Below, piece after piece: positions 1-53,490 of a DNA stretch of 53,490 nt. This stretch comes from Gammaproteobacteria bacterium. Lineage in GTDB: Bacteria > Pseudomonadota > Gammaproteobacteria > SZUA-229. Below the pieces are notes generated by a model. That model was not told the DNA's origin. It did not search any database and worked only from the letters and a program-made list of their open reading frames with translations. The position numbers were made by a program, and so were the translations under genes. The stretch is from NCBI GenBank assembly GCA_011051475.1, contig DRLE01000036.1, positions 1 through 53,490 on the forward strand, given 5' to 3'. Numbering within the stretch: position 1 is the stretch's first letter; each line of letters begins with the position of its first letter.

Positions 1-1
1 C

Positions 2-475
2 CGCGGCTACCGGCACTGCGTTCAGGCCTGCCCCTACAAGAAGATGATGTTCAATGCCGCCAAGGGCATGTCGGAGAAATGCATATTCTGTTACCCGCGT
101 ATTGAAAAAGGCAAGGCCAATGCCTGTGCCGTGCAGTGTCCGGGCCGGATCCGGCAGGTCGGTTTTCTGGATGACACGACCTCGGATGTCTACAAGCTGG
201 TGACAGAGCACCAGGTGGCAATCCCGCTGCACCCTGAATACGGTACCGGCCCCAATGTTTATTACATCCCTCCGTTTTCAGGGCCGTCAACCGTTGATGA
301 CCAGGGCCGCCCGATCAATATCGACAGGATACCGATGTCCTATCTTCGTTCGCTGTTTGGTGATGGCGTGGATTCGGTAATCGCGACACTACGGGCGGAA
401 CGTGACGCGGTTACCGGAGGCGGCAGCTCGGTGATTCTCGAAGTCCTTAATTCCAACAATCGTTACAGCCTGTAG
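2..475 (+). CDS. Fe-S (beta) subunit of a type II Mo-bisPGD (DMSO reductase family) enzyme, NarH/EbdB/DdhB/SerB-like; 5' end outside the window
   Basis: The reading frame is open from the window edge (RGYRHCVQACPYKK upstream of the first Met). EKCIFCYPRIEKGKANACAVQCPGRIRQVGFLDD is the C-terminal ferredoxin-type Cys cluster pattern of NarH-like beta subunits. An EB_dh-type gamma gene and a TorD-like chaperone gene follow directly. Confidence 0.85.
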   Translation, partial: RGYRHCVQACPYKKMMFNAAKGMSEKCIFCYPRIEKGKANACAVQCPGRIRQVGFLDDTTSDVYKLVTEHQVAIPLHPEYGTGPNVYYIPPFSGPSTVDDQGRPINIDRIPMSYLRSLFGDGVDSVIATLRAERDAVTGGGSSVILEVLNSNNRYSL

Positions 476-486
476 GTGGGGTGATT

Positions 487-1236
487 ATGAAAACGTTTAT
501 CAAGAAAACAGCGACTCTTTTCTCAGTCATTATCCTGCTGACCGGTCTTATGTGCGCCGAGGTTTCAGCTGCCCGCTGGGGTGGCGGTGGCGGCGGTGGT
601 GGCGGTAACTGGGGTGGTATCACAGCCGCGCGGGTTATCGGCAATGTGCTGGTGCCGCCGGATGATCCTCTGTGGGATGCTGCCACAGCACAGTCATTTA
701 ACCTGAGATTTATCAATTCCACCGGTGGCGGTGGCATGTGGGGTGGTGGCGACGGCACCTCCGGCGGCACCGGTGGCACCATGACCGTCAAGGCCATCCA
801 TAACGGCACGGAAATCGCCTTTCTCCTGACCTGGAATGATGCAACGCGCAATGACACGGTCAACGGTGTCGATGAATTCTCCGATCGCGTCGGCATTATG
901 TTCTCCGCCCAGCAGAAATGTCGCATGGGCTCACCCGCTAATCCGGTCAATATCTGGTTCTGGCATGCCGCCAGAGGTGAGGTGAATAATATCGTTGCCG
1001 GCGGCCTGGGCACGATAACCAAAACCGGCGATGACAATATCCAGGTTATCAGTCACTACGCCAATGGCCAGTGGCAGGTTGTTATGAGCCGCCCCCTGGT
1101 GCCAATTAATACCGATAACCAGGTGGACCTTACCAATGGCAACAGCCCGATGGCCTTTGCCCGCTGGGATGGTGCAAACCGGGAACGTAACGGCAAGAAA
1201 TGGATTACCGGCCAGACCAGTGTGAGCCTGCAATAA
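487..1236 (+). CDS. Heme-b gamma subunit (EB_dh / EbdC-DdhC-SerC-like domain) of the type II Mo enzyme, Sec signal peptide, with unusual poly-Gly inserts
   Basis: Signal peptide MKTFIKKTATLFSVIILLTGLMCAEVSA. The mature part shows the EB_dh-like pattern (TVKAIHNGTEIAFLLTWNDATRND, DRVGIMFSAQ, ANGQWQVVMSRPL, FARWDGANRERNGKKW). It lies 5 nt after the beta gene stop. ATG 487 is preferred (GGTGGGG just upstream); GTG 481 is the alternative. Confidence 0.75.
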   Translation: MKTFIKKTATLFSVIILLTGLMCAEVSAARWGGGGGGGGGNWGGITAARVIGNVLVPPDDPLWDAATAQSFNLRFINSTGGGGMWGGGDGTSGGTGGTMTVKAIHNGTEIAFLLTWNDATRNDTVNGVDEFSDRVGIMFSAQQKCRMGSPANPVNIWFWHAARGEVNNIVAGGLGTITKTGDDNIQVISHYANGQWQVVMSRPLVPINTDNQVDLTNGNSPMAFARWDGANRERNGKKWITGQTSVSLQ

Positions 1237-1309
1237 ACCGGCCTTACTTCAGGTGCAGTCACACTGGTTGGATTCAATCAGATAATCAAATTAACAACGG
1301 GTAATAATT

Positions 1310-2041
1310 ATGTCTCAAGCAGCAATGACAGGTCATCAGGGAAACTCAATGGTTCAGGAAAACCTGACACCTATGGATACCGTGAATATCGTACGTAGCA
1401 GGATGTATTACCTGCTTTCACTGGCGTTTTCCTACCCCGGTGAAAATCTGCTGTCCACTCAGGATGAATTATATGAACTGGTCGCGGTGCTTTATCCGAA
1501 TCTGGCCGTGAGCAGGAAAGACATGCTCGTTGAGCTGGATAAAATGGAAGCGGAATATATCAATGTCTTCGACGGTCATGAACAGAAAAAATACTGCAAG
1601 CCTTATGAAGGTCAGTGGCAGGAGGCCGATCGCGCCATGCGCCAGTGGGAGGTAAAGAAATTCTACCGGTTCTTTGGCCTGGGCCTGAACAGAGCGATAA
1701 ACGAAATGCCGGACCATATCATGTACGAGCTGGAGTTTATGCATTACCTCTGCTATCGCATGGTCGAATCCGCCAGTGGCGCCCTTGGTAAGGTGAAAGG
1801 CGCCGGGCCGAACCAGCCGCGGCATTATCTGCAGGCGCAAAAGGATTTTCTGGAAAGGCATCTACTGGCATGGGTGGATGATTTTTGCCGGTTATTGCAG
1901 GAAAAAACAACGCTTCCTTTTTATGTGCAGCTGGCCAGGGTGACAGCGCAGTTTATTGTCGATGATATGGAGTGGTTGCAGACACAGGGAGAGGAGGTCA
2001 GTAAACAGGCTTCCGGCCTGAATGGATACGCGAATGAATAA
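1310..2041 (+). CDS. TorD/NarJ/DmsD-family redox enzyme maturation chaperone (delta subunit, EbdD/DdhD/SerD-like)
   Basis: RSRMYYLLSLAFSYPGE...EAEYINVF...MPDHIMYELEFMHYL is the typical TorD-family core. Its position directly after the beta and gamma genes fits a delta subunit. Confidence 0.75.
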   Translation: MSQAAMTGHQGNSMVQENLTPMDTVNIVRSRMYYLLSLAFSYPGENLLSTQDELYELVAVLYPNLAVSRKDMLVELDKMEAEYINVFDGHEQKKYCKPYEGQWQEADRAMRQWEVKKFYRFFGLGLNRAINEMPDHIMYELEFMHYLCYRMVESASGALGKVKGAGPNQPRHYLQAQKDFLERHLLAWVDDFCRLLQEKTTLPFYVQLARVTAQFIVDDMEWLQTQGEEVSKQASGLNGYANE

Positions 2042-2114
2042 AGGCAGGCTCACAGTTTTTCAGGTTAACAGTCCATTGCGTTTTCTCCTCATCTTCGCAG
2101 ATACGGGCTGTTCA

Positions 2115-2274
2115 GGAAGCTCTGATTAATTCGTGACATGGCATCTTGCGGCGCAAAATCACGCATTTCCGCGTTGCAGACCTTCGAAATAGCTGGCTAT
2201 TCCGTACGGTTTGCGCCCTGAACTGAGCGATTTTTCACCACAATCTGCTTACGCCAGAATTAGTCAGAGCTTCC
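2115..2274. repeat. About 160-bp imperfect palindrome (MITE/REP-like hairpin element) between the chaperone gene and moaA
   Basis: Termini ggaagctctgattaattc (2115-2132) and gaattagtcagagcttcc (2257-2274) are reverse complements at 17/18 positions. The inner arms remain partly complementary around the centre aatagctggctatt (about 2189-2202). Confidence 0.55.
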
Positions 2275-2322
2275 TTAACCTTTTTTATTGACAAAGACAG
2301 TAGGGGTAAACAGAGCATACTC

Positions 2323-3321
2323 ATGGCAGAGCTTATTGATTCATACAATCGCCGCATAGATTATCTGCGGTTATCGGTAACCGATCACTGTAATTACCGT
2401 TGCTTTTACTGTCGTACAAAGGCCGGTGACCGGGTGGCAGGTAATCATGATTTTCTCAGCTTTGAGGAAATGACCCGCCTGGTCCGTCTGTTTACCGAGC
2501 TGGGTGTCAGCAGGCTGAGGCTTACCGGCGGCGAGCCCCTGGTGCGGCGCCATCTGGTGGATTTTGTCGGGCAACTGGAAAAGCTGCCAGGGCTTGCGGA
2601 TATATCACTTTCGACCAATGGCCATTTGCTGGAACGTTTTGCTGCGCCATTAAAAGCGGCAGGTGTCAGTCGGGTAAATATCTCGCTTGATTCGATTGAT
2701 GCTGATAATTTCCGCCGCATAACCCGCAATGGTGAGCTGCAACAGGTCAGCCGTGGTATAGACGCCGCGCTGGCCGCCGGTATGGCGCCGGTAAAAATCA
2801 ATATGGTCGTAATGAGAGGGGTTAATGATCACGAGATTGAGTCCATGCTGGATTATGTGCTTGAGCGAGGCCTGGAGCTGCGGTTTATAGAAACCATGCC
2901 GGTCGGTGAAGCCGGGCGCAGGGTAATGGATTTGCATTATCCGGCCGCACAGATACTGCAGCGTGTTCGTGAGCGCTTCGCTACGCAGCTGGTTCCGGTC
3001 AAGGGTGGCAGGGGCGCAGGCCCGGCGCGCTATTATCAACTGGCAAACGGTCCGGCCAGGGTAGGGGTGATTTCCGCCGTGTCCCGGCATTTTTGCGAAG
3101 GCTGTAACCGGGTTCGCCTCACCGCAGAGGGTGAACTTGTGCTGTGCCTGGGGCATGAAAATCGGGTTTCCCTGCGCGAACCTCTGAGAGCCGGTTGCGG
3201 TGATGACGAAATCATGCAGCTTATCCGGACGGCTATTGCCAGCAAGCCAGCGCGCCATGATTTTCTGCGCCGGGATAAGAGCCATATACCGCTCAGCAGT
3301 ATGACCAGCCTTGGTGGATAG
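2323..3321 (+). CDS. moaA: GTP 3',8-cyclase MoaA (molybdenum cofactor biosynthesis, radical SAM)
   Basis: N-terminal YLRLSVTDHCNYRCFYC (CxxxCxxC radical-SAM cluster), LRLTGGEPLVR, and C-terminal second cluster CEGCNRVRLTAEGELVLC. Confidence 0.95.
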   Translation: MAELIDSYNRRIDYLRLSVTDHCNYRCFYCRTKAGDRVAGNHDFLSFEEMTRLVRLFTELGVSRLRLTGGEPLVRRHLVDFVGQLEKLPGLADISLSTNGHLLERFAAPLKAAGVSRVNISLDSIDADNFRRITRNGELQQVSRGIDAALAAGMAPVKINMVVMRGVNDHEIESMLDYVLERGLELRFIETMPVGEAGRRVMDLHYPAAQILQRVRERFATQLVPVKGGRGAGPARYYQLANGPARVGVISAVSRHFCEGCNRVRLTAEGELVLCLGHENRVSLREPLRAGCGDDEIMQLIRTAIASKPARHDFLRRDKSHIPLSSMTSLGG

Positions 3322-4002
3322 CGACAAGCGGCGCAGGGCGGTTTGCAATGTGTTTCCTGAAAGACGGAAGGCTTTTGTCTGTTTGTCGAAAAATTTTACA
3401 TGGTGATTTTTATTGTTGTACTTATCTATATTATTGATTTAATTAAACACACAAGTGATTTTATTTTTGAGTATAAGGGTAACTACTTATTCTAATACTA
3501 GAAAACCTTACAGTTTTATGGGGTGAGTGTTTCAATCCTGGTTATTGTTCGGGCCTGAAAATACGGGCAATATTGCATATATTGATCACCCGATACAGAT
3601 TTCTTATTGTCGGATAACTTTACGTTATTTCTCCGATTTCTGTCCTTACTTGCTGAATATCACCTATCTATATGAAATAAAAGGAATAAATAAATCTGGC
3701 ATGCTTCTGGCAATATCTGTTTACAGCAGGGATGAGGGTGAGTTATCTGGCATCAAGAAGTAAGCTGTAATAAATACAACCTTTTCCCGTATCCATAATT
3801 CACCAGATCGACATCAGGGTAAGTATGTATTTCCCTATTGATTTGGGCGAGACTGAATTGAAATTACCGTTTTTTTCTGACTGCATGGCTATCTGAAACA
3901 GGCTCTGTCTGTGGCAGTTGTTCATGGCCCGGTTCTTTCATTCCTGATGCCTCCGGAAACCCGATATATAAAAAGAGAAAATATCTAAAGTGAGGAAAAA
4001 TT

Positions 4003-4950
4003 ATGCAAAGACGTGAATTTCTGAAATCAAGTCTGGCTGGTTCTGCGGCATTCGCCCTTTCCGGCCTGACCGTGCTGAATTCGAAGCGTGCACATGCGGC
4101 TACCAGCAATATTGAATTAAGCGCCGAAGGGACATACAAGACCATGGTCGATGGTACGTCCGTCTATGTCTGGCAGTTCAATGATGCCAATGGCAGCGGT
4201 CCCGGTGCGCTGACCTCCGGCATTGTTGTCAATGAAGGTGACGTGGTCAATGTTACGGTTACCAACAACCTGGACAGGGCAATCAACTTTGTCATTCCCG
4301 GTGTAATGGCGAATACGCCTTCCGTATCACCCGGTTCGTCACAGACCTACAGCTTTACCGCGCCTGCAGCCGGCAGCTATTTCTACACCGACGGTGTCAA
4401 TGGTGAAATCGGCAAGGCGATGGGGCTTTCCGGCCCTCTGGTCGTGATGCCGGCCGATGGCTCCGATCGCCTGTACACCGGCGGGCCTGCCTTTAACCGG
4501 CAGTACACGCTGGTGCTGAACGAACTGGATGACCGCCTGAATGCGGCAGTGGCTGCCGGCGGTACCTACAATATGGACGATTACGAGCCTAACTACTACT
4601 TTGCCAACGGTCTGAGCTATCCCGATACCGCCGGTGATGGCGACACGCTGGTCTCTATGAATGTGGGCGAGAACGTGGCCATCCGCTTCATTAATACCGG
4701 CTGTATTACCTATCCTCAACACTTCCACGGTTATCACGTTAATGTCATCAGTCGCAATCGCGTACTGGAAACCCGTGTCATCGAGAAGGATACCACCCAG
4801 GTGGAGCGTGACATGTGTACCGATGTCATCCTGCCGGTCGCGCAGGCGGGCGCCTACCCGCTGCATACCCACTATGTTCCCGGTGTAACCGCCAATGGTG
4901 TTTATGTGTATCCCTATGGCGGCGCACTGATCGTCATGGTCGCAGCGTAA
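4003..4950 (+). CDS. Two-domain multicopper-oxidase-like protein, Tat signal. Cu ligands are retained only in the C-terminal cupredoxin half (HFHGYH, HTH) and there is no T1 Cys
   Basis: Twin-arginine signal MQRREFLKSSLAGSAAFALSGLTVLNSKRAHA. GDVVNVTVTN and PLVVMP are cupredoxin-like strands. HFHGYH at nt 4720-4737 and HTH at nt 4864-4872. RBS GAGGAAAAA before the ATG. Colinear paralogue of the next ORF. Confidence 0.8.
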   Translation: MQRREFLKSSLAGSAAFALSGLTVLNSKRAHAATSNIELSAEGTYKTMVDGTSVYVWQFNDANGSGPGALTSGIVVNEGDVVNVTVTNNLDRAINFVIPGVMANTPSVSPGSSQTYSFTAPAAGSYFYTDGVNGEIGKAMGLSGPLVVMPADGSDRLYTGGPAFNRQYTLVLNELDDRLNAAVAAGGTYNMDDYEPNYYFANGLSYPDTAGDGDTLVSMNVGENVAIRFINTGCITYPQHFHGYHVNVISRNRVLETRVIEKDTTQVERDMCTDVILPVAQAGAYPLHTHYVPGVTANGVYVYPYGGALIVMVAA

Positions 4951-4983
4951 TAACCCGTTATCGAGAATTTGAGGAGAATGAAA

Positions 4984-6009
4984 ATGCTTAACAAGTTTCA
5001 AAAGATCTATACAATGAGTATGCGTCGCGGTGGTGGCGGTGGCGGAAACGGCGGCGGTGGCGGCTCTACCACCCCGCCTGCCGGTGGTCGCACCTTCAGT
5101 TACCAGGCCGCACCTACCAGCGTTGGCGTCAGCATGATGGGCAATCTGACCATGGCCGATGGTGCATCACTTCGCACCTGGTATTTTGGCAGCGGCTTTA
5201 ATGGCGATCGCGCACTGGCGGGCCCTGTTTTCGAGGCCAATGAAGGTTCCAATGTGCAAATCACGCTGAGCTCGATGATGCCGCACAGTATTCATTTCCA
5301 TGGTCTGGATGTGGATCAGGCGAATGACGGCGTGCCAAGTACTTCCGGTTATGTCGGAAGAAGCATGGGCGGCGGCGGTTTCGGTCGTGTCGGCAATGCC
5401 ACCAGCCTCGGTAATTCATATACCTACACCTTTACTGCGCCACATGCTGGTACCTATATGTATCACTGCCATGTGGATACCTCCCTGCATTTTGAAATGG
5501 GTATGTACGGCACGGTGATTATTCGTCCTGCCAATGGTGACAGCAATGTGGCATGGGCAGGCGGTCCTGCTTTCGATAAGGAGTATATCTGGCAGATGGG
5601 CGCCTTTGACAGCAGCTGGCATGGCAGCAGGGTGAGCGGTGCACAAACCGCGCGTTACCGTCCCGACTATTTCATGATCAATGGCAGTGACGGCGCCAAT
5701 GCGAGTAACGATAGCACGGTGGCGATTTCTGCCGGCGCCGGCCAGAAGGTACTGATCCGCGTCAATGGCACCAGCTATATGCCGGGTATTGTACGTCTGG
5801 GTGGCTTGCAGTTTGAGGTGATTGCTTCTGACGGGCGGCCGCTGGCAGTTCCCTATGTTACAACCGAACAGCTGTGCTGTGCCGGTGAACGCTATGACCT
5901 GCTGGTAACGATGCCTTCATCCGGCCAGTACACGGCGAGTATCGAATATCGTGATATTCGCAATGGCAAGGCACTGGGTACGGTGACCACGACACTGACT
6001 GTCGTTTAA
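4984..6009 (+). CDS. Two-domain multicopper-oxidase-like protein, no signal peptide. The T1 site and half of the trinuclear-cluster ligands sit only in the N-terminal half; Gly-rich N-terminus
   Basis: HSIHFHG (nt 5284-5301) and HCHVDTSLHFEMGM (nt 5464-5505). No hydrophobic N-terminal segment (MLNKFQKIYTMSMRRGGGGGGNGGGGGSTT). GAGGAG lies 7 nt before ATG 4984; the TTG 4969 and ATG 4978 alternatives have poor spacing. Confidence 0.8.
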   Translation: MLNKFQKIYTMSMRRGGGGGGNGGGGGSTTPPAGGRTFSYQAAPTSVGVSMMGNLTMADGASLRTWYFGSGFNGDRALAGPVFEANEGSNVQITLSSMMPHSIHFHGLDVDQANDGVPSTSGYVGRSMGGGGFGRVGNATSLGNSYTYTFTAPHAGTYMYHCHVDTSLHFEMGMYGTVIIRPANGDSNVAWAGGPAFDKEYIWQMGAFDSSWHGSRVSGAQTARYRPDYFMINGSDGANASNDSTVAISAGAGQKVLIRVNGTSYMPGIVRLGGLQFEVIASDGRPLAVPYVTTEQLCCAGERYDLLVTMPSSGQYTASIEYRDIRNGKALGTVTTTLTVV

Positions 6010-6024
6010 TAGTATGGAGAATGG

Positions 6025-6062
6025 AAAAGCCTTCGTCATTATAAAATGACGAAGGCTTTTTA
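6025..6062. terminator. Bidirectional intrinsic terminator between the convergent MCO operon and the response-regulator gene
   Basis: aaaagccttcgtcatt-ataa-aatgacgaaggctttt: a perfect 16-bp stem flanked by A and T runs. Confidence 0.8.
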
Positions 6063-6112
6063 TTGTCTGTATGGTCCTGTTCAGGCCTGTTCTTGTGAAA
6101 CGATGCTTTCAG

Positions 6113-6721
6113 CTATTGATCTTTCAGGCTCAGCACCATCTGCACCAGTTCGGGTAGTGATTTTGTGTTCATTTTTTCCATGACCCGGGCACGGTGCACT
6201 TCAACCGTTTTTACACTGATGCCACATTGTTCGGCTATTTTCCGGTTGGGGTTGCCTGAAACCATCAGTTCCATGATTTCCTTTTCGCGGGGGGTCAGGC
6301 TCTCAATACAGGTGATGACCGATGCAGAGGCCGAATCTTTTTCCCGGTTCCTTGCATCTGTCTCCACGGCTTCCTGGATATTGTCCAGCAGCTCCTGGTC
6401 ACGGAACGGTTTTTCCAGAAAGACCTGGGCGCCCTGCTGCATGGCTTTTACCGCCATCGGTACATCACCATGGCCGCTGATAATAATGACGGGTAAGTTG
6501 ATATTATCTGCACGCATTTTCTGCTGCAGTTGCAGACCGCTCATGCCGGGCAGGCGTACATCCAGTATCAGGCAGCCGGGCGTGTCGGGATCGTAGGCAT
6601 CAAGAAAATCCTGTGCCGATGCATAGGTTCTGACGGGGTAACCAACGGTTTCTATCAGCCAGCTTAACGAGTCTCTTATTGCGGGATCGTCATCAACAAT
6701 AAAAATAGTCGGTTCTGCCAT
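6113..6721 (-). CDS. FixJ/NarL-family response regulator (REC + LuxR-type HTH)
   Basis: MAEPTIFIVDDDPAIRDSL...LILDVRLPGMSG...EKPF receiver domain. C-terminal LTPREKEIMELMVSGNPNRKIAEQCGISVKTVEVHRARVMEKM is the HTH. ATG 6721 has GAGGAA upstream; the longer ORF to 6877 overlaps the kinase gene. Confidence 0.9.
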   Translation of the reverse strand: MAEPTIFIVDDDPAIRDSLSWLIETVGYPVRTYASAQDFLDAYDPDTPGCLILDVRLPGMSGLQLQQKMRADNINLPVIIISGHGDVPMAVKAMQQGAQVFLEKPFRDQELLDNIQEAVETDARNREKDSASASVITCIESLTPREKEIMELMVSGNPNRKIAEQCGISVKTVEVHRARVMEKMNTKSLPELVQMVLSLKDQ

Positions 6722-6761
6722 AGTGGGTTTCCTCGCTGAAGTAACACCTGTGAGGCGTACT

Positions 6762-9065
6762 TCAGCCTGTTTCCTGTCGGTCCGGCGGCGGCCGGTCGTT
6801 ATCGCTACCTGCCAATGGTAGTATAAAGCAGAACTGGGAGCCACCTTCTTCTCTTTCTCTGTACCATAATACGCCATTGTGCTCCTCTATAATCGAGCGG
6901 CAGATAGACAGGCCCATGCCGAGGCCATCGGCCTTGGTCGTAAAATAGGTATCGAATATCCTGTCGACGTTTTCCCGGGAGACGCCTTCACCGGCATCGT
7001 ATACCGAAACGCGGACGTAACCCTTGTCATCGATTTCACTTTTAATCAGTAAGCTTCGTTGCTCCTCGGCAATGTCCTGCATGGCATCAAAGGCATTGCG
7101 TATCAGGTTAATCATGACCTGTTCGATTTGCAGTACATCAACGTTTACCACCAGGCTGGAAGGTTCGAGTTCAAGCTCCGGCCGCGGGCTGATATTCTGC
7201 TGGCTGATCAGAACCAGGTCAACGGATTTGCGTATAATGTTATTGAGGTCGGCCTGTTCAAGATGGAATGTTTCACGGTGCGCGAAGCTGCGCATTTTTC
7301 GGATGATTTCGCTGGCGCGTTCCACCTGTTCTATTGATGAGTTAACGGCCTTGATAATGTCCTTGCAGGTGTCGGCCTCGGGGTCGCAACGACGCAGGCT
7401 GGCCTGCAGGTAGAGCGACATGGCCGCCAGCGGCTGGTTCAGTTCATGGGCGATACCCGCCGCCATCTCACCCATAATGCTGAGACGGCCGGCATGCGCC
7501 ATTTCGGCGATGTGTTCCTGCCTTTCTTTCTCCCTTGCCAGACGCTCGCTGATGTCGACCACCAGAGCCGTGTAAAGAGTGCTGCCATCGATAAGCGTTT
7601 TGCTGATTTTTATGGATACCGGTACCCGCCTGGCGGATTTCGTCAGTATATCGATTTCGAAGGCCCTTGCCGATTCGCCATTGCTCTTGCTGTCATCGCT
7701 GACAAGCTGGCCGGTAAGCAGCAGGCGGTAGTTTTCAAGATTTTCCTCCGGGATCAGTATGCGCACACTTTTACCCAGAACTTCTTCTGCCCGGTAACCG
7801 AACAGCTGCTCGGCGGCGGCATTGAAGGTTTCAATATTTCCCTGACTGTCTATGGTAATAATGGCCTCGGCGGCATTGTCCAGGATATTGACAAGGCGCT
7901 GCTGCCTGGACTGTACCTGTCTTCGCATTTTATCGAATGCCTCGGTCAGCTGGCGTATCTCCTGGGCACTGCTACGGGTTTTGATGCTGGCTTTCCTGCC
8001 GCCGGCCTCGTCCTCAAGCGCCTGAGCAACCTGGCTGATGGGCATGAGAATGGTACGGGAGAAAATAATATAGCCTAGCAGAATAAGCAGAGAGCCGACC
8101 GCGAACAGGAACCACAGCGAATCGGAAAGCTGTCGTGCCAGAGAGGTAAGTTGCATCATGGAGGCGGTACGAATATCCTCGATTTTTATGTGCAGCTGGT
8201 TGAAAGAACTGTCCAGGTGTTCAAAAGCGGGGCGGATCTTTTCACCCAGAAGCACAATGTCCTGGCGCCAGTCGGGTGCGTTCAGCATGCTGATGGCATA
8301 GCGGTAGTACTGCACGGCATCTTCAATCTGCCTGTTAAGGCTGGCTATGTCGGCTTCAATTTCCAGTGAAAGCCTGTCCCTGTCTTTCTCCTGTTTCAGT
8401 TCTTCCAGAAGCTGATCAAGCCTGCTGAAATACATTTTGATGTTGTTAACTCGGTCTCTGAAGGCTGCGGTCCAGTCACCGGTAAAGATACCAAAGCGCA
8501 CGGAAACAAGCAGGCGGAATTCCGCCATCATGCGTACCCAGGTGTAGCGAATATCGGACAGCCGGGTTCTTGTTTCGTAGGGCAGGTCTTCCCTGCTCGC
8601 AGACAGCAGAATATTGTTGATCAGGGACAGGATTTCAATATTGTCCGTGTTAAGCGCGAGCATAATGGTCGTAAAGGGAAAGGTTTTTTCTGCATCCAGG
8701 CGTACCTTCACGGCCTGGTCCAGCTCTGTGCGGCATTGTTCAATGTTTTTACCCAGTTGATCCAGTTGTTCCAGAAAACCGTGATCGATATTGCCGTGGT
8801 TTATTCTGTTGAACTGTTCGAATGTCCGGATCAGATTGTCGAGCGAATCGAGATAGGCCTGGTGGTGCTTTTTATCGGGTTCGATCATGAATTCCATGGT
8901 GGTGAACTTGACGTTCTGGTACCGGGTGTTGAATTCATGGAAAACGTTTTCTATATCACGCAGAACCTCCATGTCATGATGGTGCTCATGGACCCCCCGC
9001 TGCACGCTGTACCAGCCGAAAACAGTAATTATGGCCAGCAGGATAAACAGCATCAGTGCGACCAT
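6762..9065 (-). CDS. Membrane sensor histidine kinase: 2 TM helices, a roughly 300-aa helical periplasmic domain, HAMP, PAS, HisKA and HATPase (FixL/DctB-like transmitter)
   Basis: TM1 MVALMLFILLAIITVFGWY and TM2 LWFLFAVGSLLILLGYIIF. PAS LVNILDNAAEAIITIDSQGNIETFN. H-box MAAGIAHELNQPL. N/G boxes NLIRNAFDAM, DAGEGV, GLGMGLSICRSI. Start is set at ATG 9065 just before TM1. The ORF extension to 9233 runs into terminator hairpins. Confidence 0.85.
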   Translation of the reverse strand: MVALMLFILLAIITVFGWYSVQRGVHEHHHDMEVLRDIENVFHEFNTRYQNVKFTTMEFMIEPDKKHHQAYLDSLDNLIRTFEQFNRINHGNIDHGFLEQLDQLGKNIEQCRTELDQAVKVRLDAEKTFPFTTIMLALNTDNIEILSLINNILLSASREDLPYETRTRLSDIRYTWVRMMAEFRLLVSVRFGIFTGDWTAAFRDRVNNIKMYFSRLDQLLEELKQEKDRDRLSLEIEADIASLNRQIEDAVQYYRYAISMLNAPDWRQDIVLLGEKIRPAFEHLDSSFNQLHIKIEDIRTASMMQLTSLARQLSDSLWFLFAVGSLLILLGYIIFSRTILMPISQVAQALEDEAGGRKASIKTRSSAQEIRQLTEAFDKMRRQVQSRQQRLVNILDNAAEAIITIDSQGNIETFNAAAEQLFGYRAEEVLGKSVRILIPEENLENYRLLLTGQLVSDDSKSNGESARAFEIDILTKSARRVPVSIKISKTLIDGSTLYTALVVDISERLAREKERQEHIAEMAHAGRLSIMGEMAAGIAHELNQPLAAMSLYLQASLRRCDPEADTCKDIIKAVNSSIEQVERASEIIRKMRSFAHRETFHLEQADLNNIIRKSVDLVLISQQNISPRPELELEPSSLVVNVDVLQIEQVMINLIRNAFDAMQDIAEEQRSLLIKSEIDDKGYVRVSVYDAGEGVSRENVDRIFDTYFTTKADGLGMGLSICRSIIEEHNGVLWYREREEGGSQFCFILPLAGSDNDRPPPDRQETG

Positions 9066-9219
9066 AATATAACGGGCGCGCAGCGTGGCTGGAATGATCA
9101 GTCTGGAAAGATTGCTCAAATTACAGATCGTAATGTCATTTAAAAAAACAGGCTCTGGCCTTGCAGATAGCCTGATTATATTACGGAAACGCCGGCGAAT
9201 GTTGTTTTGTGCGCCGGCA

Positions 9220-9253
9220 AAAAGCCGGTGCAATGAAGGCAGTGCCGGCTTTT
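9220..9253 (-). terminator. Probable intrinsic terminator downstream of yggT
   Basis: aaaagccgg-N16-ccggctttt, followed by a T run on the minus strand. Further hairpins lie at 9191-9218 and 9271-9303. Confidence 0.5.
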
Positions 9254-9311
9254 TCTGTGCCGATGCCGGGCAGGGCCTGCTTATTCAGGGTTAACAGGCC
9301 CTGGAACGACC

Positions 9312-9863
9312 CTAGAACAGGCCAAACAGGGACAGCACCAGGCGTTTGAGAAACATCAGGCCGATCAGGGCTACCAGGGTGGACAGGTCGATACCACTGA
9401 TGGGCGGAATATACCGGCGGATGGGTCGCAGCACCGGCAGGGTCAGGCTGTACAGGATACGGTTGACCGGGTGGGCGGGGTCGGGACTGACCCAGCTTAA
9501 AATGGCCTGGATAAACAGGGCAAAGATGAATATGTCGAAGGTCAGACTGACCAGGTCATACAGGCTCTGTATCAGCAGGCTGCCAATGCTGATAGCGTAA
9601 CCGGCGATGGCCAGCAGCAATACCAGCTTGACCAGTATCAGGGCGACGACCAGCACCAGGGTTGCGGTGTCGACCTTGCCGATACTGGGAATCAGGGTGC
9701 GTGCCGGCCTGACCAGCGGTTGTGTCATTTTGACCACGAACTGCGAAATCGGATTGTAGAAATCCGCGCCAACCTGTTGCAGCAGAAAACGCAGCAACAT
9801 AATGGCGATATAGATACTGAATATCGTATCGATCAGGAAAATAAACGGGTTTTCATTGCTCAT
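9312..9863 (-). CDS. yggT: YggT-family integral membrane protein
   Basis: About 180-aa polytopic protein with the duplicated YggT pattern (LLRFLLQ...NPISQFVVKMTQPLVRPAR and ILSWV...NRILYSLTLPVLRPIRR). It sits immediately downstream of proC, as in many Gammaproteobacteria. Confidence 0.85.
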   Translation of the reverse strand: MSNENPFIFLIDTIFSIYIAIMLLRFLLQQVGADFYNPISQFVVKMTQPLVRPARTLIPSIGKVDTATLVLVVALILVKLVLLLAIAGYAISIGSLLIQSLYDLVSLTFDIFIFALFIQAILSWVSPDPAHPVNRILYSLTLPVLRPIRRYIPPISGIDLSTLVALIGLMFLKRLVLSLFGLF

Positions 9864-9882
9864 AATCTACCTTTATGGTGGC

Positions 9883-10725
9883 TTATTCCGCCTTTCCAAG
9901 TTCTTCGGCCAGCTCCTGCGAGCGCTTGCTGGCCGCCTGCAGGGCTCTTTCCACCATCTGCTCGAAACCGTCGGCCTGAAAACTGCGGATGGCCGCTTCC
10001 GTGGTGCCGCCTTTTGATGTGACCTGTTCGCGCAGGGTGGCGGGCGGTGTGGTGTTTTCCGAGGCCATGCGGGCGGCGCCCAGTGCGGTCTGAATGGTCA
10101 GCTGCCGTGCGGTGTTGGCGGGCAGGCCCAGTTTTTCGCCGGCCTGCTGCATGGCTTCCATGAGCAGGAAAAAATATGCCGGGCCGCTGCCGGAAACCGC
10201 GGTCACCGCGTTCAGCTGCGTTTCATCATCAACCCAGATAACCATGCCGACAGCGCCGAGGATTTCTTCCGCCTGCTGTTTCTGCTGCGCACTGACCCGT
10301 GCATTGGCGAACAGGCCGGCAGCGCCGCACTGCAGCAGCGAGGGGGTATTGGGCATGCAGCGGACAATGGCGCGGCCCCTGTCAGCCGGGGCATTATTTT
10401 CGCCGCCCAGCCAGCGGTTGATGTCGGTGCTGCGAATGCCGGCGGCAATGGAGATATACAGGGCATCTCCGGCCCGGGACGTATCCAGGGATTCGCAGAC
10501 CGTTCTGATAATCTGCGGCTTGACCGCCAGCACAATGCTGTCGCAGCGGGTAACGGCGTTGTTTTCACCGCTTGTCTGTATGCCGAACTGTTGCGCCAGC
10601 AGCTGCCGGCGTTCGCCGTCCGGTTCGGCAACCATAATATCCGTGGCGCGGTAACCGGCCTTGAGCAGGCCGCCGATCAGGCTGGCCGCCATATTGCCGC
10701 CGCCGATAAATCCGATTGTAGACAT
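9883..10725 (-). CDS. proC: Pyrroline-5-carboxylate reductase
   Basis: MSTIGFIGGGNMAASLIGGL is the NADP-binding fold, with VTSKGGTTEAAI near the C-terminus. Start chosen at ATG 10725; the ORF is open to 10782. Confidence 0.9.
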   Translation of the reverse strand: MSTIGFIGGGNMAASLIGGLLKAGYRATDIMVAEPDGERRQLLAQQFGIQTSGENNAVTRCDSIVLAVKPQIIRTVCESLDTSRAGDALYISIAAGIRSTDINRWLGGENNAPADRGRAIVRCMPNTPSLLQCGAAGLFANARVSAQQKQQAEEILGAVGMVIWVDDETQLNAVTAVSGSGPAYFFLLMEAMQQAGEKLGLPANTARQLTIQTALGAARMASENTTPPATLREQVTSKGGTTEAAIRSFQADGFEQMVERALQAASKRSQELAEELGKAE

Positions 10726-10934
10726 GCGCAAGACTCGCGTCGGGTTAGTGATTGATGACGGCATATTACCATATTCATCCATCGCCTTTCGCTGCAGGGG
10801 CTTCGGGTCTGCCTGCCGAAAAAAACCGGTGAAATACCGGTGGATTTGGGAAAGTCGGTGAATTTTTAGCTATAAATAGGAAAGCCTAAAAAGAATTAAA
10901 CCCGTTACACCACAGTTTTTACCAGGGGAGACCA

Positions 10935-11969
10935 ATGGATATTGCTCAGTTACTTGCATTCAGTGTTAAAAACGGCGCTTCAGATTTGCACCTGTCCGCC
11001 GGCCTGCCGCCGATGATTCGCGTCGACGGCGATGTGCGCCGCATCAACGTGGATCCCATGGACCACGAGTCGGTTCACGGCATGGTCTATGACATTATGA
11101 ACGACAAGCAGCGCAAGACCTTTGAGGAATACCTCGAAACCGACTTTTCATTTGAAATTCCCGGCCTGGCGCGTTTTCGTGTCAATGCCTTTAACCATAA
11201 CCGTGGCGCCGGCGCTGTGTTCCGTACCATTCCCTCCAAGATTCTCACCCTGGAGGAACTGCAGGCGCCGAAAATTTTTGAGCAGATTGCCGACACGCCC
11301 CGCGGCATCGTGCTGGTGACCGGTCCGACCGGCTCCGGTAAGTCGACCACACTGGCGGGTATGGTGAACTATGTCAACGAAAACCATTACGGCCATATTC
11401 TTACCATTGAAGACCCGATCGAATTTGTTCATGAAAGCAAGAAATCGCTGGTCAACCAGCGTGAGGTACACCGCGATACTCTGGGTTTCAGTGAGGCGCT
11501 GCGCTCGGCGCTGCGTGAAGACCCCGATGTCATCCTCGTGGGCGAGATGCGTGACCTTGAAACCATCCGCCTGGCGCTGTCCGCGGCGGAAACCGGTCAT
11601 CTGGTTTTCGGCACCCTGCATACCAGCTCGGCGGCAAAAACCATTGACCGTATCGTCGACGTGTTTCCTGCGGCGGAAAAGGAAATGGTGCGCGCCATGC
11701 TGTCAGAATCGCTGCGCGCGGTTATTTCCCAGACCCTGCTGAAGAAGATCGGCGGCGGCCGTGTTGCCGCGCATGAAATCATGATCGGTACTTCGGCAAT
11801 CAAGAACCTGATCCGTGAGAACAAGATTGCACAGATGTTCTCGGCGATTCAGACCGGTCAGTCCATCGGCATGCAGACCCTGGACCAGAACCTGCAGGAG
11901 CTGCTGGCACGCGGCCTGATCAGCAAGGACGAAGCGCGCAAGAAAGCGGCTAACAAGGACCTGTTCTAG
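10935..11969 (+). CDS. pilT: Type IV pilus retraction ATPase PilT
   Basis: ASDLHLSAGLPPMIRVDG, Walker A GPTGSGKSTT, Walker B ILVGEMRD, His box GHLVFGTLHT and the AIKNLIRE motif. Confidence 0.95.
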   Translation: MDIAQLLAFSVKNGASDLHLSAGLPPMIRVDGDVRRINVDPMDHESVHGMVYDIMNDKQRKTFEEYLETDFSFEIPGLARFRVNAFNHNRGAGAVFRTIPSKILTLEELQAPKIFEQIADTPRGIVLVTGPTGSGKSTTLAGMVNYVNENHYGHILTIEDPIEFVHESKKSLVNQREVHRDTLGFSEALRSALREDPDVILVGEMRDLETIRLALSAAETGHLVFGTLHTSSAAKTIDRIVDVFPAAEKEMVRAMLSESLRAVISQTLLKKIGGGRVAAHEIMIGTSAIKNLIRENKIAQMFSAIQTGQSIGMQTLDQNLQELLARGLISKDEARKKAANKDLF

Positions 11970-12101
11970 AAAATCCGGCCCAGGAGGCCCTGCTTCCGGC
12001 TTGCCCGCAAAGCGCCGGAATAGAGCAGGGGAACGGCCAGAAACTCGTATTGATATCAATAGTTCATTCCAGTAATCACGAAGTTGTAAGAGGATCAAAC
12101 G

Positions 12102-13265
12102 GTGGATCGCGATAAAGCCATAAAATACATGCATGACCTGCTGCGCCTGATGGTGCAGAAGAACGGTTCCGACCTGTTTATTACCGCCGGTGCGGTACCG
12201 TCGATGAAAGCCGATGGTGAAATGAAGCCGTTGTCCAACCAGGCATTAACGCCGCAGCATACCCAGGTGCTGGTCAGCTCGATCATGAATGATCGCCAGC
12301 GCGCCGAATTCGAGGAAAGCCAGGAGTGCAACTTTGCCATCAGTCTGCCGGGGGTGTCGCGTTTTCGTGTCAATGCCTTTACCCAGCGCGGCTCCGTTGG
12401 TGTGGTACTGCGTGTAATCCGCTCCGAGATACCCGAGTTCGAAGATCTTAACCTGCCGCCGATATTAAAAGATATTTCCATGACCAAGCGTGGTCTGGTG
12501 ATTTTTGTCGGCGCCACCGGTTCCGGTAAGTCGACGTCGCTGGCGGCCATGGTGGGCTATCGCAACCAGAACAGCCGCGGCCATATTATTACCATCGAGG
12601 ACCCGATCGAGTTTATCCATAACCACCGCAACTGTATTGTCACCCAGCGCGAGGTCGGCGTGGACACGGAAAACTACGAGATCGCGCTGAAGAACACCCT
12701 GCGTCAGGCGCCCGATGTCATTCTTATCGGTGAGATCCGTGACCGTGAAACCATGGAGCACGCGATTGCCTTTGCCGAAACCGGACATCTCTGCCTGTCC
12801 ACACTGCACGCCAACAGTACCAACCAGGCACTGGACCGTATTATCAACTTTTTCCCGGAAGACCGCCGCCAGCAGTTGCTGATGGACCTGTCGCTGAATC
12901 TGAAGAGCCTGATTTCACAGCGCCTGATTGCCACGGCCAACCGCACAGGCCGTGTTGCCGCGGTTGAAATCATGATCAATTCGCCGCTGATGGCCGACCT
13001 GATCTTCAAGGGCAATGTGCATGACATCAAGGAACTGATTGCCAAGTCCAATGAGCTGGGCATGCAGACCTTTGACCAGGCCCTGTTCGACCTGTTTGAA
13101 AGCGGCCAGATCAGGTACGAGGATGCCCTGCGCAATGCCGACTCTGTCAATGACCTGCGCCTGCGTATCAAGCTGGAAGGCAAGCATGCGAAAAGCAGCG
13201 ACCTGATGGAAGGCCTGGACAGTATTACGGTCGAAGACAATGATGACAAATCACGCATCCGTTAG
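12102..13265 (+). CDS. pilU: PilT-family ATPase PilU
   Basis: LLRLMVQKNGSDLFITAGAVPSMKADG, Walker A GATGSGKSTS, GHLCLSTLHA. About 380 aa with a PilU-type C-terminal tail. GTG start. Confidence 0.85.
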   Translation: MDRDKAIKYMHDLLRLMVQKNGSDLFITAGAVPSMKADGEMKPLSNQALTPQHTQVLVSSIMNDRQRAEFEESQECNFAISLPGVSRFRVNAFTQRGSVGVVLRVIRSEIPEFEDLNLPPILKDISMTKRGLVIFVGATGSGKSTSLAAMVGYRNQNSRGHIITIEDPIEFIHNHRNCIVTQREVGVDTENYEIALKNTLRQAPDVILIGEIRDRETMEHAIAFAETGHLCLSTLHANSTNQALDRIINFFPEDRRQQLLMDLSLNLKSLISQRLIATANRTGRVAAVEIMINSPLMADLIFKGNVHDIKELIAKSNELGMQTFDQALFDLFESGQIRYEDALRNADSVNDLRLRIKLEGKHAKSSDLMEGLDSITVEDNDDKSRIR

Positions 13266-13311
13266 AAACCGCTGCTGGCGTTATGATGATTAAAACGGAA
13301 GAGACAGATAG

Positions 13312-14445
13312 ATGAATCTGCAACCTTACCTCAAGTTGATGTCGGAGCAGAATGCTTCGGACATGTATTTCACCACCGGCGCGCCGGTGGCGATGCGTAT
13401 CGATGGTGTCATGCGTCCGGTCGGCAAGAGCATGCTGAACCCGGGCATGACCAAGAAACTGGCCTATGACCTGCTGTCACCTGCCCAGATACAGGATTTT
13501 GAAAACAACCTGGAGCTCAACCTGGGCGTGTCCTATACCGACCTGGGCCGTTATCGCATCAATATCTATATGCAGCGCGGTGAGGTTTCCATGGTCATTC
13601 GTTTTATTCGCGCCGATATCCCGAGTCTGGATGAGCTGGGCCTGCCGGATATCTACAAGACCATGATCATGCGAAAGAAGGGACTGGTGCTGGTGGTCGG
13701 CGCCACCGGCATGGGCAAGTCAACCTCGCTGGCCTCCATGCTCGATTACCGTAATATGAAGGAGAGCGGGCATATTCTTACCATTGAAGACCCCATCGAG
13801 TTCATGTTCCGTCACAAGAAATGCATAGTCGGGCAGCGCGAGGTCGGACTGGATACGCTGTCCTTCGATAATGCCCTGCGAGAAGCCATGCGCGAGGCGC
13901 CGGACGTTATTATGATCGGCGAGGCGCGTGACCGTGACACCATGGAATCCGCCCTGCGTTACGCCGACACCGGCCATCTCTGTCTGACCACGCTGCACGC
14001 CACCAATGCCAACCAGACGCTTGACCGTCTGCTGAATTTTTTCCCCAGTGACGCACACAACCAGGTACTGATGGACCTGTCGCTGAATCTTAACTGCATC
14101 CTGGCGCAGCGTCTGGTCAAGGCGAAGGACGGACACCGTGAGGTTGCCGTGGAAGTGCTGGTGAATACGCCCTATATCAGCAAGCTGATCCGCGAGGGGG
14201 ATTTCCACGAGATCAAGGAGATTATGCAGAAGGGCAGCGAGTCAGGCATGAAAACATTCGACCAGGCCCTGTTTGAGCTGTTCAAGGCGAGGAAGATAGA
14301 CCTGGATACCGCGCTGGCCAATGCCGATTCGCGCAGCGACCTGGAGTGGAAAATCAACTTCGGGGGCGGGGTAAAGGATCTGCATGGCAAGGATGACCCC
14401 TCGGAAACGCTGGAGTTTCCCAGCAGTCCGGCTGACCAGAAGTAA
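13312..14445 (+). CDS. Second PilU-like PilT-family ATPase (tandem paralogue)
   Basis: ASDMYFTTGAPVAMRIDG, Walker A GATGMGKSTS, GHLCLTTLHA, YISKLIREGD. Colinear with the preceding pilU. Confidence 0.8.
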   Translation: MNLQPYLKLMSEQNASDMYFTTGAPVAMRIDGVMRPVGKSMLNPGMTKKLAYDLLSPAQIQDFENNLELNLGVSYTDLGRYRINIYMQRGEVSMVIRFIRADIPSLDELGLPDIYKTMIMRKKGLVLVVGATGMGKSTSLASMLDYRNMKESGHILTIEDPIEFMFRHKKCIVGQREVGLDTLSFDNALREAMREAPDVIMIGEARDRDTMESALRYADTGHLCLTTLHATNANQTLDRLLNFFPSDAHNQVLMDLSLNLNCILAQRLVKAKDGHREVAVEVLVNTPYISKLIREGDFHEIKEIMQKGSESGMKTFDQALFELFKARKIDLDTALANADSRSDLEWKINFGGGVKDLHGKDDPSETLEFPSSPADQK

Positions 14446-14700
14446 AAGCTGTTTTGCCGCGAAGGACGCAAAAGGCGCAAAGTAAAAGCTTTTATATTAT
14501 CCGCAAATGAACGCAAATAAACGCTAATAAAAAACTGTTTTAAGTTTCACTCTCAGTGAAGCGATATGTTTATTGATGTTTGTATCAAAGGCTGGACGAA
14601 ATAGATTAAGTACTAATTTGCGTTTATTTGCGTTCATTTGCGGAAATAATGCTTTTGTTTTTTTCGCGCCTTTTGCGTCCTTCGCGGCAAAAAACAGCTT
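14446..14700. repeat. 255-bp MITE/REP-like element with about 80-bp terminal inverted repeats built from phased CGCAAA motifs
   Basis: The left arm (14446-14524) and right arm (14620-14700) are reverse complements with near-perfect ends: aagctgtttt(tt)gccgcgaaggacgcaaaaggcgc and ccgcaaatgaacgcaaataaacgc. It exactly fills the gap between the convergent pilU2 and pyrC' stop codons. A shorter relative lies at 36934-37027. Confidence 0.8.
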
Positions 14701-14707
14701 CTATCAT

Positions 14708-15984
14708 TTAATCACTAAACAGCAAATCACCATCGATAATGGTGTGCTTCACCCGTCCCTGGAAATTCCAGCCGATAAAGGGCGAGTTCTTGCCGTGGCT
14801 GTGAATGGTTTCTTCGCTCAGCTGCCAGTCTTCCTCGGTATCGAAAATACAGATATCCGCGTTCGCCCCGACCTCAAGTCTGCCGGCATCGATACCCAGT
14901 ATCTGCGCCGGTGCGGTGCTGATGCGGTTGAATATATCGGTCAGCCCCATGCCGCTCTGATGCTGCAGACGCAGGCACAGGGGAAGAAAACTTTCCAGGG
15001 CGGAAACACCGGCTTCGGTGGCGGCAAAAGGTGCGTCCTTGGCGTCGCTGTTGTGCGGCTGGTGGTCGGAGCAGATGGCGTCGATAACGCCGCTGGCGAC
15101 ACCCTGCAGCAGAGTCTCGCGGTCGCGCTGGGTGCGCAGCGGCGGAATGACATGGCAGGCGCTGTTAAAGCTGCTGATATCGTGTTCGCTCAGGTGCAGC
15201 TGGTGGGCGCTGACATCGGCGCTTACCGGCAGCTGTTCGTTTTTCGCGCGCTCGATCATTGCCACGGCGCGGGCGCTGGAGAGGCGACCGAAGTGCGCGC
15301 TGACACCGGTTTCGGCCACCAGCTCCAGAGTGCGGGTAATGGCAATGGTTTCGGCCGAAGCCGGTATGCCCTTGAGTCCCAGGCGGGTGGCGATCTTGCC
15401 GTCATGGGCGCAGCCACCGGCACTGAGACTGTGCTCGTCCGGTTCGATAAAGACGCGCAGGCCGAAGGTGGCAGCGTAGGCAAAGGCGCGTTTCAGAATC
15501 TGGGTATTCTCTACCGGTGAGCGGCAGTTGCTCAGGCCGACGCAGCCGGCCTGTTGCAGGGCGGCCATTTCACTCAGCTGTTTGCCCTGCAGTCCCGTGG
15601 TCAGCGCGCCCAGTACCAGCACCCGGCTGTGTGCCGCATTGCCGGCTTTCTGATGAATCAGTTCGACCACGGCCGGTTCGTCGACAACCGGGTCGGTGTC
15701 CGGCGGGCAGCACAGGGTGGTAATACCGGCGCGGCTGGCGGCGACGGTTTCGCTTTCAATGGTGGCCTTGTGTTCCTGCCCGGGTTCGCGCAGGCGGGCA
15801 CACAGGTCGACCAGGCCGGGGGCAATGTGCAGGCCGCTGGCGTCGATAATCCGGGCATTGTCATTCTGGATGCTGCCGGGTGTTTCGATGGCGGCGATAC
15901 GGCCGTTGCTGATCAGCAGGTCGGCCTGTTTCTCGCTGTCATCCGTCGGGCTGAGCAGGACGCCGTGTTTGATAATGATATCGC

Positions 15985-15988
<4 letters not shown>
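14708..15988 (-). CDS. pyrC': Dihydroorotase-like protein, probably the non-catalytic PyrC' partner of PyrB
   Basis: Amidohydrolase fold. The first metal-binding motif reads [13 protein letters not shown] where active enzymes have DxHxHxR. It overlaps the pyrB stop by 4 nt (ATGA). Confidence 0.85.
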
Positions 15989-17016
<1,028 letters not shown>

Positions 17017-17027
17017 GGATGACCAGT

Positions 17028-17537
17028 TTAATCGTTTGTCTTCTGTATTTCAAAAGCCAGCGGGTCGGGGCCGGTCAGCTTGATGTGCTCATCCCTGTCG
17101 AGGTCTATATGAGCGCCGACGATATCGGCCTGCAGCGGCAGCTCGCGGCCGCTGCGCTCGATCAGGCAGGCCAGGATAATACTGGCCGGGCGGCCGTAGT
17201 CGAACAGCTCGTTCATGGCGGCGCGTATGGTGCGCCCGGTATGCAGAACATCATCGACCAGGATAATGTGGCGATCTTCAACATCCGGCGGCAGCTCCGA
17301 GGGCTTGACCTCGGGGTTCATGCCGATGCGCGAGAAGTCGTCGCGGTAGAAACTGATATCCAGAGTGGCCAGGGGTTCTTCGATTTTAAGCCGTTCATGC
17401 AGTTTTTCTGCCACCCAGACACCGCCGGTATGAATGCCGACCATAAGTGGATTTTCAATGGATCTTTCCAGCAGCAGAGCCTCGGTCTGCTCGGCCATTT
17501 TTTCCAGAAGTTCGTCCGGTGTAGCGTGTTGCTGCAT
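17028..17537 (-). CDS. pyrR: Bifunctional pyrimidine regulatory protein / uracil phosphoribosyltransferase PyrR
   Basis: PRPP-binding loop [18 protein letters not shown]; about 170 aa; located upstream of pyrB. Confidence 0.9.
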
Positions 17538-17620
17538 AAGTCTTGTTTTGCTCGGTTCTGTTTTTTTATAGCTTCCGCCAGTCGCCGGCGGTCCTGGATA
17601 GCCTTGTCAGGCTGCCTGTT

Positions 17621-18061
17621 TCAGGCGTTCTGATCCAGCCAGTTCTGCACAATAATTGCGGCGGCCATTTTATCAACCTCCTGTTTATTATGCTGGTTTA
17701 TTTTTATGGTTTCCTTGAGTATGGCTTCGGCCTGCTGTGAGCTCAGTGCCTCATTGATCTCGTATACCGGCAGGCTGAAGCGTTTTTCAAGTTCGTGGGC
17801 AAACTGGCGTGCGGCTTTCGTCATTTTGTTTTCGCTACCGTCAGTGTGATAGGGCATGCCGACAATCAGTGCCTGCGGGCGCCATTCGTCGATCTGTTTC
17901 TTGATGGCCGGCCAGTCGGGGTTGCCGTCTTTCTGTTCCAGGGTGATCAGGGGGGTGGCGGTGCCGGTTATGGTCTGGCCGGTGGCCAGGCCAATGCGTT
18001 TTCTGCCATAGTCAAAACCGAGTACGCTGCTGATGGGAGCGTCAGCGGAATTATCAGGCAT
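17621..18061 (-). CDS. ruvX: Putative pre-16S rRNA nuclease / Holliday junction resolvase-like RuvX (YqgF)
   Basis: VLGFDYGRKRIGLATG N-terminal motif and LIVGMPYHTDGSE. Start chosen at ATG 18061; the ORF is open to 18094. Confidence 0.85.
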   Translation of the reverse strand: MPDNSADAPISSVLGFDYGRKRIGLATGQTITGTATPLITLEQKDGNPDWPAIKKQIDEWRPQALIVGMPYHTDGSENKMTKAARQFAHELEKRFSLPVYEINEALSSQQAEAILKETIKINQHNKQEVDKMAAAIIVQNWLDQNA

Positions 18062-18644
18062 GGCCGGCGTCACTGCTGAGCAGTGACAGGTCAATGCCGA
18101 TCAGCCGGGCGGCCGCCTGCCAGCGTTCTTCCACCGGGGTGTCGAAGATAATCTGCTGGTCGGCAGGGCAGCTCAACCAGGTATTGCTGGCCATCTCGTC
18201 TTCGAGCTGGCCGGCGGCCCAGCCAGCGTAGCCCAGCGCGATAATGCTGTCCTTCGGGCCTTCATTGCGGGCCATGGCCTGCAGTACGTCTCTTGATGTC
18301 GTCAGGGCGATGTCATCGTTAACCCTGAGGCTGGATTGCCAGCTGCCGGGCGGGCGGTGCAGGATAAAGCCGCGACCCTGGTCAACCGGGCCGCCGATAA
18401 ATACCGGCTGCTCAGCGTTATAATCCTCGCCGGCCTCGATTTTCATCTCGCTGAGGATCTGGTTCAGCTGGATGCCGGCAGGCTGGTTGATAATAATACC
18501 GAAACTGCCGTTTTCGTCATGCTCGCAGATATAGGTGACGGTATGGTTAAAAAAGCCGTCATTGAGTGACGGCATGGCAATCAGGAAATGGTCAGCCAGA
18601 CTGCCGCTGTTTTCAGGTTTGTCACTGTTGTCTGTCTGGCTCAT
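18054..18644 (-). CDS. yqgE: YqgE/AlgH-family (UPF0301) protein
   Basis: DHFLIAMPSLNDGFFNHTVTYICEHDENGSFGIIINQP is the family signature. It lies upstream of ruvX, as usual for this gene. Confidence 0.85.
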   Translation of the reverse strand: MSQTDNSDKPENSGSLADHFLIAMPSLNDGFFNHTVTYICEHDENGSFGIIINQPAGIQLNQILSEMKIEAGEDYNAEQPVFIGGPVDQGRGFILHRPPGSWQSSLRVNDDIALTTSRDVLQAMARNEGPKDSIIALGYAGWAAGQLEDEMASNTWLSCPADQQIIFDTPVEERWQAAARLIGIDLSLLSSDAGHA

Positions 18645-18650
18645 GGCGGG

Positions 18651-19529
18651 CTAGTGCGTGCTCAGTCCACTGTTATTAAGAAATTCCCAGCTACGGGTAA
18701 TATGTATGACATCGGTTTCGGCGCGAAGTTTTTTCGGAAACGGCGGATAGGGCGCTGCCAGCCGGACAATGCGTTTTGCCGCGTCATCCAGTACCTGGTG
18801 GCCGGAAGAGTGGCGCAGGTCGGTTTTAACCAGCTTGCCATCGGCATCGATGACCACATCCAGTATCAGGGTGCCGCTGAGTTTGTCACGACGTGCCTGG
18901 TCAGGGTAGTTGAGATTGCCGATACGTTCCACCCGGTCGATCCAGTCACGCATGTATTTGGCGGCGGTAAACTCCTTTGTGCTGGAGTTGAGATATCTGG
19001 TGCGGTCCATGCTGGCCTGCTGTTCAATCACATTGCTGATTTCAGCGGCCAGGCGTGCTGCCTGGGTATTTTTGCTGGCGGTTTTGTTATTTACGGTTTT
19101 TTCTTCGGATTGCTCCGGGGTGCTGTCGCTTTGCACGCTGTAGCTGGCATCGGCCCGGGTCAGCAGAGCGACCTGGTCTACCTGTTTCTGCTGCAGCTGC
19201 TGTTCAACCCGGGTCTGCTTTGCCATGCCCGGCTGTGCTGACAGGGTCGGGGCGCTGAACAGCTCACGGGGGCGTGATTTTTTCTCGTTATCACCGCCAC
19301 CGCGTTGCGAAACCTGGGCCAGGTAGTCGGCCTCATCGCTTTCGTCGGGCGTTTGTGTCTGCACCAGGATAATATCCAGTGCCGGCGGGGTTTTGCTGTC
19401 GGCCGGCGGGGAAAAACTGAAGGTAACACCGAGAATCAGTATGCCATGGAATATCGTGGCCAGCACGAAAGTCATGCTGAAACGATCGCTGTCGTTGATT
19501 ACCGGTTTAACGGTGCGGCGTCTGGTCAT
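18651..19529 (-). CDS. TonB-family energy transducer (N-terminal TM anchor, C-terminal TonB domain)
   Basis: TM helix FSMTFVLATIFHGILILGVTF. C-terminal YPDQARRDKLSGTLILDVVIDADGKLVKTDLRHSSGHQVLDDAAKRIV. Its position corresponds to the tonB3-like gene next to algH/gshB in Pseudomonas (from memory). Confidence 0.75.
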   Translation of the reverse strand: MTRRRTVKPVINDSDRFSMTFVLATIFHGILILGVTFSFSPPADSKTPPALDIILVQTQTPDESDEADYLAQVSQRGGGDNEKKSRPRELFSAPTLSAQPGMAKQTRVEQQLQQKQVDQVALLTRADASYSVQSDSTPEQSEEKTVNNKTASKNTQAARLAAEISNVIEQQASMDRTRYLNSSTKEFTAAKYMRDWIDRVERIGNLNYPDQARRDKLSGTLILDVVIDADGKLVKTDLRHSSGHQVLDDAAKRIVRLAAPYPPFPKKLRAETDVIHITRSWEFLNNSGLSTH

Positions 19530-19575
19530 AATGCGTATTTGATCTTGTCTTTATAATAATGCGATCTGCTGTTTA

Positions 19576-20649
19576 TTATAGTCTGTTCAGCTCAATTATG
19601 TGCAATGCCGGTGCTTTTTCAGGGTCAGAGGCGGGTGCCAGTTTTACCCGTTCCATCATGGCTCTGGTCAGGTAAATCTCACCCCGGGCATCGACCAGCA
19701 TGACATAACGCAGGCCCATTTTTCGGGCGATGCGCTGCCAATCACGACTGCCGGCAACAAAAAGCGCGGTGGCAGCGGCATCGGCCAGTGCCGGGTCGGT
19801 ATGAATAACAGTAACTGATTGAGTGTCCTGTGTCGGATAGCCCGTACGCGGATCGAGAATATGGTGGTAGCGTTTTCCCTGCCAGGTGTAGAAGCGCTCG
19901 TAGTCGCCTGAAGTGAAGACGCTTTCATTATCGCCGACTTCGACGCTGGCCAGCAGTGTCTGCTTGCGCGGGTGGCGGATGCCGATATTCCACGGGCGCT
20001 CGCCGTGACGGCCGATGACGCTGAGATCGCCGCCGGCATTGATCACCGCATTGTTGATACCGAGGCTGCGCAGTTTCTGAATTTCCAGACCGATGGCATA
20101 GCCCTTGGCAAAAGCACCGAAATTCAGTGACACGGCCGGGTTGGTATTGATAAGCCGGTTGTCGCTGTCCAGGCGCATATCGCTCATTTTCGGGTTCTGC
20201 GCCACCAGGGCGCGGATCTTACTCGCGTCGGGTGGCTGAATATCGCTGTCCTGGTATTTATGAAACTGCCAGAGATTGATCAGCCGGCCTATGGTCGGAT
20301 TGTAGAAATTGTCGCTCTGCCGGCTGAGTTCAAAAGAGGCTTTGATAATCGGCAACAGATGCGCAGGCATCTCGATGGGCTGGCCGGTCTGTTGCTGCAG
20401 CTGCCGGTTCAGTTTTGCCAGGTCCCCTTCGGTCCAGGGTGACCAGTCGCGGTGAAAGCGGTCAAAATCCTTCTGCAGCTCGGCAAAGGCCTTTTCTGCC
20501 TGCGCCTTTGTGACATCGAACAGGCTTATCTCGATCAGGGTGCCAAAGGCGAAAATGGTGTAGTCGAACTGCTTTTTTTTCTGCGCGCAGCCGGCAAGCA
20601 GTATCAGCAGCAGGCAGCCGGTCAGGAGGGTGGAAGCAAAACGCGGCAC
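19576..20649 (-). CDS. apbE: ApbE-family FAD:protein FMN transferase, lipoprotein
   Basis: Lipobox LLAGC, plus GAFAKGYA, INAGGD and TSGDYERF motifs. Confidence 0.85.
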   Translation of the reverse strand: MPRFASTLLTGCLLLILLAGCAQKKKQFDYTIFAFGTLIEISLFDVTKAQAEKAFAELQKDFDRFHRDWSPWTEGDLAKLNRQLQQQTGQPIEMPAHLLPIIKASFELSRQSDNFYNPTIGRLINLWQFHKYQDSDIQPPDASKIRALVAQNPKMSDMRLDSDNRLINTNPAVSLNFGAFAKGYAIGLEIQKLRSLGINNAVINAGGDLSVIGRHGERPWNIGIRHPRKQTLLASVEVGDNESVFTSGDYERFYTWQGKRYHHILDPRTGYPTQDTQSVTVIHTDPALADAAATALFVAGSRDWQRIARKMGLRYVMLVDARGEIYLTRAMMERVKLAPASDPEKAPALHIIELNRL

Positions 20650-20654
20650 GGGTT

Positions 20655-21620
20655 TTACTGTTGCAGTTGTTGCTCGATGCAGCGCATGAGATCACCGGCA
20701 ATGTCCAGGGAATAGATGGCATCCAGTTCGCGGATGCAGGTCGGGCTGGTGATATTGATTTCGGTCAGGTAGTCGCCGATTATATCGATGCCGGCAAACA
20801 GGATGCCTTCCTGCTTCAGTACCGGGCCGACCTGTTCACAGATCCAGCGGTCGCGCTCGGACAGTTCCATGCCGATACCGCTGCCGCCGGCGGCCAGGTT
20901 GCCCCGGGTTTCGCCTTCCGCCGGCACGCGTGCAAGAGAATAGGGGACGGCCTCGCCATTGATCAGCAGCACGCGCTTGTCACCATGAATGATTTCGGGA
21001 ATAAACTGCTGCGCCATGACCGTGCGCAGACCGTGCCGGGTCACCGTTTCCAGGATAACCGAGAGATTGGGATCCTGCGGGTTGACCCGGTAAATGGAGG
21101 CGCCACCCATGCCGTCCAGGGGCTTGAGGATGACATCCTGCCCGTCTTCCCGGTAACGCTGTTCGACAAAACCGCGCAGCCGCGCCTGGTCTCGCCCTAC
21201 CATGAACGGTGTGCAGCACTGCGGAAAGCGGGTGATAAACATCTTTTCGTTGAAGTTACGCAGGCTGGCCGGTTTATTGACCACCAGTACACCGGCATCC
21301 TCTGCCAGTGACAGAATGTAGGTGCTGGCGATGTACTCGATATCAAAAGGCGGATCCTTGCGCATCAGAATAACATCCAGATCCGCCAGATCAATGGTCT
21401 GCGTGGCGAGAAAATCGAACCAGTGGTCGGGGTCATCCTGTACCCGGGTGATGCGGCTGAAAGCGCGGGGTTTTTCATTTTCGGTAAACAGGTCTGGCTG
21501 GTAAATCGAGTGAATTTCCCAGCCGGCTTTCTGCGCTGCCAGCATCATGGCGAAGCTGCTGTCCTTGCTGACTTTTATGGATGAAAGCGGGTCCATAACG
21601 ATACCCAGTTTGATGCCCAT
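20655..21620 (-). CDS. gshB: Glutathione synthetase (ATP-grasp)
   Basis: MGIKLGIVMDPLSSIKVSKDSSFAMMLAAQ, LMRKDPPFD and LKPLDGMGG motifs. Start chosen at ATG 21620. Confidence 0.95.
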   Translation of the reverse strand: MGIKLGIVMDPLSSIKVSKDSSFAMMLAAQKAGWEIHSIYQPDLFTENEKPRAFSRITRVQDDPDHWFDFLATQTIDLADLDVILMRKDPPFDIEYIASTYILSLAEDAGVLVVNKPASLRNFNEKMFITRFPQCCTPFMVGRDQARLRGFVEQRYREDGQDVILKPLDGMGGASIYRVNPQDPNLSVILETVTRHGLRTVMAQQFIPEIIHGDKRVLLINGEAVPYSLARVPAEGETRGNLAAGGSGIGMELSERDRWICEQVGPVLKQEGILFAGIDIIGDYLTEINITSPTCIRELDAIYSLDIAGDLMRCIEQQLQQ

Positions 21621-21863
21621 ACAAACGCTCTCCGACAAGCCTGTGATGCTGATAGGCTGCTGATTTTACCAGTATTTCATCGGCGACAAACGGGAATTTT
21701 TCTGCTTAAGCAAAATCTTAGCCAATTGTATTGAAGTTTTTATGAAATATTGGACATAAGCAGAATGTGGTCTACATTCACTTTATCACTATGTCTTTTT
21801 TGGGGTTTGTCCTTTCGGGACAAATAAAAAAAACGGTACGACAATGACTGAAGAGATTTTGTA

Positions 21864-22241
21864 ATGAGTGACCTGAAAGTAATGGTCATTGATGACAGTA
21901 AAACGATAAGGCGAACAGCGGAAAACCTGCTTAAGAAAGAGGGTTGTGAAGTGGTAACCGCGGTGGATGGTTTCGAGGCATTATCAAAAATAGCCGAGAA
22001 CAAGCCGGATATCATTTTTGTTGACATCATGATGCCCAGGCTAGACGGCTATCAGACCTGCGCCTTAATTAAAAACAATAAAACTTTCAAGGATACACCG
22101 GTCATTATGCTGTCGAGCAAGGACAGTATTTTTGACCGCGCACGTGGCCGTATAGTCGGTTCTACGCAGTATCTGACCAAGCCCTTTACCAAGGAGGATC
22201 TGCTTGGCGCAATAAAAGAACATGTTCCCGAGAGTTGTTAG
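21864..22241 (+). CDS. pilG: CheY-like response regulator PilG
   Basis: VMVIDDSKTIRR, DIMMPRLDGY, LSSKD and LTKPF. First gene of the pilGHIJ-chpA cluster. Confidence 0.85.
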   Translation: MSDLKVMVIDDSKTIRRTAENLLKKEGCEVVTAVDGFEALSKIAENKPDIIFVDIMMPRLDGYQTCALIKNNKTFKDTPVIMLSSKDSIFDRARGRIVGSTQYLTKPFTKEDLLGAIKEHVPESC

Positions 22242-22336
22242 CCCCGAGATCTGTTAAATAATTAATAAAAAATACAGGTAACCGGAAATACAGTAGCAAA
22301 ACCGGAATATATTGAAACAAACAAGTGGTGAGAAGT

Positions 22337-22702
22337 ATGGCAAAAGTAATGATAGTTGATGATTCACCGACAGAAGTGCACGTATTGCAGACAATGTTGA
22401 CAAAGAATGGTCACGAAGTGGTAGTGGCAACTACCGGCGAGGAAGGTGTGGAAATGGCAAAAACCGTGATGCCCGACCTTATATTGATGGACGTGGTTAT
22501 GCCGGGTATGAATGGTTTTCAGGCGACACGTCAGTTGTCCAAGAACGAGGCTACTGCCTCCATTCCGGTCATTATGGTAACCACCAAGGATCAGGAAACC
22601 GACAAGGTCTGGGCCATGCGTCAGGGTGCCAAGGACTATATTGTGAAACCGGTGCAGGAAAAGGCGCTGATCGAACATGTAAACATGGTGCTGTCAGCGT
22701 AA
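22337..22702 (+). CDS. pilH: CheY-like response regulator PilH
   Basis: MAKVMIVDDSPTE, DVVMPGMNGF and VKPV. Start chosen at ATG 22337. Confidence 0.85.
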   Translation: MAKVMIVDDSPTEVHVLQTMLTKNGHEVVVATTGEEGVEMAKTVMPDLILMDVVMPGMNGFQATRQLSKNEATASIPVIMVTTKDQETDKVWAMRQGAKDYIVKPVQEKALIEHVNMVLSA

Positions 22703-22743
22703 ATGATAACGGAAACAATGATTCCCGAAAACAAGAATAATAA

Positions 22744-23280
22744 ATGAATACAACTGAACCATTTGATTTTTTGCTGTCACTGGAGCAGCGTGCACTGAAA
22801 GGCTCCGCGGGCCTGCCGGAAACTGATCGTGTTGAAGAAGAGTGGGTTGGTGTCGGTTTTCGCATTGGCGACAATCGCCTTATTGCGCCTATGTCAGAGG
22901 TCAGGGAAATTCTGGATATGCCGGAGTTTACCCGCGTGCCCGGTGTGAAATCATGGGTCGTTGGTATTGCCAATGTGCGCGGTAGCCTGTTGCCGATCAT
23001 GGATTTGAAAGGTTTTATGCTGGGTGAGGATATCCGGCAGCGTAACAAGGGGCGACTGATTGTCATTGACTACAAGGGTTTTGATACCGCGCTGGTTGTT
23101 GAAGAGATCTACGGCATGCGTCACTTCAGGGAAAGTGACGCGCTTGCTGAAACGCCGCCAATGGATGAAAAAATATCACCCTATATCGAGCGAGTGCTTG
23201 ATGATGGTGAGGAACGCTGGCCGGTATTCAGCTTCAGCAAGATGGCCGAAGACGAGCGGTTTGTACACGCATCACTGTAA
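22744..23280 (+). CDS. pilI: CheW-like coupling protein PilI
   Basis: CheW-like domain (VGVGFRIGDNRLIAPMSEVREIL...VVGIANVRGSLLPIMDL) located between pilH and pilJ. Confidence 0.8.
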   Translation: MNTTEPFDFLLSLEQRALKGSAGLPETDRVEEEWVGVGFRIGDNRLIAPMSEVREILDMPEFTRVPGVKSWVVGIANVRGSLLPIMDLKGFMLGEDIRQRNKGRLIVIDYKGFDTALVVEEIYGMRHFRESDALAETPPMDEKISPYIERVLDDGEERWPVFSFSKMAEDERFVHASL

Positions 23281-23392
23281 AACAGCAGATTACTGAAACA
23301 GAAAAATACATAAATATAACAACAGAAGATGAAAGATTGCTGGTTACGCCGACCAGGGTGTGGCGAATCAAGTTAATTGGAGAGAAGGCCTT

Positions 23393-25453
23393 ATGAGCGC
23401 AGAACAGAAAAATGTCACGATTGGCAAGCCGATGGTTTTAATCGGCTTGCTGCTGTCAGTTTTTATCATACTTATGCTTGGTAGTCTGGTGTATGTGGGT
23501 GATAAACGAGCGACCTTGCAGCGTCATGTGGAATTATCCGCTGAACAGCTGCTGCTGTCACAGCAGATGGCCACCTACTCGCTGGGTGCTTCTTCAGGTA
23601 AGGAAGAGGATTTCGACCGCCTGCAGACTGCACAGCTCAAGTTTGATGCAATTCTGAATACCTATCGTTCGGGTGATGCAATTACCGACCCGTTGGCACC
23701 GGAACTGCGACCAGCGCTTGATGTGGTGGAAAGTGACTGGCGCAACTATCGCAATAATATCGAGGTGATTCTGAACGGTCGCCAGGCCATTGCCGAGGTG
23801 AAGGAACTGTACCAGGTGATTGACAGCTTCATCCCGCAGATGCTGACACTCTCTGATGAAGTGGTTGGCGTACTGATCAAGAAAAACGCCTCCCCCCGCC
23901 AGGTTTACCTGGCAACCCGTCAGATGATGCTGTCTCAGCGTATCAAAAACAACCTCAACCAGGTACTGGCCGGTGGCGAAACCGCGGCTGCCGCGGCCGA
24001 CCGTTTCGGTCGTGATGCTGCACTGTTCGGTCGTGTACTCGAAGGCCTGCTGAAGGGCTCAAAGGGTCTGCGCATTGACAAGGTGACCGACAAGGAAGCC
24101 GTTGCCAAATTACGTGAAGTGGCAATGCTGATTAGTGCGGTCAGTGACAATATTGCCGGTATTCTTGAGTTGTCTCCCGAGCTGTTTGAGGTCAAGGATG
24201 CAGCCAGCCTTGTGGCCGGTGACTCGGACCGTCTGCTGAAATCACTGGAATCCTTCCAGGAAAAGATTATCGCCCAGGGTGAAGAACTGGATATGATCCA
24301 GCTGGTCGGCGTCGGCTTCGGTGCTGCTGCTGTACTGCTGATTATTATCGGCGGTATCCTGCTGCTGAAAGATGCAAGACGTCGTGAGGAAATCGCGCTT
24401 GAGAACAACCGTCGCAACCAGCGCGCGATTCTCCGCCTGCTGGACGAAATGGCCAACCTCGCGGATGGTGACCTGACCGTACATGCCACGGTAACCGAGG
24501 AAATTACCGGCGCCATCGCCGACTCGGTGAACTTTACCATTGACGCGCTGCGTACCCTGGTAACCACCATTAACAATACCGCGGCGGAAGTATCACGCTC
24601 CACCGAGAAAACGCAGCAGACAGCGCTTGAGCTGGCAGAGGCGTCCAACAAGCAGGCGCGTGAAATTGCCTCGGCCTCTGCAGCGGTTACCGACATGGCC
24701 GAATCCATGTTGAAGGTATCAACTGATGCGGACAACTCCGCGAAGGTGGCACAGCAGTCCATGGAAATCGCACAGAAAGGCGCGAAAGTGGTACGCGATA
24801 CTATCGGCTCGATGGAAAAAATTCGAGAGAACATTCAGGAAACCTCCAAGCGTATCAAGCGCCTGGGTGAGTCTTCACAGGAAATTGGTGACATCGTGGG
24901 CCTGATTACTGAAATTGCCGACCAGACCAACATTCTGGCGCTTAACGCAGCGATTCAGGCGTCAACCGCCGGTGACGCGGGCCGTGGTTTCGCGGTGGTA
25001 GCGGATGAGGTGCAGCGCCTGGCGGAACGTGCCGGTAACGCAACCAAGCAGATTGAGGGCCTGGTAAACACTATTCAGGCGGATACCAACGAAGCGGTGA
25101 AGTCCATGGAAATGAGTACCGCCGGGGTGGTCAGCGGTGCGGCCATGGCCGAGGACGCCGGTGAGGCACTGAAAGAAATTGAGGATGTATCTACCGAGCT
25201 GTCCAATCTGATTATCGGTATTTCCGAATCCACCAAGCAGCAGTCCAGCGTGGCGCTGTCGGTATCCGAGTCCATGAACGTGATTCAGGAAATTACCCTG
25301 CAGACCTCCGAAGGTACCGATGAAACCTCGGCATCGCTGGCAGCGCTTAATGAACTGTCGAAGGAACTGGGCCGTTCAGTATCCGGCTTCAAGCTGCCCT
25401 CAGCTGAAACCGAAGACCATGTTGAAACCGTGATTCTTCAGGATCAGGGATAA
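23393..25453 (+). CDS. pilJ: Methyl-accepting chemotaxis-type receptor PilJ
   Basis: Two TM segments, a periplasmic helical domain and a HAMP domain. The highly conserved MCP signalling hairpin is present: [51 protein letters not shown] lies before ATG 23393. Confidence 0.85.
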
Positions 25454-25493
25454 CAATTATAAACAGTCGAAGACCTGGTATAGGTAAGCAATA

Positions 25494-28400
25494 ATGAATC
25501 CAGACAACACGGTCGAATATAATTCACTTAGCTGGGTCAAGGCACAGCTGGATGATGTGCTGACTGAAGCACAGTCCAACCTGAATGAATATATCGAGAA
25601 CCAGGAAAAGGAGAGTCTGGAGCGGTGTATAGAAAATCTGCAACTTATCTACGGCACCTTGCAGATGGTCGAGGTATACGGCGCCGCCATGCTGGCAGAA
25701 GAAATGCAGCAGACATCCCAGGCATTGCTGGAAGGCCGTATCGATCGTGATGAAGACGCCTATGATGTCCTGATGCGGGCAATGCTGCAGTTACCTGATT
25801 ATCTTGAAGGCATTCAGGCAGGCAAGAGCGATACGCCGATAACGCTGATGCCCCTGATTAACGACCTGCGTGCCGCGCGCAAGGAAGGCCTGCTGACAGA
25901 AAGTGCGCTGTTTTCTCCCGATATTGAATCGGCTGAACTGGTTTCCGATGAACATGATACACAGGACATCGAAAGCGGAAAACTGCAGGCCGAGGCCAAA
26001 CGCTTGCGTACGCACTACCAGCTTGGTCTCCTCGATTACATACGCAATAACAAGGAGCAGGCGGGCCTTAAGCGCATACGTGCTGTTCTGAACTCACTGG
26101 TAAAGGTCAGCGCCGAGGCGGAAGTACAGCGCCTGTGGATGGTGGTCAGCGCACTGGCCGAAGGCCTGATGAAAGAGGGTATCAACGCCAATCTGAGTAT
26201 TAAAATGCTGATGGGCGCTGTCGACCGGCAGCTCAAGCTGCTTATCGATGTCGGTGAGGAAGCCTTTGTCAAGGATTATTCCAGAGAGCTGGTTACCAAT
26301 ATGCTTTACTACATTGGTACCTGTGATGTGGAAAGCGATACCATCAATGCCGTCAAGGATGCCTATCATCTTGACGATCTGATGCCGCATGATGACGAAG
26401 CGGCCGGCACCGTCGGTGGTCTGAATGCGGATCTGTTTGATACGGTTTCAAAAGGAATTAGCGAAGACCTCGGTCAGGTCAAGGATGTGCTTGAGCTTTA
26501 TATGCACAGTGCCGAACCGGATCTTGCGCAGCTGGAACCTGTTGCCGAACAGCTGGTTCGCATTGCCGATACCTATGGCATGCTGGGCATGGGCGCCATC
26601 AGACAGTCTGTGATGAACCAGGCCGATGTTATCAAAAAGATTGTTGCTGGCGAGGAGCAGGCCAGCGAAACCGTTGTGCTGGGTATTGCATCCGAACTCC
26701 TCAATGCCGAATCTGAACTGAAAGACTTTATCGCCTCGCGTTCCGGTTTTGTTGATATGAATCGCAAAGGTGGTGACGAGAACGTACCCTCTGCGGAATA
26801 CCGCCAGGTCGTCTTTGCCGTTGTATCCGAGGCGCTGAAGAACTTCAGTGATGCCAAGGAAGCCGTGCTTTCCTACATTTCCGGATCCGGTGACAAGGAC
26901 CAGCTGGAAATTATCCTGCAGCGCCTCGAAGAGGTTCGTGGTGTTGCCATGATGTTACCGCTGGGCCGGGTCGAGTCACAGATAGTCAAGCTCCAGAACT
27001 ATGTGCAAACCGCGCTGCTGAATAACAATCACCGGCCTGATGACCAGGAACAGGATACGGTAGCTGACGTTGTAACATCCATTGAATATTTCCTTGAAGC
27101 ACTTTCCGAAGGGCGTCCGGGCGTTGAGCAGGGCCTGAACGCGGGTGATGCAGCAGCCGCAAAACTCGAGGAAGTGACGCTTCGTTATGGTGGTGAACCG
27201 GGACAGGAGCAGGATGAAAGTGACGCCCTGACCGCCGGCGAAGAGGCTCCTGAAGACAGAACAGAAGAACAGGACCTCGCTGTCGAGGAAGAGCCAGCAA
27301 CGCTGAGCGAGCCTGTCGAAGAACCTGCCACTGAGGCAGCGGCTACCGAGGCAGCGACTGCCGAAGCCGGTGATCAACCCGCTTTGGCAGAGGCGGAAAC
27401 TGCCGGTGAAGCGGCTGAAGTCGAAAACTACAATATTCTGGCTGATGATGCCGATGAGGAGATCGTCGAGATATTCATCGAAGAAGCCGTTGAAGTGCTC
27501 GGTGAGTTGCACAACTATCTGCCACAGTGGAAGGCCAATCACGAGGATGAAGAAGCGCTGGCCGTGGTCAGACGAAGCTTTCATACCCTCAAGGGCAGTG
27601 GCCGCCTGCTTGGCGCGGAGCTGATCGGCGAGTTCTCGTGGAAGTTCGAGAACATGCTGAACAAGGTTATCGATAACAAGATCAATGTTACCGATGCGCT
27701 GCTGAACGCACTGGATGAAGCACTTGCCGTACTGCCCCAGCTGATTGAGCAACTCAAGGGTAATCGTGAACCGGTAGAAAATATTGCTCAGCTTATGTCT
27801 GTCGCCGATGCACTGGCAAGAGGCGAGGAAGCTGTGCTCGAAACAGCGGCTCCGGCAGATGAGATAGTCGCCGAGCCTGAGGAAAAGCCGGCTGAAGAAG
27901 CCGGTATTGAAGAGCTTTCTGCGGATACAGATGACATCGAAGTGGCTGGGCTGGACGAGACGGCACTGGAAGAAACGGTAATCGTCTCCGAAGTTGATGA
28001 TGAGGCTGCCGACGAGGTGGAGGAAATAAGCCTCGACAGTATGGCAGGGGAAGAGGAGGATGAATTTGCCTATCAGCAGGCCGACGACGAAATTTCCATT
28101 GAGACGGTTTCATTGGATGAATCGGGTACTGATGAACCAGGCACTGATGAAATAGAAATCGAAGAAATGGACATCGTTATCGACGACAGCATGCTGGATA
28201 CAGGCGGCATTGAGGAGATTGCGATTACCTCCGATGAGCAGGAGGAAGAGCCGGGCTCATTTGATGAGGAAGCTTTTACTGATGAGGCAGCTGTTGCTCC
28301 CGAAAGTATGGCTCCTGGTGAAGCCGAGGAAGCAGGAGTCGATGACAGTGAAGAGGAAATCGTCAGCCTGTCAGTTGAAGACGATGAGGGCAATGAGTTT

Positions 28401-31400
28401 TCCATTGAAATTGACGAGCTTGATACGGCAGAAGCGCCGGCAGCCGATGAGCTTGATATCGACCCGATGCTGCTCAAGATTTACCATGATGAGAGCCTGA
28501 GTCATCTTGAAGAAGTACGCAGACTGCTGGATGAAAGCCGGCAACAGCAGCAAGCGTTGAAAGCGGACAAGGCGCTGATGCGCGCATTCCATACATTGTA
28601 TGGCAGCGCCCGTACCGCTGAAGTGGATGCAATCGCAGAATTAAGTGGCGCCGCCGAGAAATATATCAAGGCACGTCAGGACGGGCATGAGGAAGCCATA
28701 CCAGAAGACGTTACCGAGGTTATCGCTGAAATCGAGCAGGCCATATCCGGCATGCTCGCGCAGGTGCTTGAAGGCCGCCAGCCGGCCAGCAACAGAGAAT
28801 TGCACGACAGGATTAATCGACTGGTACAGAAAGAGATTCAGAGTCAGTTGCAGCAGTCATGGCGGGACAGCACCACACCGGCTGCGAATCAGCAGCCTGA
28901 GACCGGCCAGCCCGAAAGCGACGAGATGTCCATTGATATGGGTGAGCTGGCGCCGGAGACCGATGACACTGCCGGTATCGCTGAGGAGCCTGTTGAGGAA
29001 GCAGGCCCTGTGGAAAACGGTCAGGATACTTCTGCTGTTGATGAGCATGCTGTTGCTGAAGACCTTGAACAAGGTGTTAGCGAAAGCGCCCAGGCTGTCG
29101 AAATATCCTATGGTGATATCGATCAGGAGTTGATCGAAATCTTCCTTGAGGAGGCCGATGAACTGCTTGAGAGCTGTGAAAGAACACTCGAGGAACTGCG
29201 CCAGGCGCCGAATTCAACCGAACACATACACCAGTTACAGCGCAATATGCACACCCTGAAAGGTGGCGCGCGCATGGCCGATCTTACCCCGGTGGGTGAC
29301 CTGACACATAATCTCGAATCACTGGTGGTACTGGTTAATGAGAACAAGATAGCTGCCGACAAGGCCCTGTTTGATGTTCTGCAGGAGTCCGTAGACGTTC
29401 TTACCGGCATGCTGGCTGATGTGCGCAAGCTCAGGCCACTTACGCCGGCGGATGAACTGAACCGTCGTATCGATATGATGATGCGCGGCGAGGTTGAGGA
29501 GAAGCGCGCGGTTGAGCGCTTTGACCTGGATATAGATGATCTCGATGGCGAGGATGAAGAACTGGAGGATATCGATATTTCCCAGTTGCTGCCTCGGAAA
29601 GACGAATCTGATGAGACTGTTGTTAAGCTTGCGCCTGAAAGAGAACAGACGTCCGAGCCGCCTGCACAGCGTGATGAAGCGGCTGAAAGGCAGGATGATC
29701 GCCCGCACTGGGGTGAACGCGCCACTGATGTCAATTTCAAGGAATCCAGGGAGCAGATCAGGGTACGTTCCGACCTGCTTAATAACCTGGTGAACTATGC
29801 CGGTGAGGTGAATATCTACCATGCCCGTCTCGGCAAGCAGATTTCGGACTTCAGCTTTAACCTTTCCGAATTGACCGCAACTGTAGTGCGCCTCAAGGAG
29901 CAGCTGAGAAAACTTGAAATTGAAACCGAGATCCAGATTCGCTCCGGCTATGAAAAGGAAGGCGGTAACTACGATGAAAACTTCGATCCGCTGGAGATGG
30001 ACCAGTATTCCACACTGCAACAGCTGACACGAAGCCTGAGTGAGACTGCGGGTGACGTTGAGAGTATTAATGAGATTCTCACCGAAATCACCCGTGATTC
30101 TGAAACATTGTTGCTGCAGGAGGCCCGTGTAAGTACCGACCTGCAGGAAGGCCTGATGCGTACCCGTATGGTCCGCTTTGGTGGCCTGTCATCACGCCTG
30201 CGCCGTATCGCCCGTCAGGTGGCTCGTGAGCTTGGCAAGGAAGTTCAGCTGAAAATTATCGGTGAGGAAAGTGAGGTCGACCGTACCGTTCTTGACCGTA
30301 TTATTGCGCCGCTTGAACATTTGCTGCGTAATGCGATTGCGCACGGCATTGAAACACCGGAACAACGCCGGGCTGCCGGCAAGGATGAAACCGGTACAAT
30401 CACCATAGAAGTATCGCGCCAGGGTACCGATGTTGTTATCAATGTGAAAGATGACGGCGCCGGCATGGATGTCGACAGGATTCGCTCGAAAGCCGTACAG
30501 CAGGGTCTGATCAAGGCGGATGCCAACCTGTCTGATCGCGATGTACTGCAATGCATTCTCATGTCCGGTTTCAGTACCGCGGAGTCCGTTACCCAGGTAT
30601 CCGGACGCGGTGTCGGTATGGATGTGGTCGACAGCGAAATCAAGCAGCTTGGTGGTGTGCTTGATATCAGCACCGAGGTCGGCAAGGGTTCCAGCTTTAA
30701 TATCCGCCTGCCTCTGACCCTGGCGATTAACCAGGCGCTGCTGGTCAGTGCTGCCGACGATGTTTTCGCCGTGCCGCTGGCCAGTATTGAGGGCGTGCTG
30801 CGTATTACCGGTCTTGAACTGCAGCGTTTTTATGATAGCGGCAATACGCATTATGAATTCAATGGTGTTGAGTACACCCTGATGCACCTGGGTAACCTGC
30901 TTACCGGCAAGCAGCCTGATTACTCCAAGCAGCTGCGCCTGTTCCCGCTGTTACTGGTCAATGTCGGTGACCAGCATTTTGCCCTGCACGTGGATGACCT
31001 GCTGGGCCGCCGCGAAATTGTGGTCAAGCCAGTCGGTCTGCAGATTGGCGCCGTGCGCGGCGTAGCCGGTGCAACCATTCTGGCTGATGGCCGTGTTGTG
31101 CTGATTCTGGAAATGTCAGCTCTTGTTATGGGTGAAGGTCTGTTCCAGCCGCATGAACCGATAGAAGAGGAAGAAGTCGAGGAAGTTGCGGAAGACATCA
31201 AGACGATTATGGTTGTGGATGACTCGATTACCATCCGCAAGGTTACCGAACGCATGCTGCAGCGCTATGGCATAAACGTGATTCTGGCCAAGGACGGTGT
31301 CGATGCCACCAACCAGTTGCAGGATCATATTCCTGATCTGATGCTGCTGGATATTGAAATGCCGCATATGGATGGATTCGAGGTGGCAACCTTTGTGCGC

Positions 31401-31568
31401 AACGAGGATCGTCTGAAAGATATTCCGATTATTATGATTACTTCCCGAACCGGCAGCAAGCACAAGGACAAGGCCATGAAGATAGGCGTAAACCGCTATC
31501 TGGGTAAACCGTTCCAGGAAGAGGATCTGCTGAACAATATCAACGAGATTTTACAGACGGCTTACTAG
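25494..31568 (+). CDS. chpA: ChpA-type hybrid CheA histidine kinase: degenerate and canonical Hpt domains, acidic linkers, HATPase, CheW-like and C-terminal REC
   Basis: Three His-containing Hpt motifs (FHTLKGSGRLLG, FHTLYGSARTAE, MHTLKGGARMAD). HATPase motifs HLLRNAIAHGIE, DDGAGMD and GRGVGMDVV. C-terminal REC IMVVDDSITIRK...DIEMPHMDGF...GKPF. Long Glu/Asp-rich linkers. Confidence 0.9.
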   Translation: MNPDNTVEYNSLSWVKAQLDDVLTEAQSNLNEYIENQEKESLERCIENLQLIYGTLQMVEVYGAAMLAEEMQQTSQALLEGRIDRDEDAYDVLMRAMLQLPDYLEGIQAGKSDTPITLMPLINDLRAARKEGLLTESALFSPDIESAELVSDEHDTQDIESGKLQAEAKRLRTHYQLGLLDYIRNNKEQAGLKRIRAVLNSLVKVSAEAEVQRLWMVVSALAEGLMKEGINANLSIKMLMGAVDRQLKLLIDVGEEAFVKDYSRELVTNMLYYIGTCDVESDTINAVKDAYHLDDLMPHDDEAAGTVGGLNADLFDTVSKGISEDLGQVKDVLELYMHSAEPDLAQLEPVAEQLVRIADTYGMLGMGAIRQSVMNQADVIKKIVAGEEQASETVVLGIASELLNAESELKDFIASRSGFVDMNRKGGDENVPSAEYRQVVFAVVSEALKNFSDAKEAVLSYISGSGDKDQLEIILQRLEEVRGVAMMLPLGRVESQIVKLQNYVQTALLNNNHRPDDQEQDTVADVVTSIEYFLEALSEGRPGVEQGLNAGDAAAAKLEEVTLRYGGEPGQEQDESDALTAGEEAPEDRTEEQDLAVEEEPATLSEPVEEPATEAAATEAATAEAGDQPALAEAETAGEAAEVENYNILADDADEEIVEIFIEEAVEVLGELHNYLPQWKANHEDEEALAVVRRSFHTLKGSGRLLGAELIGEFSWKFENMLNKVIDNKINVTDALLNALDEALAVLPQLIEQLKGNREPVENIAQLMSVADALARGEEAVLETAAPADEIVAEPEEKPAEEAGIEELSADTDDIEVAGLDETALEETVIVSEVDDEAADEVEEISLDSMAGEEEDEFAYQQADDEISIETVSLDESGTDEPGTDEIEIEEMDIVIDDSMLDTGGIEEIAITSDEQEEEPGSFDEEAFTDEAAVAPESMAPGEAEEAGVDDSEEEIVSLSVEDDEGNEFSIEIDELDTAEAPAADELDIDPMLLKIYHDESLSHLEEVRRLLDESRQQQQALKADKALMRAFHTLYGSARTAEVDAIAELSGAAEKYIKARQDGHEEAIPEDVTEVIAEIEQAISGMLAQVLEGRQPASNRELHDRINRLVQKEIQSQLQQSWRDSTTPAANQQPETGQPESDEMSIDMGELAPETDDTAGIAEEPVEEAGPVENGQDTSAVDEHAVAEDLEQGVSESAQAVEISYGDIDQELIEIFLEEADELLESCERTLEELRQAPNSTEHIHQLQRNMHTLKGGARMADLTPVGDLTHNLESLVVLVNENKIAADKALFDVLQESVDVLTGMLADVRKLRPLTPADELNRRIDMMMRGEVEEKRAVERFDLDIDDLDGEDEELEDIDISQLLPRKDESDETVVKLAPEREQTSEPPAQRDEAAERQDDRPHWGERATDVNFKESREQIRVRSDLLNNLVNYAGEVNIYHARLGKQISDFSFNLSELTATVVRLKEQLRKLEIETEIQIRSGYEKEGGNYDENFDPLEMDQYSTLQQLTRSLSETAGDVESINEILTEITRDSETLLLQEARVSTDLQEGLMRTRMVRFGGLSSRLRRIARQVARELGKEVQLKIIGEESEVDRTVLDRIIAPLEHLLRNAIAHGIETPEQRRAAGKDETGTITIEVSRQGTDVVINVKDDGAGMDVDRIRSKAVQQGLIKADANLSDRDVLQCILMSGFSTAESVTQVSGRGVGMDVVDSEIKQLGGVLDISTEVGKGSSFNIRLPLTLAINQALLVSAADDVFAVPLASIEGVLRITGLELQRFYDSGNTHYEFNGVEYTLMHLGNLLTGKQPDYSKQLRLFPLLLVNVGDQHFALHVDDLLGRREIVVKPVGLQIGAVRGVAGATILADGRVVLILEMSALVMGEGLFQPHEPIEEEEVEEVAEDIKTIMVVDDSITIRKVTERMLQRYGINVILAKDGVDATNQLQDHIPDLMLLDIEMPHMDGFEVATFVRNEDRLKDIPIIMITSRTGSKHKDKAMKIGVNRYLGKPFQEEDLLNNINEILQTAY

Positions 31569-31585
31569 CTAGCCGAGAGACAGCC

Positions 31586-32056
31586 ATGGCAGATAATAAA
31601 CAGTCAATCAAATGCGTTATTCTTACCCTGCGTAAGGAGAATGTCCTTTTGCCGAACGCACTCGTTGCCGAGATCGTGTCGGTAAAGGAAGTGGAGCAAT
31701 CGGAAAACGCGCCCCCCTGGTTGCTGGGAAAGATGCACTGGCGAGGCGCCGAAGTTCCGTTGCTGTCATTTGAAGCGGCAGGTGGCGAGAAGATTTCCAG
31801 GGTAAACCTTAATACCCAGGCTGTCGTGCTTTACGGTGTTGGCAAGAATAACCAGATCAGCGAGAACCCCTACCTGGCGCTGGTTATGTCCGGCGTGCCG
31901 CATGTCAGTCATTTCAGCCGCGAACAGATCAAGGCTGATACCGAGGCCGATAACGAACATCCCATGGTAGCGCAGAAGGTTCGCATTAACGGCGCCAGCG
32001 TCAGTATCCTGGACGTGGACGCCATGGTTGACATGGTGTCCGAAGCGGCTGCCTAA
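31586..32056 (+). CDS. chpC: CheW-like protein (ChpC-like)
   Basis: Single CheW-like domain (LLPNALVAEIVSV...WLLGKMHWRGAEVPLLSFE) starting 17 nt after the chpA stop. Confidence 0.7.
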   Translation: MADNKQSIKCVILTLRKENVLLPNALVAEIVSVKEVEQSENAPPWLLGKMHWRGAEVPLLSFEAAGGEKISRVNLNTQAVVLYGVGKNNQISENPYLALVMSGVPHVSHFSREQIKADTEADNEHPMVAQKVRINGASVSILDVDAMVDMVSEAAA

Positions 32057-32074
32057 CCTGTACTGGCCGCGCCT

Positions 32075-32806
32075 CTAAAAGTCACCCCATAAAAGCTGCA
32101 TGGCGCTGATTACCGCAGGTCCTGCGGTTTCCGTGCGCAGTATGCGCGGCCCGAATTTCACCGCAGTAAAATCGTGCTCACGCAGAAAACCCGCTTCCTC
32201 ATCACTCAGTCCACCTTCAGGGCCAATCAGTACTTCAATATAAACAGGCGTTTCAGGCTGCTCCCCGAGCGAGCGTTCGGCTTCGGGTAACAGGGTGTAA
32301 CGATGTGCCTGTGGTTCGAGCAGTGATGGCAACTCGCTCAGCGACAGCGCGGGCAGAACCTGTGGAATAACCGCCCGACCGCACTGCTCACAGGCGCTGA
32401 TAGCCACCTTCTGCCAGTGCTGCTGCTTTTTATTCAGTTTGTCGGCATTGAGCCTGGTATTCGAGCGCTGACAGATCACGGGAATGATCCGGCTGACGCC
32501 CAGCTCGACCGATTTCTGAATGGTGCTCTCCATTCTGTCCTGACGTGACAGCCCCTGGAGCAGGGTGATCTTCAGGGGGGATTCATTATTGGCCGGGACT
32601 TTATCCTCGACAAGCACGGCGGTTTTTCGTGGATCGGCGTCCAGGGTTCTGGCCAGGTAATTGAAACCATCGCCATTGAACAGCACCAGCGGCGTGCCCG
32701 CCGGACTGCGCAGAACGCGAACCAGGTGGGAGGAGGCCTGGCTGTCCAGCTGCACGCCTTCGCCGCAGGCGAGGGCATCGGGATAGTACAGGCGGGTTAC
32801 GCGCAC
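32075..32806 (-). CDS. rsmE: 16S rRNA (uracil1498-N3)-methyltransferase RsmE
   Basis: HLVRVLR N-terminal PUA-like part and C-terminal IGPEGGLSDEE...LGPRILRTETA SPOUT knot motif. GTG start. Confidence 0.85.
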   Translation of the reverse strand: MRVTRLYYPDALACGEGVQLDSQASSHLVRVLRSPAGTPLVLFNGDGFNYLARTLDADPRKTAVLVEDKVPANNESPLKITLLQGLSRQDRMESTIQKSVELGVSRIIPVICQRSNTRLNADKLNKKQQHWQKVAISACEQCGRAVIPQVLPALSLSELPSLLEPQAHRYTLLPEAERSLGEQPETPVYIEVLIGPEGGLSDEEAGFLREHDFTAVKFGPRILRTETAGPAVISAMQLLWGDF

Positions 32807-32808
32807 GC

Positions 32809-33660
32809 TCAGGCGCCCGGTTTTTTCCAGCCCAGTCTTTCCCAGATGCGGTTGCTGGCCTCAAACTGGTTCAGGGTGTAGAAGTGCAGACCTGGGGCAC
32901 CTTCATCAAGCAGGCGCTGGCACAGATCGGCAACCACGTCGAGGCCGAAGTCGACCAGGCTGTCCCTGTCATCGGCATAGGCTTCCAGCTGCTTGCGGAT
33001 CCAGCGGGGAATTTCCGCGCCGCACAGGTCGGAAAAACGCACCAGGCCCTCGAAGCTGCTTATCGGCATGATGCCGGGGGTCACCGGAATATCGATACCG
33101 GCCCGCTGACAGTTGTCCATAAAGTGCCGGTAGGCATCGATATTGTAGAAGTACTGGGTAATGGCACCGTTGGCACCGGCCTCAACTTTCTGTTTGAAAA
33201 ACGCAAAGTCGGCCTGTGGTGTGGTGGCCTCGGGGTGATACTCCGGGTAGGCGGCCACTTCGATACTGAAGTGTTCGCCCGTGGTTTCACGGATATAGCT
33301 TACCAGCTCGTTGGCATGGGTGAGCTCACCGGTGCTTTCACCGTCGGGAATATCGCCGCGCAGGGCAACCAGGCGGTTGACGCCAAGCTTCCGGTATTCG
33401 TCCAGCAGTGCGCTGATCTGCGCCTTGCTGGAGCCGATACAGGAAATATGCGGCGCCACCTCGGTACTGTCGGCGCGCAGCCGCTTTACCGTTTCCAGGG
33501 TGCGGTCACGGGTGGCGCCACCGGCACCGAAGGTGACCGAGTAATAGGCCGGCTGTATGACCTTGTCTAAAGCATCCCGGCTCAGCAGCAGTTTTTCCAT
33601 GCCGGCGTCTGTGCGCGGCGGGAAAAACTCGCAGCTGAAAACCGGCTCGCGGTTGTTCAT
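32809..33660 (-). CDS. metF: Methylenetetrahydrofolate reductase
   Basis: SCEFFPPRT, YSVTFGAGG, LVALRGD and ITQYFYN motifs. Start chosen at ATG 33660. Confidence 0.9.
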   Translation of the reverse strand: MNNREPVFSCEFFPPRTDAGMEKLLLSRDALDKVIQPAYYSVTFGAGGATRDRTLETVKRLRADSTEVAPHISCIGSSKAQISALLDEYRKLGVNRLVALRGDIPDGESTGELTHANELVSYIRETTGEHFSIEVAAYPEYHPEATTPQADFAFFKQKVEAGANGAITQYFYNIDAYRHFMDNCQRAGIDIPVTPGIMPISSFEGLVRFSDLCGAEIPRWIRKQLEAYADDRDSLVDFGLDVVADLCQRLLDEGAPGLHFYTLNQFEASNRIWERLGWKKPGA

Positions 33661-33705
33661 GGCTTGTCCTTGTATCTGGTTATGACAGTAAGCGCTGGTC
33701 ACCGC

Positions 33706-35130
33706 CTAGTAGCGGTAGTGGTCAGGCTTGTACGGGCCTTCCACCGGAACCTGGATGTAGTCGGCCTGCTCCGGCGTCAGCTGGGTCAGGTTGGCGCCGA
33801 TCTTGTCCAGGTGGAAGCGCGCGACCTTTTCGTCCAGTGCCTTGGGCAGGACATAGACTTCATTGCCATATTTGTCGGCATGGTTGAAGAACTCGATCTG
33901 CGCCATCACCTGGTTGGTGAAGGAGGCGGACATAACGAAGCTGGGGTGACCGGTGGCACAGCCCAGGTTGACCAGGCGGCCCTTGGCCAGCACGATAATG
34001 CGCTTGCCATCAGGGAAAATAACGTGGTCGACCTGCGGCTTGATTTCTTCCCACTGGTACTGCTCCAGCGCGGCGATTTCAATCTCGGAATCGAAGTGAC
34101 CGATATTGCAGACAATGGCCTCATTCTTCATGGCCTTCATGTGCTCGTGGTTGATCACGTTGACATTGCCGGTGGTGGTGACGAAGATGTCGCCCTGGTC
34201 GGCGATGTCGTTCATTTCAACCACACGATAGCCTTCCATCGCCGCCTGCAGCGCACAGATAGGGTCGATTTCGGTAACCCACACGGTGGCGCCCATGCCG
34301 CGGAATGCCTGGGCGCAGCCCTTGCCGACATCGCCGTAACCCAGGACCACGCAGATCTTGCCGGCAATCATGACGTCGGTGGCACGCTTGATACCGTCGA
34401 GCAGGGATTCGCGGCAGCCATAGAGGTTGTCGAACTTGGACTTGGTCACCGAGTCGTTGACGTTCATCGCAGGGAACAGCAGTTCGCCGGCTTCCTGCAT
34501 CTGGTACAGGCGATGTACGCCGGTGGTGGTTTCCTCGGTGACGCCTTTGACGGCGTTGGCGATCTGTGTCCACTTGTCACTGCCCGGTGAAATGGTACGG
34601 TTAAGCAGATCGAGAATGGCCTTCCATTCCTCGTTGTCGTCTTCTTTGGCTTCGGGTACGGCGCCGGCCTTTTCGAATTCCACGCCCTTGTGGATCAGCA
34701 GGGTGGCATCGCCGCCATCGTCCAGGATCATGTTCGGGGTGCCGCCGTCCGGCCAGGTCAGGGCCTGCTCGGTACACCACCAGTATTCCTCGATGGTTTC
34801 GCCCTTCCAGGCAAATACGGGAATGCCCTGATCGGCAATGGCCGCGGCAGCGTGGTCCTGGGTGGAGAAGATATTGCAGGAAGCCCAGCGTACCTCGGCG
34901 CCCAGGGCAACCAGGGTTTCGATGAGTACGGCGGTCTGAATGGTCATGTGCAGGCTGCCGGTAATGCGCGCGCCCTTGAGTGGTTTTTCCTCGCCGTATT
35001 CTTCACGCAGGGCCATCAGGCCGGGCATTTCGACTTCGGCTATGCGAATTTCCTTGTGGCCCCATTCGGCCAGAGAGATGTCTGCGACTTTATAGTCAGT
35101 GGAGTTGTTTGTATCGACGACGGCGTTCAT
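33706..35130 (-). CDS. ahcY: Adenosylhomocysteinase
   Basis: [27 protein letters not shown], the NAD-binding [12 protein letters not shown] motif and the C-terminal PDHYRY. AGGAG lies 6 nt before ATG 35130; the upstream ATG 35136 abuts the RBS. Confidence 0.97.
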
Positions 35131-35162
35131 GCTCATCTCCTAATCGTTAAAAATTAAAGAAA

Positions 35163-35266
35163 TGAGCGCCGTTGTTCTATCATTCCGCCCTGCAGGCAGG
35201 GCGAAGCGTTTTCTGAGCCTGACAGCTGCCGGATGATCCGTCGGCTGTTGCAGCGCTCCTCAGAAT
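35163..35266 (-). promoter_or_regulatory. SAH riboswitch (S-adenosylhomocysteine-sensing element) in the ahcY leader
   Basis: The minus-strand RNA reads CUGAGGAGCGCUGCAAC-(hairpin)-GUCAGGCUCAGAA-(hairpin GCCCUGCCUGCAGGGC)-AACGGCGCUCAUU. This contains the three conserved blocks of the SAH element as I remember it: GAGGAGCGCUGC.AC, GUCAGGCUC and AACGGCGCUCA. CUGAG/CUCAG can form P1 and GAGCGC/GCGCUC the pseudoknot. It lies about 30 nt upstream of the ahcY start. Confidence 0.85.
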
Positions 35267-35276
35267 AAGTTGTTAA

Positions 35277-36434
35277 TTATAGCCCAGCTGCGGCCTTTAA
35301 TGCATCTGCTTTATCGGTTTTTTCCCAGCTGAATTCCGGTTCTTCGCGGCCGAAATGCCCGTAGGCCGCGGTTTTGCGGTAAATCGGGCGCAGCAGGTCG
35401 AGCATGTCGACAATGCCGCGCGGTTTCAGATTAAAGTGCTCGCGGATCAGCTCGACGATTTTCTCATCGGCAATCCTGCCGGTACCGAAGGTCTGGATGG
35501 ATATCGAGGTCGGCTCGGCCACGCCAATGGCGTAGGAGACCTGGATTTCACAGCGATCGGCCAGACCGGCGGCAACCACGTTTTTGGCCACATAACGGCC
35601 GGCATAGGCGGCGGAACGATCGACCTTGGAAGGGTCCTTGCCGGAGAAGGCGCCGCCACCGTGGCGGGCCATGCCGCCGTAGGTATCGACAATGATCTTG
35701 CGCCCGGTCAGGCCGCAGTCACCCACAGGGCCGCCGATGACGAACTTGCCGGTGGGGTTGATATGAAACAGGGTGTCTTTGGTGATCCATTCTTCCGGCA
35801 GTTCGTGCAGGATGATTTCATCCATAATGGCCTCACGCAGGGTATCGTAGCTGATGTCCGCGGCGTGCTGGGTAGACAGCACCACGGCATCTACGGCGAC
35901 GGGTTTGTCGTCTTCGTAACGCAGGGTCACCTGGCTTTTGGCATCCGGGCGTAGCCAGGGCAGGGTACCGTTCTTGCGCAGTTCGGCCTGACGTTTGACC
36001 AGGCGGTGGGCGTAGGTAATGGGGGCCGGCATCAGCACATCGGTTTCATTGCTGGCATAGCCGAACATCAGACCCTGGTCGCCGGCGCCCTGTTCGTGCT
36101 CTGCAGATTCATCCACACCCATGGCAATATCGGCGGACTGCTTGTCAATCGAGGTAATCACCGCGCAGGAAGCGTAGTCGAAACCCATTTCCGAGCTGTT
36201 ATAACCGATGTCCTTGACCGTATTGCGCACCACCTCCTGCATATCGACCCAGGCTTCGGTAGTGATTTCGCCGGAAATAACCACCATACCGGTATTGACC
36301 ATGGTTTCACAGGCAACGCGCGCCTTGTGATCCTGTTCGAATATAGCGTCGAGTATGGCGTCGGAAATCTGGTCGGCTACCTTGTCCGGGTGGCCTTCGG
36401 AAACGGATTCGGATGTAAAAACATAACTGCTCAT
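35277..36434 (-). CDS. metK: S-adenosylmethionine synthase
   Basis: [56 protein letters not shown]. Confidence 0.97.
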
Positions 36435-36486
36435 AAAAATACCTTCTGTAATATTGGTTTATTGCCTGAAGCTGAGTGTCGGGTCA

Positions 36487-36736
36487 CATCGCCATGCAGG
36501 CTCCTTGCGGCATACGACCACCACGGATGGTGGAAGTGCGGATACTGCAGGAGCAGGTATCCGCCCGCCCATCCCTGGGCATGGCCGCATCGCCATCCCT
36601 GGCTCTTTGCGGCATACGACCACCACGGATGGTGGAAGTGCGGATACTGCAGGAGCAGGTATCCGCCCGCCCATCCCTGGACATAGCCGCATCGCCGTCC
36701 CTGGCTCTTTGCGGCATACTGCCCATCCCTGGGCAT
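36487..36736. repeat. Tandem repeat, 101-102-bp unit, 2 full copies plus one internally deleted copy, in the metK upstream/leader region
   Basis: Units start at 36487, 36588 and 36690 (catcgcc...). Each full unit holds hairpins ccaccacggatggtgg and gcggatactgcaggagcaggtatccgc and two copies of ccatccctgg. The third copy lacks the hairpin core. All six frames are open across the repeat. Confidence 0.9.
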
Positions 36737-36773
36737 AAAAAAACCCGTTTCAGCTTGTGCCAAAACGGGTTTT
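36737..36773 (-). terminator. Intrinsic terminator (10-bp stem, T7 tail on the minus strand) separating the dnaG transcript from metK
   Basis: aaaaaaacccgttt-cagcttgtgcca-aaacgggtttt. On the minus strand the stem is followed by TTTTTTT. Confidence 0.75.
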
Positions 36774-36933
36774 CGAAGAATCTGTCTGTCGAAGCTCGCT
36801 TTAGCAGTATTTATAAAGCGCCCGCAATCTGAGACAAATTGGCGCTGTTGGGCGATTATTATGCATTAAATGGCGGGTATGTCAAACATGGGTGCTTGCC
36901 GGACGGGCGCGCGGGTATTACGGGAATCTTTTA

Positions 36934-37027
36934 TTTTTTGCCGCAAAGAACGCAAAATGCGCAAAGAAAAGCAAAAAAGTTTTGTTTTTTTCGCGTCATT
37001 CGCGTCCTTTGCGGCAAAAAAAGCTTC
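36934..37027. repeat. Short (about 90-bp) palindromic member of the same CGCAAA inverted-repeat family as 14446-14700
   Basis: ttttttgccgcaaagaacgcaaaatgcgcaaagaaaagc pairs with tttcgcgtcattcgcgtcctttgcggcaaaaaa. The arms are about 85-90 percent identical to the outer 40 nt of the 14446-14700 arms. The element ends a few nt from the dnaG stop codon. Confidence 0.75.
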
Positions 37028-37030
37028 TTT

Positions 37031-38773
37031 TCAACGGGTAGAAAGCTCAAGGTATTCTTTCTGTTCCTCTTCGCTCAGCGGCTCGCCGTTTTCGAGTTTG
37101 TGTTCAAGATATTCCTGCCGGTCTTCAATATACAGCCGGTCGATAATGTCCTGATACACCGCTGGCATATTCTCGCTGTTCTCGGTTTCCGGTGTCTGCA
37201 GCATGGAGAGTGTGTACAGGACACTTTCATGTTCGTTGTCGCGAAAACGTTCAAGCAGGGCGGCGGCGGTAATGTCCGGGTTGCTTTCGATGATCTGTTG
37301 CAGGGTATGCAGCAGTGGCAGGCCTTTTTTAAAGGCGGTTTTAAAACTCTCCGGTACCTTGCAGTGGCTCGCCAGTTGCGGGTTCTGCAGCAGCAGGGCG
37401 ATGGCGATACGGGTCTTGTTAATAAGAATCTGCTGCCCGCGTTTCGGCCTCGGCCTGTGTCTGACCGGCGAGGGTCTTGCCGGCTCGGTGGCGACCTTTT
37501 CCGCCAGCTGCTGCTGGCTGAGCCCCACCAGTTTTGACAGGTCTTCGAGCAACAGATCCTTGAACAGGCTGTTGTGCATTTTCTTTATCAGCGCATTGGC
37601 CTGGCTGGCCAGTTGCGCCTTGCCTTCGCGGGTGCTGATATCGAACCGGCTTTTCAGGCTGTCGAAAAGAAAGTCGGAGAGCGGGGTGGCGTTTTTGACG
37701 CGCGCCTCGAAGGCTTCGCGGCCCTCCTTTCTGACCATGGTGTCCGGGTCCTCCTTTTCCGGCAGGAAAAGAAAGCGGGCGACCATGCCGTCGCGGATTA
37801 CCGACAGGGTGTTTTCCAGGGCGCGCCAGGCGGCCTTGCGGCCGGCATTGTCACCGTCGTAGCAGAACACGATTTCATGGGTGCTGCGAAAGACTTTCTG
37901 GATCTGATCGGTGGTGGTGGCGGTGCCCAGTGAGGCGACGGCGTAGCGGATATCGTTCTGCGCCAGTGCAACCACGTCCATATAGCCCTCGACCACCAGG
38001 ATGCGCTCGATATTGCGCAGCGCCTGCTTGACCTCATACAGGCCATAGAGCTCAGAGCCTTTATGAAAGACGGCATTTTCCGGCGAGTTCAGGTACTTGG
38101 GTTCACCCCTGTCCAGCACTCTGCCGCCAAAACCGATAACGCGGCCGCGGGCATCGGTGATCGGAAAGATAATCCGGTCACGAAAACGGTCGTAGCTTTT
38201 GCCTTTTTCGCTGGTGGTAATCAGGCCGGCTTTTTTCAGGTGGTCCAGGCCCTGCGTGGTTTTGCCCAGGCGGCTGAGCAGAAAGTCCCAGCCGTCGGGC
38301 GCGTAACCGATCTTGAAGTTACGCGCGATTTCGCCACTGAGTCCGCGCTGTTTCAGATAATCGATGGCGCGCGCATCGCTTTTCAGCTGCTGCTGGTAGA
38401 GCTCGCTGGCCTGTTTCAGAATATCGTATAAGGGCTGCTTTTCTTCGGTCTGCTTGTTGATAAAGCCGCCGTCTTCATGCGGCACGTCAAGGTGCTGGTC
38501 GGCGGCCAGGGCTTCGACAGCACCGACAAAATCCAGGTGCTCGTATTCCATAAGGAAGCCGATAACATTGCCCTTGGCGTGACAGCCGAAGCAGTAATAG
38601 AACTGTTTGGCTTCGCTGACGGTAAAGGAGGGTGTTTTCTCGTTGTGAAACGGACAGCAGGCCATGTATTCCTTGCCCTTGCGTTTCAGGGGTACGCGGG
38701 CATTGATGACCTCGACGATATCCGTGCGCGCGATCAGGTCATCGATAAAGTTTCTCGGGATACGGCCGGCCAC
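37031..38773 (-). CDS. dnaG: DNA primase
   Basis: CHC2 zinc finger CCPFHNEKTPSFTV...YYCFGCHAKG, and TOPRIM motifs VVEGYMDVVAL and CYDGDNAGRKAA. Confidence 0.95.
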   Translation of the reverse strand: MAGRIPRNFIDDLIARTDIVEVINARVPLKRKGKEYMACCPFHNEKTPSFTVSEAKQFYYCFGCHAKGNVIGFLMEYEHLDFVGAVEALAADQHLDVPHEDGGFINKQTEEKQPLYDILKQASELYQQQLKSDARAIDYLKQRGLSGEIARNFKIGYAPDGWDFLLSRLGKTTQGLDHLKKAGLITTSEKGKSYDRFRDRIIFPITDARGRVIGFGGRVLDRGEPKYLNSPENAVFHKGSELYGLYEVKQALRNIERILVVEGYMDVVALAQNDIRYAVASLGTATTTDQIQKVFRSTHEIVFCYDGDNAGRKAAWRALENTLSVIRDGMVARFLFLPEKEDPDTMVRKEGREAFEARVKNATPLSDFLFDSLKSRFDISTREGKAQLASQANALIKKMHNSLFKDLLLEDLSKLVGLSQQQLAEKVATEPARPSPVRHRPRPKRGQQILINKTRIAIALLLQNPQLASHCKVPESFKTAFKKGLPLLHTLQQIIESNPDITAAALLERFRDNEHESVLYTLSMLQTPETENSENMPAVYQDIIDRLYIEDRQEYLEHKLENGEPLSEEEQKEYLELSTR

Positions 38774-38782
38774 GGAGCAGGA

Positions 38783-39970
38783 TCAGGGAATCAGGTTGAC
38801 GAAGGAAAGCTGGCGCGGGTTGAAAATCCTTTCGAACTCGACAATGGCATAACGGTCGGTCATGCCGGCAATATAGTCGGAAACGCCACGGGCGACACCT
38901 TTCTCGCCGTGCCTTTCCTTTAGCTGCAGGCAATGCGCCAGTGCTTCCGGTGGCAGGATCTGCAGATCGTTCATAAAGGCGTTGAACAGTGCCTCGATAA
39001 CATCGGCGGCTTTTTTGGTCATGCGGTGCACGCGGTAATGCTGGTACAGGTTTTTGCGCAGAAACTGTTTAAGCTCCAGCTTTTTCTGTGTCATCTCTTC
39101 GCTGAAGGCCATCAGGCGTTGCGGCTGTCTGCGCACATCGCCAATGCTGTTCAGTGAAGCCCTGTCAATATTCTGTTTCGAGGTGTCGATCAGGTCGACC
39201 ACCATGACATTGATCATGCGGCGGATGACCTCGTGGATCATTTTCTTGTCATCCAGACCGGGGTATTTTTTATTGACGATTTCGTACTGTGTGCTGAACA
39301 GCTCGGTTTGACGAATCTCGTCCATGGATATCAGGCCGTAGCGGATGCCGTCATCGATGTCGTGGTTGTTATAGGCGATTTCATCCGAGTAGTCGGTGAG
39401 CTGGGCCTCCAGGCCGGGCTGGGTTTTATCGAGAAAACGCTGACCGACGTCGCCGAGATTTTCGGCGTTGCTGATTGAGCAGTGCTTGAGTATGCCTTCG
39501 CGGGTCTCGAAGGTCAGGTTAAGGCCGTCGAAGTCGGCGTATTTCTGTTCCAGCCGGTCGACCACGCGCAGCGACTGTATATTGTGCTCGAAGCCGCCGA
39601 AATCTTTCATGCAGTTATTCAGCGCGGTCTGCCCGGCATGGCCGAAAGGCGTATGTCCCAGGTCGTGTGCCAGGGCGATGGCTTCGCTCAGGTCTTCGTG
39701 CAGGCACAGCTCGCGGGCGATGCTGCGGGCTATCTGCGCGACTTCCAGCGAGTGGGTGAGTCGGGTACGGAACAGGTCGCCCTCGTGGTTGACGAAAACC
39801 TGGGTCTTGTATTCGAGGCGGCGAAAGGCGGCCGAGTGAATAATGCGGTCACGGTCGCGCTGGTATTCATTGCGGTAGGTGGGGTGGCTTTCCTCGTGCT
39901 GGCGACCCAGCGAGCGGGTGTCGTCGCAGGCATAGCTGACCAGGTGTTCGCTGTAGCTGCTCTGCTTCAT
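38783..39970 (-). CDS. dgt: dGTPase-like deoxynucleoside triphosphate triphosphohydrolase (HD domain)
   Basis: [51 protein letters not shown] and the C-terminal [11 protein letters not shown]. Confidence 0.85.
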
Positions 39971-41079
39971 GCCTTGTCCGTAGTGGCAGTCTGCTGTGCC
40001 TCGGCCAGGCAGGTGTCCAGGGCCTTTTTCAGGTCAGCTATGCTGTAGTCACTGGTGAGCACGGCCCTGCCAATGCCTTTCATCAGCACCAGGCGCATAA
40101 CACCGTCCAGCACTTTCTTGTCCACGGACATCAGCTCGATAAACTGCTGCGTGCTCATTTCTGCAGGTGGTCGGCTGGGCAGTTTTGCCTGTTCAATCAG
40201 GCTGATGGTTTTCGCGGTTTCCTCTTCGCTCATCCAGCCCATCTGGCTGGACATGACAGCGGCGATACACATACCGGCAGCCACGGCTTCGCCGTGCAGC
40301 CACTGGCCGTAACCCATGCCGTTTTCAATGGCGTGGCCAAAGGTGTGGCCGAGGTTGAGCAGGGCGCGCCGGCCGCTTTCGCGCTCGTCCGCCGCCACCA
40401 CTTCGGCCTTGGTGCGGCAGGAAACCTCGATGGCGTAACTTAAGGCCTGCCTGTCGCGGGCCAGCAGGGCGGGCATGTTCGCTTCCAGCCACTGGAAAAA
40501 ATCCGGCTTGCAGATCAGGGCGTACTTGATGACCTCGGCAATGCCGGCGGAAAGTTCGCGTTCGGGCAGGGTGTCGAGGGTGTCGGTATCGGCGATCACC
40601 GCGCGCGGCTGGTAGAAGGCGCCGATCATGTTCTTGCCCAGGGGGTGATTGACCCCGGTCTTGCCGCCCACCGAGGAATCGACCTGTGAGAGCAGGGTGG
40701 TAGGGATCTGAATCAGGTGTACACCGCGCTGGTAGCTGGCGGCGGCAAAGCCGGCCATATCGCCGACCACGCCGCCACCCAGGGCGATAACCGTGGTATT
40801 GCGATCGAAGTGGTTGCGCAGCAGGCCGTCGTATATCTGGTTCAGTACTTCCAGGTTCTTGTATTTTTCGCCATCGGGCAGGATAACCGACTCGGTTTTC
40901 AGTCCGCCGAGCATGGCCTGTGTCTTTTCCAGGTACAGCGGGGCCACGGTCTCATTACTGACGATCAGCGCGCTGTTGCCGGGAATATGCTGTTTTATCA
41001 GCTCGCTCTGGCCCAGCAGTTTGTCGCCGATATAGATGGGGTAGCTGCGCTCACCGAGCTCAACGGTCAAAGTAATCAT
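39967..41079 (-). CDS. aroB: 3-dehydroquinate synthase
   Basis: [45 protein letters not shown] and [11 protein letters not shown]. Overlaps the dgt start by 4 nt. Confidence 0.95.
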
Positions 41080-41105
41080 TTTGCTTTATATCAGGAAGAA
41101 ATGTG

Positions 41106-41615
41106 TTAAAGACGCTTAATAATAGCCTGTATTACGTCATGAATCGAGTTGTTTACATTCTCGATAATATGGTCGGCGGTTTCTTCGTACAGGGGGCCGC
41201 GCTGATCGAGCAGGCGCTGCAGGATGGTTTCGGCAGGTTCGTCCGCGTGCAGCAGGGGGCGGTTTTTGTCGCGGCTGGTGCGCTCGACCAGGGTACCAAG
41301 ATCGCTTTTCAGATAGAAAACCGTGCCGCGGTTTTTCAGATGCGCCCGGTTTTCCGGGTCGAGTATGGCGCCGCCACCGGTGGCGAGAATAATGTTCTGC
41401 CGGCCGGTCAGTTCGTCGATAATGGCTTTTTCACGCCTGCGGAAACCTTCTTCGCCTTCTTTCTCGAAGATAAGCGGTATATCCGCACCGGTGCGCTCCT
41501 CGATGACCCGGTCACTGTCGTAAAAATCCATTTTCAGCCTGCGCGCAAGCTGGCGCCCGACCGTGGTTTTGCCGGTGCCCATAAGGCCGATGAGGAAAAT
41601 ATTGTCTTTGCGCAT
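41106..41615 (-). CDS. aroK: Shikimate kinase
   Basis: Walker A LIGLMGTGKTTVGRQLA, DSD and LATGGGA motifs. Confidence 0.92.
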   Translation of the reverse strand: MRKDNIFLIGLMGTGKTTVGRQLARRLKMDFYDSDRVIEERTGADIPLIFEKEGEEGFRRREKAIIDELTGRQNIILATGGGAILDPENRAHLKNRGTVFYLKSDLGTLVERTSRDKNRPLLHADEPAETILQRLLDQRGPLYEETADHIIENVNNSIHDVIQAIIKRL

Positions 41616-41727
41616 GGAAGCTTTTCAGCGATGCTCCGTTTGAATCCGAGTGCGGCTATGTTAACAGATGGCGCCATGATAATCAGGCAGACGACGCATG
41701 GAGCAGGTGATTTATATAAAGGTGCAT

Positions 41728-41762
41728 AAAAAAACCGGGGCAGCTCAGGTGCCCCGGTTTTT
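41728..41762 (-). terminator. Strong intrinsic terminator after the lipoprotein gene, marking the end of the pilMNOPQ-lipoprotein transcript
   Basis: accggggca-gctcagg-tgccccggt: a 9-bp GC-rich stem, followed on the minus strand by TTTTTTT. Confidence 0.8.
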
Positions 41763-41785
41763 ATACCCGATTTGAGTGGTCGGGT

Positions 41786-42730
41786 TTAGCTGCAATTTAC
41801 AGCTATATTGGTAATGTCTGAATATATGACTCCCTGGCCATCCGTGACAGTGCATGTCAGGCCGGCCGGGTTAGTTTTGACCGTAACATTGTATGAGCTT
41901 CCAAGGGATAAGTCGGGGGGGAATGTGAAGGCACCATCAGTAGAAATGACAAGATCGAACACGCCCGGGCTTTGCAGTACCAGTGTTCCTGTCGTCAGGC
42001 CGCTAACCGATCCGCCAAGTGATGCCTTGTTGGTGGTGAGCAGGATGGTGTTTGCTGCCCAGACTGTAATATTGGACAGAACAGGGCTGCAGTCTGTGCT
42101 ATGTGAACAGTCAGGGCCATTATAATAACCATCGGCATCATCATGCTTTTGATTGGCGCCGGTAAGATCAAGGCCGTTTATGGTATCAATAATGACATCG
42201 CCGCTGGAGTAATCCCCGCTTCTGTCAAGATCGATGTATGGCTCTTCAAGGTCCTCATAGGTATCGCCATCATCATAGCGGTTATTGCCGTTGAAATCCT
42301 GGTAAGTTTCCTGCCCGCCGTGAGAATAGGCAACAATCGTGTTTCTCAGGTCGCTGGGCACATCCTCCGATCGCATTGTGCGCCAGGTAACCTCACATGC
42401 TCCGTCCTTGGTTGTGCAACTTGGATCAATCAGGCCCCATTCGGTTCGAAAATATATCGTGCGCTCACCCGTGACCAGCTGGTTCTTGCTGTCACCGATA
42501 CGTACTGATATTTTTGAGGTTTGTTCGTTAAAACCTTTTTCAATATCGAAAAATGAAACTTCGGTGGGTGAAGCCAGGAGAGTAAAGTTTTTCTGTGAGA
42601 CAGGACTGTTATTGCTGGCTGTGCCTGATGTATTAGGTGTTTCAAACGAACTGTTGTCTTCACTGCAACTGCTGATCAGCAGCAGGCTGCTGAAGAGCAG
42701 TGACGTTAATACTATAAAGCGCTTGTTCAT
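41786..42730 (-). CDS. Uncharacterised outer-membrane-type lipoprotein (Ig-like domain, Asp-rich Ca-binding-like loops, C-terminal beta-sandwich domain) encoded inside the pilQ operon
   Basis: Lipobox LLLISSC with +2 Ser. Big-like segment ISVRIGDSKNQLVTGERTIYFRTEWGLIDPSCTTKDGACEVTW. Asp-rich loops DFNGNNRYDDGDTYED and DLDRSGDYSSGD. C-terminal SGLTTGTLVLQ...YNVTVKTNPAGLTCTV. It starts 30 nt after the pilQ stop and is followed by a terminator. Confidence 0.7.
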   Translation of the reverse strand: MNKRFIVLTSLLFSSLLLISSCSEDNSSFETPNTSGTASNNSPVSQKNFTLLASPTEVSFFDIEKGFNEQTSKISVRIGDSKNQLVTGERTIYFRTEWGLIDPSCTTKDGACEVTWRTMRSEDVPSDLRNTIVAYSHGGQETYQDFNGNNRYDDGDTYEDLEEPYIDLDRSGDYSSGDVIIDTINGLDLTGANQKHDDADGYYNGPDCSHSTDCSPVLSNITVWAANTILLTTNKASLGGSVSGLTTGTLVLQSPGVFDLVISTDGAFTFPPDLSLGSSYNVTVKTNPAGLTCTVTDGQGVIYSDITNIAVNCS

Positions 42731-42760
42731 GTCTGTTTCATCCTTACCTGTAAAAGGTAA

Positions 42761-45016
42761 CTATAGGGATAAAGAATCTTTCAGGATTTTAGGGGTAACA
42801 AATATCAGTAGTTCACGTTTTGCATTGTTCTCCAGTGTATGTCTGAAGAGGTAACCCAGCAGCGGAATGTCGCCCAGGAAAGGAACCTTGTCGACTTCTT
42901 CGCGATTGACCTGTTGATAAATACCACCCAGTACAACGGTATCACCATTGTTGACCAGGACCTGGGTATTGACTTCACGGGTATCGATGCTGGGTACACC
43001 GGCAAAGATGTCACCAACGGTATCATTATTAACCGACAGATCCATGATCACGCGGTCATCCGGTGTAATCTGCGGGGTGACGTCGATACTGAGTACTGCC
43101 TTTTTGAACTGTACCTGGGTTGCGCCACTGGATGATGCGGACAGATAGGGAATTTCAACACCCTGTTCAATACGCGCCTGGTGGCGATCCGCGGTAACCA
43201 CGCGAGGACTGGATATGATCTCACCCTGGTTCTCGGCCTGCAGTGCGGAGATTTCCAGGTCGATCAGGTTGCTGCCGGTCAGTACGGCAAAGGCCAGGCT
43301 GCCGGCGGCACCGACCGTGCCGAGGTTGACATTAAGACGGTCGGTCGCGGTTGCGCCGCTTGGCAGGGTGAACGGTTCAGGTGTACCGTTGTTGGCAATA
43401 TTCTGCAGGCCGCTGTCGGCAATGGCGTCGGCGCCGGCAAAGGTGCCCGTGGTCACGCCAAAGCCGTTGGAATTTGTGGCTGCGCGGGTAACACCGAAGC
43501 GTGAGCCCAGCTCCTTGGTGAATTCATCCGAGGCAATAACAATACGGGATGAAATCATGACCTGGCGAATGGGGATGTCCAGTTTTTTCAGGGTCCGGCG
43601 GATCTCGGAAATCACTTCCTCCGTGTCTTTCACGATAATGCTGTTGGTGCGCTCGTCGATAATCAGGCTGCCGCGGGAGCTGAGCATGCCGGTATTGCCA
43701 TTGCTGACGGCTCCGCCTTCACCCTCTTCCAGGTCACCGCCACCAGTACCGCCTTCACCGGTAAAGATGGCGGCCAGTTCGGCAGCCTTGGCGAAGTTAA
43801 TGGTGAAGTATGCGGTGCGGATCGGAGCCAGATCGGTAATGGACTGCTGTGCTTCCAGATCGATTTTCTCCTGGGCGGCAATTTCTTCACTGGGCGCGAT
43901 CATCATCACCGTGCCGGACTGACGCTTGGACAGGCCCTTGGCCTTGAGGATAATATCCAGCGCCTGGTCCCAGGGTACATTTTTCAGGCGCAGGGTCAGG
44001 TTGCCGTCAACCGAATCGCTGACAACGACGTTCAGGCTGGTAAAGTCGGCGATCAACTGCAGCACCGCACGTACCGGGATGTCCTGGAAGTTGAGTGACA
44101 GGCGTTCACCGGTGTAGCCGAACTTTTCTTTATTGACTTCTTCCAGCTCTTCCTTGCTGATGGGCTTCAGCTCGACGGTGAACAGGTCATTGGCCTGGTA
44201 GGCAACATGTTCGAAATTGCTGTTGATTGGCTCGATCTCGATGCGGACATTACCTTCTTCTTCAAAGCTGCTGATGGATTTTACCGGGGTGGCAAAGTCG
44301 AGTACGTCCAGCGTCTGGCGCAGTTTGTCTGGCAGGTCGGCGCCCAGGAATCTGACAACCACCTTGCCGAATTCTTCGCTGATATCCATGGGTATATTCG
44401 GGTCAGTCAGCTTGATGACGACACGGCCTTCACCTTCCTCACCACGTCTGAAGTCAATATTCTCAATGCCGCGTGGTACGTCACTAAAACGTGGTGCGCC
44501 GGCCGGTACGGAAACGGATGAGGGAGCTGTTGCGTCGAAGGCAGCGCCGGTTGCTTCACTGTCGAGTGTAATCAGTACATTGTTTCCCTGTGTGCTTACC
44601 TGGTAGGGTACAACTTCGGAGAGATTCAGGATAACGCGGGTTTTTGTTTTGGTCGAAATGGTTGTTATCGACTGAGCGACACCGATGCCGATGGGCTGGG
44701 AGCGTTTCGGCAGGGTGCTGCCGGTATTGGCAAAGTCAAAGGCAATACGAGCAGGATTGTCTATCGTAAAGCTCATCGGTGTTACGGCCTGCTGGCTTAA
44801 ATGAAGGCTTATCTGCAGGCGGCTTCCCGGCAGTGTAGAGTACTCGATGCCCTGAATGACATTGGAGGCGCCCTCGACAGCCGGTGCCTCGGCCCTGGCG
44901 AACGCATAGCTGTTTAACAGGCAGAACAGGGATAAAACCTGGATAAAGTATCTGGTCAGACAGGGAATTTTCATGCTTTGCCTTTTTGAATGATTGTTTA
45001 TTGTTGTTTTTAACAT
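42761..45016 (-). CDS. pilQ: Type IV pilus secretin PilQ
   Basis: Signal peptide, two AMIN-like N-terminal repeats (RLQISLHL...IAFDF and RVVIKLTD...), and a secretin C-domain with VPFLGDIPLLGYLFR. GGAGAG lies before ATG 45016; ATG 44974 is the alternative. Confidence 0.92.
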   Translation of the reverse strand: MLKTTINNHSKRQSMKIPCLTRYFIQVLSLFCLLNSYAFARAEAPAVEGASNVIQGIEYSTLPGSRLQISLHLSQQAVTPMSFTIDNPARIAFDFANTGSTLPKRSQPIGIGVAQSITTISTKTKTRVILNLSEVVPYQVSTQGNNVLITLDSEATGAAFDATAPSSVSVPAGAPRFSDVPRGIENIDFRRGEEGEGRVVIKLTDPNIPMDISEEFGKVVVRFLGADLPDKLRQTLDVLDFATPVKSISSFEEEGNVRIEIEPINSNFEHVAYQANDLFTVELKPISKEELEEVNKEKFGYTGERLSLNFQDIPVRAVLQLIADFTSLNVVVSDSVDGNLTLRLKNVPWDQALDIILKAKGLSKRQSGTVMMIAPSEEIAAQEKIDLEAQQSITDLAPIRTAYFTINFAKAAELAAIFTGEGGTGGGDLEEGEGGAVSNGNTGMLSSRGSLIIDERTNSIIVKDTEEVISEIRRTLKKLDIPIRQVMISSRIVIASDEFTKELGSRFGVTRAATNSNGFGVTTGTFAGADAIADSGLQNIANNGTPEPFTLPSGATATDRLNVNLGTVGAAGSLAFAVLTGSNLIDLEISALQAENQGEIISSPRVVTADRHQARIEQGVEIPYLSASSSGATQVQFKKAVLSIDVTPQITPDDRVIMDLSVNNDTVGDIFAGVPSIDTREVNTQVLVNNGDTVVLGGIYQQVNREEVDKVPFLGDIPLLGYLFRHTLENNAKRELLIFVTPKILKDSLSL

Positions 45017-45039
45017 GTTTCTCTCCACGCGCACGCGAT

Positions 45040-45558
45040 TTACTCTCCGCCTATCGCGATTGATGCCTCTCGTTCTATATATCCACCAATGCCATCAGGA
45101 ACGATCTCGACAAGGTCGATTTCGGATTCGGTGATCCTGACGATTCTGCCCTCATTCTGGCCCATGTAATTACCGACCTGGACGCGGTGCACGATGTTCT
45201 GCGGGTCCTTGATCAGGCCCCATAACTGGTCACCCTGTTCCAGGATGCCAACCATGCTGAGTGTGTCCAGCGGGAAAACTTCCAGTGGCTGCCTGGGGCG
45301 GGTCTGGTCGGGGTTGATGCTGCTGGTGACGGTGTCGCTGTCTTCTTCCAGGTCAACGGTGGCGACGAAGGGGTCGCGCAGGTCGCCGGCAGAATAACTG
45401 AAGCTTTCATAGGGCTTGAATTGCGGCAATGGCTTTACGCTGCCCACATGCGATGATTTGGTCTGTGCAATAAAGGTCTGCAGGTCGGATATATCCTGGC
45501 TGCAGGCACTGACACCGAGCAGGCTGACAGCAATAATGGCAGGCTTGAACTTGATCAT
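45040..45558 (-). CDS. pilP: Pilus assembly lipoprotein PilP
   Basis: Lipobox LLGVSAC. About 170 aa with a C-terminal beta domain (LSMVGILEQGDQLWGLIKDP). Located between pilO and pilQ. Confidence 0.8.
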   Translation of the reverse strand: MIKFKPAIIAVSLLGVSACSQDISDLQTFIAQTKSSHVGSVKPLPQFKPYESFSYSAGDLRDPFVATVDLEEDSDTVTSSINPDQTRPRQPLEVFPLDTLSMVGILEQGDQLWGLIKDPQNIVHRVQVGNYMGQNEGRIVRITESEIDLVEIVPDGIGGYIEREASIAIGGE

Positions 45559-46187
45559 TTTCCGGCCTCCTGCTGTGCTTCTTCCGATGACTCATCAAGA
45601 TACTGATAGGTAATAGCTGTCAGCTCCATGGTGAGTTTTACACCGCCCTTGGGGTCGGCCGGTTTGATGGAAATGTCCCTTACGGTAACAATGCGCGGCA
45701 GTGCAGCGACTCCGCTGATAAATTCGGCAAATTCGTGGAAGCGACCGGTCACCTTGAGCTTGATCGGGTACTCGGAATAGAATTCCCTGGGCTGCAGGCC
45801 TTCCGGCTTGAAATATTCGATTTCCAGGCCGGCTGATATACCGGTCTGGGAAATATCCGTCAGCAGGGTTTCAATTTCGGTTTCATTCGGCAGCTGCCGA
45901 AGCAGTGTGCCGAACGAGGTCCGCATTTCTTCAAGCTGCTGTTTGTAGGCCTCGAGGTTGGCGGCCTTGGCCTGCTTGGCGCTGAATATGGTGCGCAGGG
46001 TCTGCTCTTCAGCCTGCATTTTTTCAAGTTCGGCTTTCTGCTTTGTTGTATCCAGGAAGTAACCGGCAACAGCCAGCGCGATACATAAAACGACAATAAT
46101 CGCAACTTTTACAGGCAGTGGCGCGCTGCCGATCTTCTTCAGATCGTCAATATCCAGGTCTTCTAGTCTGAGTTCGGAGAGATCCAT
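45555..46187 (-). CDS. pilO: Pilus assembly protein PilO
   Basis: Single TM helix, a coiled coil and the C-terminal EFYSEYPIKLKVTGRFHEFAEFISGVAALPRIVTV. 4-nt overlap with pilP. Confidence 0.85.
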   Translation of the reverse strand: MDLSELRLEDLDIDDLKKIGSAPLPVKVAIIVVLCIALAVAGYFLDTTKQKAELEKMQAEEQTLRTIFSAKQAKAANLEAYKQQLEEMRTSFGTLLRQLPNETEIETLLTDISQTGISAGLEIEYFKPEGLQPREFYSEYPIKLKVTGRFHEFAEFISGVAALPRIVTVRDISIKPADPKGGVKLTMELTAITYQYLDESSEEAQQEAGK

Positions 46188-46761
46188 TATTTGTCATCTC
46201 CTTCGTTGTTGTCTTTGTTCTTATCGGGGGAAGACTGTGAAGTTATCAGTGTGAAGTCGCTGCTTCGTAGCGTGCCCTTGCGTGTTTCAATAACCTTGAG
46301 CTTGGGTGTGGACATCCATTCAGATGCGTCAATATTGCGCATATAGGCGGATACGCGGCCGTTTGATTCGGCCACACCCTTTATTATGAGTTCGTTGCCA
46401 TTCTGGGTGATTTCGGTCAGATAAATGCCTTCCGGTACGGTACGTACAAAATCATCAAACAGGTGAACGATCTGTGGCCGCTGTTGCTGTAATGACTGAA
46501 TAACCTCCATACGGGCAAGCAGTTGTGCCTTGGTTTCTTCCAGTCCCTTGATCTGTTCAAGTGCGGCATCCAGGCGGCTGATTTCGTCCTGTAGCAGCTT
46601 GTTACGGTATTTCTGGTGCTGGATCTGGTTGTCCAGAGTCATGTGCACGAGGAAAACCAGTGCGCCGGTCAGCAGCAGTGACAGGATTGTAATAGTGATA
46701 AACTGCCGGGTCTGTTCCTGTCTCTGTTCTTCGCGCCAGGGTAGTAAGTTAATATGCGCCA

Positions 46762-46762
<1 letters not shown>
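46187..46762 (-). CDS. pilN: Pilus assembly protein PilN
   Basis: MAHINLLPWREEQR N-terminal PilM-binding motif followed by a single TM helix. Confidence 0.85.
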
Positions 46763-47856
<1,094 letters not shown>

Positions 47857-47998
47857 TTATAGAATATATTATAATTTTTGCATTAAATATTAGCGGTAAG
47901 TACAGAAAATTACTAGGCAAGACTGAACTATGTCGAAACTTTTCCCCTAAACCTATATACTTTGCCGACTTACACTTCAGATCGCAGGTAAAGGAACA

Positions 47999-50512
47999 GT
48001 GCGTTTTCTAAATATTTTCAAGTTATTCCTTATCGTTTCCCTGGTTATGTCGCTGCTGATTGCTGCAACGGTGGTTGGCGGCTATTTCTACCTCAACCCC
48101 AAATTACCTTCCATCGAAGGTTTGAGTAATGTGCAACTTCAGGTACCTCTACGTATTTATAGCAGTGATGGCGCATTAATGGGGGAATTCGGCGAGAAAA
48201 GACGTACGCCGAAAAAACTTGATGAGATTCCGGCGCTGATGCAGCAGGCATTCCTGTCTGCCGAGGATGACCGTTTCTTTGAGCACCCGGGTGTTGATTA
48301 TCAGGGGATTCTGCGTGCCGCCATGCATCTGGTAATGACCGGCGAACGCGGCCAGGGTGGCAGTACCATTACCATGCAGCTGGCGCGCAACTTCTATTTA
48401 AGCAGTGAAAAAACCTATTTACGCAAGCTCAACGAAATTCTGCTGGCACTGAAAATCGAGCGCGAGCTGAACAAGGAGAAAATCCTTGAGCTTTACCTGA
48501 ACAAGATTTACCTGGGTAACCGTTCCTACGGTGTGGCGGCCGCCGCGCAGATATACTATGGCGTTGACCTGGACGACCTGACCCTGGCGCAGATAGCCAT
48601 GATAGCAGGCCTGCCGAAGGCGCCTTCCACCTACAACCCGATTATCAATCCCGAGCGCGCCATTATCCGTCGCAATTATGTACTCGGGCGCATGCTGCAA
48701 CTGGGTTATATCAATAATGAACAGTTTGCCCAGGCAAAGGCCGCGCCGGTAACGGCCAGGCGCCATCGCAGCATGCTGGGTGTTTACGCGCCCTATGTCA
48801 ATGAAATGGCGCGCTCCGAAATTGTCCGGCAATTCGGCGATCAGGCCTATGTGCGCGGTCTGAAAGTCTACACCACGATCAACAAGCGCCTGCAGCAGGC
48901 AGCCAACGACAGTATCTGGAACGGTCTGGTCGCCTATGACCGGCGCCATGGTTATCGTGGAGTGATTCGTCATGTGGATATGGATGGGGGAAGCGGAGGT
49001 GCGGCGTCCACCGGCGAGCCCGCCGACCTGTCAGAGGTCTTAAAGGATGATGAAAATTATGGCCGCTTTGTGCCCGCGCTGATTCTGTCGGTTAATGATG
49101 ACAGCTCCGCTGTGCCACCGGCCACTGAAACCAGAGGCGGAGCAGGGGCCGAGGCAGCGGTTGTGGCCGAAGACAAGCGTTCCGCCATTGCCCTGCTGAA
49201 AGATGGCAACCAGGTTCGCATACCCTGGTCGGGCATTAAATGGGCACGTAAATATATCAGTGTTAACCGTGTCGGTGATGAGCTGAAGACCGTATCGGAA
49301 GTGATTAAACCCGGTGACGTGGTCTGGCTGGCGCATGAGCCGGCCAGCGGCTGGAGCCTGGCGCAGATACCCGAAATACAGGGTGCGCTGGTTTCGGTCG
49401 ACCCCAATACCGGCGCCATACAGGCGCTGACCGGCGGCTTTGACTTTGCTCACAGCAAGTTTAACCGCGTGGTACAGGCCAAAAGGCAGGCAGGCTCCGG
49501 CTTCAAGCCGATTATTTATGCGGCTGCCCTGGAAAAATCCTATACCCCTGCCACATTGATCAATGATGCGCCGGTCGTGTTCGAGGACAAGGCACTGGAG
49601 GCGGCATGGCGACCGGAAAACTACAGCGGCAAAACCTTTGGTCCCACCCGCCTGCGCGAAGCGCTGTATAAATCACGAAACCTGGTTTCCATACGTATTC
49701 TGCGTTCCATCGGTATCAGGTATGCTACCGAGTTTGCGAAGAACTTCGGCCTTGATCCGGCCGAACTGCCGCATGACCTGTCACTGGCGCTGGGCAGTGC
49801 CGAGGTCAGTCCGCTGCAGATGTCGCGTGTGTACTCTGTTTTTGCTACCGGCGGTTATCTGACCAAGCCCTATCTGATTCAGCGTATTGTTGATGCAGAC
49901 GGCAGTGTTCTGTTCGAGGCGGATCCGGTTGTGGCCTGTGTGTCCTGTGTGATCAGGCAGCAGAAATGGTCCGGTCAGGACAGTGAAGACAGCCTGGTTA
50001 AACTGCCGAAACAGGCGGAAAGAACCCTGGAGCCGCGCCTGGCTTTCCAGATGAACTCCATTCTGCAGGACGTGATTCTGCGTGGTACCGGCCGGCGAGC
50101 GCTGGCGCTGGGTCGCAAGGATCTCGCAGGCAAGACCGGTACCACCAATGATCAGCGTGATGCCTGGTTCAATGGCTATAACCCCGACCTGGTAACCACG
50201 ACCTGGCTGGGCTTTGACCAACTGAAGCCGCTGGGCAACCGGGAAACGGCTTCACGTGCGGCACTGCCTGTCTGGATCGACTTTATGCGCGTCGCTCTGG
50301 CTGGCAAGCCCGAGCGTCAGCTGCCGCGGCCTGAAGGCCTGGTGACGATCAAGATCAACGCGGAAACCGGTCAGATTGCCACCGATACCGATACCAATAC
50401 CGTGTTCGAGATTTTCCGCAAGGAAAGGGTGCCTGCCATGAACAGTGCGCCGCAGATGGAAGTGCCGGCCAGTGGGAATGATGCCGCGGCTATTCCGGAA
50501 CAGCTTTTCTAG
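47999..50512 (+). CDS. mrcA: Penicillin-binding protein 1A (bifunctional transglycosylase/transpeptidase)
   Basis: The transglycosylase motifs EDDRFFEHPGVD, GGSTITMQLARN and RKLNEILLALKIE are present. The transpeptidase motifs are S-x-x-K (GSGFKP), SRN and KTGTT. It is divergent from pilM, as in many Gammaproteobacteria. GTG start. Confidence 0.92.
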   Translation: MRFLNIFKLFLIVSLVMSLLIAATVVGGYFYLNPKLPSIEGLSNVQLQVPLRIYSSDGALMGEFGEKRRTPKKLDEIPALMQQAFLSAEDDRFFEHPGVDYQGILRAAMHLVMTGERGQGGSTITMQLARNFYLSSEKTYLRKLNEILLALKIERELNKEKILELYLNKIYLGNRSYGVAAAAQIYYGVDLDDLTLAQIAMIAGLPKAPSTYNPIINPERAIIRRNYVLGRMLQLGYINNEQFAQAKAAPVTARRHRSMLGVYAPYVNEMARSEIVRQFGDQAYVRGLKVYTTINKRLQQAANDSIWNGLVAYDRRHGYRGVIRHVDMDGGSGGAASTGEPADLSEVLKDDENYGRFVPALILSVNDDSSAVPPATETRGGAGAEAAVVAEDKRSAIALLKDGNQVRIPWSGIKWARKYISVNRVGDELKTVSEVIKPGDVVWLAHEPASGWSLAQIPEIQGALVSVDPNTGAIQALTGGFDFAHSKFNRVVQAKRQAGSGFKPIIYAAALEKSYTPATLINDAPVVFEDKALEAAWRPENYSGKTFGPTRLREALYKSRNLVSIRILRSIGIRYATEFAKNFGLDPAELPHDLSLALGSAEVSPLQMSRVYSVFATGGYLTKPYLIQRIVDADGSVLFEADPVVACVSCVIRQQKWSGQDSEDSLVKLPKQAERTLEPRLAFQMNSILQDVILRGTGRRALALGRKDLAGKTGTTNDQRDAWFNGYNPDLVTTTWLGFDQLKPLGNRETASRAALPVWIDFMRVALAGKPERQLPRPEGLVTIKINAETGQIATDTDTNTVFEIFRKERVPAMNSAPQMEVPASGNDAAAIPEQLF

Positions 50513-50520
50513 CCGCTTCC

Positions 50521-52761
50521 CTAGTTATTGCGTAACAGGAAGTTGTTTCCCAGATTGAAGTAGAAGGCGTTTTCTCCCTTGTCGGTGGCGCCGACGGCCA
50601 GATAAATCGGTCCAAGAAAGGTGTCGACACTCAGGAACAGGCTGCCGGCATAGCGTATATTGTCCCGCTTGATGTCACCGGACTCCAGCCAGGCATTGCC
50701 CGCTTCCAGTGAAAAGCCGCCGTAGGTCGGTAGCAGTGATGATTCTCCCAGCTTGCGCGAGAAAACAGCCTGCAGCATGCCGAAGTGCTGTCCCAGAAGT
50801 TCATTGCGTACCGTTCCCGACAGCTCCAGAAAGCCACCGTGCAGAAACAGGTTATTGATATTGGGTAACTGTTTGTTGTCATTCAGCGTGGTTTCGGCGA
50901 TCAGGCGGCTGAGTACGGTATAGCGCTTGTAGGTGCCGGCAACCGCCAGCGCCAGCTTGATCTGGTCGAGATCCAGGTCCGAGCCGAGACTTTCCCGGTT
51001 GGCAATATATTCCAGGTTGGCGTACATGCCCGAGGTGGGAACGCCGAAACTGTTCAGTGAGTCGTGGCGCAGACGTACAAACAGGTAGTTTTCATCGAAA
51101 TCAGGTCTGTTGGCTTCGACACCGCTGATTGAACTGATGCTGCCTGAAGCATCATGAAAGCCAAAGCGCAGGTCGGTTGTCTGCATAAAGGTCTTGCCGA
51201 CAGCAAGAATGTAGTAGTCCCGGTTAATGCGTTCAACGCCCAGAACAACTTTGTCATCGAGTATCGGAAATATCCTGGTGTCATAACCGCGCTTGCCGGA
51301 AAAATAATAATCCAGTTTCAGCGTCAGCGGCTGGAAGTATTCCAGCTCTATTTCGGGCTCACTGCCCAGGGCAGCGATGGCACGAATCTCACCGGCCAGG
51401 CTGTTGATAGTGCTGGTAAACGAGGCGTACAGGTTGGTAATCGACTGAATTTCGAAGCTGGTCTCGATGGAGAGGCCAAACTCCAGGTATTCCCGTGCCC
51501 ACTTGCGGTCCCGAACATAGATAAACAGACCGGTTTTGCCATCGCGTTTTTCAACGGAATAAACCACCGAGCTGGCGTAATCCAGTCCGTATATCGCCGA
51601 AAGATCATCCTCCAGCTGCAGCACGTCCAGCGGCTCCCCGGTTTTCTGTGAGATTCTTACCTTGATAATGCCGTCCCTGAGTATGGTGTTGTTATGGATT
51701 TCTATAAAGTCGATAATCGGGTTTCTGTCGGCGATCTTCGGCAGGGACTGTTTATAGCTGGCGTAGTCTTCATCACTCAGGCTGTAGCGTTTCAAGGACG
51801 CCAGTTGTTCCATGGCTGAAACCTGGCCTGCTTTGATCAGCTCCGGGTATTTATTGAAGTCGGAAGAGGTGATCTCGCGCTCACCGGGAACGATCAGGAC
51901 GTCCTGTTTCCCCAGGGATTTCAGCTGCTCATCGGCAATACGCCGGGTCATTATGGTTGTCAGCTGGCCGGTGACATCCAGGCCGGATTTGATGTCTTCT
52001 TTTTTCAGCAGGGGCGCGCTGACGTCAACCACAATAACAACCTCTGCGCCCATATTTCGGGCCACACCAATCGGGATATTGTTGGCGATACCGCCGTCGA
52101 CCAGTAGTGTGCCGTCGATGGTGATCGGCGGCAGGGCACCGGGAATCGACATACTGGCGCGCATGGCGCGGGCGATATTGCCGTGGTCGATGATAAAGGG
52201 TTTGCCGTTTTCAAGATTGGTGGCGACGGCGCGATAGGGAATGCTCAGTTTGTCAAAATCCCTGACATTGAAACCGGGGTAGGCGAGGCGGTCCAGCGCC
52301 AGTTCTATCTGCTGGCCCTCGATAATGCCGGGCGGAATGACGATCCTGTTATCGACAAAGCCCAGGCGCTTGATGCCGTAGAAATCGTAATCGTCCTGCT
52401 TGCGGCGGAAGCGTTTCTGGTAGCGTTTGGCAAAGTCGATAAACACCCTGTCCCAGTCGATGCCGGTAACGCCGAACTCGATATCCTCGGGCGTCAGGCC
52501 AATGGCATAAAGGCCGCCGACAATCGAGCCCATACTGGTGCCGACAACGAAATCGACCGGTATATTGTTCTCCTCCAGTACCTTCAGTACACCGATATGG
52601 GCAAAACCGCGGGCGCCACCACCGCTCAGTACCAGGCCGATTTTCGGGCGTGGATTTCCGGCGGCTTCAGGACTTTCCTGTTCAGCGGCTTTGGCTACCT
52701 GACAGCTAAGCAGAAGGAGGCACAGGTTAAGGGTATTTAGCAGCCATTTTGAATACGGCAT
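50521..52761 (-). CDS. PlpD-like patatin phospholipase fused to a POTRA/Omp85-type beta-barrel (type Vd autotransporter architecture)
   Basis: Signal peptide, then the patatin motifs GLVLSGGGARGFAHIGVL, GTSMGS (nucleophile elbow) and LVDGGIANNIP (catalytic Asp). The C-terminal roughly 350 aa are aromatic-rich with alternating beta-strands and end in ...NLGNNFLLRNN. Start chosen at ATG 52761. Confidence 0.8.
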   Translation of the reverse strand: MPYSKWLLNTLNLCLLLLSCQVAKAAEQESPEAAGNPRPKIGLVLSGGGARGFAHIGVLKVLEENNIPVDFVVGTSMGSIVGGLYAIGLTPEDIEFGVTGIDWDRVFIDFAKRYQKRFRRKQDDYDFYGIKRLGFVDNRIVIPPGIIEGQQIELALDRLAYPGFNVRDFDKLSIPYRAVATNLENGKPFIIDHGNIARAMRASMSIPGALPPITIDGTLLVDGGIANNIPIGVARNMGAEVVIVVDVSAPLLKKEDIKSGLDVTGQLTTIMTRRIADEQLKSLGKQDVLIVPGEREITSSDFNKYPELIKAGQVSAMEQLASLKRYSLSDEDYASYKQSLPKIADRNPIIDFIEIHNNTILRDGIIKVRISQKTGEPLDVLQLEDDLSAIYGLDYASSVVYSVEKRDGKTGLFIYVRDRKWAREYLEFGLSIETSFEIQSITNLYASFTSTINSLAGEIRAIAALGSEPEIELEYFQPLTLKLDYYFSGKRGYDTRIFPILDDKVVLGVERINRDYYILAVGKTFMQTTDLRFGFHDASGSISSISGVEANRPDFDENYLFVRLRHDSLNSFGVPTSGMYANLEYIANRESLGSDLDLDQIKLALAVAGTYKRYTVLSRLIAETTLNDNKQLPNINNLFLHGGFLELSGTVRNELLGQHFGMLQAVFSRKLGESSLLPTYGGFSLEAGNAWLESGDIKRDNIRYAGSLFLSVDTFLGPIYLAVGATDKGENAFYFNLGNNFLLRNN

Positions 52762-52828
52762 GGTTATTGTTTTTTTACCGGTGACCGTGACAGGTAAAAG
52801 TATAACCAAACTTCAGCAGGCTGTGGAT

Positions 52829-53490
52829 TTATTTATGGTAGGGAAGACTGAGTTCGTGAACGGCGTCAACCAGGGCGGCGACGTTTTCGGGTGTAATGTT
52901 CGGCGTAATGCCGTGTCCCAGGTTAAATACGTGACCGCTGCCCGGGTTGTCGTGCTGGCCGAAACCGGCAAGGATATTTGCAGCTTCCTTTCTGATGACA
53001 TCGGCATTGGTGGCCATAACGGCCGGGTCCATATTGCCCTGCAGGGCAACCTTGTTACCAATACGCTGGCGGGCCTGGTGAATATCGACCGACCAGTCCA
53101 GACCTACCGCATCGCAGCCGGTGGCCGCGATATCTTCCAGCCAGAGGCCGCCACCCTTGGTAAACAGGATAACCGGGATTTTTTCACCGTCTTTCTCGCG
53201 CTGCAGCTGGTCGACGATTTTCTGCATATAGGCCAGGGAAAAGTCACGATAATGGTTTGTGGTCAGGGCGCCGCCCCAGCTGTCGAAAATCATCACGGCC
53301 TGGGCGCCGGCGTCGATCTGCGCGTTCAGATAGCTGGCGACCGAGTCGGCCAGCTTGTCCATCAGCATGTGTGCGCTGGCCGGGTCGGCAAACAGCATGC
53401 CTTTTATTTTCGAGAACGATTTGCTGCTGCCGCCTTCCACCATGTAGGTGGCCAGGGTCCAGGGACTGCCGGAAAAACCGATCAGCGGTA
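52829..53490 (-). CDS. hemE: Uroporphyrinogen decarboxylase, 3' portion (5' end outside the window)
   Basis: The frame is open to the window edge (..[20 protein letters not shown]..). Motifs IFDSWGG, ILFTKGG and FNLGHGI are present. Confidence 0.92.

What the first reader, a model, noticed from the sequence alone, without database searches (positions are those of the whole stretch)
4003..6009. Reciprocally degenerate pair of two-domain multicopper oxidases: a probable obligate heteromeric 'split' MCO
The two adjacent ORFs are colinear paralogues (TYSFTAPAAGSYFYTDGV vs TYTFTAPHAGTYMYHCHV; GGPAFNRQY vs GGPAFDKEY), each with two cupredoxin-like halves. ORF2 keeps ligands only in its N-terminal half: HSIHFHG (nt 5284-5301) and HCHVDTSLHFEMGM (nt 5464-5505). 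That gives one T1 site (His, Cys, His, Met) plus four trinuclear-cluster His. The aligned ORF1 residues are RAINFVI and TDGVNGEIGKAMGL, so every ligand is replaced. Conversely, ORF1 keeps ligands only in its C-terminal half: HFHGYH (nt 4720-4737) and HTH (nt 4864-4872, with Thr where a T1 Cys would sit). The aligned ORF2 residues are RLGGLQ and SIE. A trinuclear Cu cluster needs eight His from four HxH pairs. In two-domain MCOs it is built at the interface of domain 1 of one chain and domain 2 of its neighbour. Neither protein can build it alone, but ORF2-domain 1 plus ORF1-domain 2 supply exactly four HxH pairs and one T1 site. This reads as a type-C two-domain MCO that duplicated and subfunctionalised into an obligate hetero-oligomer with fewer active sites per ring. 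I know of no characterised heteromeric two-domain MCO, but I cannot verify novelty here.
Basis: partly seen in the sequence, partly recalled or inferred. Interest (0 to 1): 0.85.

Follow-up and report, generated by a model that had tools for sequence, protein, structure and literature searches.

The report
Two-gene split multicopper oxidase
Two neighbouring genes each encode half of the copper-binding residues of a multicopper oxidase, so the enzyme's oxygen-reducing copper cluster can probably only form where the two different proteins meet; the pair is widespread but apparently undescribed.

Summary
ORF1 (4003-4950) and ORF2 (best start 4984, to 6009) are paralogous two-domain multicopper oxidases (27% identity, E 2e-21). 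Both are closest to the type-C enzymes 3g5w and 2zwn.

ORF2 keeps the blue-copper site and four cluster histidines, all in domain 1. ORF1 keeps only four cluster histidines, in domain 2. These residues are invariant in 120+120 database homologues and in 88+101 sequences from loci. The lost positions never hold the ligand set.

The genes are adjacent in 29 of 32 close genome loci (two cut, one lacking ORF2). They are adjacent in all 68 informative metagenome loci, across many phyla. No other neighbour is conserved.

ORF1 has a twin-arginine signal and ORF2 has no signal, which suggests co-export as a complex. Single-chain natural fusions with the same ligand pattern exist in both orders.

The most likely reading is an obligate heteromeric oxidase with one composite copper cluster. 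Physical assembly and stoichiometry were not shown; my AlphaFold test was compatible but not discriminating. About half of the neighbourhoods I read with annotation hold metal-resistance genes, which hints at copper homeostasis. The molybdoenzyme next door is not a conserved partner. I found no published description.

The parts
4003..4950 (+). ORF1, 315 aa: two-domain multicopper-oxidase-like protein. Domain 1 has no copper ligands; domain 2 has four cluster histidines.
   Evidence: ORF list. Pfam Cu-oxidase_3 and Cu-oxidase_2. Best solved relatives are 3g5w and 2zwn. There are 366 close homologues.
4003..4098 (+). Twin-arginine (Tat) signal peptide of ORF1: MQRREFLK..., ending AHA before the predicted cleavage site.
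   Evidence: RRxFLK motif read from the sequence. The Pfam TAT_signal hit is weak: E 0.0021, 18.4 bits against a cut-off of 22.7. R3, R4 and F6 are invariant in 20 diverse homologues.
4099..4467 (+). ORF1 domain 1 (approximate limits), the 'dead' cupredoxin. RAINFVI and YTDGVNGE stand where ORF2 has HSIHFHG and YHCHVDTS.
   Evidence: BLASTP alignment. Family column counts. Conservation 0.75 against 0.81 for domain 2.
4468..4947 (+). ORF1 domain 2 (approximate limits), the 'live' half of the cluster site.
   Evidence: Alignment to 3g5w and 2zwn.
4720..4737 (+). HFHGYH. H240 and H242 are predicted cluster ligands. H245 is also invariant; its role is unknown.
   Evidence: Aligned to the HTH of 3g5w. 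Invariant in 121 of 121 sequences and 88 of 88.
4864..4872 (+). HTH. H288 and H290 are predicted cluster ligands.
   Evidence: Aligned to the HDH of 3g5w and 2zwn. Invariant.
4972..4977 (+). GAGGAG ribosome-binding site for ORF2, 7 nt before ATG 4984. ORF1 ends with a double stop (TAATAA, 4948-4953).
   Evidence: Sequence.
4984..6009 (+). ORF2, 341 aa: two-domain multicopper oxidase. Domain 1 has the type-1 site and four cluster histidines; domain 2 has no ligands.
   Evidence: Pfam. Solved relatives 3g5w and 2zwn, E 1e-17. P0121 is identical with this start.
4984..5088 (+). ORF2 N-terminal tail: a conserved 13-aa peptide (MLNKFQKIYTMSM) followed by a poly-Gly linker. There is no hydrophobic signal-peptide core.
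   Evidence: N-termini of 40 homologues. Comparison with signal-bearing distant relatives.
5089..5547 (+). ORF2 domain 1 (approximate limits), 'live'.
   Evidence: Alignment to 3g5w and 2zwn.
5284..5304 (+). HSIHFHG. H101 is the predicted type-1 ligand. H104 and H106 are predicted cluster ligands.
   Evidence: Aligned to HTIHWHG of 3g5w. Invariant in 120 of 120 sequences and 101 of 101.
5464..5505 (+). HCHVDTSLHFEMGM. H161 and H163 are predicted cluster ligands. C162, H169 and M174 are predicted type-1 ligands.
   Evidence: Aligned to HCHVNVNEH...GM of 3g5w. C162 and M174 are invariant and H169 is present in 119 of 120. All are present in 101 of 101.
5548..6006 (+). ORF2 domain 2 (approximate limits), 'dead'. 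RLGGLQ and SIE stand where ORF1 has HFHGYH and HTH.
   Evidence: Conservation 0.70 against 0.76 for domain 1.
6024..6061 (+). Terminator-like hairpin with a 17-bp stem, closing the two-gene unit. It lies between ORF2 and the convergent response-regulator gene.
   Evidence: No terminator-like site lies between ORF1 and ORF2.

Best explanation
ORF1 and ORF2 are the two subunits of one periplasmic multicopper oxidase.

Shown from sequence: each chain has two cupredoxin domains of the type-C two-domain kind. ORF2 domain 1 carries a complete blue type-1 copper site (H101, C162, H169, M174) and four histidines of the trinuclear cluster (H104, H106, H161, H163). ORF1 domain 2 carries the other four (H240, H242, H288, H290).

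Inferred: ORF1 domain 2 packs against ORF2 domain 1 in the way neighbouring subunits of a two-domain oxidase trimer do. This builds one composite trinuclear cluster wired to the ORF2 type-1 site through the His-Cys-His triad. Substrate electrons enter at the type-1 copper and O2 is reduced to water at the interface cluster. The two ligand-free domains are kept as scaffold.

Inferred: the complex forms in the cytoplasm and is exported by the Tat system on the signal peptide of ORF1, with ORF2 as a passenger.

Stoichiometry is open. Natural single-chain fusions argue for a 1:1, four-domain unit. Loci with a third gene (ORF2-ORF1-ORF2') leave room for a 1:2 ring.

The physiological substrate is unknown. 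Recurrent metal-resistance neighbours, and Met/Gly-rich or Cys/Met-rich linkers in relatives, make oxidation of Cu(I) or another metal ion the best guess (about 0.4).
For: - Ligand mapping onto the solved type-C enzymes 3g5w and 2zwn.
- Invariance of every kept ligand, and absence of the lost ones, in 120+120 homologues and in 88+101 sequences from loci.
- Adjacency on the same strand: 29 of 32 close genome loci, spanning Gammaproteobacteria, Nitrosomonas, Acidobacteriota, Holophagae, Polyangiaceae, Hydrogenothermaceae and Sulfurimonas. Also 68 of 68 uncut metagenome loci. Sulfurovum lithotrophicum also has the pair.
- No other conserved neighbour.
- A 33-nt gap with a ribosome-binding site and one terminator after ORF2.
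- A Tat motif on ORF1 only, and no signal on ORF2 in this clade.
- Dead domains are nearly as conserved as live ones.
- Natural fusions. P0374 is ORF1-like followed by ORF2-like in one chain with the same reciprocal pattern, seen on two independent contigs with no other oxidase gene nearby. P0297, P0304, P0307, P0311 and P0308 are ORF2-like followed by ORF1-like. P0308 has exactly four HxH motifs, in the first and last oxidase domains.
- A remote ORF1-like protein (P0367) is again followed by an ORF2-like gene.
- The AlphaFold2 model of ORF1 linked to ORF2 superposes on four consecutive ceruloplasmin domains, TM 0.57-0.59. A single two-domain unit gives 0.36.
- Metal context: RND efflux, P-type ATPase, CDF, MerR, YHS/HMBD, CopB and further oxidases next to the pair in 4 of the 8 annotated neighbourhoods I read. 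One more has only a CDF gene, and three have none.
Against: - No direct evidence of a physical complex.
- The AlphaFold model is of low confidence exactly at the ORF1 ligand loops (pLDDT 25-60; pTM 0.55). I imposed the chain order, so it would probably give the same packing for any four tandem cupredoxins.
- Inter-protein covariation on 88 pairs showed no enrichment between ORF1 domain 2 and ORF2 domain 1: 7 of the top 60 pairs against 12.9 expected.
- One locus (L027) has ORF1 without ORF2.
- More distant ORF2-like proteins carry their own Tat-lipoprotein signals, so co-export is not universal.
- A closed ring of 1:1 composition does not fit the known threefold geometry of two-domain oxidases.
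- In this window the neighbours are a molybdoenzyme operon and a two-component system, not metal-resistance genes.
Confidence: 0.78

Rival explanations
1. The two proteins work separately. ORF2 forms homotrimers with a type-1 copper and a reduced, non-canonical copper site built from its four domain-1 histidines (a nitrite-reductase-like or type-2-like centre). ORF1 is a separate copper-binding or accessory protein. Adjacency would reflect only a shared pathway.
For: Both proteins score weakly against the copper nitrite reductase model: TIGR02376 gives 42-44 bits. Many solved nitrite reductases also appear among the hits. The covariation test did not single out the predicted interface. Distant ORF2-like proteins have their own export signals.
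Against: - The nitrite reductase scores are far below the curated cut-off of 296 bits.
- The His-Cys-His triad and both HxH pairs of ORF2 are those of an oxidase.
- The four ORF1 histidines sit exactly at the complementary positions and are invariant.
- ORF2 has no export signal in this clade.
- Single-chain fusions keep exactly one set of four HxH motifs.
Confidence: 0.08
2. ORF1 is a non-catalytic escort. It would be a degenerate paralogue that only carries ORF2 through the Tat system, or loads copper into it, and then dissociates. The active enzyme would be ORF2 alone or ORF2 with some other partner.
For: ORF1 has the only Tat signal. ORF1 lacks a type-1 site and half of the cluster ligands. 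Ligand-free multicopper-oxidase-like proteins do exist, for example SufI/FtsP, which appears as a weak hit.
Against: - An escort would not need four histidines fixed at the cluster positions in every one of more than 200 sequences.
- ORF2 alone cannot supply eight cluster histidines.
- In natural fusions the ORF1-like unit is a permanent part of the chain.
- In distant systems both partners have their own signals yet stay paired.
Confidence: 0.07
3. The pair belongs functionally to the neighbouring type II DMSO-reductase-family molybdoenzyme. It would act, for example, as an electron acceptor or as oxidative protection for that enzyme, as proposed for the oxidase in nitrite-oxidoreductase clusters of Nitrospina.
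For: In the window the pair lies on the same strand directly after the beta, heme-b gamma and chaperone genes and moaA. The heme-b subunit carries a poly-Gly stretch like that of ORF2. PMC3578206 describes a multicopper oxidase inside an NXR gene cluster.
Against: - The association is seen only in this window and in contigs that carry the identical ORF2 protein.
- None of the 34 genome loci has the molybdoenzyme genes next to the pair, including the 78-84% identical Thiogranum locus L002. One locus has a beta-subunit-like ORF about 5 kb away on the other strand.
- A 680-bp gap separates moaA from ORF1.
Confidence: 0.05

Closest known systems
Type-C two-domain multicopper oxidases: Nitrosomonas europaea blue copper oxidase (PDB 3g5w) and metagenomic mgLAC (PDB 2zwn)
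   Same: Best sequence matches of both ORFs and best single-unit structural matches of the models (TM 0.68-0.72 on the target). Shared features are two cupredoxin domains, a type-1 site in the N-terminal domain, and cluster histidines as HxH pairs in both domains. The cluster lies between protomers (PMC13151041).
   Different: The known enzymes are described as trimers of one chain that carries all twelve ligands. Here no chain has more than eight, and the two chains are complementary. Identity is only about 23-25%.
Six-domain multicopper oxidases (ceruloplasmin, PDB 4enz, 5n0k, 1kcw; MnxG of the Mnx complex, PDB 9bxa)
   Same: By my own knowledge, these have one trinuclear cluster at a single domain interface, while the other pseudo-equivalent interfaces have lost their ligands. 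The four-domain model superposes on four consecutive ceruloplasmin domains, TM 0.57-0.59.
   Different: They are single chains of six domains, and ceruloplasmin has three type-1 sites in the even-numbered domains. Here there are two chains of two domains and one type-1 site, in an N-terminal domain.
Nmar_1354 (MCO4) of Nitrosopumilus maritimus, PDB 9cck
   Same: A two-domain oxidase reported as an alpha-alpha-alpha' 'heterotrimer' with an extra pendant cupredoxin (PMC11761707). The natural fusions P0297 to P0311 also end in a plastocyanin-like domain.
   Different: Its three chains are products of one gene and differ only by loss of the pendant domain. Every interface holds a full cluster.
Tat 'hitchhiker' enzyme pairs, for example NxrA/NxrB and other DMSO-reductase-family enzymes
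   Same: The signal peptide is on one subunit only and the partner has none (PMC3578206). The same arrangement is seen for ORF1 and ORF2.
   Different: Those are molybdenum / iron-sulfur enzymes. I found no multicopper oxidase described as exported this way.
CopA/PcoA/CueO copper-resistance oxidases (three-domain)
   Same: Tat-exported periplasmic oxidases in copper-resistance gene clusters. The pair sits beside such genes in Sulfurovum lithotrophicum. Relatives have Met-rich segments.
   Different: They are single chains of three domains. TIGR01480 scores 42-66 bits against a cut-off of 479.

Membership tests
Multicopper oxidase superfamily (cupredoxin-domain oxidases) | Cupredoxin domains recognised by the Pfam Cu-oxidase models | tested here: met
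   ORF1: Cu-oxidase_3 35.7 bits and Cu-oxidase_2 34.7 bits. ORF2: Cu-oxidase_2 48.2, Cu-oxidase_3 48.2 and Cu-oxidase 42.3 bits. All are above the curated cut-offs of about 21 bits.
Type-C two-domain multicopper oxidase | Chain of about 300 residues with two cupredoxin domains | tested here: met
   Colinear alignment of both ORFs with 3g5w (318 aa) and 2zwn over both domains. Models match 3g5w_A with TM 0.68-0.72.
Type-C two-domain multicopper oxidase | Type-1 copper ligands (His, Cys, His, Met) in the N-terminal domain | tested here: inconclusive
   Met by ORF2 (H101, C162, H169, M174). Not met by ORF1, which has R92, D130, I136 and L142 or nearby residues instead.
Type-C two-domain multicopper oxidase | All eight trinuclear-cluster histidines (two HxH pairs in each domain) in the same chain | tested here: not met
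   ORF1 has only the two domain-2 pairs and ORF2 only the two domain-1 pairs. This holds in every homologue examined. The two chains together have all eight.
Type-C two-domain multicopper oxidase | Homotrimer with three clusters at the protomer interfaces | not testable with these tools
   No multimer prediction or coordinates were available. The ligand distribution makes a functional homotrimer impossible for either chain.
Copper-containing nitrite reductase (NirK) | Score above the curated equivalog cut-off of TIGR02376 | tested here: not met
   42.3 and 44.1 bits against a cut-off of 296.3.
Copper-resistance oxidase CopA/PcoA and CueO | Score above the curated cut-offs of TIGR01480 / NF008205; three-domain chain of about 500-600 aa | tested here: not met
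   42-66 bits against 479, and 18-35 bits against 525. The chains are 315 and 341 aa.
Six-domain multicopper oxidase (ceruloplasmin / MnxG type) | Single chain of six cupredoxin domains with the cluster between the first and last domain | tested here: not met
   There are two chains of two domains. Only the logic of one live interface among degenerate ones is shared. Natural four-domain fusions exist.
Tat hitchhiker complex | Twin-arginine signal on one subunit, none on the partner | tested here: met
   ORF1 has QRREFLK followed by a hydrophobic region and AHA, with R3, R4 and F6 invariant. The Pfam TAT_signal hit is below its cut-off. ORF2 N-termini of this clade have no hydrophobic stretch.
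Tat hitchhiker complex | Partner export depends on the signal-bearing subunit | not testable with these tools
   This needs fractionation of strains with and without ORF1 or with its RR motif mutated.

The most novel reading that the evidence does not exclude
The functional unit is a 1:1 heterodimer: a four-cupredoxin-domain oxidase with one type-1 copper and one trinuclear cluster. This is a quaternary architecture not seen in any solved multicopper oxidase, which have 3 domains, 3x2 domains or 6 domains. It would be a living intermediate on the proposed evolutionary route from homotrimeric two-domain oxidases to single-chain multi-domain oxidases. It would exist in nature both as two genes and as single-chain fusions in either order, and this clade would export it by Tat hitchhiking.
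Probability: 0.35. Interest if true: 0.8.

Novelty: new variant of a known kind. Interest (0 to 1): 0.66.

Why it matters
By my own knowledge, multicopper oxidases are a textbook case of enzyme evolution by domain duplication. The model of Nakamura and Go derives three- and six-domain enzymes from trimers of two-domain proteins, through duplication and loss of redundant copper sites. A two-gene enzyme whose subunits have lost complementary halves of the cluster would be a natural example of the intermediate step that the model requires.

It would also show that an interface metal cluster can be partitioned between paralogues, which locks them into obligate partnership.

In practice the pair is abundant in marine-sediment and hydrothermal-vent bacteria of many phyla and is now annotated only as 'multicopper oxidase domain-containing protein'. 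Either gene expressed alone would be predicted inactive. That matters for enzyme mining and for reading copper-resistance islands.

A Tat-hitchhiking copper oxidase would also be a new type of Tat substrate.

Tried and rejected
1. AlphaFold2 of ORF1 fused to ORF2 with alignment A2. MAFFT stacked both paralogous families on the ORF1 half, so the ORF2 half had no alignment. The model was poor (pTM 0.51) and showed no ceruloplasmin-like packing (TM 0.32-0.34, rmsd about 18 A).

3. A block alignment that MAFFT reproduces only with the pseudo-fusion P0192 as anchor and few rows gave the second model. It packs like four consecutive ceruloplasmin domains. Confidence is low at the ORF1 ligand loops and I imposed the chain order, so I count it as compatible only. 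Model coordinates could not be read.

4. Inter-protein MI-APC covariation on 88 pairs (Neff 51). Scores exceed shuffled pairing, as any co-inherited genes would, but show no enrichment for ORF1 domain 2 with ORF2 domain 1. Inconclusive.

5. P0192, an apparent ORF1-ORF2 fusion, lies on a contig with many fragmented genes next to an insertion sequence. I rejected it as evidence.

6. A functional link to the adjacent type II DMSO-reductase-family genes and moaA is not conserved in any related locus.

7. The protein upstream of the fusion P0308 was tested as a possible third oxidase unit. It is a plastocyanin/azurin-type protein, not an oxidase unit.

8. Literature searches for a heteromeric or split two-domain oxidase found none. 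The one 'heterotrimer' hit is a proteolysed homotrimer. The library lacks most subscription journals, so absence is not proof.
Full report
**The observation.** The window holds two same-strand ORFs, ORF1 at 4003-4950 (315 aa) and ORF2 ending at 6009. ORF1 ends in a double stop. GAGGAG at 4972-4977 is followed 7 nt later by ATG 4984, so ORF2 most likely starts there (341 aa) and not at the TTG at 4969. The database protein P0121 is identical to ORF2 with that start. A terminator-like hairpin with a 17-bp stem lies at 6024-6061, and no terminator-like site lies between the two genes. The proteins are colinear paralogues: 27% identity over 290 residues, E 2e-21. Both pass the Pfam multicopper-oxidase models.

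**Do the histidines sit at cluster positions?** The best solved relatives of both proteins are the two-domain oxidases 3g5w (Nitrosomonas europaea) and 2zwn (mgLAC). E-values are 1e-17 for ORF2 and 3.5e-9 for ORF1.

- ORF2 'PHSIHFHG' aligns with 'PHTIHWHG', and 'YHCHVDTSLHFEM-GMYG' aligns with 'YHCHVNVNEHVTMRGMWG'.
- ORF1 'HFHG' aligns with 'HTHG', and 'LHTHY' aligns with 'IHDHV'.

In the type-C class the type-1 copper is in the N-terminal domain, and the cluster is coordinated by residues of two protomers (PMC13151041). ORF2 domain 1 therefore has a full type-1 site (H101, C162, H169, M174) and four cluster histidines (H104, H106, H161, H163). ORF1 domain 2 has the other four (H240, H242, H288, H290). 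The Thr of HTH is not a lost cysteine: the solved enzymes have Asp there.

The mature ORF1 has only five histidines in all. ORF2 has no HxH motif in domain 2. Neither chain can form a cluster with copies of itself. Together they have exactly one type-1 site and eight cluster histidines.

**Is the pattern conserved?** ORF1 has 366 and ORF2 has 890 database relatives at E <= 1e-5. The best 120 of each are 54-100% identical.

- In these, ORF1 H240, H242, H245, H288 and H290 are invariant (121/121). The positions opposite the ORF2 ligands hold R/L, N/R and D, not the ligand residues; His occurs only at position 129, in 15 of 121.
- ORF2 H101, H104, H106, H161, C162, H163 and M174 are invariant, and H169 is present in 119 of 120.
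- In sequences translated from genome and metagenome loci, 88/88 ORF1-type and 101/101 ORF2-type proteins keep every live ligand. None has the ligand set at the dead positions.
- The dead domains are almost as conserved as the live ones: mean majority frequency 0.75 against 0.81 in ORF1, and 0.70 against 0.76 in ORF2. They are under selection, presumably as scaffold.

**Do the genes travel together?** An ORF1 profile scan of one genome per species returned 34 loci. These come from Gammaproteobacteria (Thiogranum, Thiohalobacter, Lysobacterales, Chromatiales), Nitrosomonas, Acidobacteriota, Holophagae, Thermoanaerobaculia, Polyangiaceae, Hydrogenothermaceae and Sulfurimonas.

- Of the 32 close loci, 29 have ORF2 directly adjacent on the same strand. 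Two are cut by a contig end, and one (L027) truly lacks ORF2.
- The reverse scan, an ORF2 profile against metagenome contigs, gave 80 loci. 68 have both genes. The 12 with ORF2 alone are all cut on a side where ORF1 could lie.
- Gene order is ORF1-ORF2 in 59 loci, ORF2-ORF1 in 6 and ORF2-ORF1-ORF2' in 2. In the triple loci both ORF2 copies keep the domain-1 ligands.
- All-against-all clustering of neighbouring ORFs found no other conserved gene.

The pair is thus a self-contained, horizontally mobile two-gene module.

**Export.** ORF1 begins MQRREFLK, then a hydrophobic stretch, then AHA, which reads as a twin-arginine signal. R3, R4 and F6 are invariant in 20 diverse homologues. The Pfam TAT_signal hit itself is weak and below its cut-off.

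ORF2 and its close relatives begin with a conserved 13-residue peptide (MFNKFQxIYxMSM or MFNILKDxLMMR). A poly-Gly(/Met) linker follows, with no hydrophobic core. If ORF2 is periplasmic, it must ride on ORF1, as partner subunits of Tat-exported molybdoenzymes are proposed to do (PMC3578206). That requires a complex formed before export.

More distant ORF2-like proteins (45-57% identity) instead have RRxFL plus a lipobox and long Pro/Thr linkers with Cys/Met motifs. Co-export is therefore a feature of this clade and not of the whole family.

**Natural fusions.** Searching with the concatenated proteins found five proteins of 724-754 aa (P0297, P0304, P0307, P0311, P0308). Their first two domains are closer to ORF2 (145-157 bits, against 95-115 for the other unit). 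Their next two domains are closer to ORF1 (149-172 bits, against 108-133). A plastocyanin-like domain follows.

- Four of them still have the domain-2 histidines in the ORF2-like unit.
- P0308 has lost them and has exactly four HxH motifs, in the first and last oxidase domains.

An exhaustive profile search with the ORF1 family found 110 clusters at E <= 1e-30. Among them is P0374 (686 aa), a chain in the other order: ORF1-like, a linker of about 20 residues, ORF2-like, then a T9SS tail. It has the same reciprocal pattern: dead, HFHGFH/HDH, HTIHLHG/YHCHV...H...M, dead. It occurs on two independent contigs with no other oxidase gene nearby.

A remote protein with Ig-like repeats and a C-terminal ORF1-like unit (P0367) is followed by a 339-aa ORF2-like gene with HTIHLHG and YHCHQHTVKHLEMGM.

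These fusions are strong indirect evidence that the two units act as one enzyme, and they favour a 1:1 unit. The apparent fusion P0192 is an artefact of a frameshift-ridden contig.

**Structure prediction.** Only single chains could be folded and coordinates were not readable.

- A first model of ORF1 linked to ORF2 had no alignment for the ORF2 half and was uninformative.
- A 19-row block alignment gave a model with mean pLDDT 69 and pTM 0.55. The loops holding the ORF1 ligands were poorly defined.
- Foldseek placed that model on ceruloplasmin and factors V/VIII with TM 0.54-0.59 (rmsd 7.6-9 A).

So the four domains pack like four consecutive domains of a six-domain oxidase, which puts ORF1 domain 2 against ORF2 domain 1. 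I imposed the chain order, and AlphaFold may default to this arrangement for tandem cupredoxins. The result is compatible with the hypothesis but not discriminating.

Covariation between the two families (88 pairs, Neff 51) was above shuffled pairing but did not favour the predicted interface. With so few sequences and a nearly invariant interface, this is inconclusive.

**Function.** The window comes from a hydrothermal-vent metagenome: contigs carrying the identical ORF2 protein and the same gene order are listed. The chromosomal context is ordinary (pilT-like ATPase genes, proC, a Chp/PilJ chemosensory cluster, a PilQ-type secretin, a class A penicillin-binding protein, dnaG).

Upstream lie the iron-sulfur, heme-b and chaperone genes of a type II DMSO-reductase-family enzyme, then moaA. 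Downstream, on the other strand, lie a FixJ/NarL-type response regulator and a PAS histidine kinase. This neighbourhood is not conserved even in the 78-84% identical Thiogranum locus.

Elsewhere the pair sits beside metal-homeostasis genes:

- an OEP/CzcB/RND efflux set and a P-type ATPase in Thiohalobacter sp. IOR34;
- a YHS/HMBD P-type ATPase, two further multicopper oxidases, CopB and a response regulator in Sulfurovum lithotrophicum;
- RND, CDF, MerR and DUF305 genes in metagenome contigs.

Together with the Met/Gly-rich and Cys/Met-rich linkers, this makes a periplasmic metal oxidase for copper homeostasis the best functional guess. It is only a guess.

**Comparison with what is known.** The pair is derived from type-C two-domain oxidases but fails their defining feature of all eight cluster histidines in one chain. 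It shares the logic of six-domain oxidases (one live interface among degenerate ones) but not their single chain. It scores far below the cut-offs for NirK, CopA and CueO.

Full-text searches found no heteromeric or split two-domain oxidase. The 'heterotrimer' of Nmar_1354 is one gene product partly clipped. Public annotation is generic. The library lacks most subscription journals, so novelty is probable, not certain.

**Verdict.** The interpretation as a reciprocally degenerate, obligately heteromeric oxidase is supported by ligand mapping, invariance, near-universal adjacency, asymmetric export signals and natural fusions. It is not yet shown physically. Stoichiometry (1:1 four-domain unit against a 1:2 ring) and substrate are open. 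I rate it a new variant of a known kind, of clear interest for metalloenzyme evolution.

Noticed in passing
window 4984-5088; compare window 565-615 in the heme-b subunit gene (481-1236): ORF2 starts with a conserved 13-aa peptide (MFNKFQxIYxMSM in relatives) followed by a poly-Gly linker. The unrelated heme-b gamma subunit upstream has RWGGGGGGGGGNWGG right after its signal peptide, and some ORF2 relatives have RWGGG repeats too. The purpose of these Gly (Trp/Met) stretches is unknown.
   Followed up: partly
window 44-3321: The window opens inside a type II DMSO-reductase-family operon: the C-terminal part of the iron-sulfur subunit, an EB_dh heme-b subunit, a NarJ/TorD-type chaperone, then moaA. 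The catalytic subunit lies outside the window and the substrate is unknown. The link to the oxidase pair is not conserved in other loci.
   Followed up: partly
window 6113-9233 (- strand): A FixJ/NarL-type response regulator and an 823-aa HAMP-PAS histidine kinase converge on the oxidase pair. They may regulate either the molybdoenzyme or the oxidase genes. The ORF lists overlap at 6762-6877, so one start is probably later; gene calls in L035 give a 202-aa regulator.
   Followed up: no
L008 8657-11555; L010 200-3002: Some Holophagae and gammaproteobacterial loci have three genes: ORF2-like, ORF1-like, then a second ORF2-like. Both ORF2 copies keep all domain-1 ligands. In L008 the second copy breaks off after domain 1. 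This could mean a 1:2 heterotrimer or a decaying duplicate.
   Followed up: partly
P0297, P0304, P0307, P0311, P0308 (L045 8001-10265): Natural proteins of 724-754 aa have an ORF2-like unit, an ORF1-like unit and a C-terminal plastocyanin-like domain. Two (P0307, P0311) are labelled 'manganese oxidase' by JGI. This is a four-plus-one cupredoxin-domain architecture that I did not find described.
   Followed up: partly
P0266, P0273, P0275, P0279, P0288-P0302 (N-termini): Distant ORF2-like proteins are predicted Tat-lipoproteins. They have long Pro/Thr/Ala linkers that contain CGCMP, CPMCDMPMPPP or MMPPPSTG motifs, which are possible Cu(I)-binding tethers.
   Followed up: no
L027 9731-10957: This is the only uncut locus with ORF1 and no ORF2. 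ORF1 there runs on into a 'DGFESGDTTEWS' motif that starts ORF2 in the related locus L029, and then stops. It looks like a deletion of ORF2.
   Followed up: partly
L033 6004-16250: A Nitrospirae contig has distant relatives of ORF2 and ORF1 side by side (26-31% identity). They are followed by a stop-free reading frame of about 2400 codons that also contains an ORF1-like segment.
   Followed up: no
window 35157-35267 (- strand): An SAH riboswitch (Rfam RF01057, 55.6 bits) lies directly upstream of the S-adenosylhomocysteine hydrolase gene (33706-35136). This is the ordinary, expected arrangement.
   Followed up: yes
window 23360-31568: A PilJ-type methyl-accepting protein is followed by a 2024-aa ChpA-like kinase with several Hpt domains, HATPase, CheW and a receiver domain. 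pilT-like ATPase genes (10935-14445) and a PilQ-type secretin gene (42761-45034) lie elsewhere in the window. This is a standard twitching-motility gene set.
   Followed up: partly

What the first reader, a model, noticed from the sequence alone, without database searches (positions are those of the whole stretch)
41786..42730. Low-GC lipoprotein gene inserted into the conserved pilMNOPQ / aroK-aroB junction and co-transcribed with the secretin
pilQ is normally followed directly by aroK. Here a 314-aa lipoprotein gene starts 30 nt after pilQ, and a strong terminator (41728-41762) follows it. It therefore belongs to the pilus operon rather than to aroK. Two 60-nt lines I counted inside it have 24 and 28 G+C, against 41 in a line of aroB, which suggests acquisition. 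The product has an outer-membrane-type lipobox (+2 Ser), an Ig-like domain, Asp-rich Ca-binding-like loops (DFNGNNRYDDGD, DLDRSGDYSSGD) and a C-terminal beta-sandwich repeat seen in many uncharacterised lipoproteins. Candidate roles are a secretin-associated or pilotin-like factor, a surface adhesin displayed near the pilus pore, or a shield against pilus-dependent phage.
Basis: partly seen in the sequence, partly recalled or inferred. Interest (0 to 1): 0.6.

Follow-up and report, generated by a model that had tools for sequence, protein, structure and literature searches.

The report
Hypervariable calcium-loop lipoprotein gene behind pilQ
The extra gene after the pilus pore gene pilQ is real and encodes a small lipid-anchored protein with an antibody-like fold and calcium-binding loops; it is the shortest form of an undescribed, fast-changing protein family that often follows pilQ in environmental bacteria, and it is more likely a surface binding protein than a pilus assembly helper.

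Summary
A 314-aa lipoprotein gene (41786-42730, minus strand) starts 30 nt after pilQ, and a strong terminator follows it before aroK. It is not a recent foreign insertion. The same slot is filled in 62 of 97 genomes (17 of 19 genera) of the window's order. In at least 9 other gammaproteobacterial families, 550-850-aa Big_1 (invasin-type) lipoproteins with the same core module also sit directly after pilQ.

The protein has a lipobox, a tether with a conserved S-x-F-E-T-P motif, and an invasin-like Ig domain. That domain carries an 80-residue insertion with two EF-hand-like loops and no solved-structure match. A C-terminal beta-sandwich repeat follows, common in giant surface proteins.

The slot is hypervariable: empty, 240, 314, 410 or 900-1978 aa in close relatives. 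Sister genomes with 93-95% identical PilQ have only 41-52% identical copies. A canonical PilW/PilF pilotin is encoded elsewhere, so a pilotin role is unlikely.

The best reading is a surface binding protein made together with the secretin; InvL of Acinetobacter is the closest studied analogue. This scan had already flagged the larger family on other DNA.

The parts
42761..45034 (-). pilQ, the type IVa pilus secretin. The true start is probably the ATG a few codons inside the GTG-started ORF.
   Evidence: Pfam AMIN x2, STN, Secretin_N and Secretin 1.2e-51. 64-88% identical to PilQ of syntenic loci.
42731..42760 (-). 30-nt pilQ-to-lipoprotein spacer with an AAGGA ribosome-binding site and no terminator.
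   Evidence: Sequence. No hairpin plus T-run here or in three orthologous spacers. The gap is 30-41 nt in most loci where both starts are well called.
41786..42730 (-). 314-aa lipoprotein gene, the last gene of the pil operon (stop codon at 41786-41788).
   Evidence: dN/dS 0.07-0.18. Same slot in more than 25 loci.
42665..42730 (-). Signal peptide and lipobox (MNKR, a hydrophobic core, then I-S-S-C22). Ser at +2 predicts outer-membrane sorting under the E. coli rule.
   Evidence: Cys22 is invariant in alignment A1.
42599..42664 (-). Tether, residues 23-44, with the conserved S-S-F-E-T-P motif (residues 27-32, nt 42635-42652).
   Evidence: S-x-F-E-T-P occurs in 71 of 96 family members. A Phe-centred motif also occurs in 47 of 99 members of the larger family, where Phe is about 8-fold enriched near the lipid Cys.
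42035..42598 (-). Core module, residues 45-232. It is an invasin/intimin-type Ig beta-sandwich with an ~80-residue loop-rich insertion (141-220) before the last strand. Invariant pairs C105/C112 and C208/C214 are probably disulfides. H196, D200 and H210 are conserved.
   Evidence: AF2 core model: pLDDT 96, pTM 0.90. Foldseek matches only the Ig half: InvE, intimin D0-D1, invasin 1cwv and GH2 Ig domains. Conservation.
42263..42298 (-). EF-hand-like (DxDxDG-type) loop 1, D145-F-N-G-N-N-R-Y-D-D-G-D156.
   Evidence: Family consensus D(1.00)-x-N(.90)-G-N(.94)-G(.77)-x-F(.90)-D(.86)-D-G-D(.92). Calcium binding is inferred, not shown.
42197..42232 (-). EF-hand-like loop 2, D167-L-D-R-S-G-D-Y-S-S-G-D178. 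It starts 22 residues after loop 1.
   Evidence: Consensus [DN]-x-[DN]-x-[SND]-G-x-[FY]-[DTN]-x-G(.99)-[DE].
41789..42034 (-). C-terminal ~80-aa beta-sandwich module, residues 233-314, with a conserved Cys pair (C292/C313). It is optional in the family, present in 0, 1, 2 or about 7 copies.
   Evidence: pLDDT above 90. 9570 hits, mostly tandem repeats in giant proteins. Weak DUF4369-like signal, and found with PKD, Big_13, InlB-B and LTD modules. It is the fastest-evolving part.
41723..41762 (-). Intrinsic terminator that ends the pil transcription unit (hairpin 41730-41762 plus a T-run).
   Evidence: z = -5.1. Equivalent hairpin plus T-run 45-57 nt after the stop codon in most orthologues that have one (92 nt in L058).
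41106..41615 (-). aroK (shikimate kinase), the first gene of the next unit (aroK-aroB-dgt-dnaG).
   Evidence: Pfam SKI 1.4e-53. Synteny.
45040..47823 (-). pilP, pilO, pilN and pilM, the upstream genes of the same operon.
   Evidence: ORFs. The syntenic genes in relatives carry PF04351, PF04350, PF05137 and PF11104. BLASTP to these.

Best explanation
The gene is the sixth and last gene of the pilMNOPQ operon. It encodes the minimal form of an undescribed family of invasin-like (Big_1-type Ig) lipoproteins that are often encoded directly behind the type IVa pilus secretin gene in Gammaproteobacteria.

Inferred pathway: the gene is transcribed with pilQ. The product is exported by Sec, lipidated at Cys22 and sent to the outer membrane (Ser at +2). 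It folds with two or three short-range disulfides. Two EF-hand-like loops bind calcium and stiffen an 80-residue loop subdomain that sits on an Ig scaffold. An 80-aa beta-sandwich module of a very common surface-protein repeat family follows.

The protein most likely faces the outside of the cell and acts as a calcium-dependent binding or adhesion module made together with the pilus pore. External selection keeps it diverse. The slot between pilQ and aroK behaves as a hypervariable cassette site where alleles are lost, expanded or replaced by recombination through the conserved flanks.

Shown: gene reality, operon anatomy, homology, fold, conservation, linkage to pilQ and hypervariability. Inferred: co-transcription, lipidation and sorting, calcium binding, surface exposure and adhesion.
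For: Operon anatomy.

Linkage to pilQ: every locus of the order with enough flank has pilMNOPQ-X-aroK. The gene is present in 62/97 genomes and 17/19 genera. In other families, 10 of 30 module carriers have it immediately downstream of pilQ on the same strand, in 9 families, plus L057 and L058.

Homology to the larger Big_1 lipoproteins: BLASTP 1e-25 and 9e-20. Their Pfam Big_1 and Invasin_D3 hits are above cut-off.

Fold: an Ig domain like invasin and intimin.

Surface-protein behaviour:
- Same-slot alleles of 225-1978 aa, with up to 3 cores and Big_1 stalks.
- Architecture flips between PilQ sister genomes.
- PilQ 93-95% and AroK 92% identical, but X only 41-52% identical.
- Nucleotide identity falls from 80-95% to 42-62% exactly over X and recovers in aroK.
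- dN is 1.5-5 times that of the neighbouring genes, with dN/dS below 0.2.
- The C-terminal module co-occurs with PKD, Big_13, InlB-B and LTD modules in giant proteins.

Analogue: InvL is an invasin-like lipoprotein shown to need a secretin machine (T2SS GspD) for surface exposure, and it acts as an adhesin (PMC9245377).
Against: Calcium binding and disulfides are inferred from motifs only, and the loops fail the strict PROSITE EF-hand pattern at positions 8 and 13 (checked by hand, no tool call).

The 314-aa form has only a ~22-residue tether and no stalk, so a periplasm-facing position under the outer membrane is also possible. No known route to the surface is established here. A Slam-like gene is present in G000 and G027 but absent from three other genomes that carry the gene.

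The module also occurs at loci unrelated to pili: 19 of 30 in other families (including one 4.3 kb from pilQ), a Shewanella relative, and Pseudomonadales MAGs. In one family it sits beside aroK/aroB without pilQ.

High-quality relatives lack the gene yet keep intact pilMNOPQ, so it is not part of the core pilus machine.
Confidence: 0.55

Rival explanations
1. Periplasm-facing secretin accessory. The lipoprotein stays on the inner leaflet of the outer membrane next to PilQ. There it gates, stabilises or anchors the secretin or its AMIN/N domains in a calcium-dependent way, as a non-canonical pilotin-like or channel-interacting factor.
For: Tight operon coupling to pilQ across many families. Short tether with a conserved S-x-F-E-T-P peptide that could be a docking motif. 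Secretin-interacting periplasmic proteins that prevent leakage exist in P. aeruginosa (bioRxiv 10.1101/2021.09.13.460190).
Against: A canonical PilW/PilF is present. Close relatives with 76-78% identical PilQ lack the gene. A partner of the well-conserved PilQ would not be expected to sit at 41-52% identity when PilQ is 93-95% identical. Same-slot alleles of 900-1978 aa with Ig stalks fit poorly in a periplasm. No fold match to any pilotin.
Confidence: 0.15
2. Hitch-hiker. The pilQ/aroK junction is simply a recombination-tolerant slot at the end of an operon. A generic surface or periplasmic Ig-lipoprotein with no functional tie to pili has settled there and is carried along.
For: Presence/absence and pseudogenes among relatives. 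The module is found at unrelated loci in 19 of 30 distant carriers (one of them 4.3 kb from pilQ) and in Shewanella. In family f32 it sits with aroK/aroB without pilQ.
Against: Adjacency to pilQ recurs in at least 10 families with PilQ only 42-57% identical. That is far more than the roughly 1-in-1000 chance of neighbouring any given gene. The gene stays with pilQ when an insertion splits the junction (L058). The terminator consistently lies after it, not before it.
Confidence: 0.2
3. One reading: a recently acquired foreign low-GC gene inserted into a junction that is otherwise intact.
For: GC 48.3% against 54.2% for the window, and GC3 0.51 against 0.57-0.77. Alleles are evidently exchanged horizontally among relatives.
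Against: The same slot is filled in 17 of 19 genera and in other families. The closest relatives (PilQ 87%) carry 72-85% identical copies. The GC3 depression is shared by orthologues in genomes of different GC. No mobile-element features flank the gene.
Confidence: 0.05

Closest known systems
InvL of Acinetobacter baumannii (invasin-like lipoprotein adhesin, T2SS substrate; PMC9245377)
   Same: Lipoprotein signal instead of a beta-barrel anchor. Invasin/intimin-type Ig fold. Its studied behaviour gives a precedent for a secretin-dependent route to the cell surface and for an adhesin role.
   Different: InvL has 492 aa with three Ig domains plus an Ig/lectin-like tip. X has one Ig domain whose tip is a calcium-loop insertion with no solved-structure match, plus a different C-terminal repeat. 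InvL is not reported next to pilQ (no mention in the paper). Sequence homology to InvL was not tested here.
Intimin/invasin family (Pfam Big_1 PF02369, Invasin_D3 PF09134; type Ve secretion)
   Same: The Ig domain of the core superposes on InvE, InvD, invasin and intimin D0-D1 domains. Larger same-slot and same-family proteins score above the Pfam Big_1 and Invasin_D3 cut-offs.
   Different: No beta-barrel translocator, no LysM and no C-type lectin-like tip. X itself gets no Pfam hit. Anchoring is by lipid.
Type IVa pilus pilotins PilF / PilW / Tgl
   Same: An outer-membrane lipoprotein genetically associated with the secretin.
   Different: Pilotins are TPR proteins, whereas X is all-beta Ig plus loops. 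A canonical PilW (TIGR02521, 224 bits) is encoded elsewhere in the same genome. X is dispensable in close relatives and hypervariable.
Calcium-stiffened Ig-like adhesin modules (RTX adhesin extender domains such as MpAFP RII; SdrD B domains)
   Same: A beta-sandwich with acidic calcium loops, a modular repeat architecture and a surface-adhesin context. SdrD_B is a weak Pfam hit in 3 family members.
   Different: Those bind calcium between tandem domains. Here two tandem 12-residue EF-hand-like loops lie in one 80-residue insertion inside a single Ig domain. There is no RTX/T1SS signal.
Post-pilQ Ig-domain lipoproteins flagged earlier by this scan on other genomes
   Same: Same slot (pilQ-X-aroK), lipobox, Big_1 domains and a calcium-loop module. 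I confirmed homology and linkage independently.
   Different: Those are 480-770-aa rods of four to five Ig domains. The window's gene is a stalk-less 314-aa form, in a lineage where the slot varies from empty to 1978 aa.

Membership tests
Post-pilQ invasin-like lipoprotein family (unnamed) | Lipoprotein signal peptide with lipobox | tested here: met
   I-S-S-C22, with Cys invariant. 99-104 of 120 members of the larger family also have a lipobox.
Post-pilQ invasin-like lipoprotein family (unnamed) | Encoded directly downstream of pilQ on the same strand, before aroK | tested here: met
   30-nt gap in the window. Same arrangement in more than 25 loci of the order and in at least 9 other families.
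Post-pilQ invasin-like lipoprotein family (unnamed) | Shared Ig plus calcium-loop core module (sequence homology) | tested here: met
   BLASTP 1e-25 to P0273 (586 aa, post-pilQ) and 9e-20 to P0293 (660 aa, post-pilQ), with both acidic loops aligned.
Post-pilQ invasin-like lipoprotein family (unnamed) | Stalk of several Big_1 Ig domains | tested here: not met
   X has a single Ig domain and no Pfam Big_1 hit. The stalk is present in same-slot giants and in other families. X is a truncated architecture of the family.
Intimin/invasin (type Ve) adhesins | N-terminal beta-barrel translocator and C-terminal lectin-like tip | tested here: not met
   No such domains by Pfam or in the models. Only the Ig fold is shared.
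InvL-type secretin-dependent lipoprotein adhesins | Surface exposure that depends on a secretin machine | not testable with these tools
   Needs localisation in gspD and pilQ mutants. The genomes encode three secretins: PilQ, a GspD-like one and a ~560-aa one.
InvL-type secretin-dependent lipoprotein adhesins | Sequence homology to InvL | not tested
Only the architecture could be compared, from PMC9245377.
T4P pilotins (PilF/PilW/Tgl) | TPR-repeat fold | tested here: not met
   An all-beta model, with no TPR hit by Pfam or Foldseek. A true PilW is found elsewhere in the genome.
T4P pilotins (PilF/PilW/Tgl) | Required for PilQ localisation and multimerisation | not testable with these tools
   Indirect evidence against: relatives keep pilMNOPQ without the gene.
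EF-hand-like / DxDxDG calcium-binding loops | 12-residue loop with oxygen ligands at positions 1, 3, 5, 9 and 12, Gly at 6 and a hydrophobic residue at 8 | tested here: met
   Both loops fit in the family consensus. In the window's loop 1, position 6 is Asn.
EF-hand-like / DxDxDG calcium-binding loops | Actual calcium binding | not testable with these tools
   Needs ITC or DSF with and without calcium, or a structure.

The most novel reading that the evidence does not exclude
The protein is a cargo of its own operon's machine. The type IVa pilus system (the PilQ secretin with the pilus acting as a piston) would export this operon-encoded lipoprotein to the cell surface, as the T2SS does for InvL and PulA. 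The conserved S-x-F-E-T-P peptide next to the lipid anchor would be the recognition or handover signal. The pilMNOPQ-X unit would then be a combined pilus and adhesin-display module. The displayed tip is swapped between strains under pressure from phages, grazers or kin recognition.
Probability: 0.15. Interest if true: 0.8.

Novelty: new variant of a known kind. Interest (0 to 1): 0.55.

Why it matters
Textbook type IVa pilus operons end at pilQ. This work, together with earlier hits of this scan on other genomes, shows that in many environmental Gammaproteobacteria a sixth gene for a lipid-anchored Ig protein with a calcium-loop module is part of the unit.

The lineage studied here is an informative natural experiment. 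The slot ranges from empty through a 240-aa minimal module to nearly 2000 aa, and it is replaced by recombination while PilQ and AroK stay about 93-95% identical. That pattern points to an exposed, selected surface function linked to pili, such as adhesion after pilus retraction, kin or host recognition, or interplay with pilus-specific phages.

The minimal 314-aa form is a tractable target for structure determination, calcium-binding tests and localisation. The 80-residue calcium-loop subdomain has no counterpart among solved structures.

Tried and rejected
- Pfam and NCBIfam on the protein gave no family. The only signals were E of about 0.1 on the signal peptide.
- A profile search of PDB sequences found nothing.
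- PADLOC found nothing, so there is no support for a known defence system.
- Replacement-pilotin idea: rejected because TIGR02521 PilW is present above cut-off in the window's genome and in four other genomes tested (three carry the gene behind pilQ; the fourth, G003, carries only the unlinked 663-aa homologue), and the fold is not TPR.
- Recent horizontal insertion: rejected.
- Slam (PF04575) as the surface-export route: it does not co-occur with the gene.
- Literature: four full-text searches or look-ups found no description of a gene between pilQ and aroK.
- Whole-protein Foldseek gave only generic Ig hits with poor global TM. The viral fold library also gave only generic Ig hits.
- A strict vertical-inheritance model for the gene fits poorly. 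X identity tracks PilQ identity with Spearman 0.32, against 0.73 for AroK.
- A complex prediction with PilQ was not possible, because the structure tool folds single chains only.
Full report
**Observation**

The ORF at 41786..42730 on the minus strand encodes 314 aa. The upstream ORF, 42761..45034, is a type IVa pilus secretin: Pfam AMIN x2, STN, Secretin_N and Secretin at 1.2e-51. The downstream ORF, 41106..41615, is shikimate kinase: SKI at 1.4e-53.

- The pilQ stop and the ATG of the gene are 30 nt apart. The spacer holds an AAGGA ribosome-binding site and no terminator.
- After the stop codon there is a 13-bp GC-rich hairpin (41730-41762) followed by seven T. The region folds at -28.9 kcal/mol, z = -5.1, and none of 200 shuffles folds as well.
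- The product starts MNKR, then a hydrophobic core, then I-S-S-C22, which is a standard lipobox with Ser at +2.
- GC is 48.3% against 54.2% for the window (6th percentile of equal-sized windows). GC3 is 0.51 against 0.57-0.77 in the neighbouring genes. The low-GC remark is correct, but the effect is moderate.
- The frame is a real gene. It has about 160 homologues. Against two close relatives (PilQ 87% identical) dN/dS is 0.07-0.18.

**Domain anatomy**

Pfam, NCBIfam, PADLOC and a PDB sequence-profile search give nothing for the protein.

An AF2 model of the whole protein has pLDDT 79. A model of residues 36-232 built on 99 homologues has pLDDT 96 and pTM 0.90. Together they show four parts:

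1. A disordered tether, residues 23-44.
2. An Ig-type beta-sandwich, about residues 45-140 plus the strand at 221-230.
3. An 80-residue stretch (141-220) without regular secondary structure, inserted before the last strand and confidently packed.
4. A separate C-terminal beta-sandwich, residues 233-314.

Foldseek matches only the Ig half. The hits are Yersinia InvE and InvD, invasin 1cwv, intimin D0-D1 and Ig domains of GH2 enzymes. TM normalised to the query is 0.31-0.37. The insertion has no counterpart among solved structures or in the viral fold library.

The insertion carries two 12-residue loops that start 22 residues apart. In the family consensus they fit the EF-hand/DxDxDG ligand pattern:
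- Loop 1: D-x-N-G-N-G-x-F-D-D-G-D.
- Loop 2: [DN]-x-[DN]-x-[SND]-G-x-[FY]-x-x-G-[DE].

C105/C112 and C208/C214 are invariant short-range pairs. H196, D200 and H210 are (nearly) invariant. Calcium binding and disulfides are therefore inferred, not shown.

The C-terminal module hits 9570 proteins, mostly as tandem repeats of up to about 30 copies in giant proteins. Those proteins also carry PKD, Big_13, InlB-B and LTD modules. The module gives only a weak, summed DUF4369-like signal.

**The slot within the window's lineage**

Every homologous locus with enough flank shows pilM-N-O-P-Q, then the gene, then aroK-aroB-dgt-dnaG. The records come from MAGs that NCBI labels Thiotrichaceae, Thiotrichales or Gammaproteobacteria bacterium.

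In the window's order (97 species-level genomes, one family, 19 genera) the core module is found in 62 genomes. That is 34 of the 44 high-quality genomes and 17 of the 19 genera. This rules out a recent insertion.

The slot is nevertheless very unstable:
- Four high-quality relatives, one of them in the same genus, have pilQ followed directly by aroK.
- Two genomes carry copies broken by stop codons.
- Other relatives carry same-slot lipoprotein genes of 225-260 aa (core only), 312-328 aa (core plus one C-terminal module), about 410 aa (two modules) and 903 aa (about seven modules).
- Three relatives carry genes of 1242, 1456 and 1978 aa, with two or three cores and Big_1/Invasin_D3 domains above the Pfam cut-off.

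On a PilQ tree these architectures alternate between well-supported sister genomes.

The clearest cases are two sister pairs. L005 and L007 share 94.6% identical PilQ and 92.4% identical AroK. Their slot proteins are 242 and 411 aa and only 51.6% identical over the core. L004 and L012 have 93.4% identical PilQ and 41% identical slot proteins. Along the DNA of L005 and L007, identity is 80-95% in the 3' end of pilQ. It falls to 42-62% exactly over the gene and returns to 75-88% in aroK.

Across 136 genome pairs, core identity tracks PilQ identity only weakly (Spearman 0.32, against 0.73 for AroK versus PilQ). The simplest reading is replacement of divergent alleles by recombination through the conserved flanks, together with gain and loss of modules. 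This is the behaviour of exposed, diversifying surface proteins.

The GC3 depression is shared by orthologues in relatives with other base compositions. It is therefore a property of the gene class and not a sign of fresh import.

**Beyond the order**

In a sample of 400 genomes of the class, the core module occurs in 30 genomes of other families, mostly inside ORFs of 470-1240 aa. I compared their coordinates with those of PilQ. In 10 of the 30, from 9 families, the module-bearing ORF lies immediately downstream of pilQ on the same strand. PilQ in those genomes is only 42-57% identical to the window's.

- Three of these were inspected and are 565-586-aa lipoproteins between pilQ and aroK.
- Two further metagenomic loci show pilMNOPQ-660 aa-aroK and pilMNOPQ-550 aa. 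In the second, a molybdopterin oxidoreductase cluster is inserted before aroK, so the gene stays with pilQ when the junction is split.
- The window's protein aligns to these larger proteins at 1e-25 and 9e-20, including both acidic loops.
- They carry Big_1 and Invasin_D3 domains.

The linkage is not obligatory. Nineteen of the 30 are not adjacent to pilQ: one lies 4.3 kb downstream and the rest lie elsewhere or on other contigs. One family has the gene beside aroK/aroB without pilQ. A Shewanella relative and Pseudomonadales MAG relatives sit at unrelated loci.

**Operon membership**

The pilQ-to-gene gap is 30-41 nt in most loci where both starts are well called. No hairpin plus T-run lies in that gap. 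A hairpin plus T-run follows the gene in 9 of 11 loci tested, 45-57 nt after the stop codon in eight of them and 92 nt in L058. Where the gene is absent, a similar terminator follows pilQ in 2 of 4 loci.

The gene therefore lies inside the pil transcription unit as judged from sequence.

**Function**

A pilotin role is unlikely, for three reasons. The fold is not TPR. The genome encodes a canonical PilW/PilF (TIGR02521, 224 bits against a cut-off of 154). Relatives also keep the pil operon without the gene.

A periplasmic partner of the well-conserved PilQ would not be expected to be hypervariable or to grow to nearly 2000 aa. The family's invasin-type Ig stalks, the calcium loops, the repeat module shared with giant extracellular proteins and the cassette-like variation all point to an outward-facing binding protein made together with the secretin.

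The closest studied protein is InvL of Acinetobacter baumannii. It is a 492-aa invasin-like lipoprotein that needs the T2SS secretin machinery for surface exposure and acts as an adhesin (PMC9245377). That gives a precedent for a secretin-dependent route. The genomes here have three secretins: PilQ, a GspD-like one and a ~560-aa one. A Slam-like translocon does not co-occur with the gene.

I put 0.55 on the surface binding-protein reading, 0.15 on a periplasm-facing secretin accessory, 0.20 on a functionally unrelated hitch-hiker and 0.05 on recent acquisition.

**An unexplained detail**

The tether is not a random linker. S-x-F-E-T-P lies about seven residues after the lipid Cys in 71 of 96 family members. 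Even distant 660-aa relatives have C-G-G-G-G-G-D-S-K-F-E-T-P. In the larger family, a Phe lies at +3 to +14 in 47 of 99 members, and Phe is about eight-fold more frequent there than in the next 15 residues. This could be a sorting or docking signal. It is the basis of the most novel reading, that the protein is a cargo handed to the pilus secretin.

**Relation to earlier work of this scan, and novelty**

Notes from other genomes describe Ig-domain lipoproteins between pilQ and aroK, with the same conclusion (not a pilotin, probably a surface factor). They named InvL as the closest known protein.

I reached the linkage and the family independently and read the InvL paper myself. What this window adds:
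- the stalk-less minimal architecture;
- the order-wide census;
- the demonstration that the slot is a divergence island with allelic replacement;
- the tether motif.

I found no description of the family in the literature. I rate it a new variant of a known kind, namely invasin-like lipoprotein adhesins, with moderate interest.

Noticed in passing
window 42635-42652 (residues 27-32): A conserved S-S-F-E-T-P peptide sits just after the lipid-anchor Cys, in an otherwise low-complexity tether. It is also found as D-S-K-F-E-T-P in distant 660-aa relatives. It may be a sorting or docking signal. The preceding E-D-N-S-S also fits the bacterial N-glycosylation sequon D/E-x-N-x-S/T; no oligosaccharyltransferase was looked for.
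   Followed up: partly
L059 (Dolichospermum phage Dfl-JY45, PP438435.1: 33373-36396): A 1007-aa hypothetical protein of a 209-kb cyanophage carries the same Ig plus calcium-loop core module (33% identity over residues 46-214, E 3e-16). It was the only phage hit in 50,697 records.
   Followed up: partly
L022-L026 (Pseudomonadales and other gammaproteobacterial MAGs), ORF about 6040-8140: Distant homologues are 660-700-aa proteins (Big_1, then the core, then fn3). They sit in a conserved neighbourhood of a ComF-like gene (double zinc ribbon plus phosphoribosyltransferase), an acyl-CoA dehydrogenase, a NUDIX gene and an ABC-F ATPase, not near pilQ.
   Followed up: partly
G033:C16:88869-89581 and G080:C1:55832-56517 (same order): Copies of the gene are interrupted by an in-frame TGA or TAA, or by a frame shift. 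L019 and L021 also look fragmentary. This suggests decay in progress in some lineages, or assembly errors.
   Followed up: no
window 42761-45034 (PilQ, about residues 425-450): PilQ has a Gly/Glu-rich low-complexity insertion (GEGGTGGGDLEEGEGGAVSNGNTG) within the N-domain region, inside the span Pfam assigns to Secretin_N (408-491). The GTG-started ORF probably over-extends the true N-terminus, since relatives begin near MLKTT.
   Followed up: no
G000:C87:3994-4491, G000:C23:5370-5912 and G000:C150:2442-3272: Besides PilQ, the genome encodes two more secretins: a GspD-like one, and a ~560-590-aa one that may belong to an MSHA or Tad-type system. It also has a Slam-like (PF04575) outer-membrane protein.
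   Followed up: no
L058 7080-11997 (GCA_030148805.1): A molybdopterin oxidoreductase / NrfD / 4Fe-4S gene cluster is inserted on the opposite strand between the post-pilQ lipoprotein gene and aroK. The junction can therefore accept other cargo.
   Followed up: no
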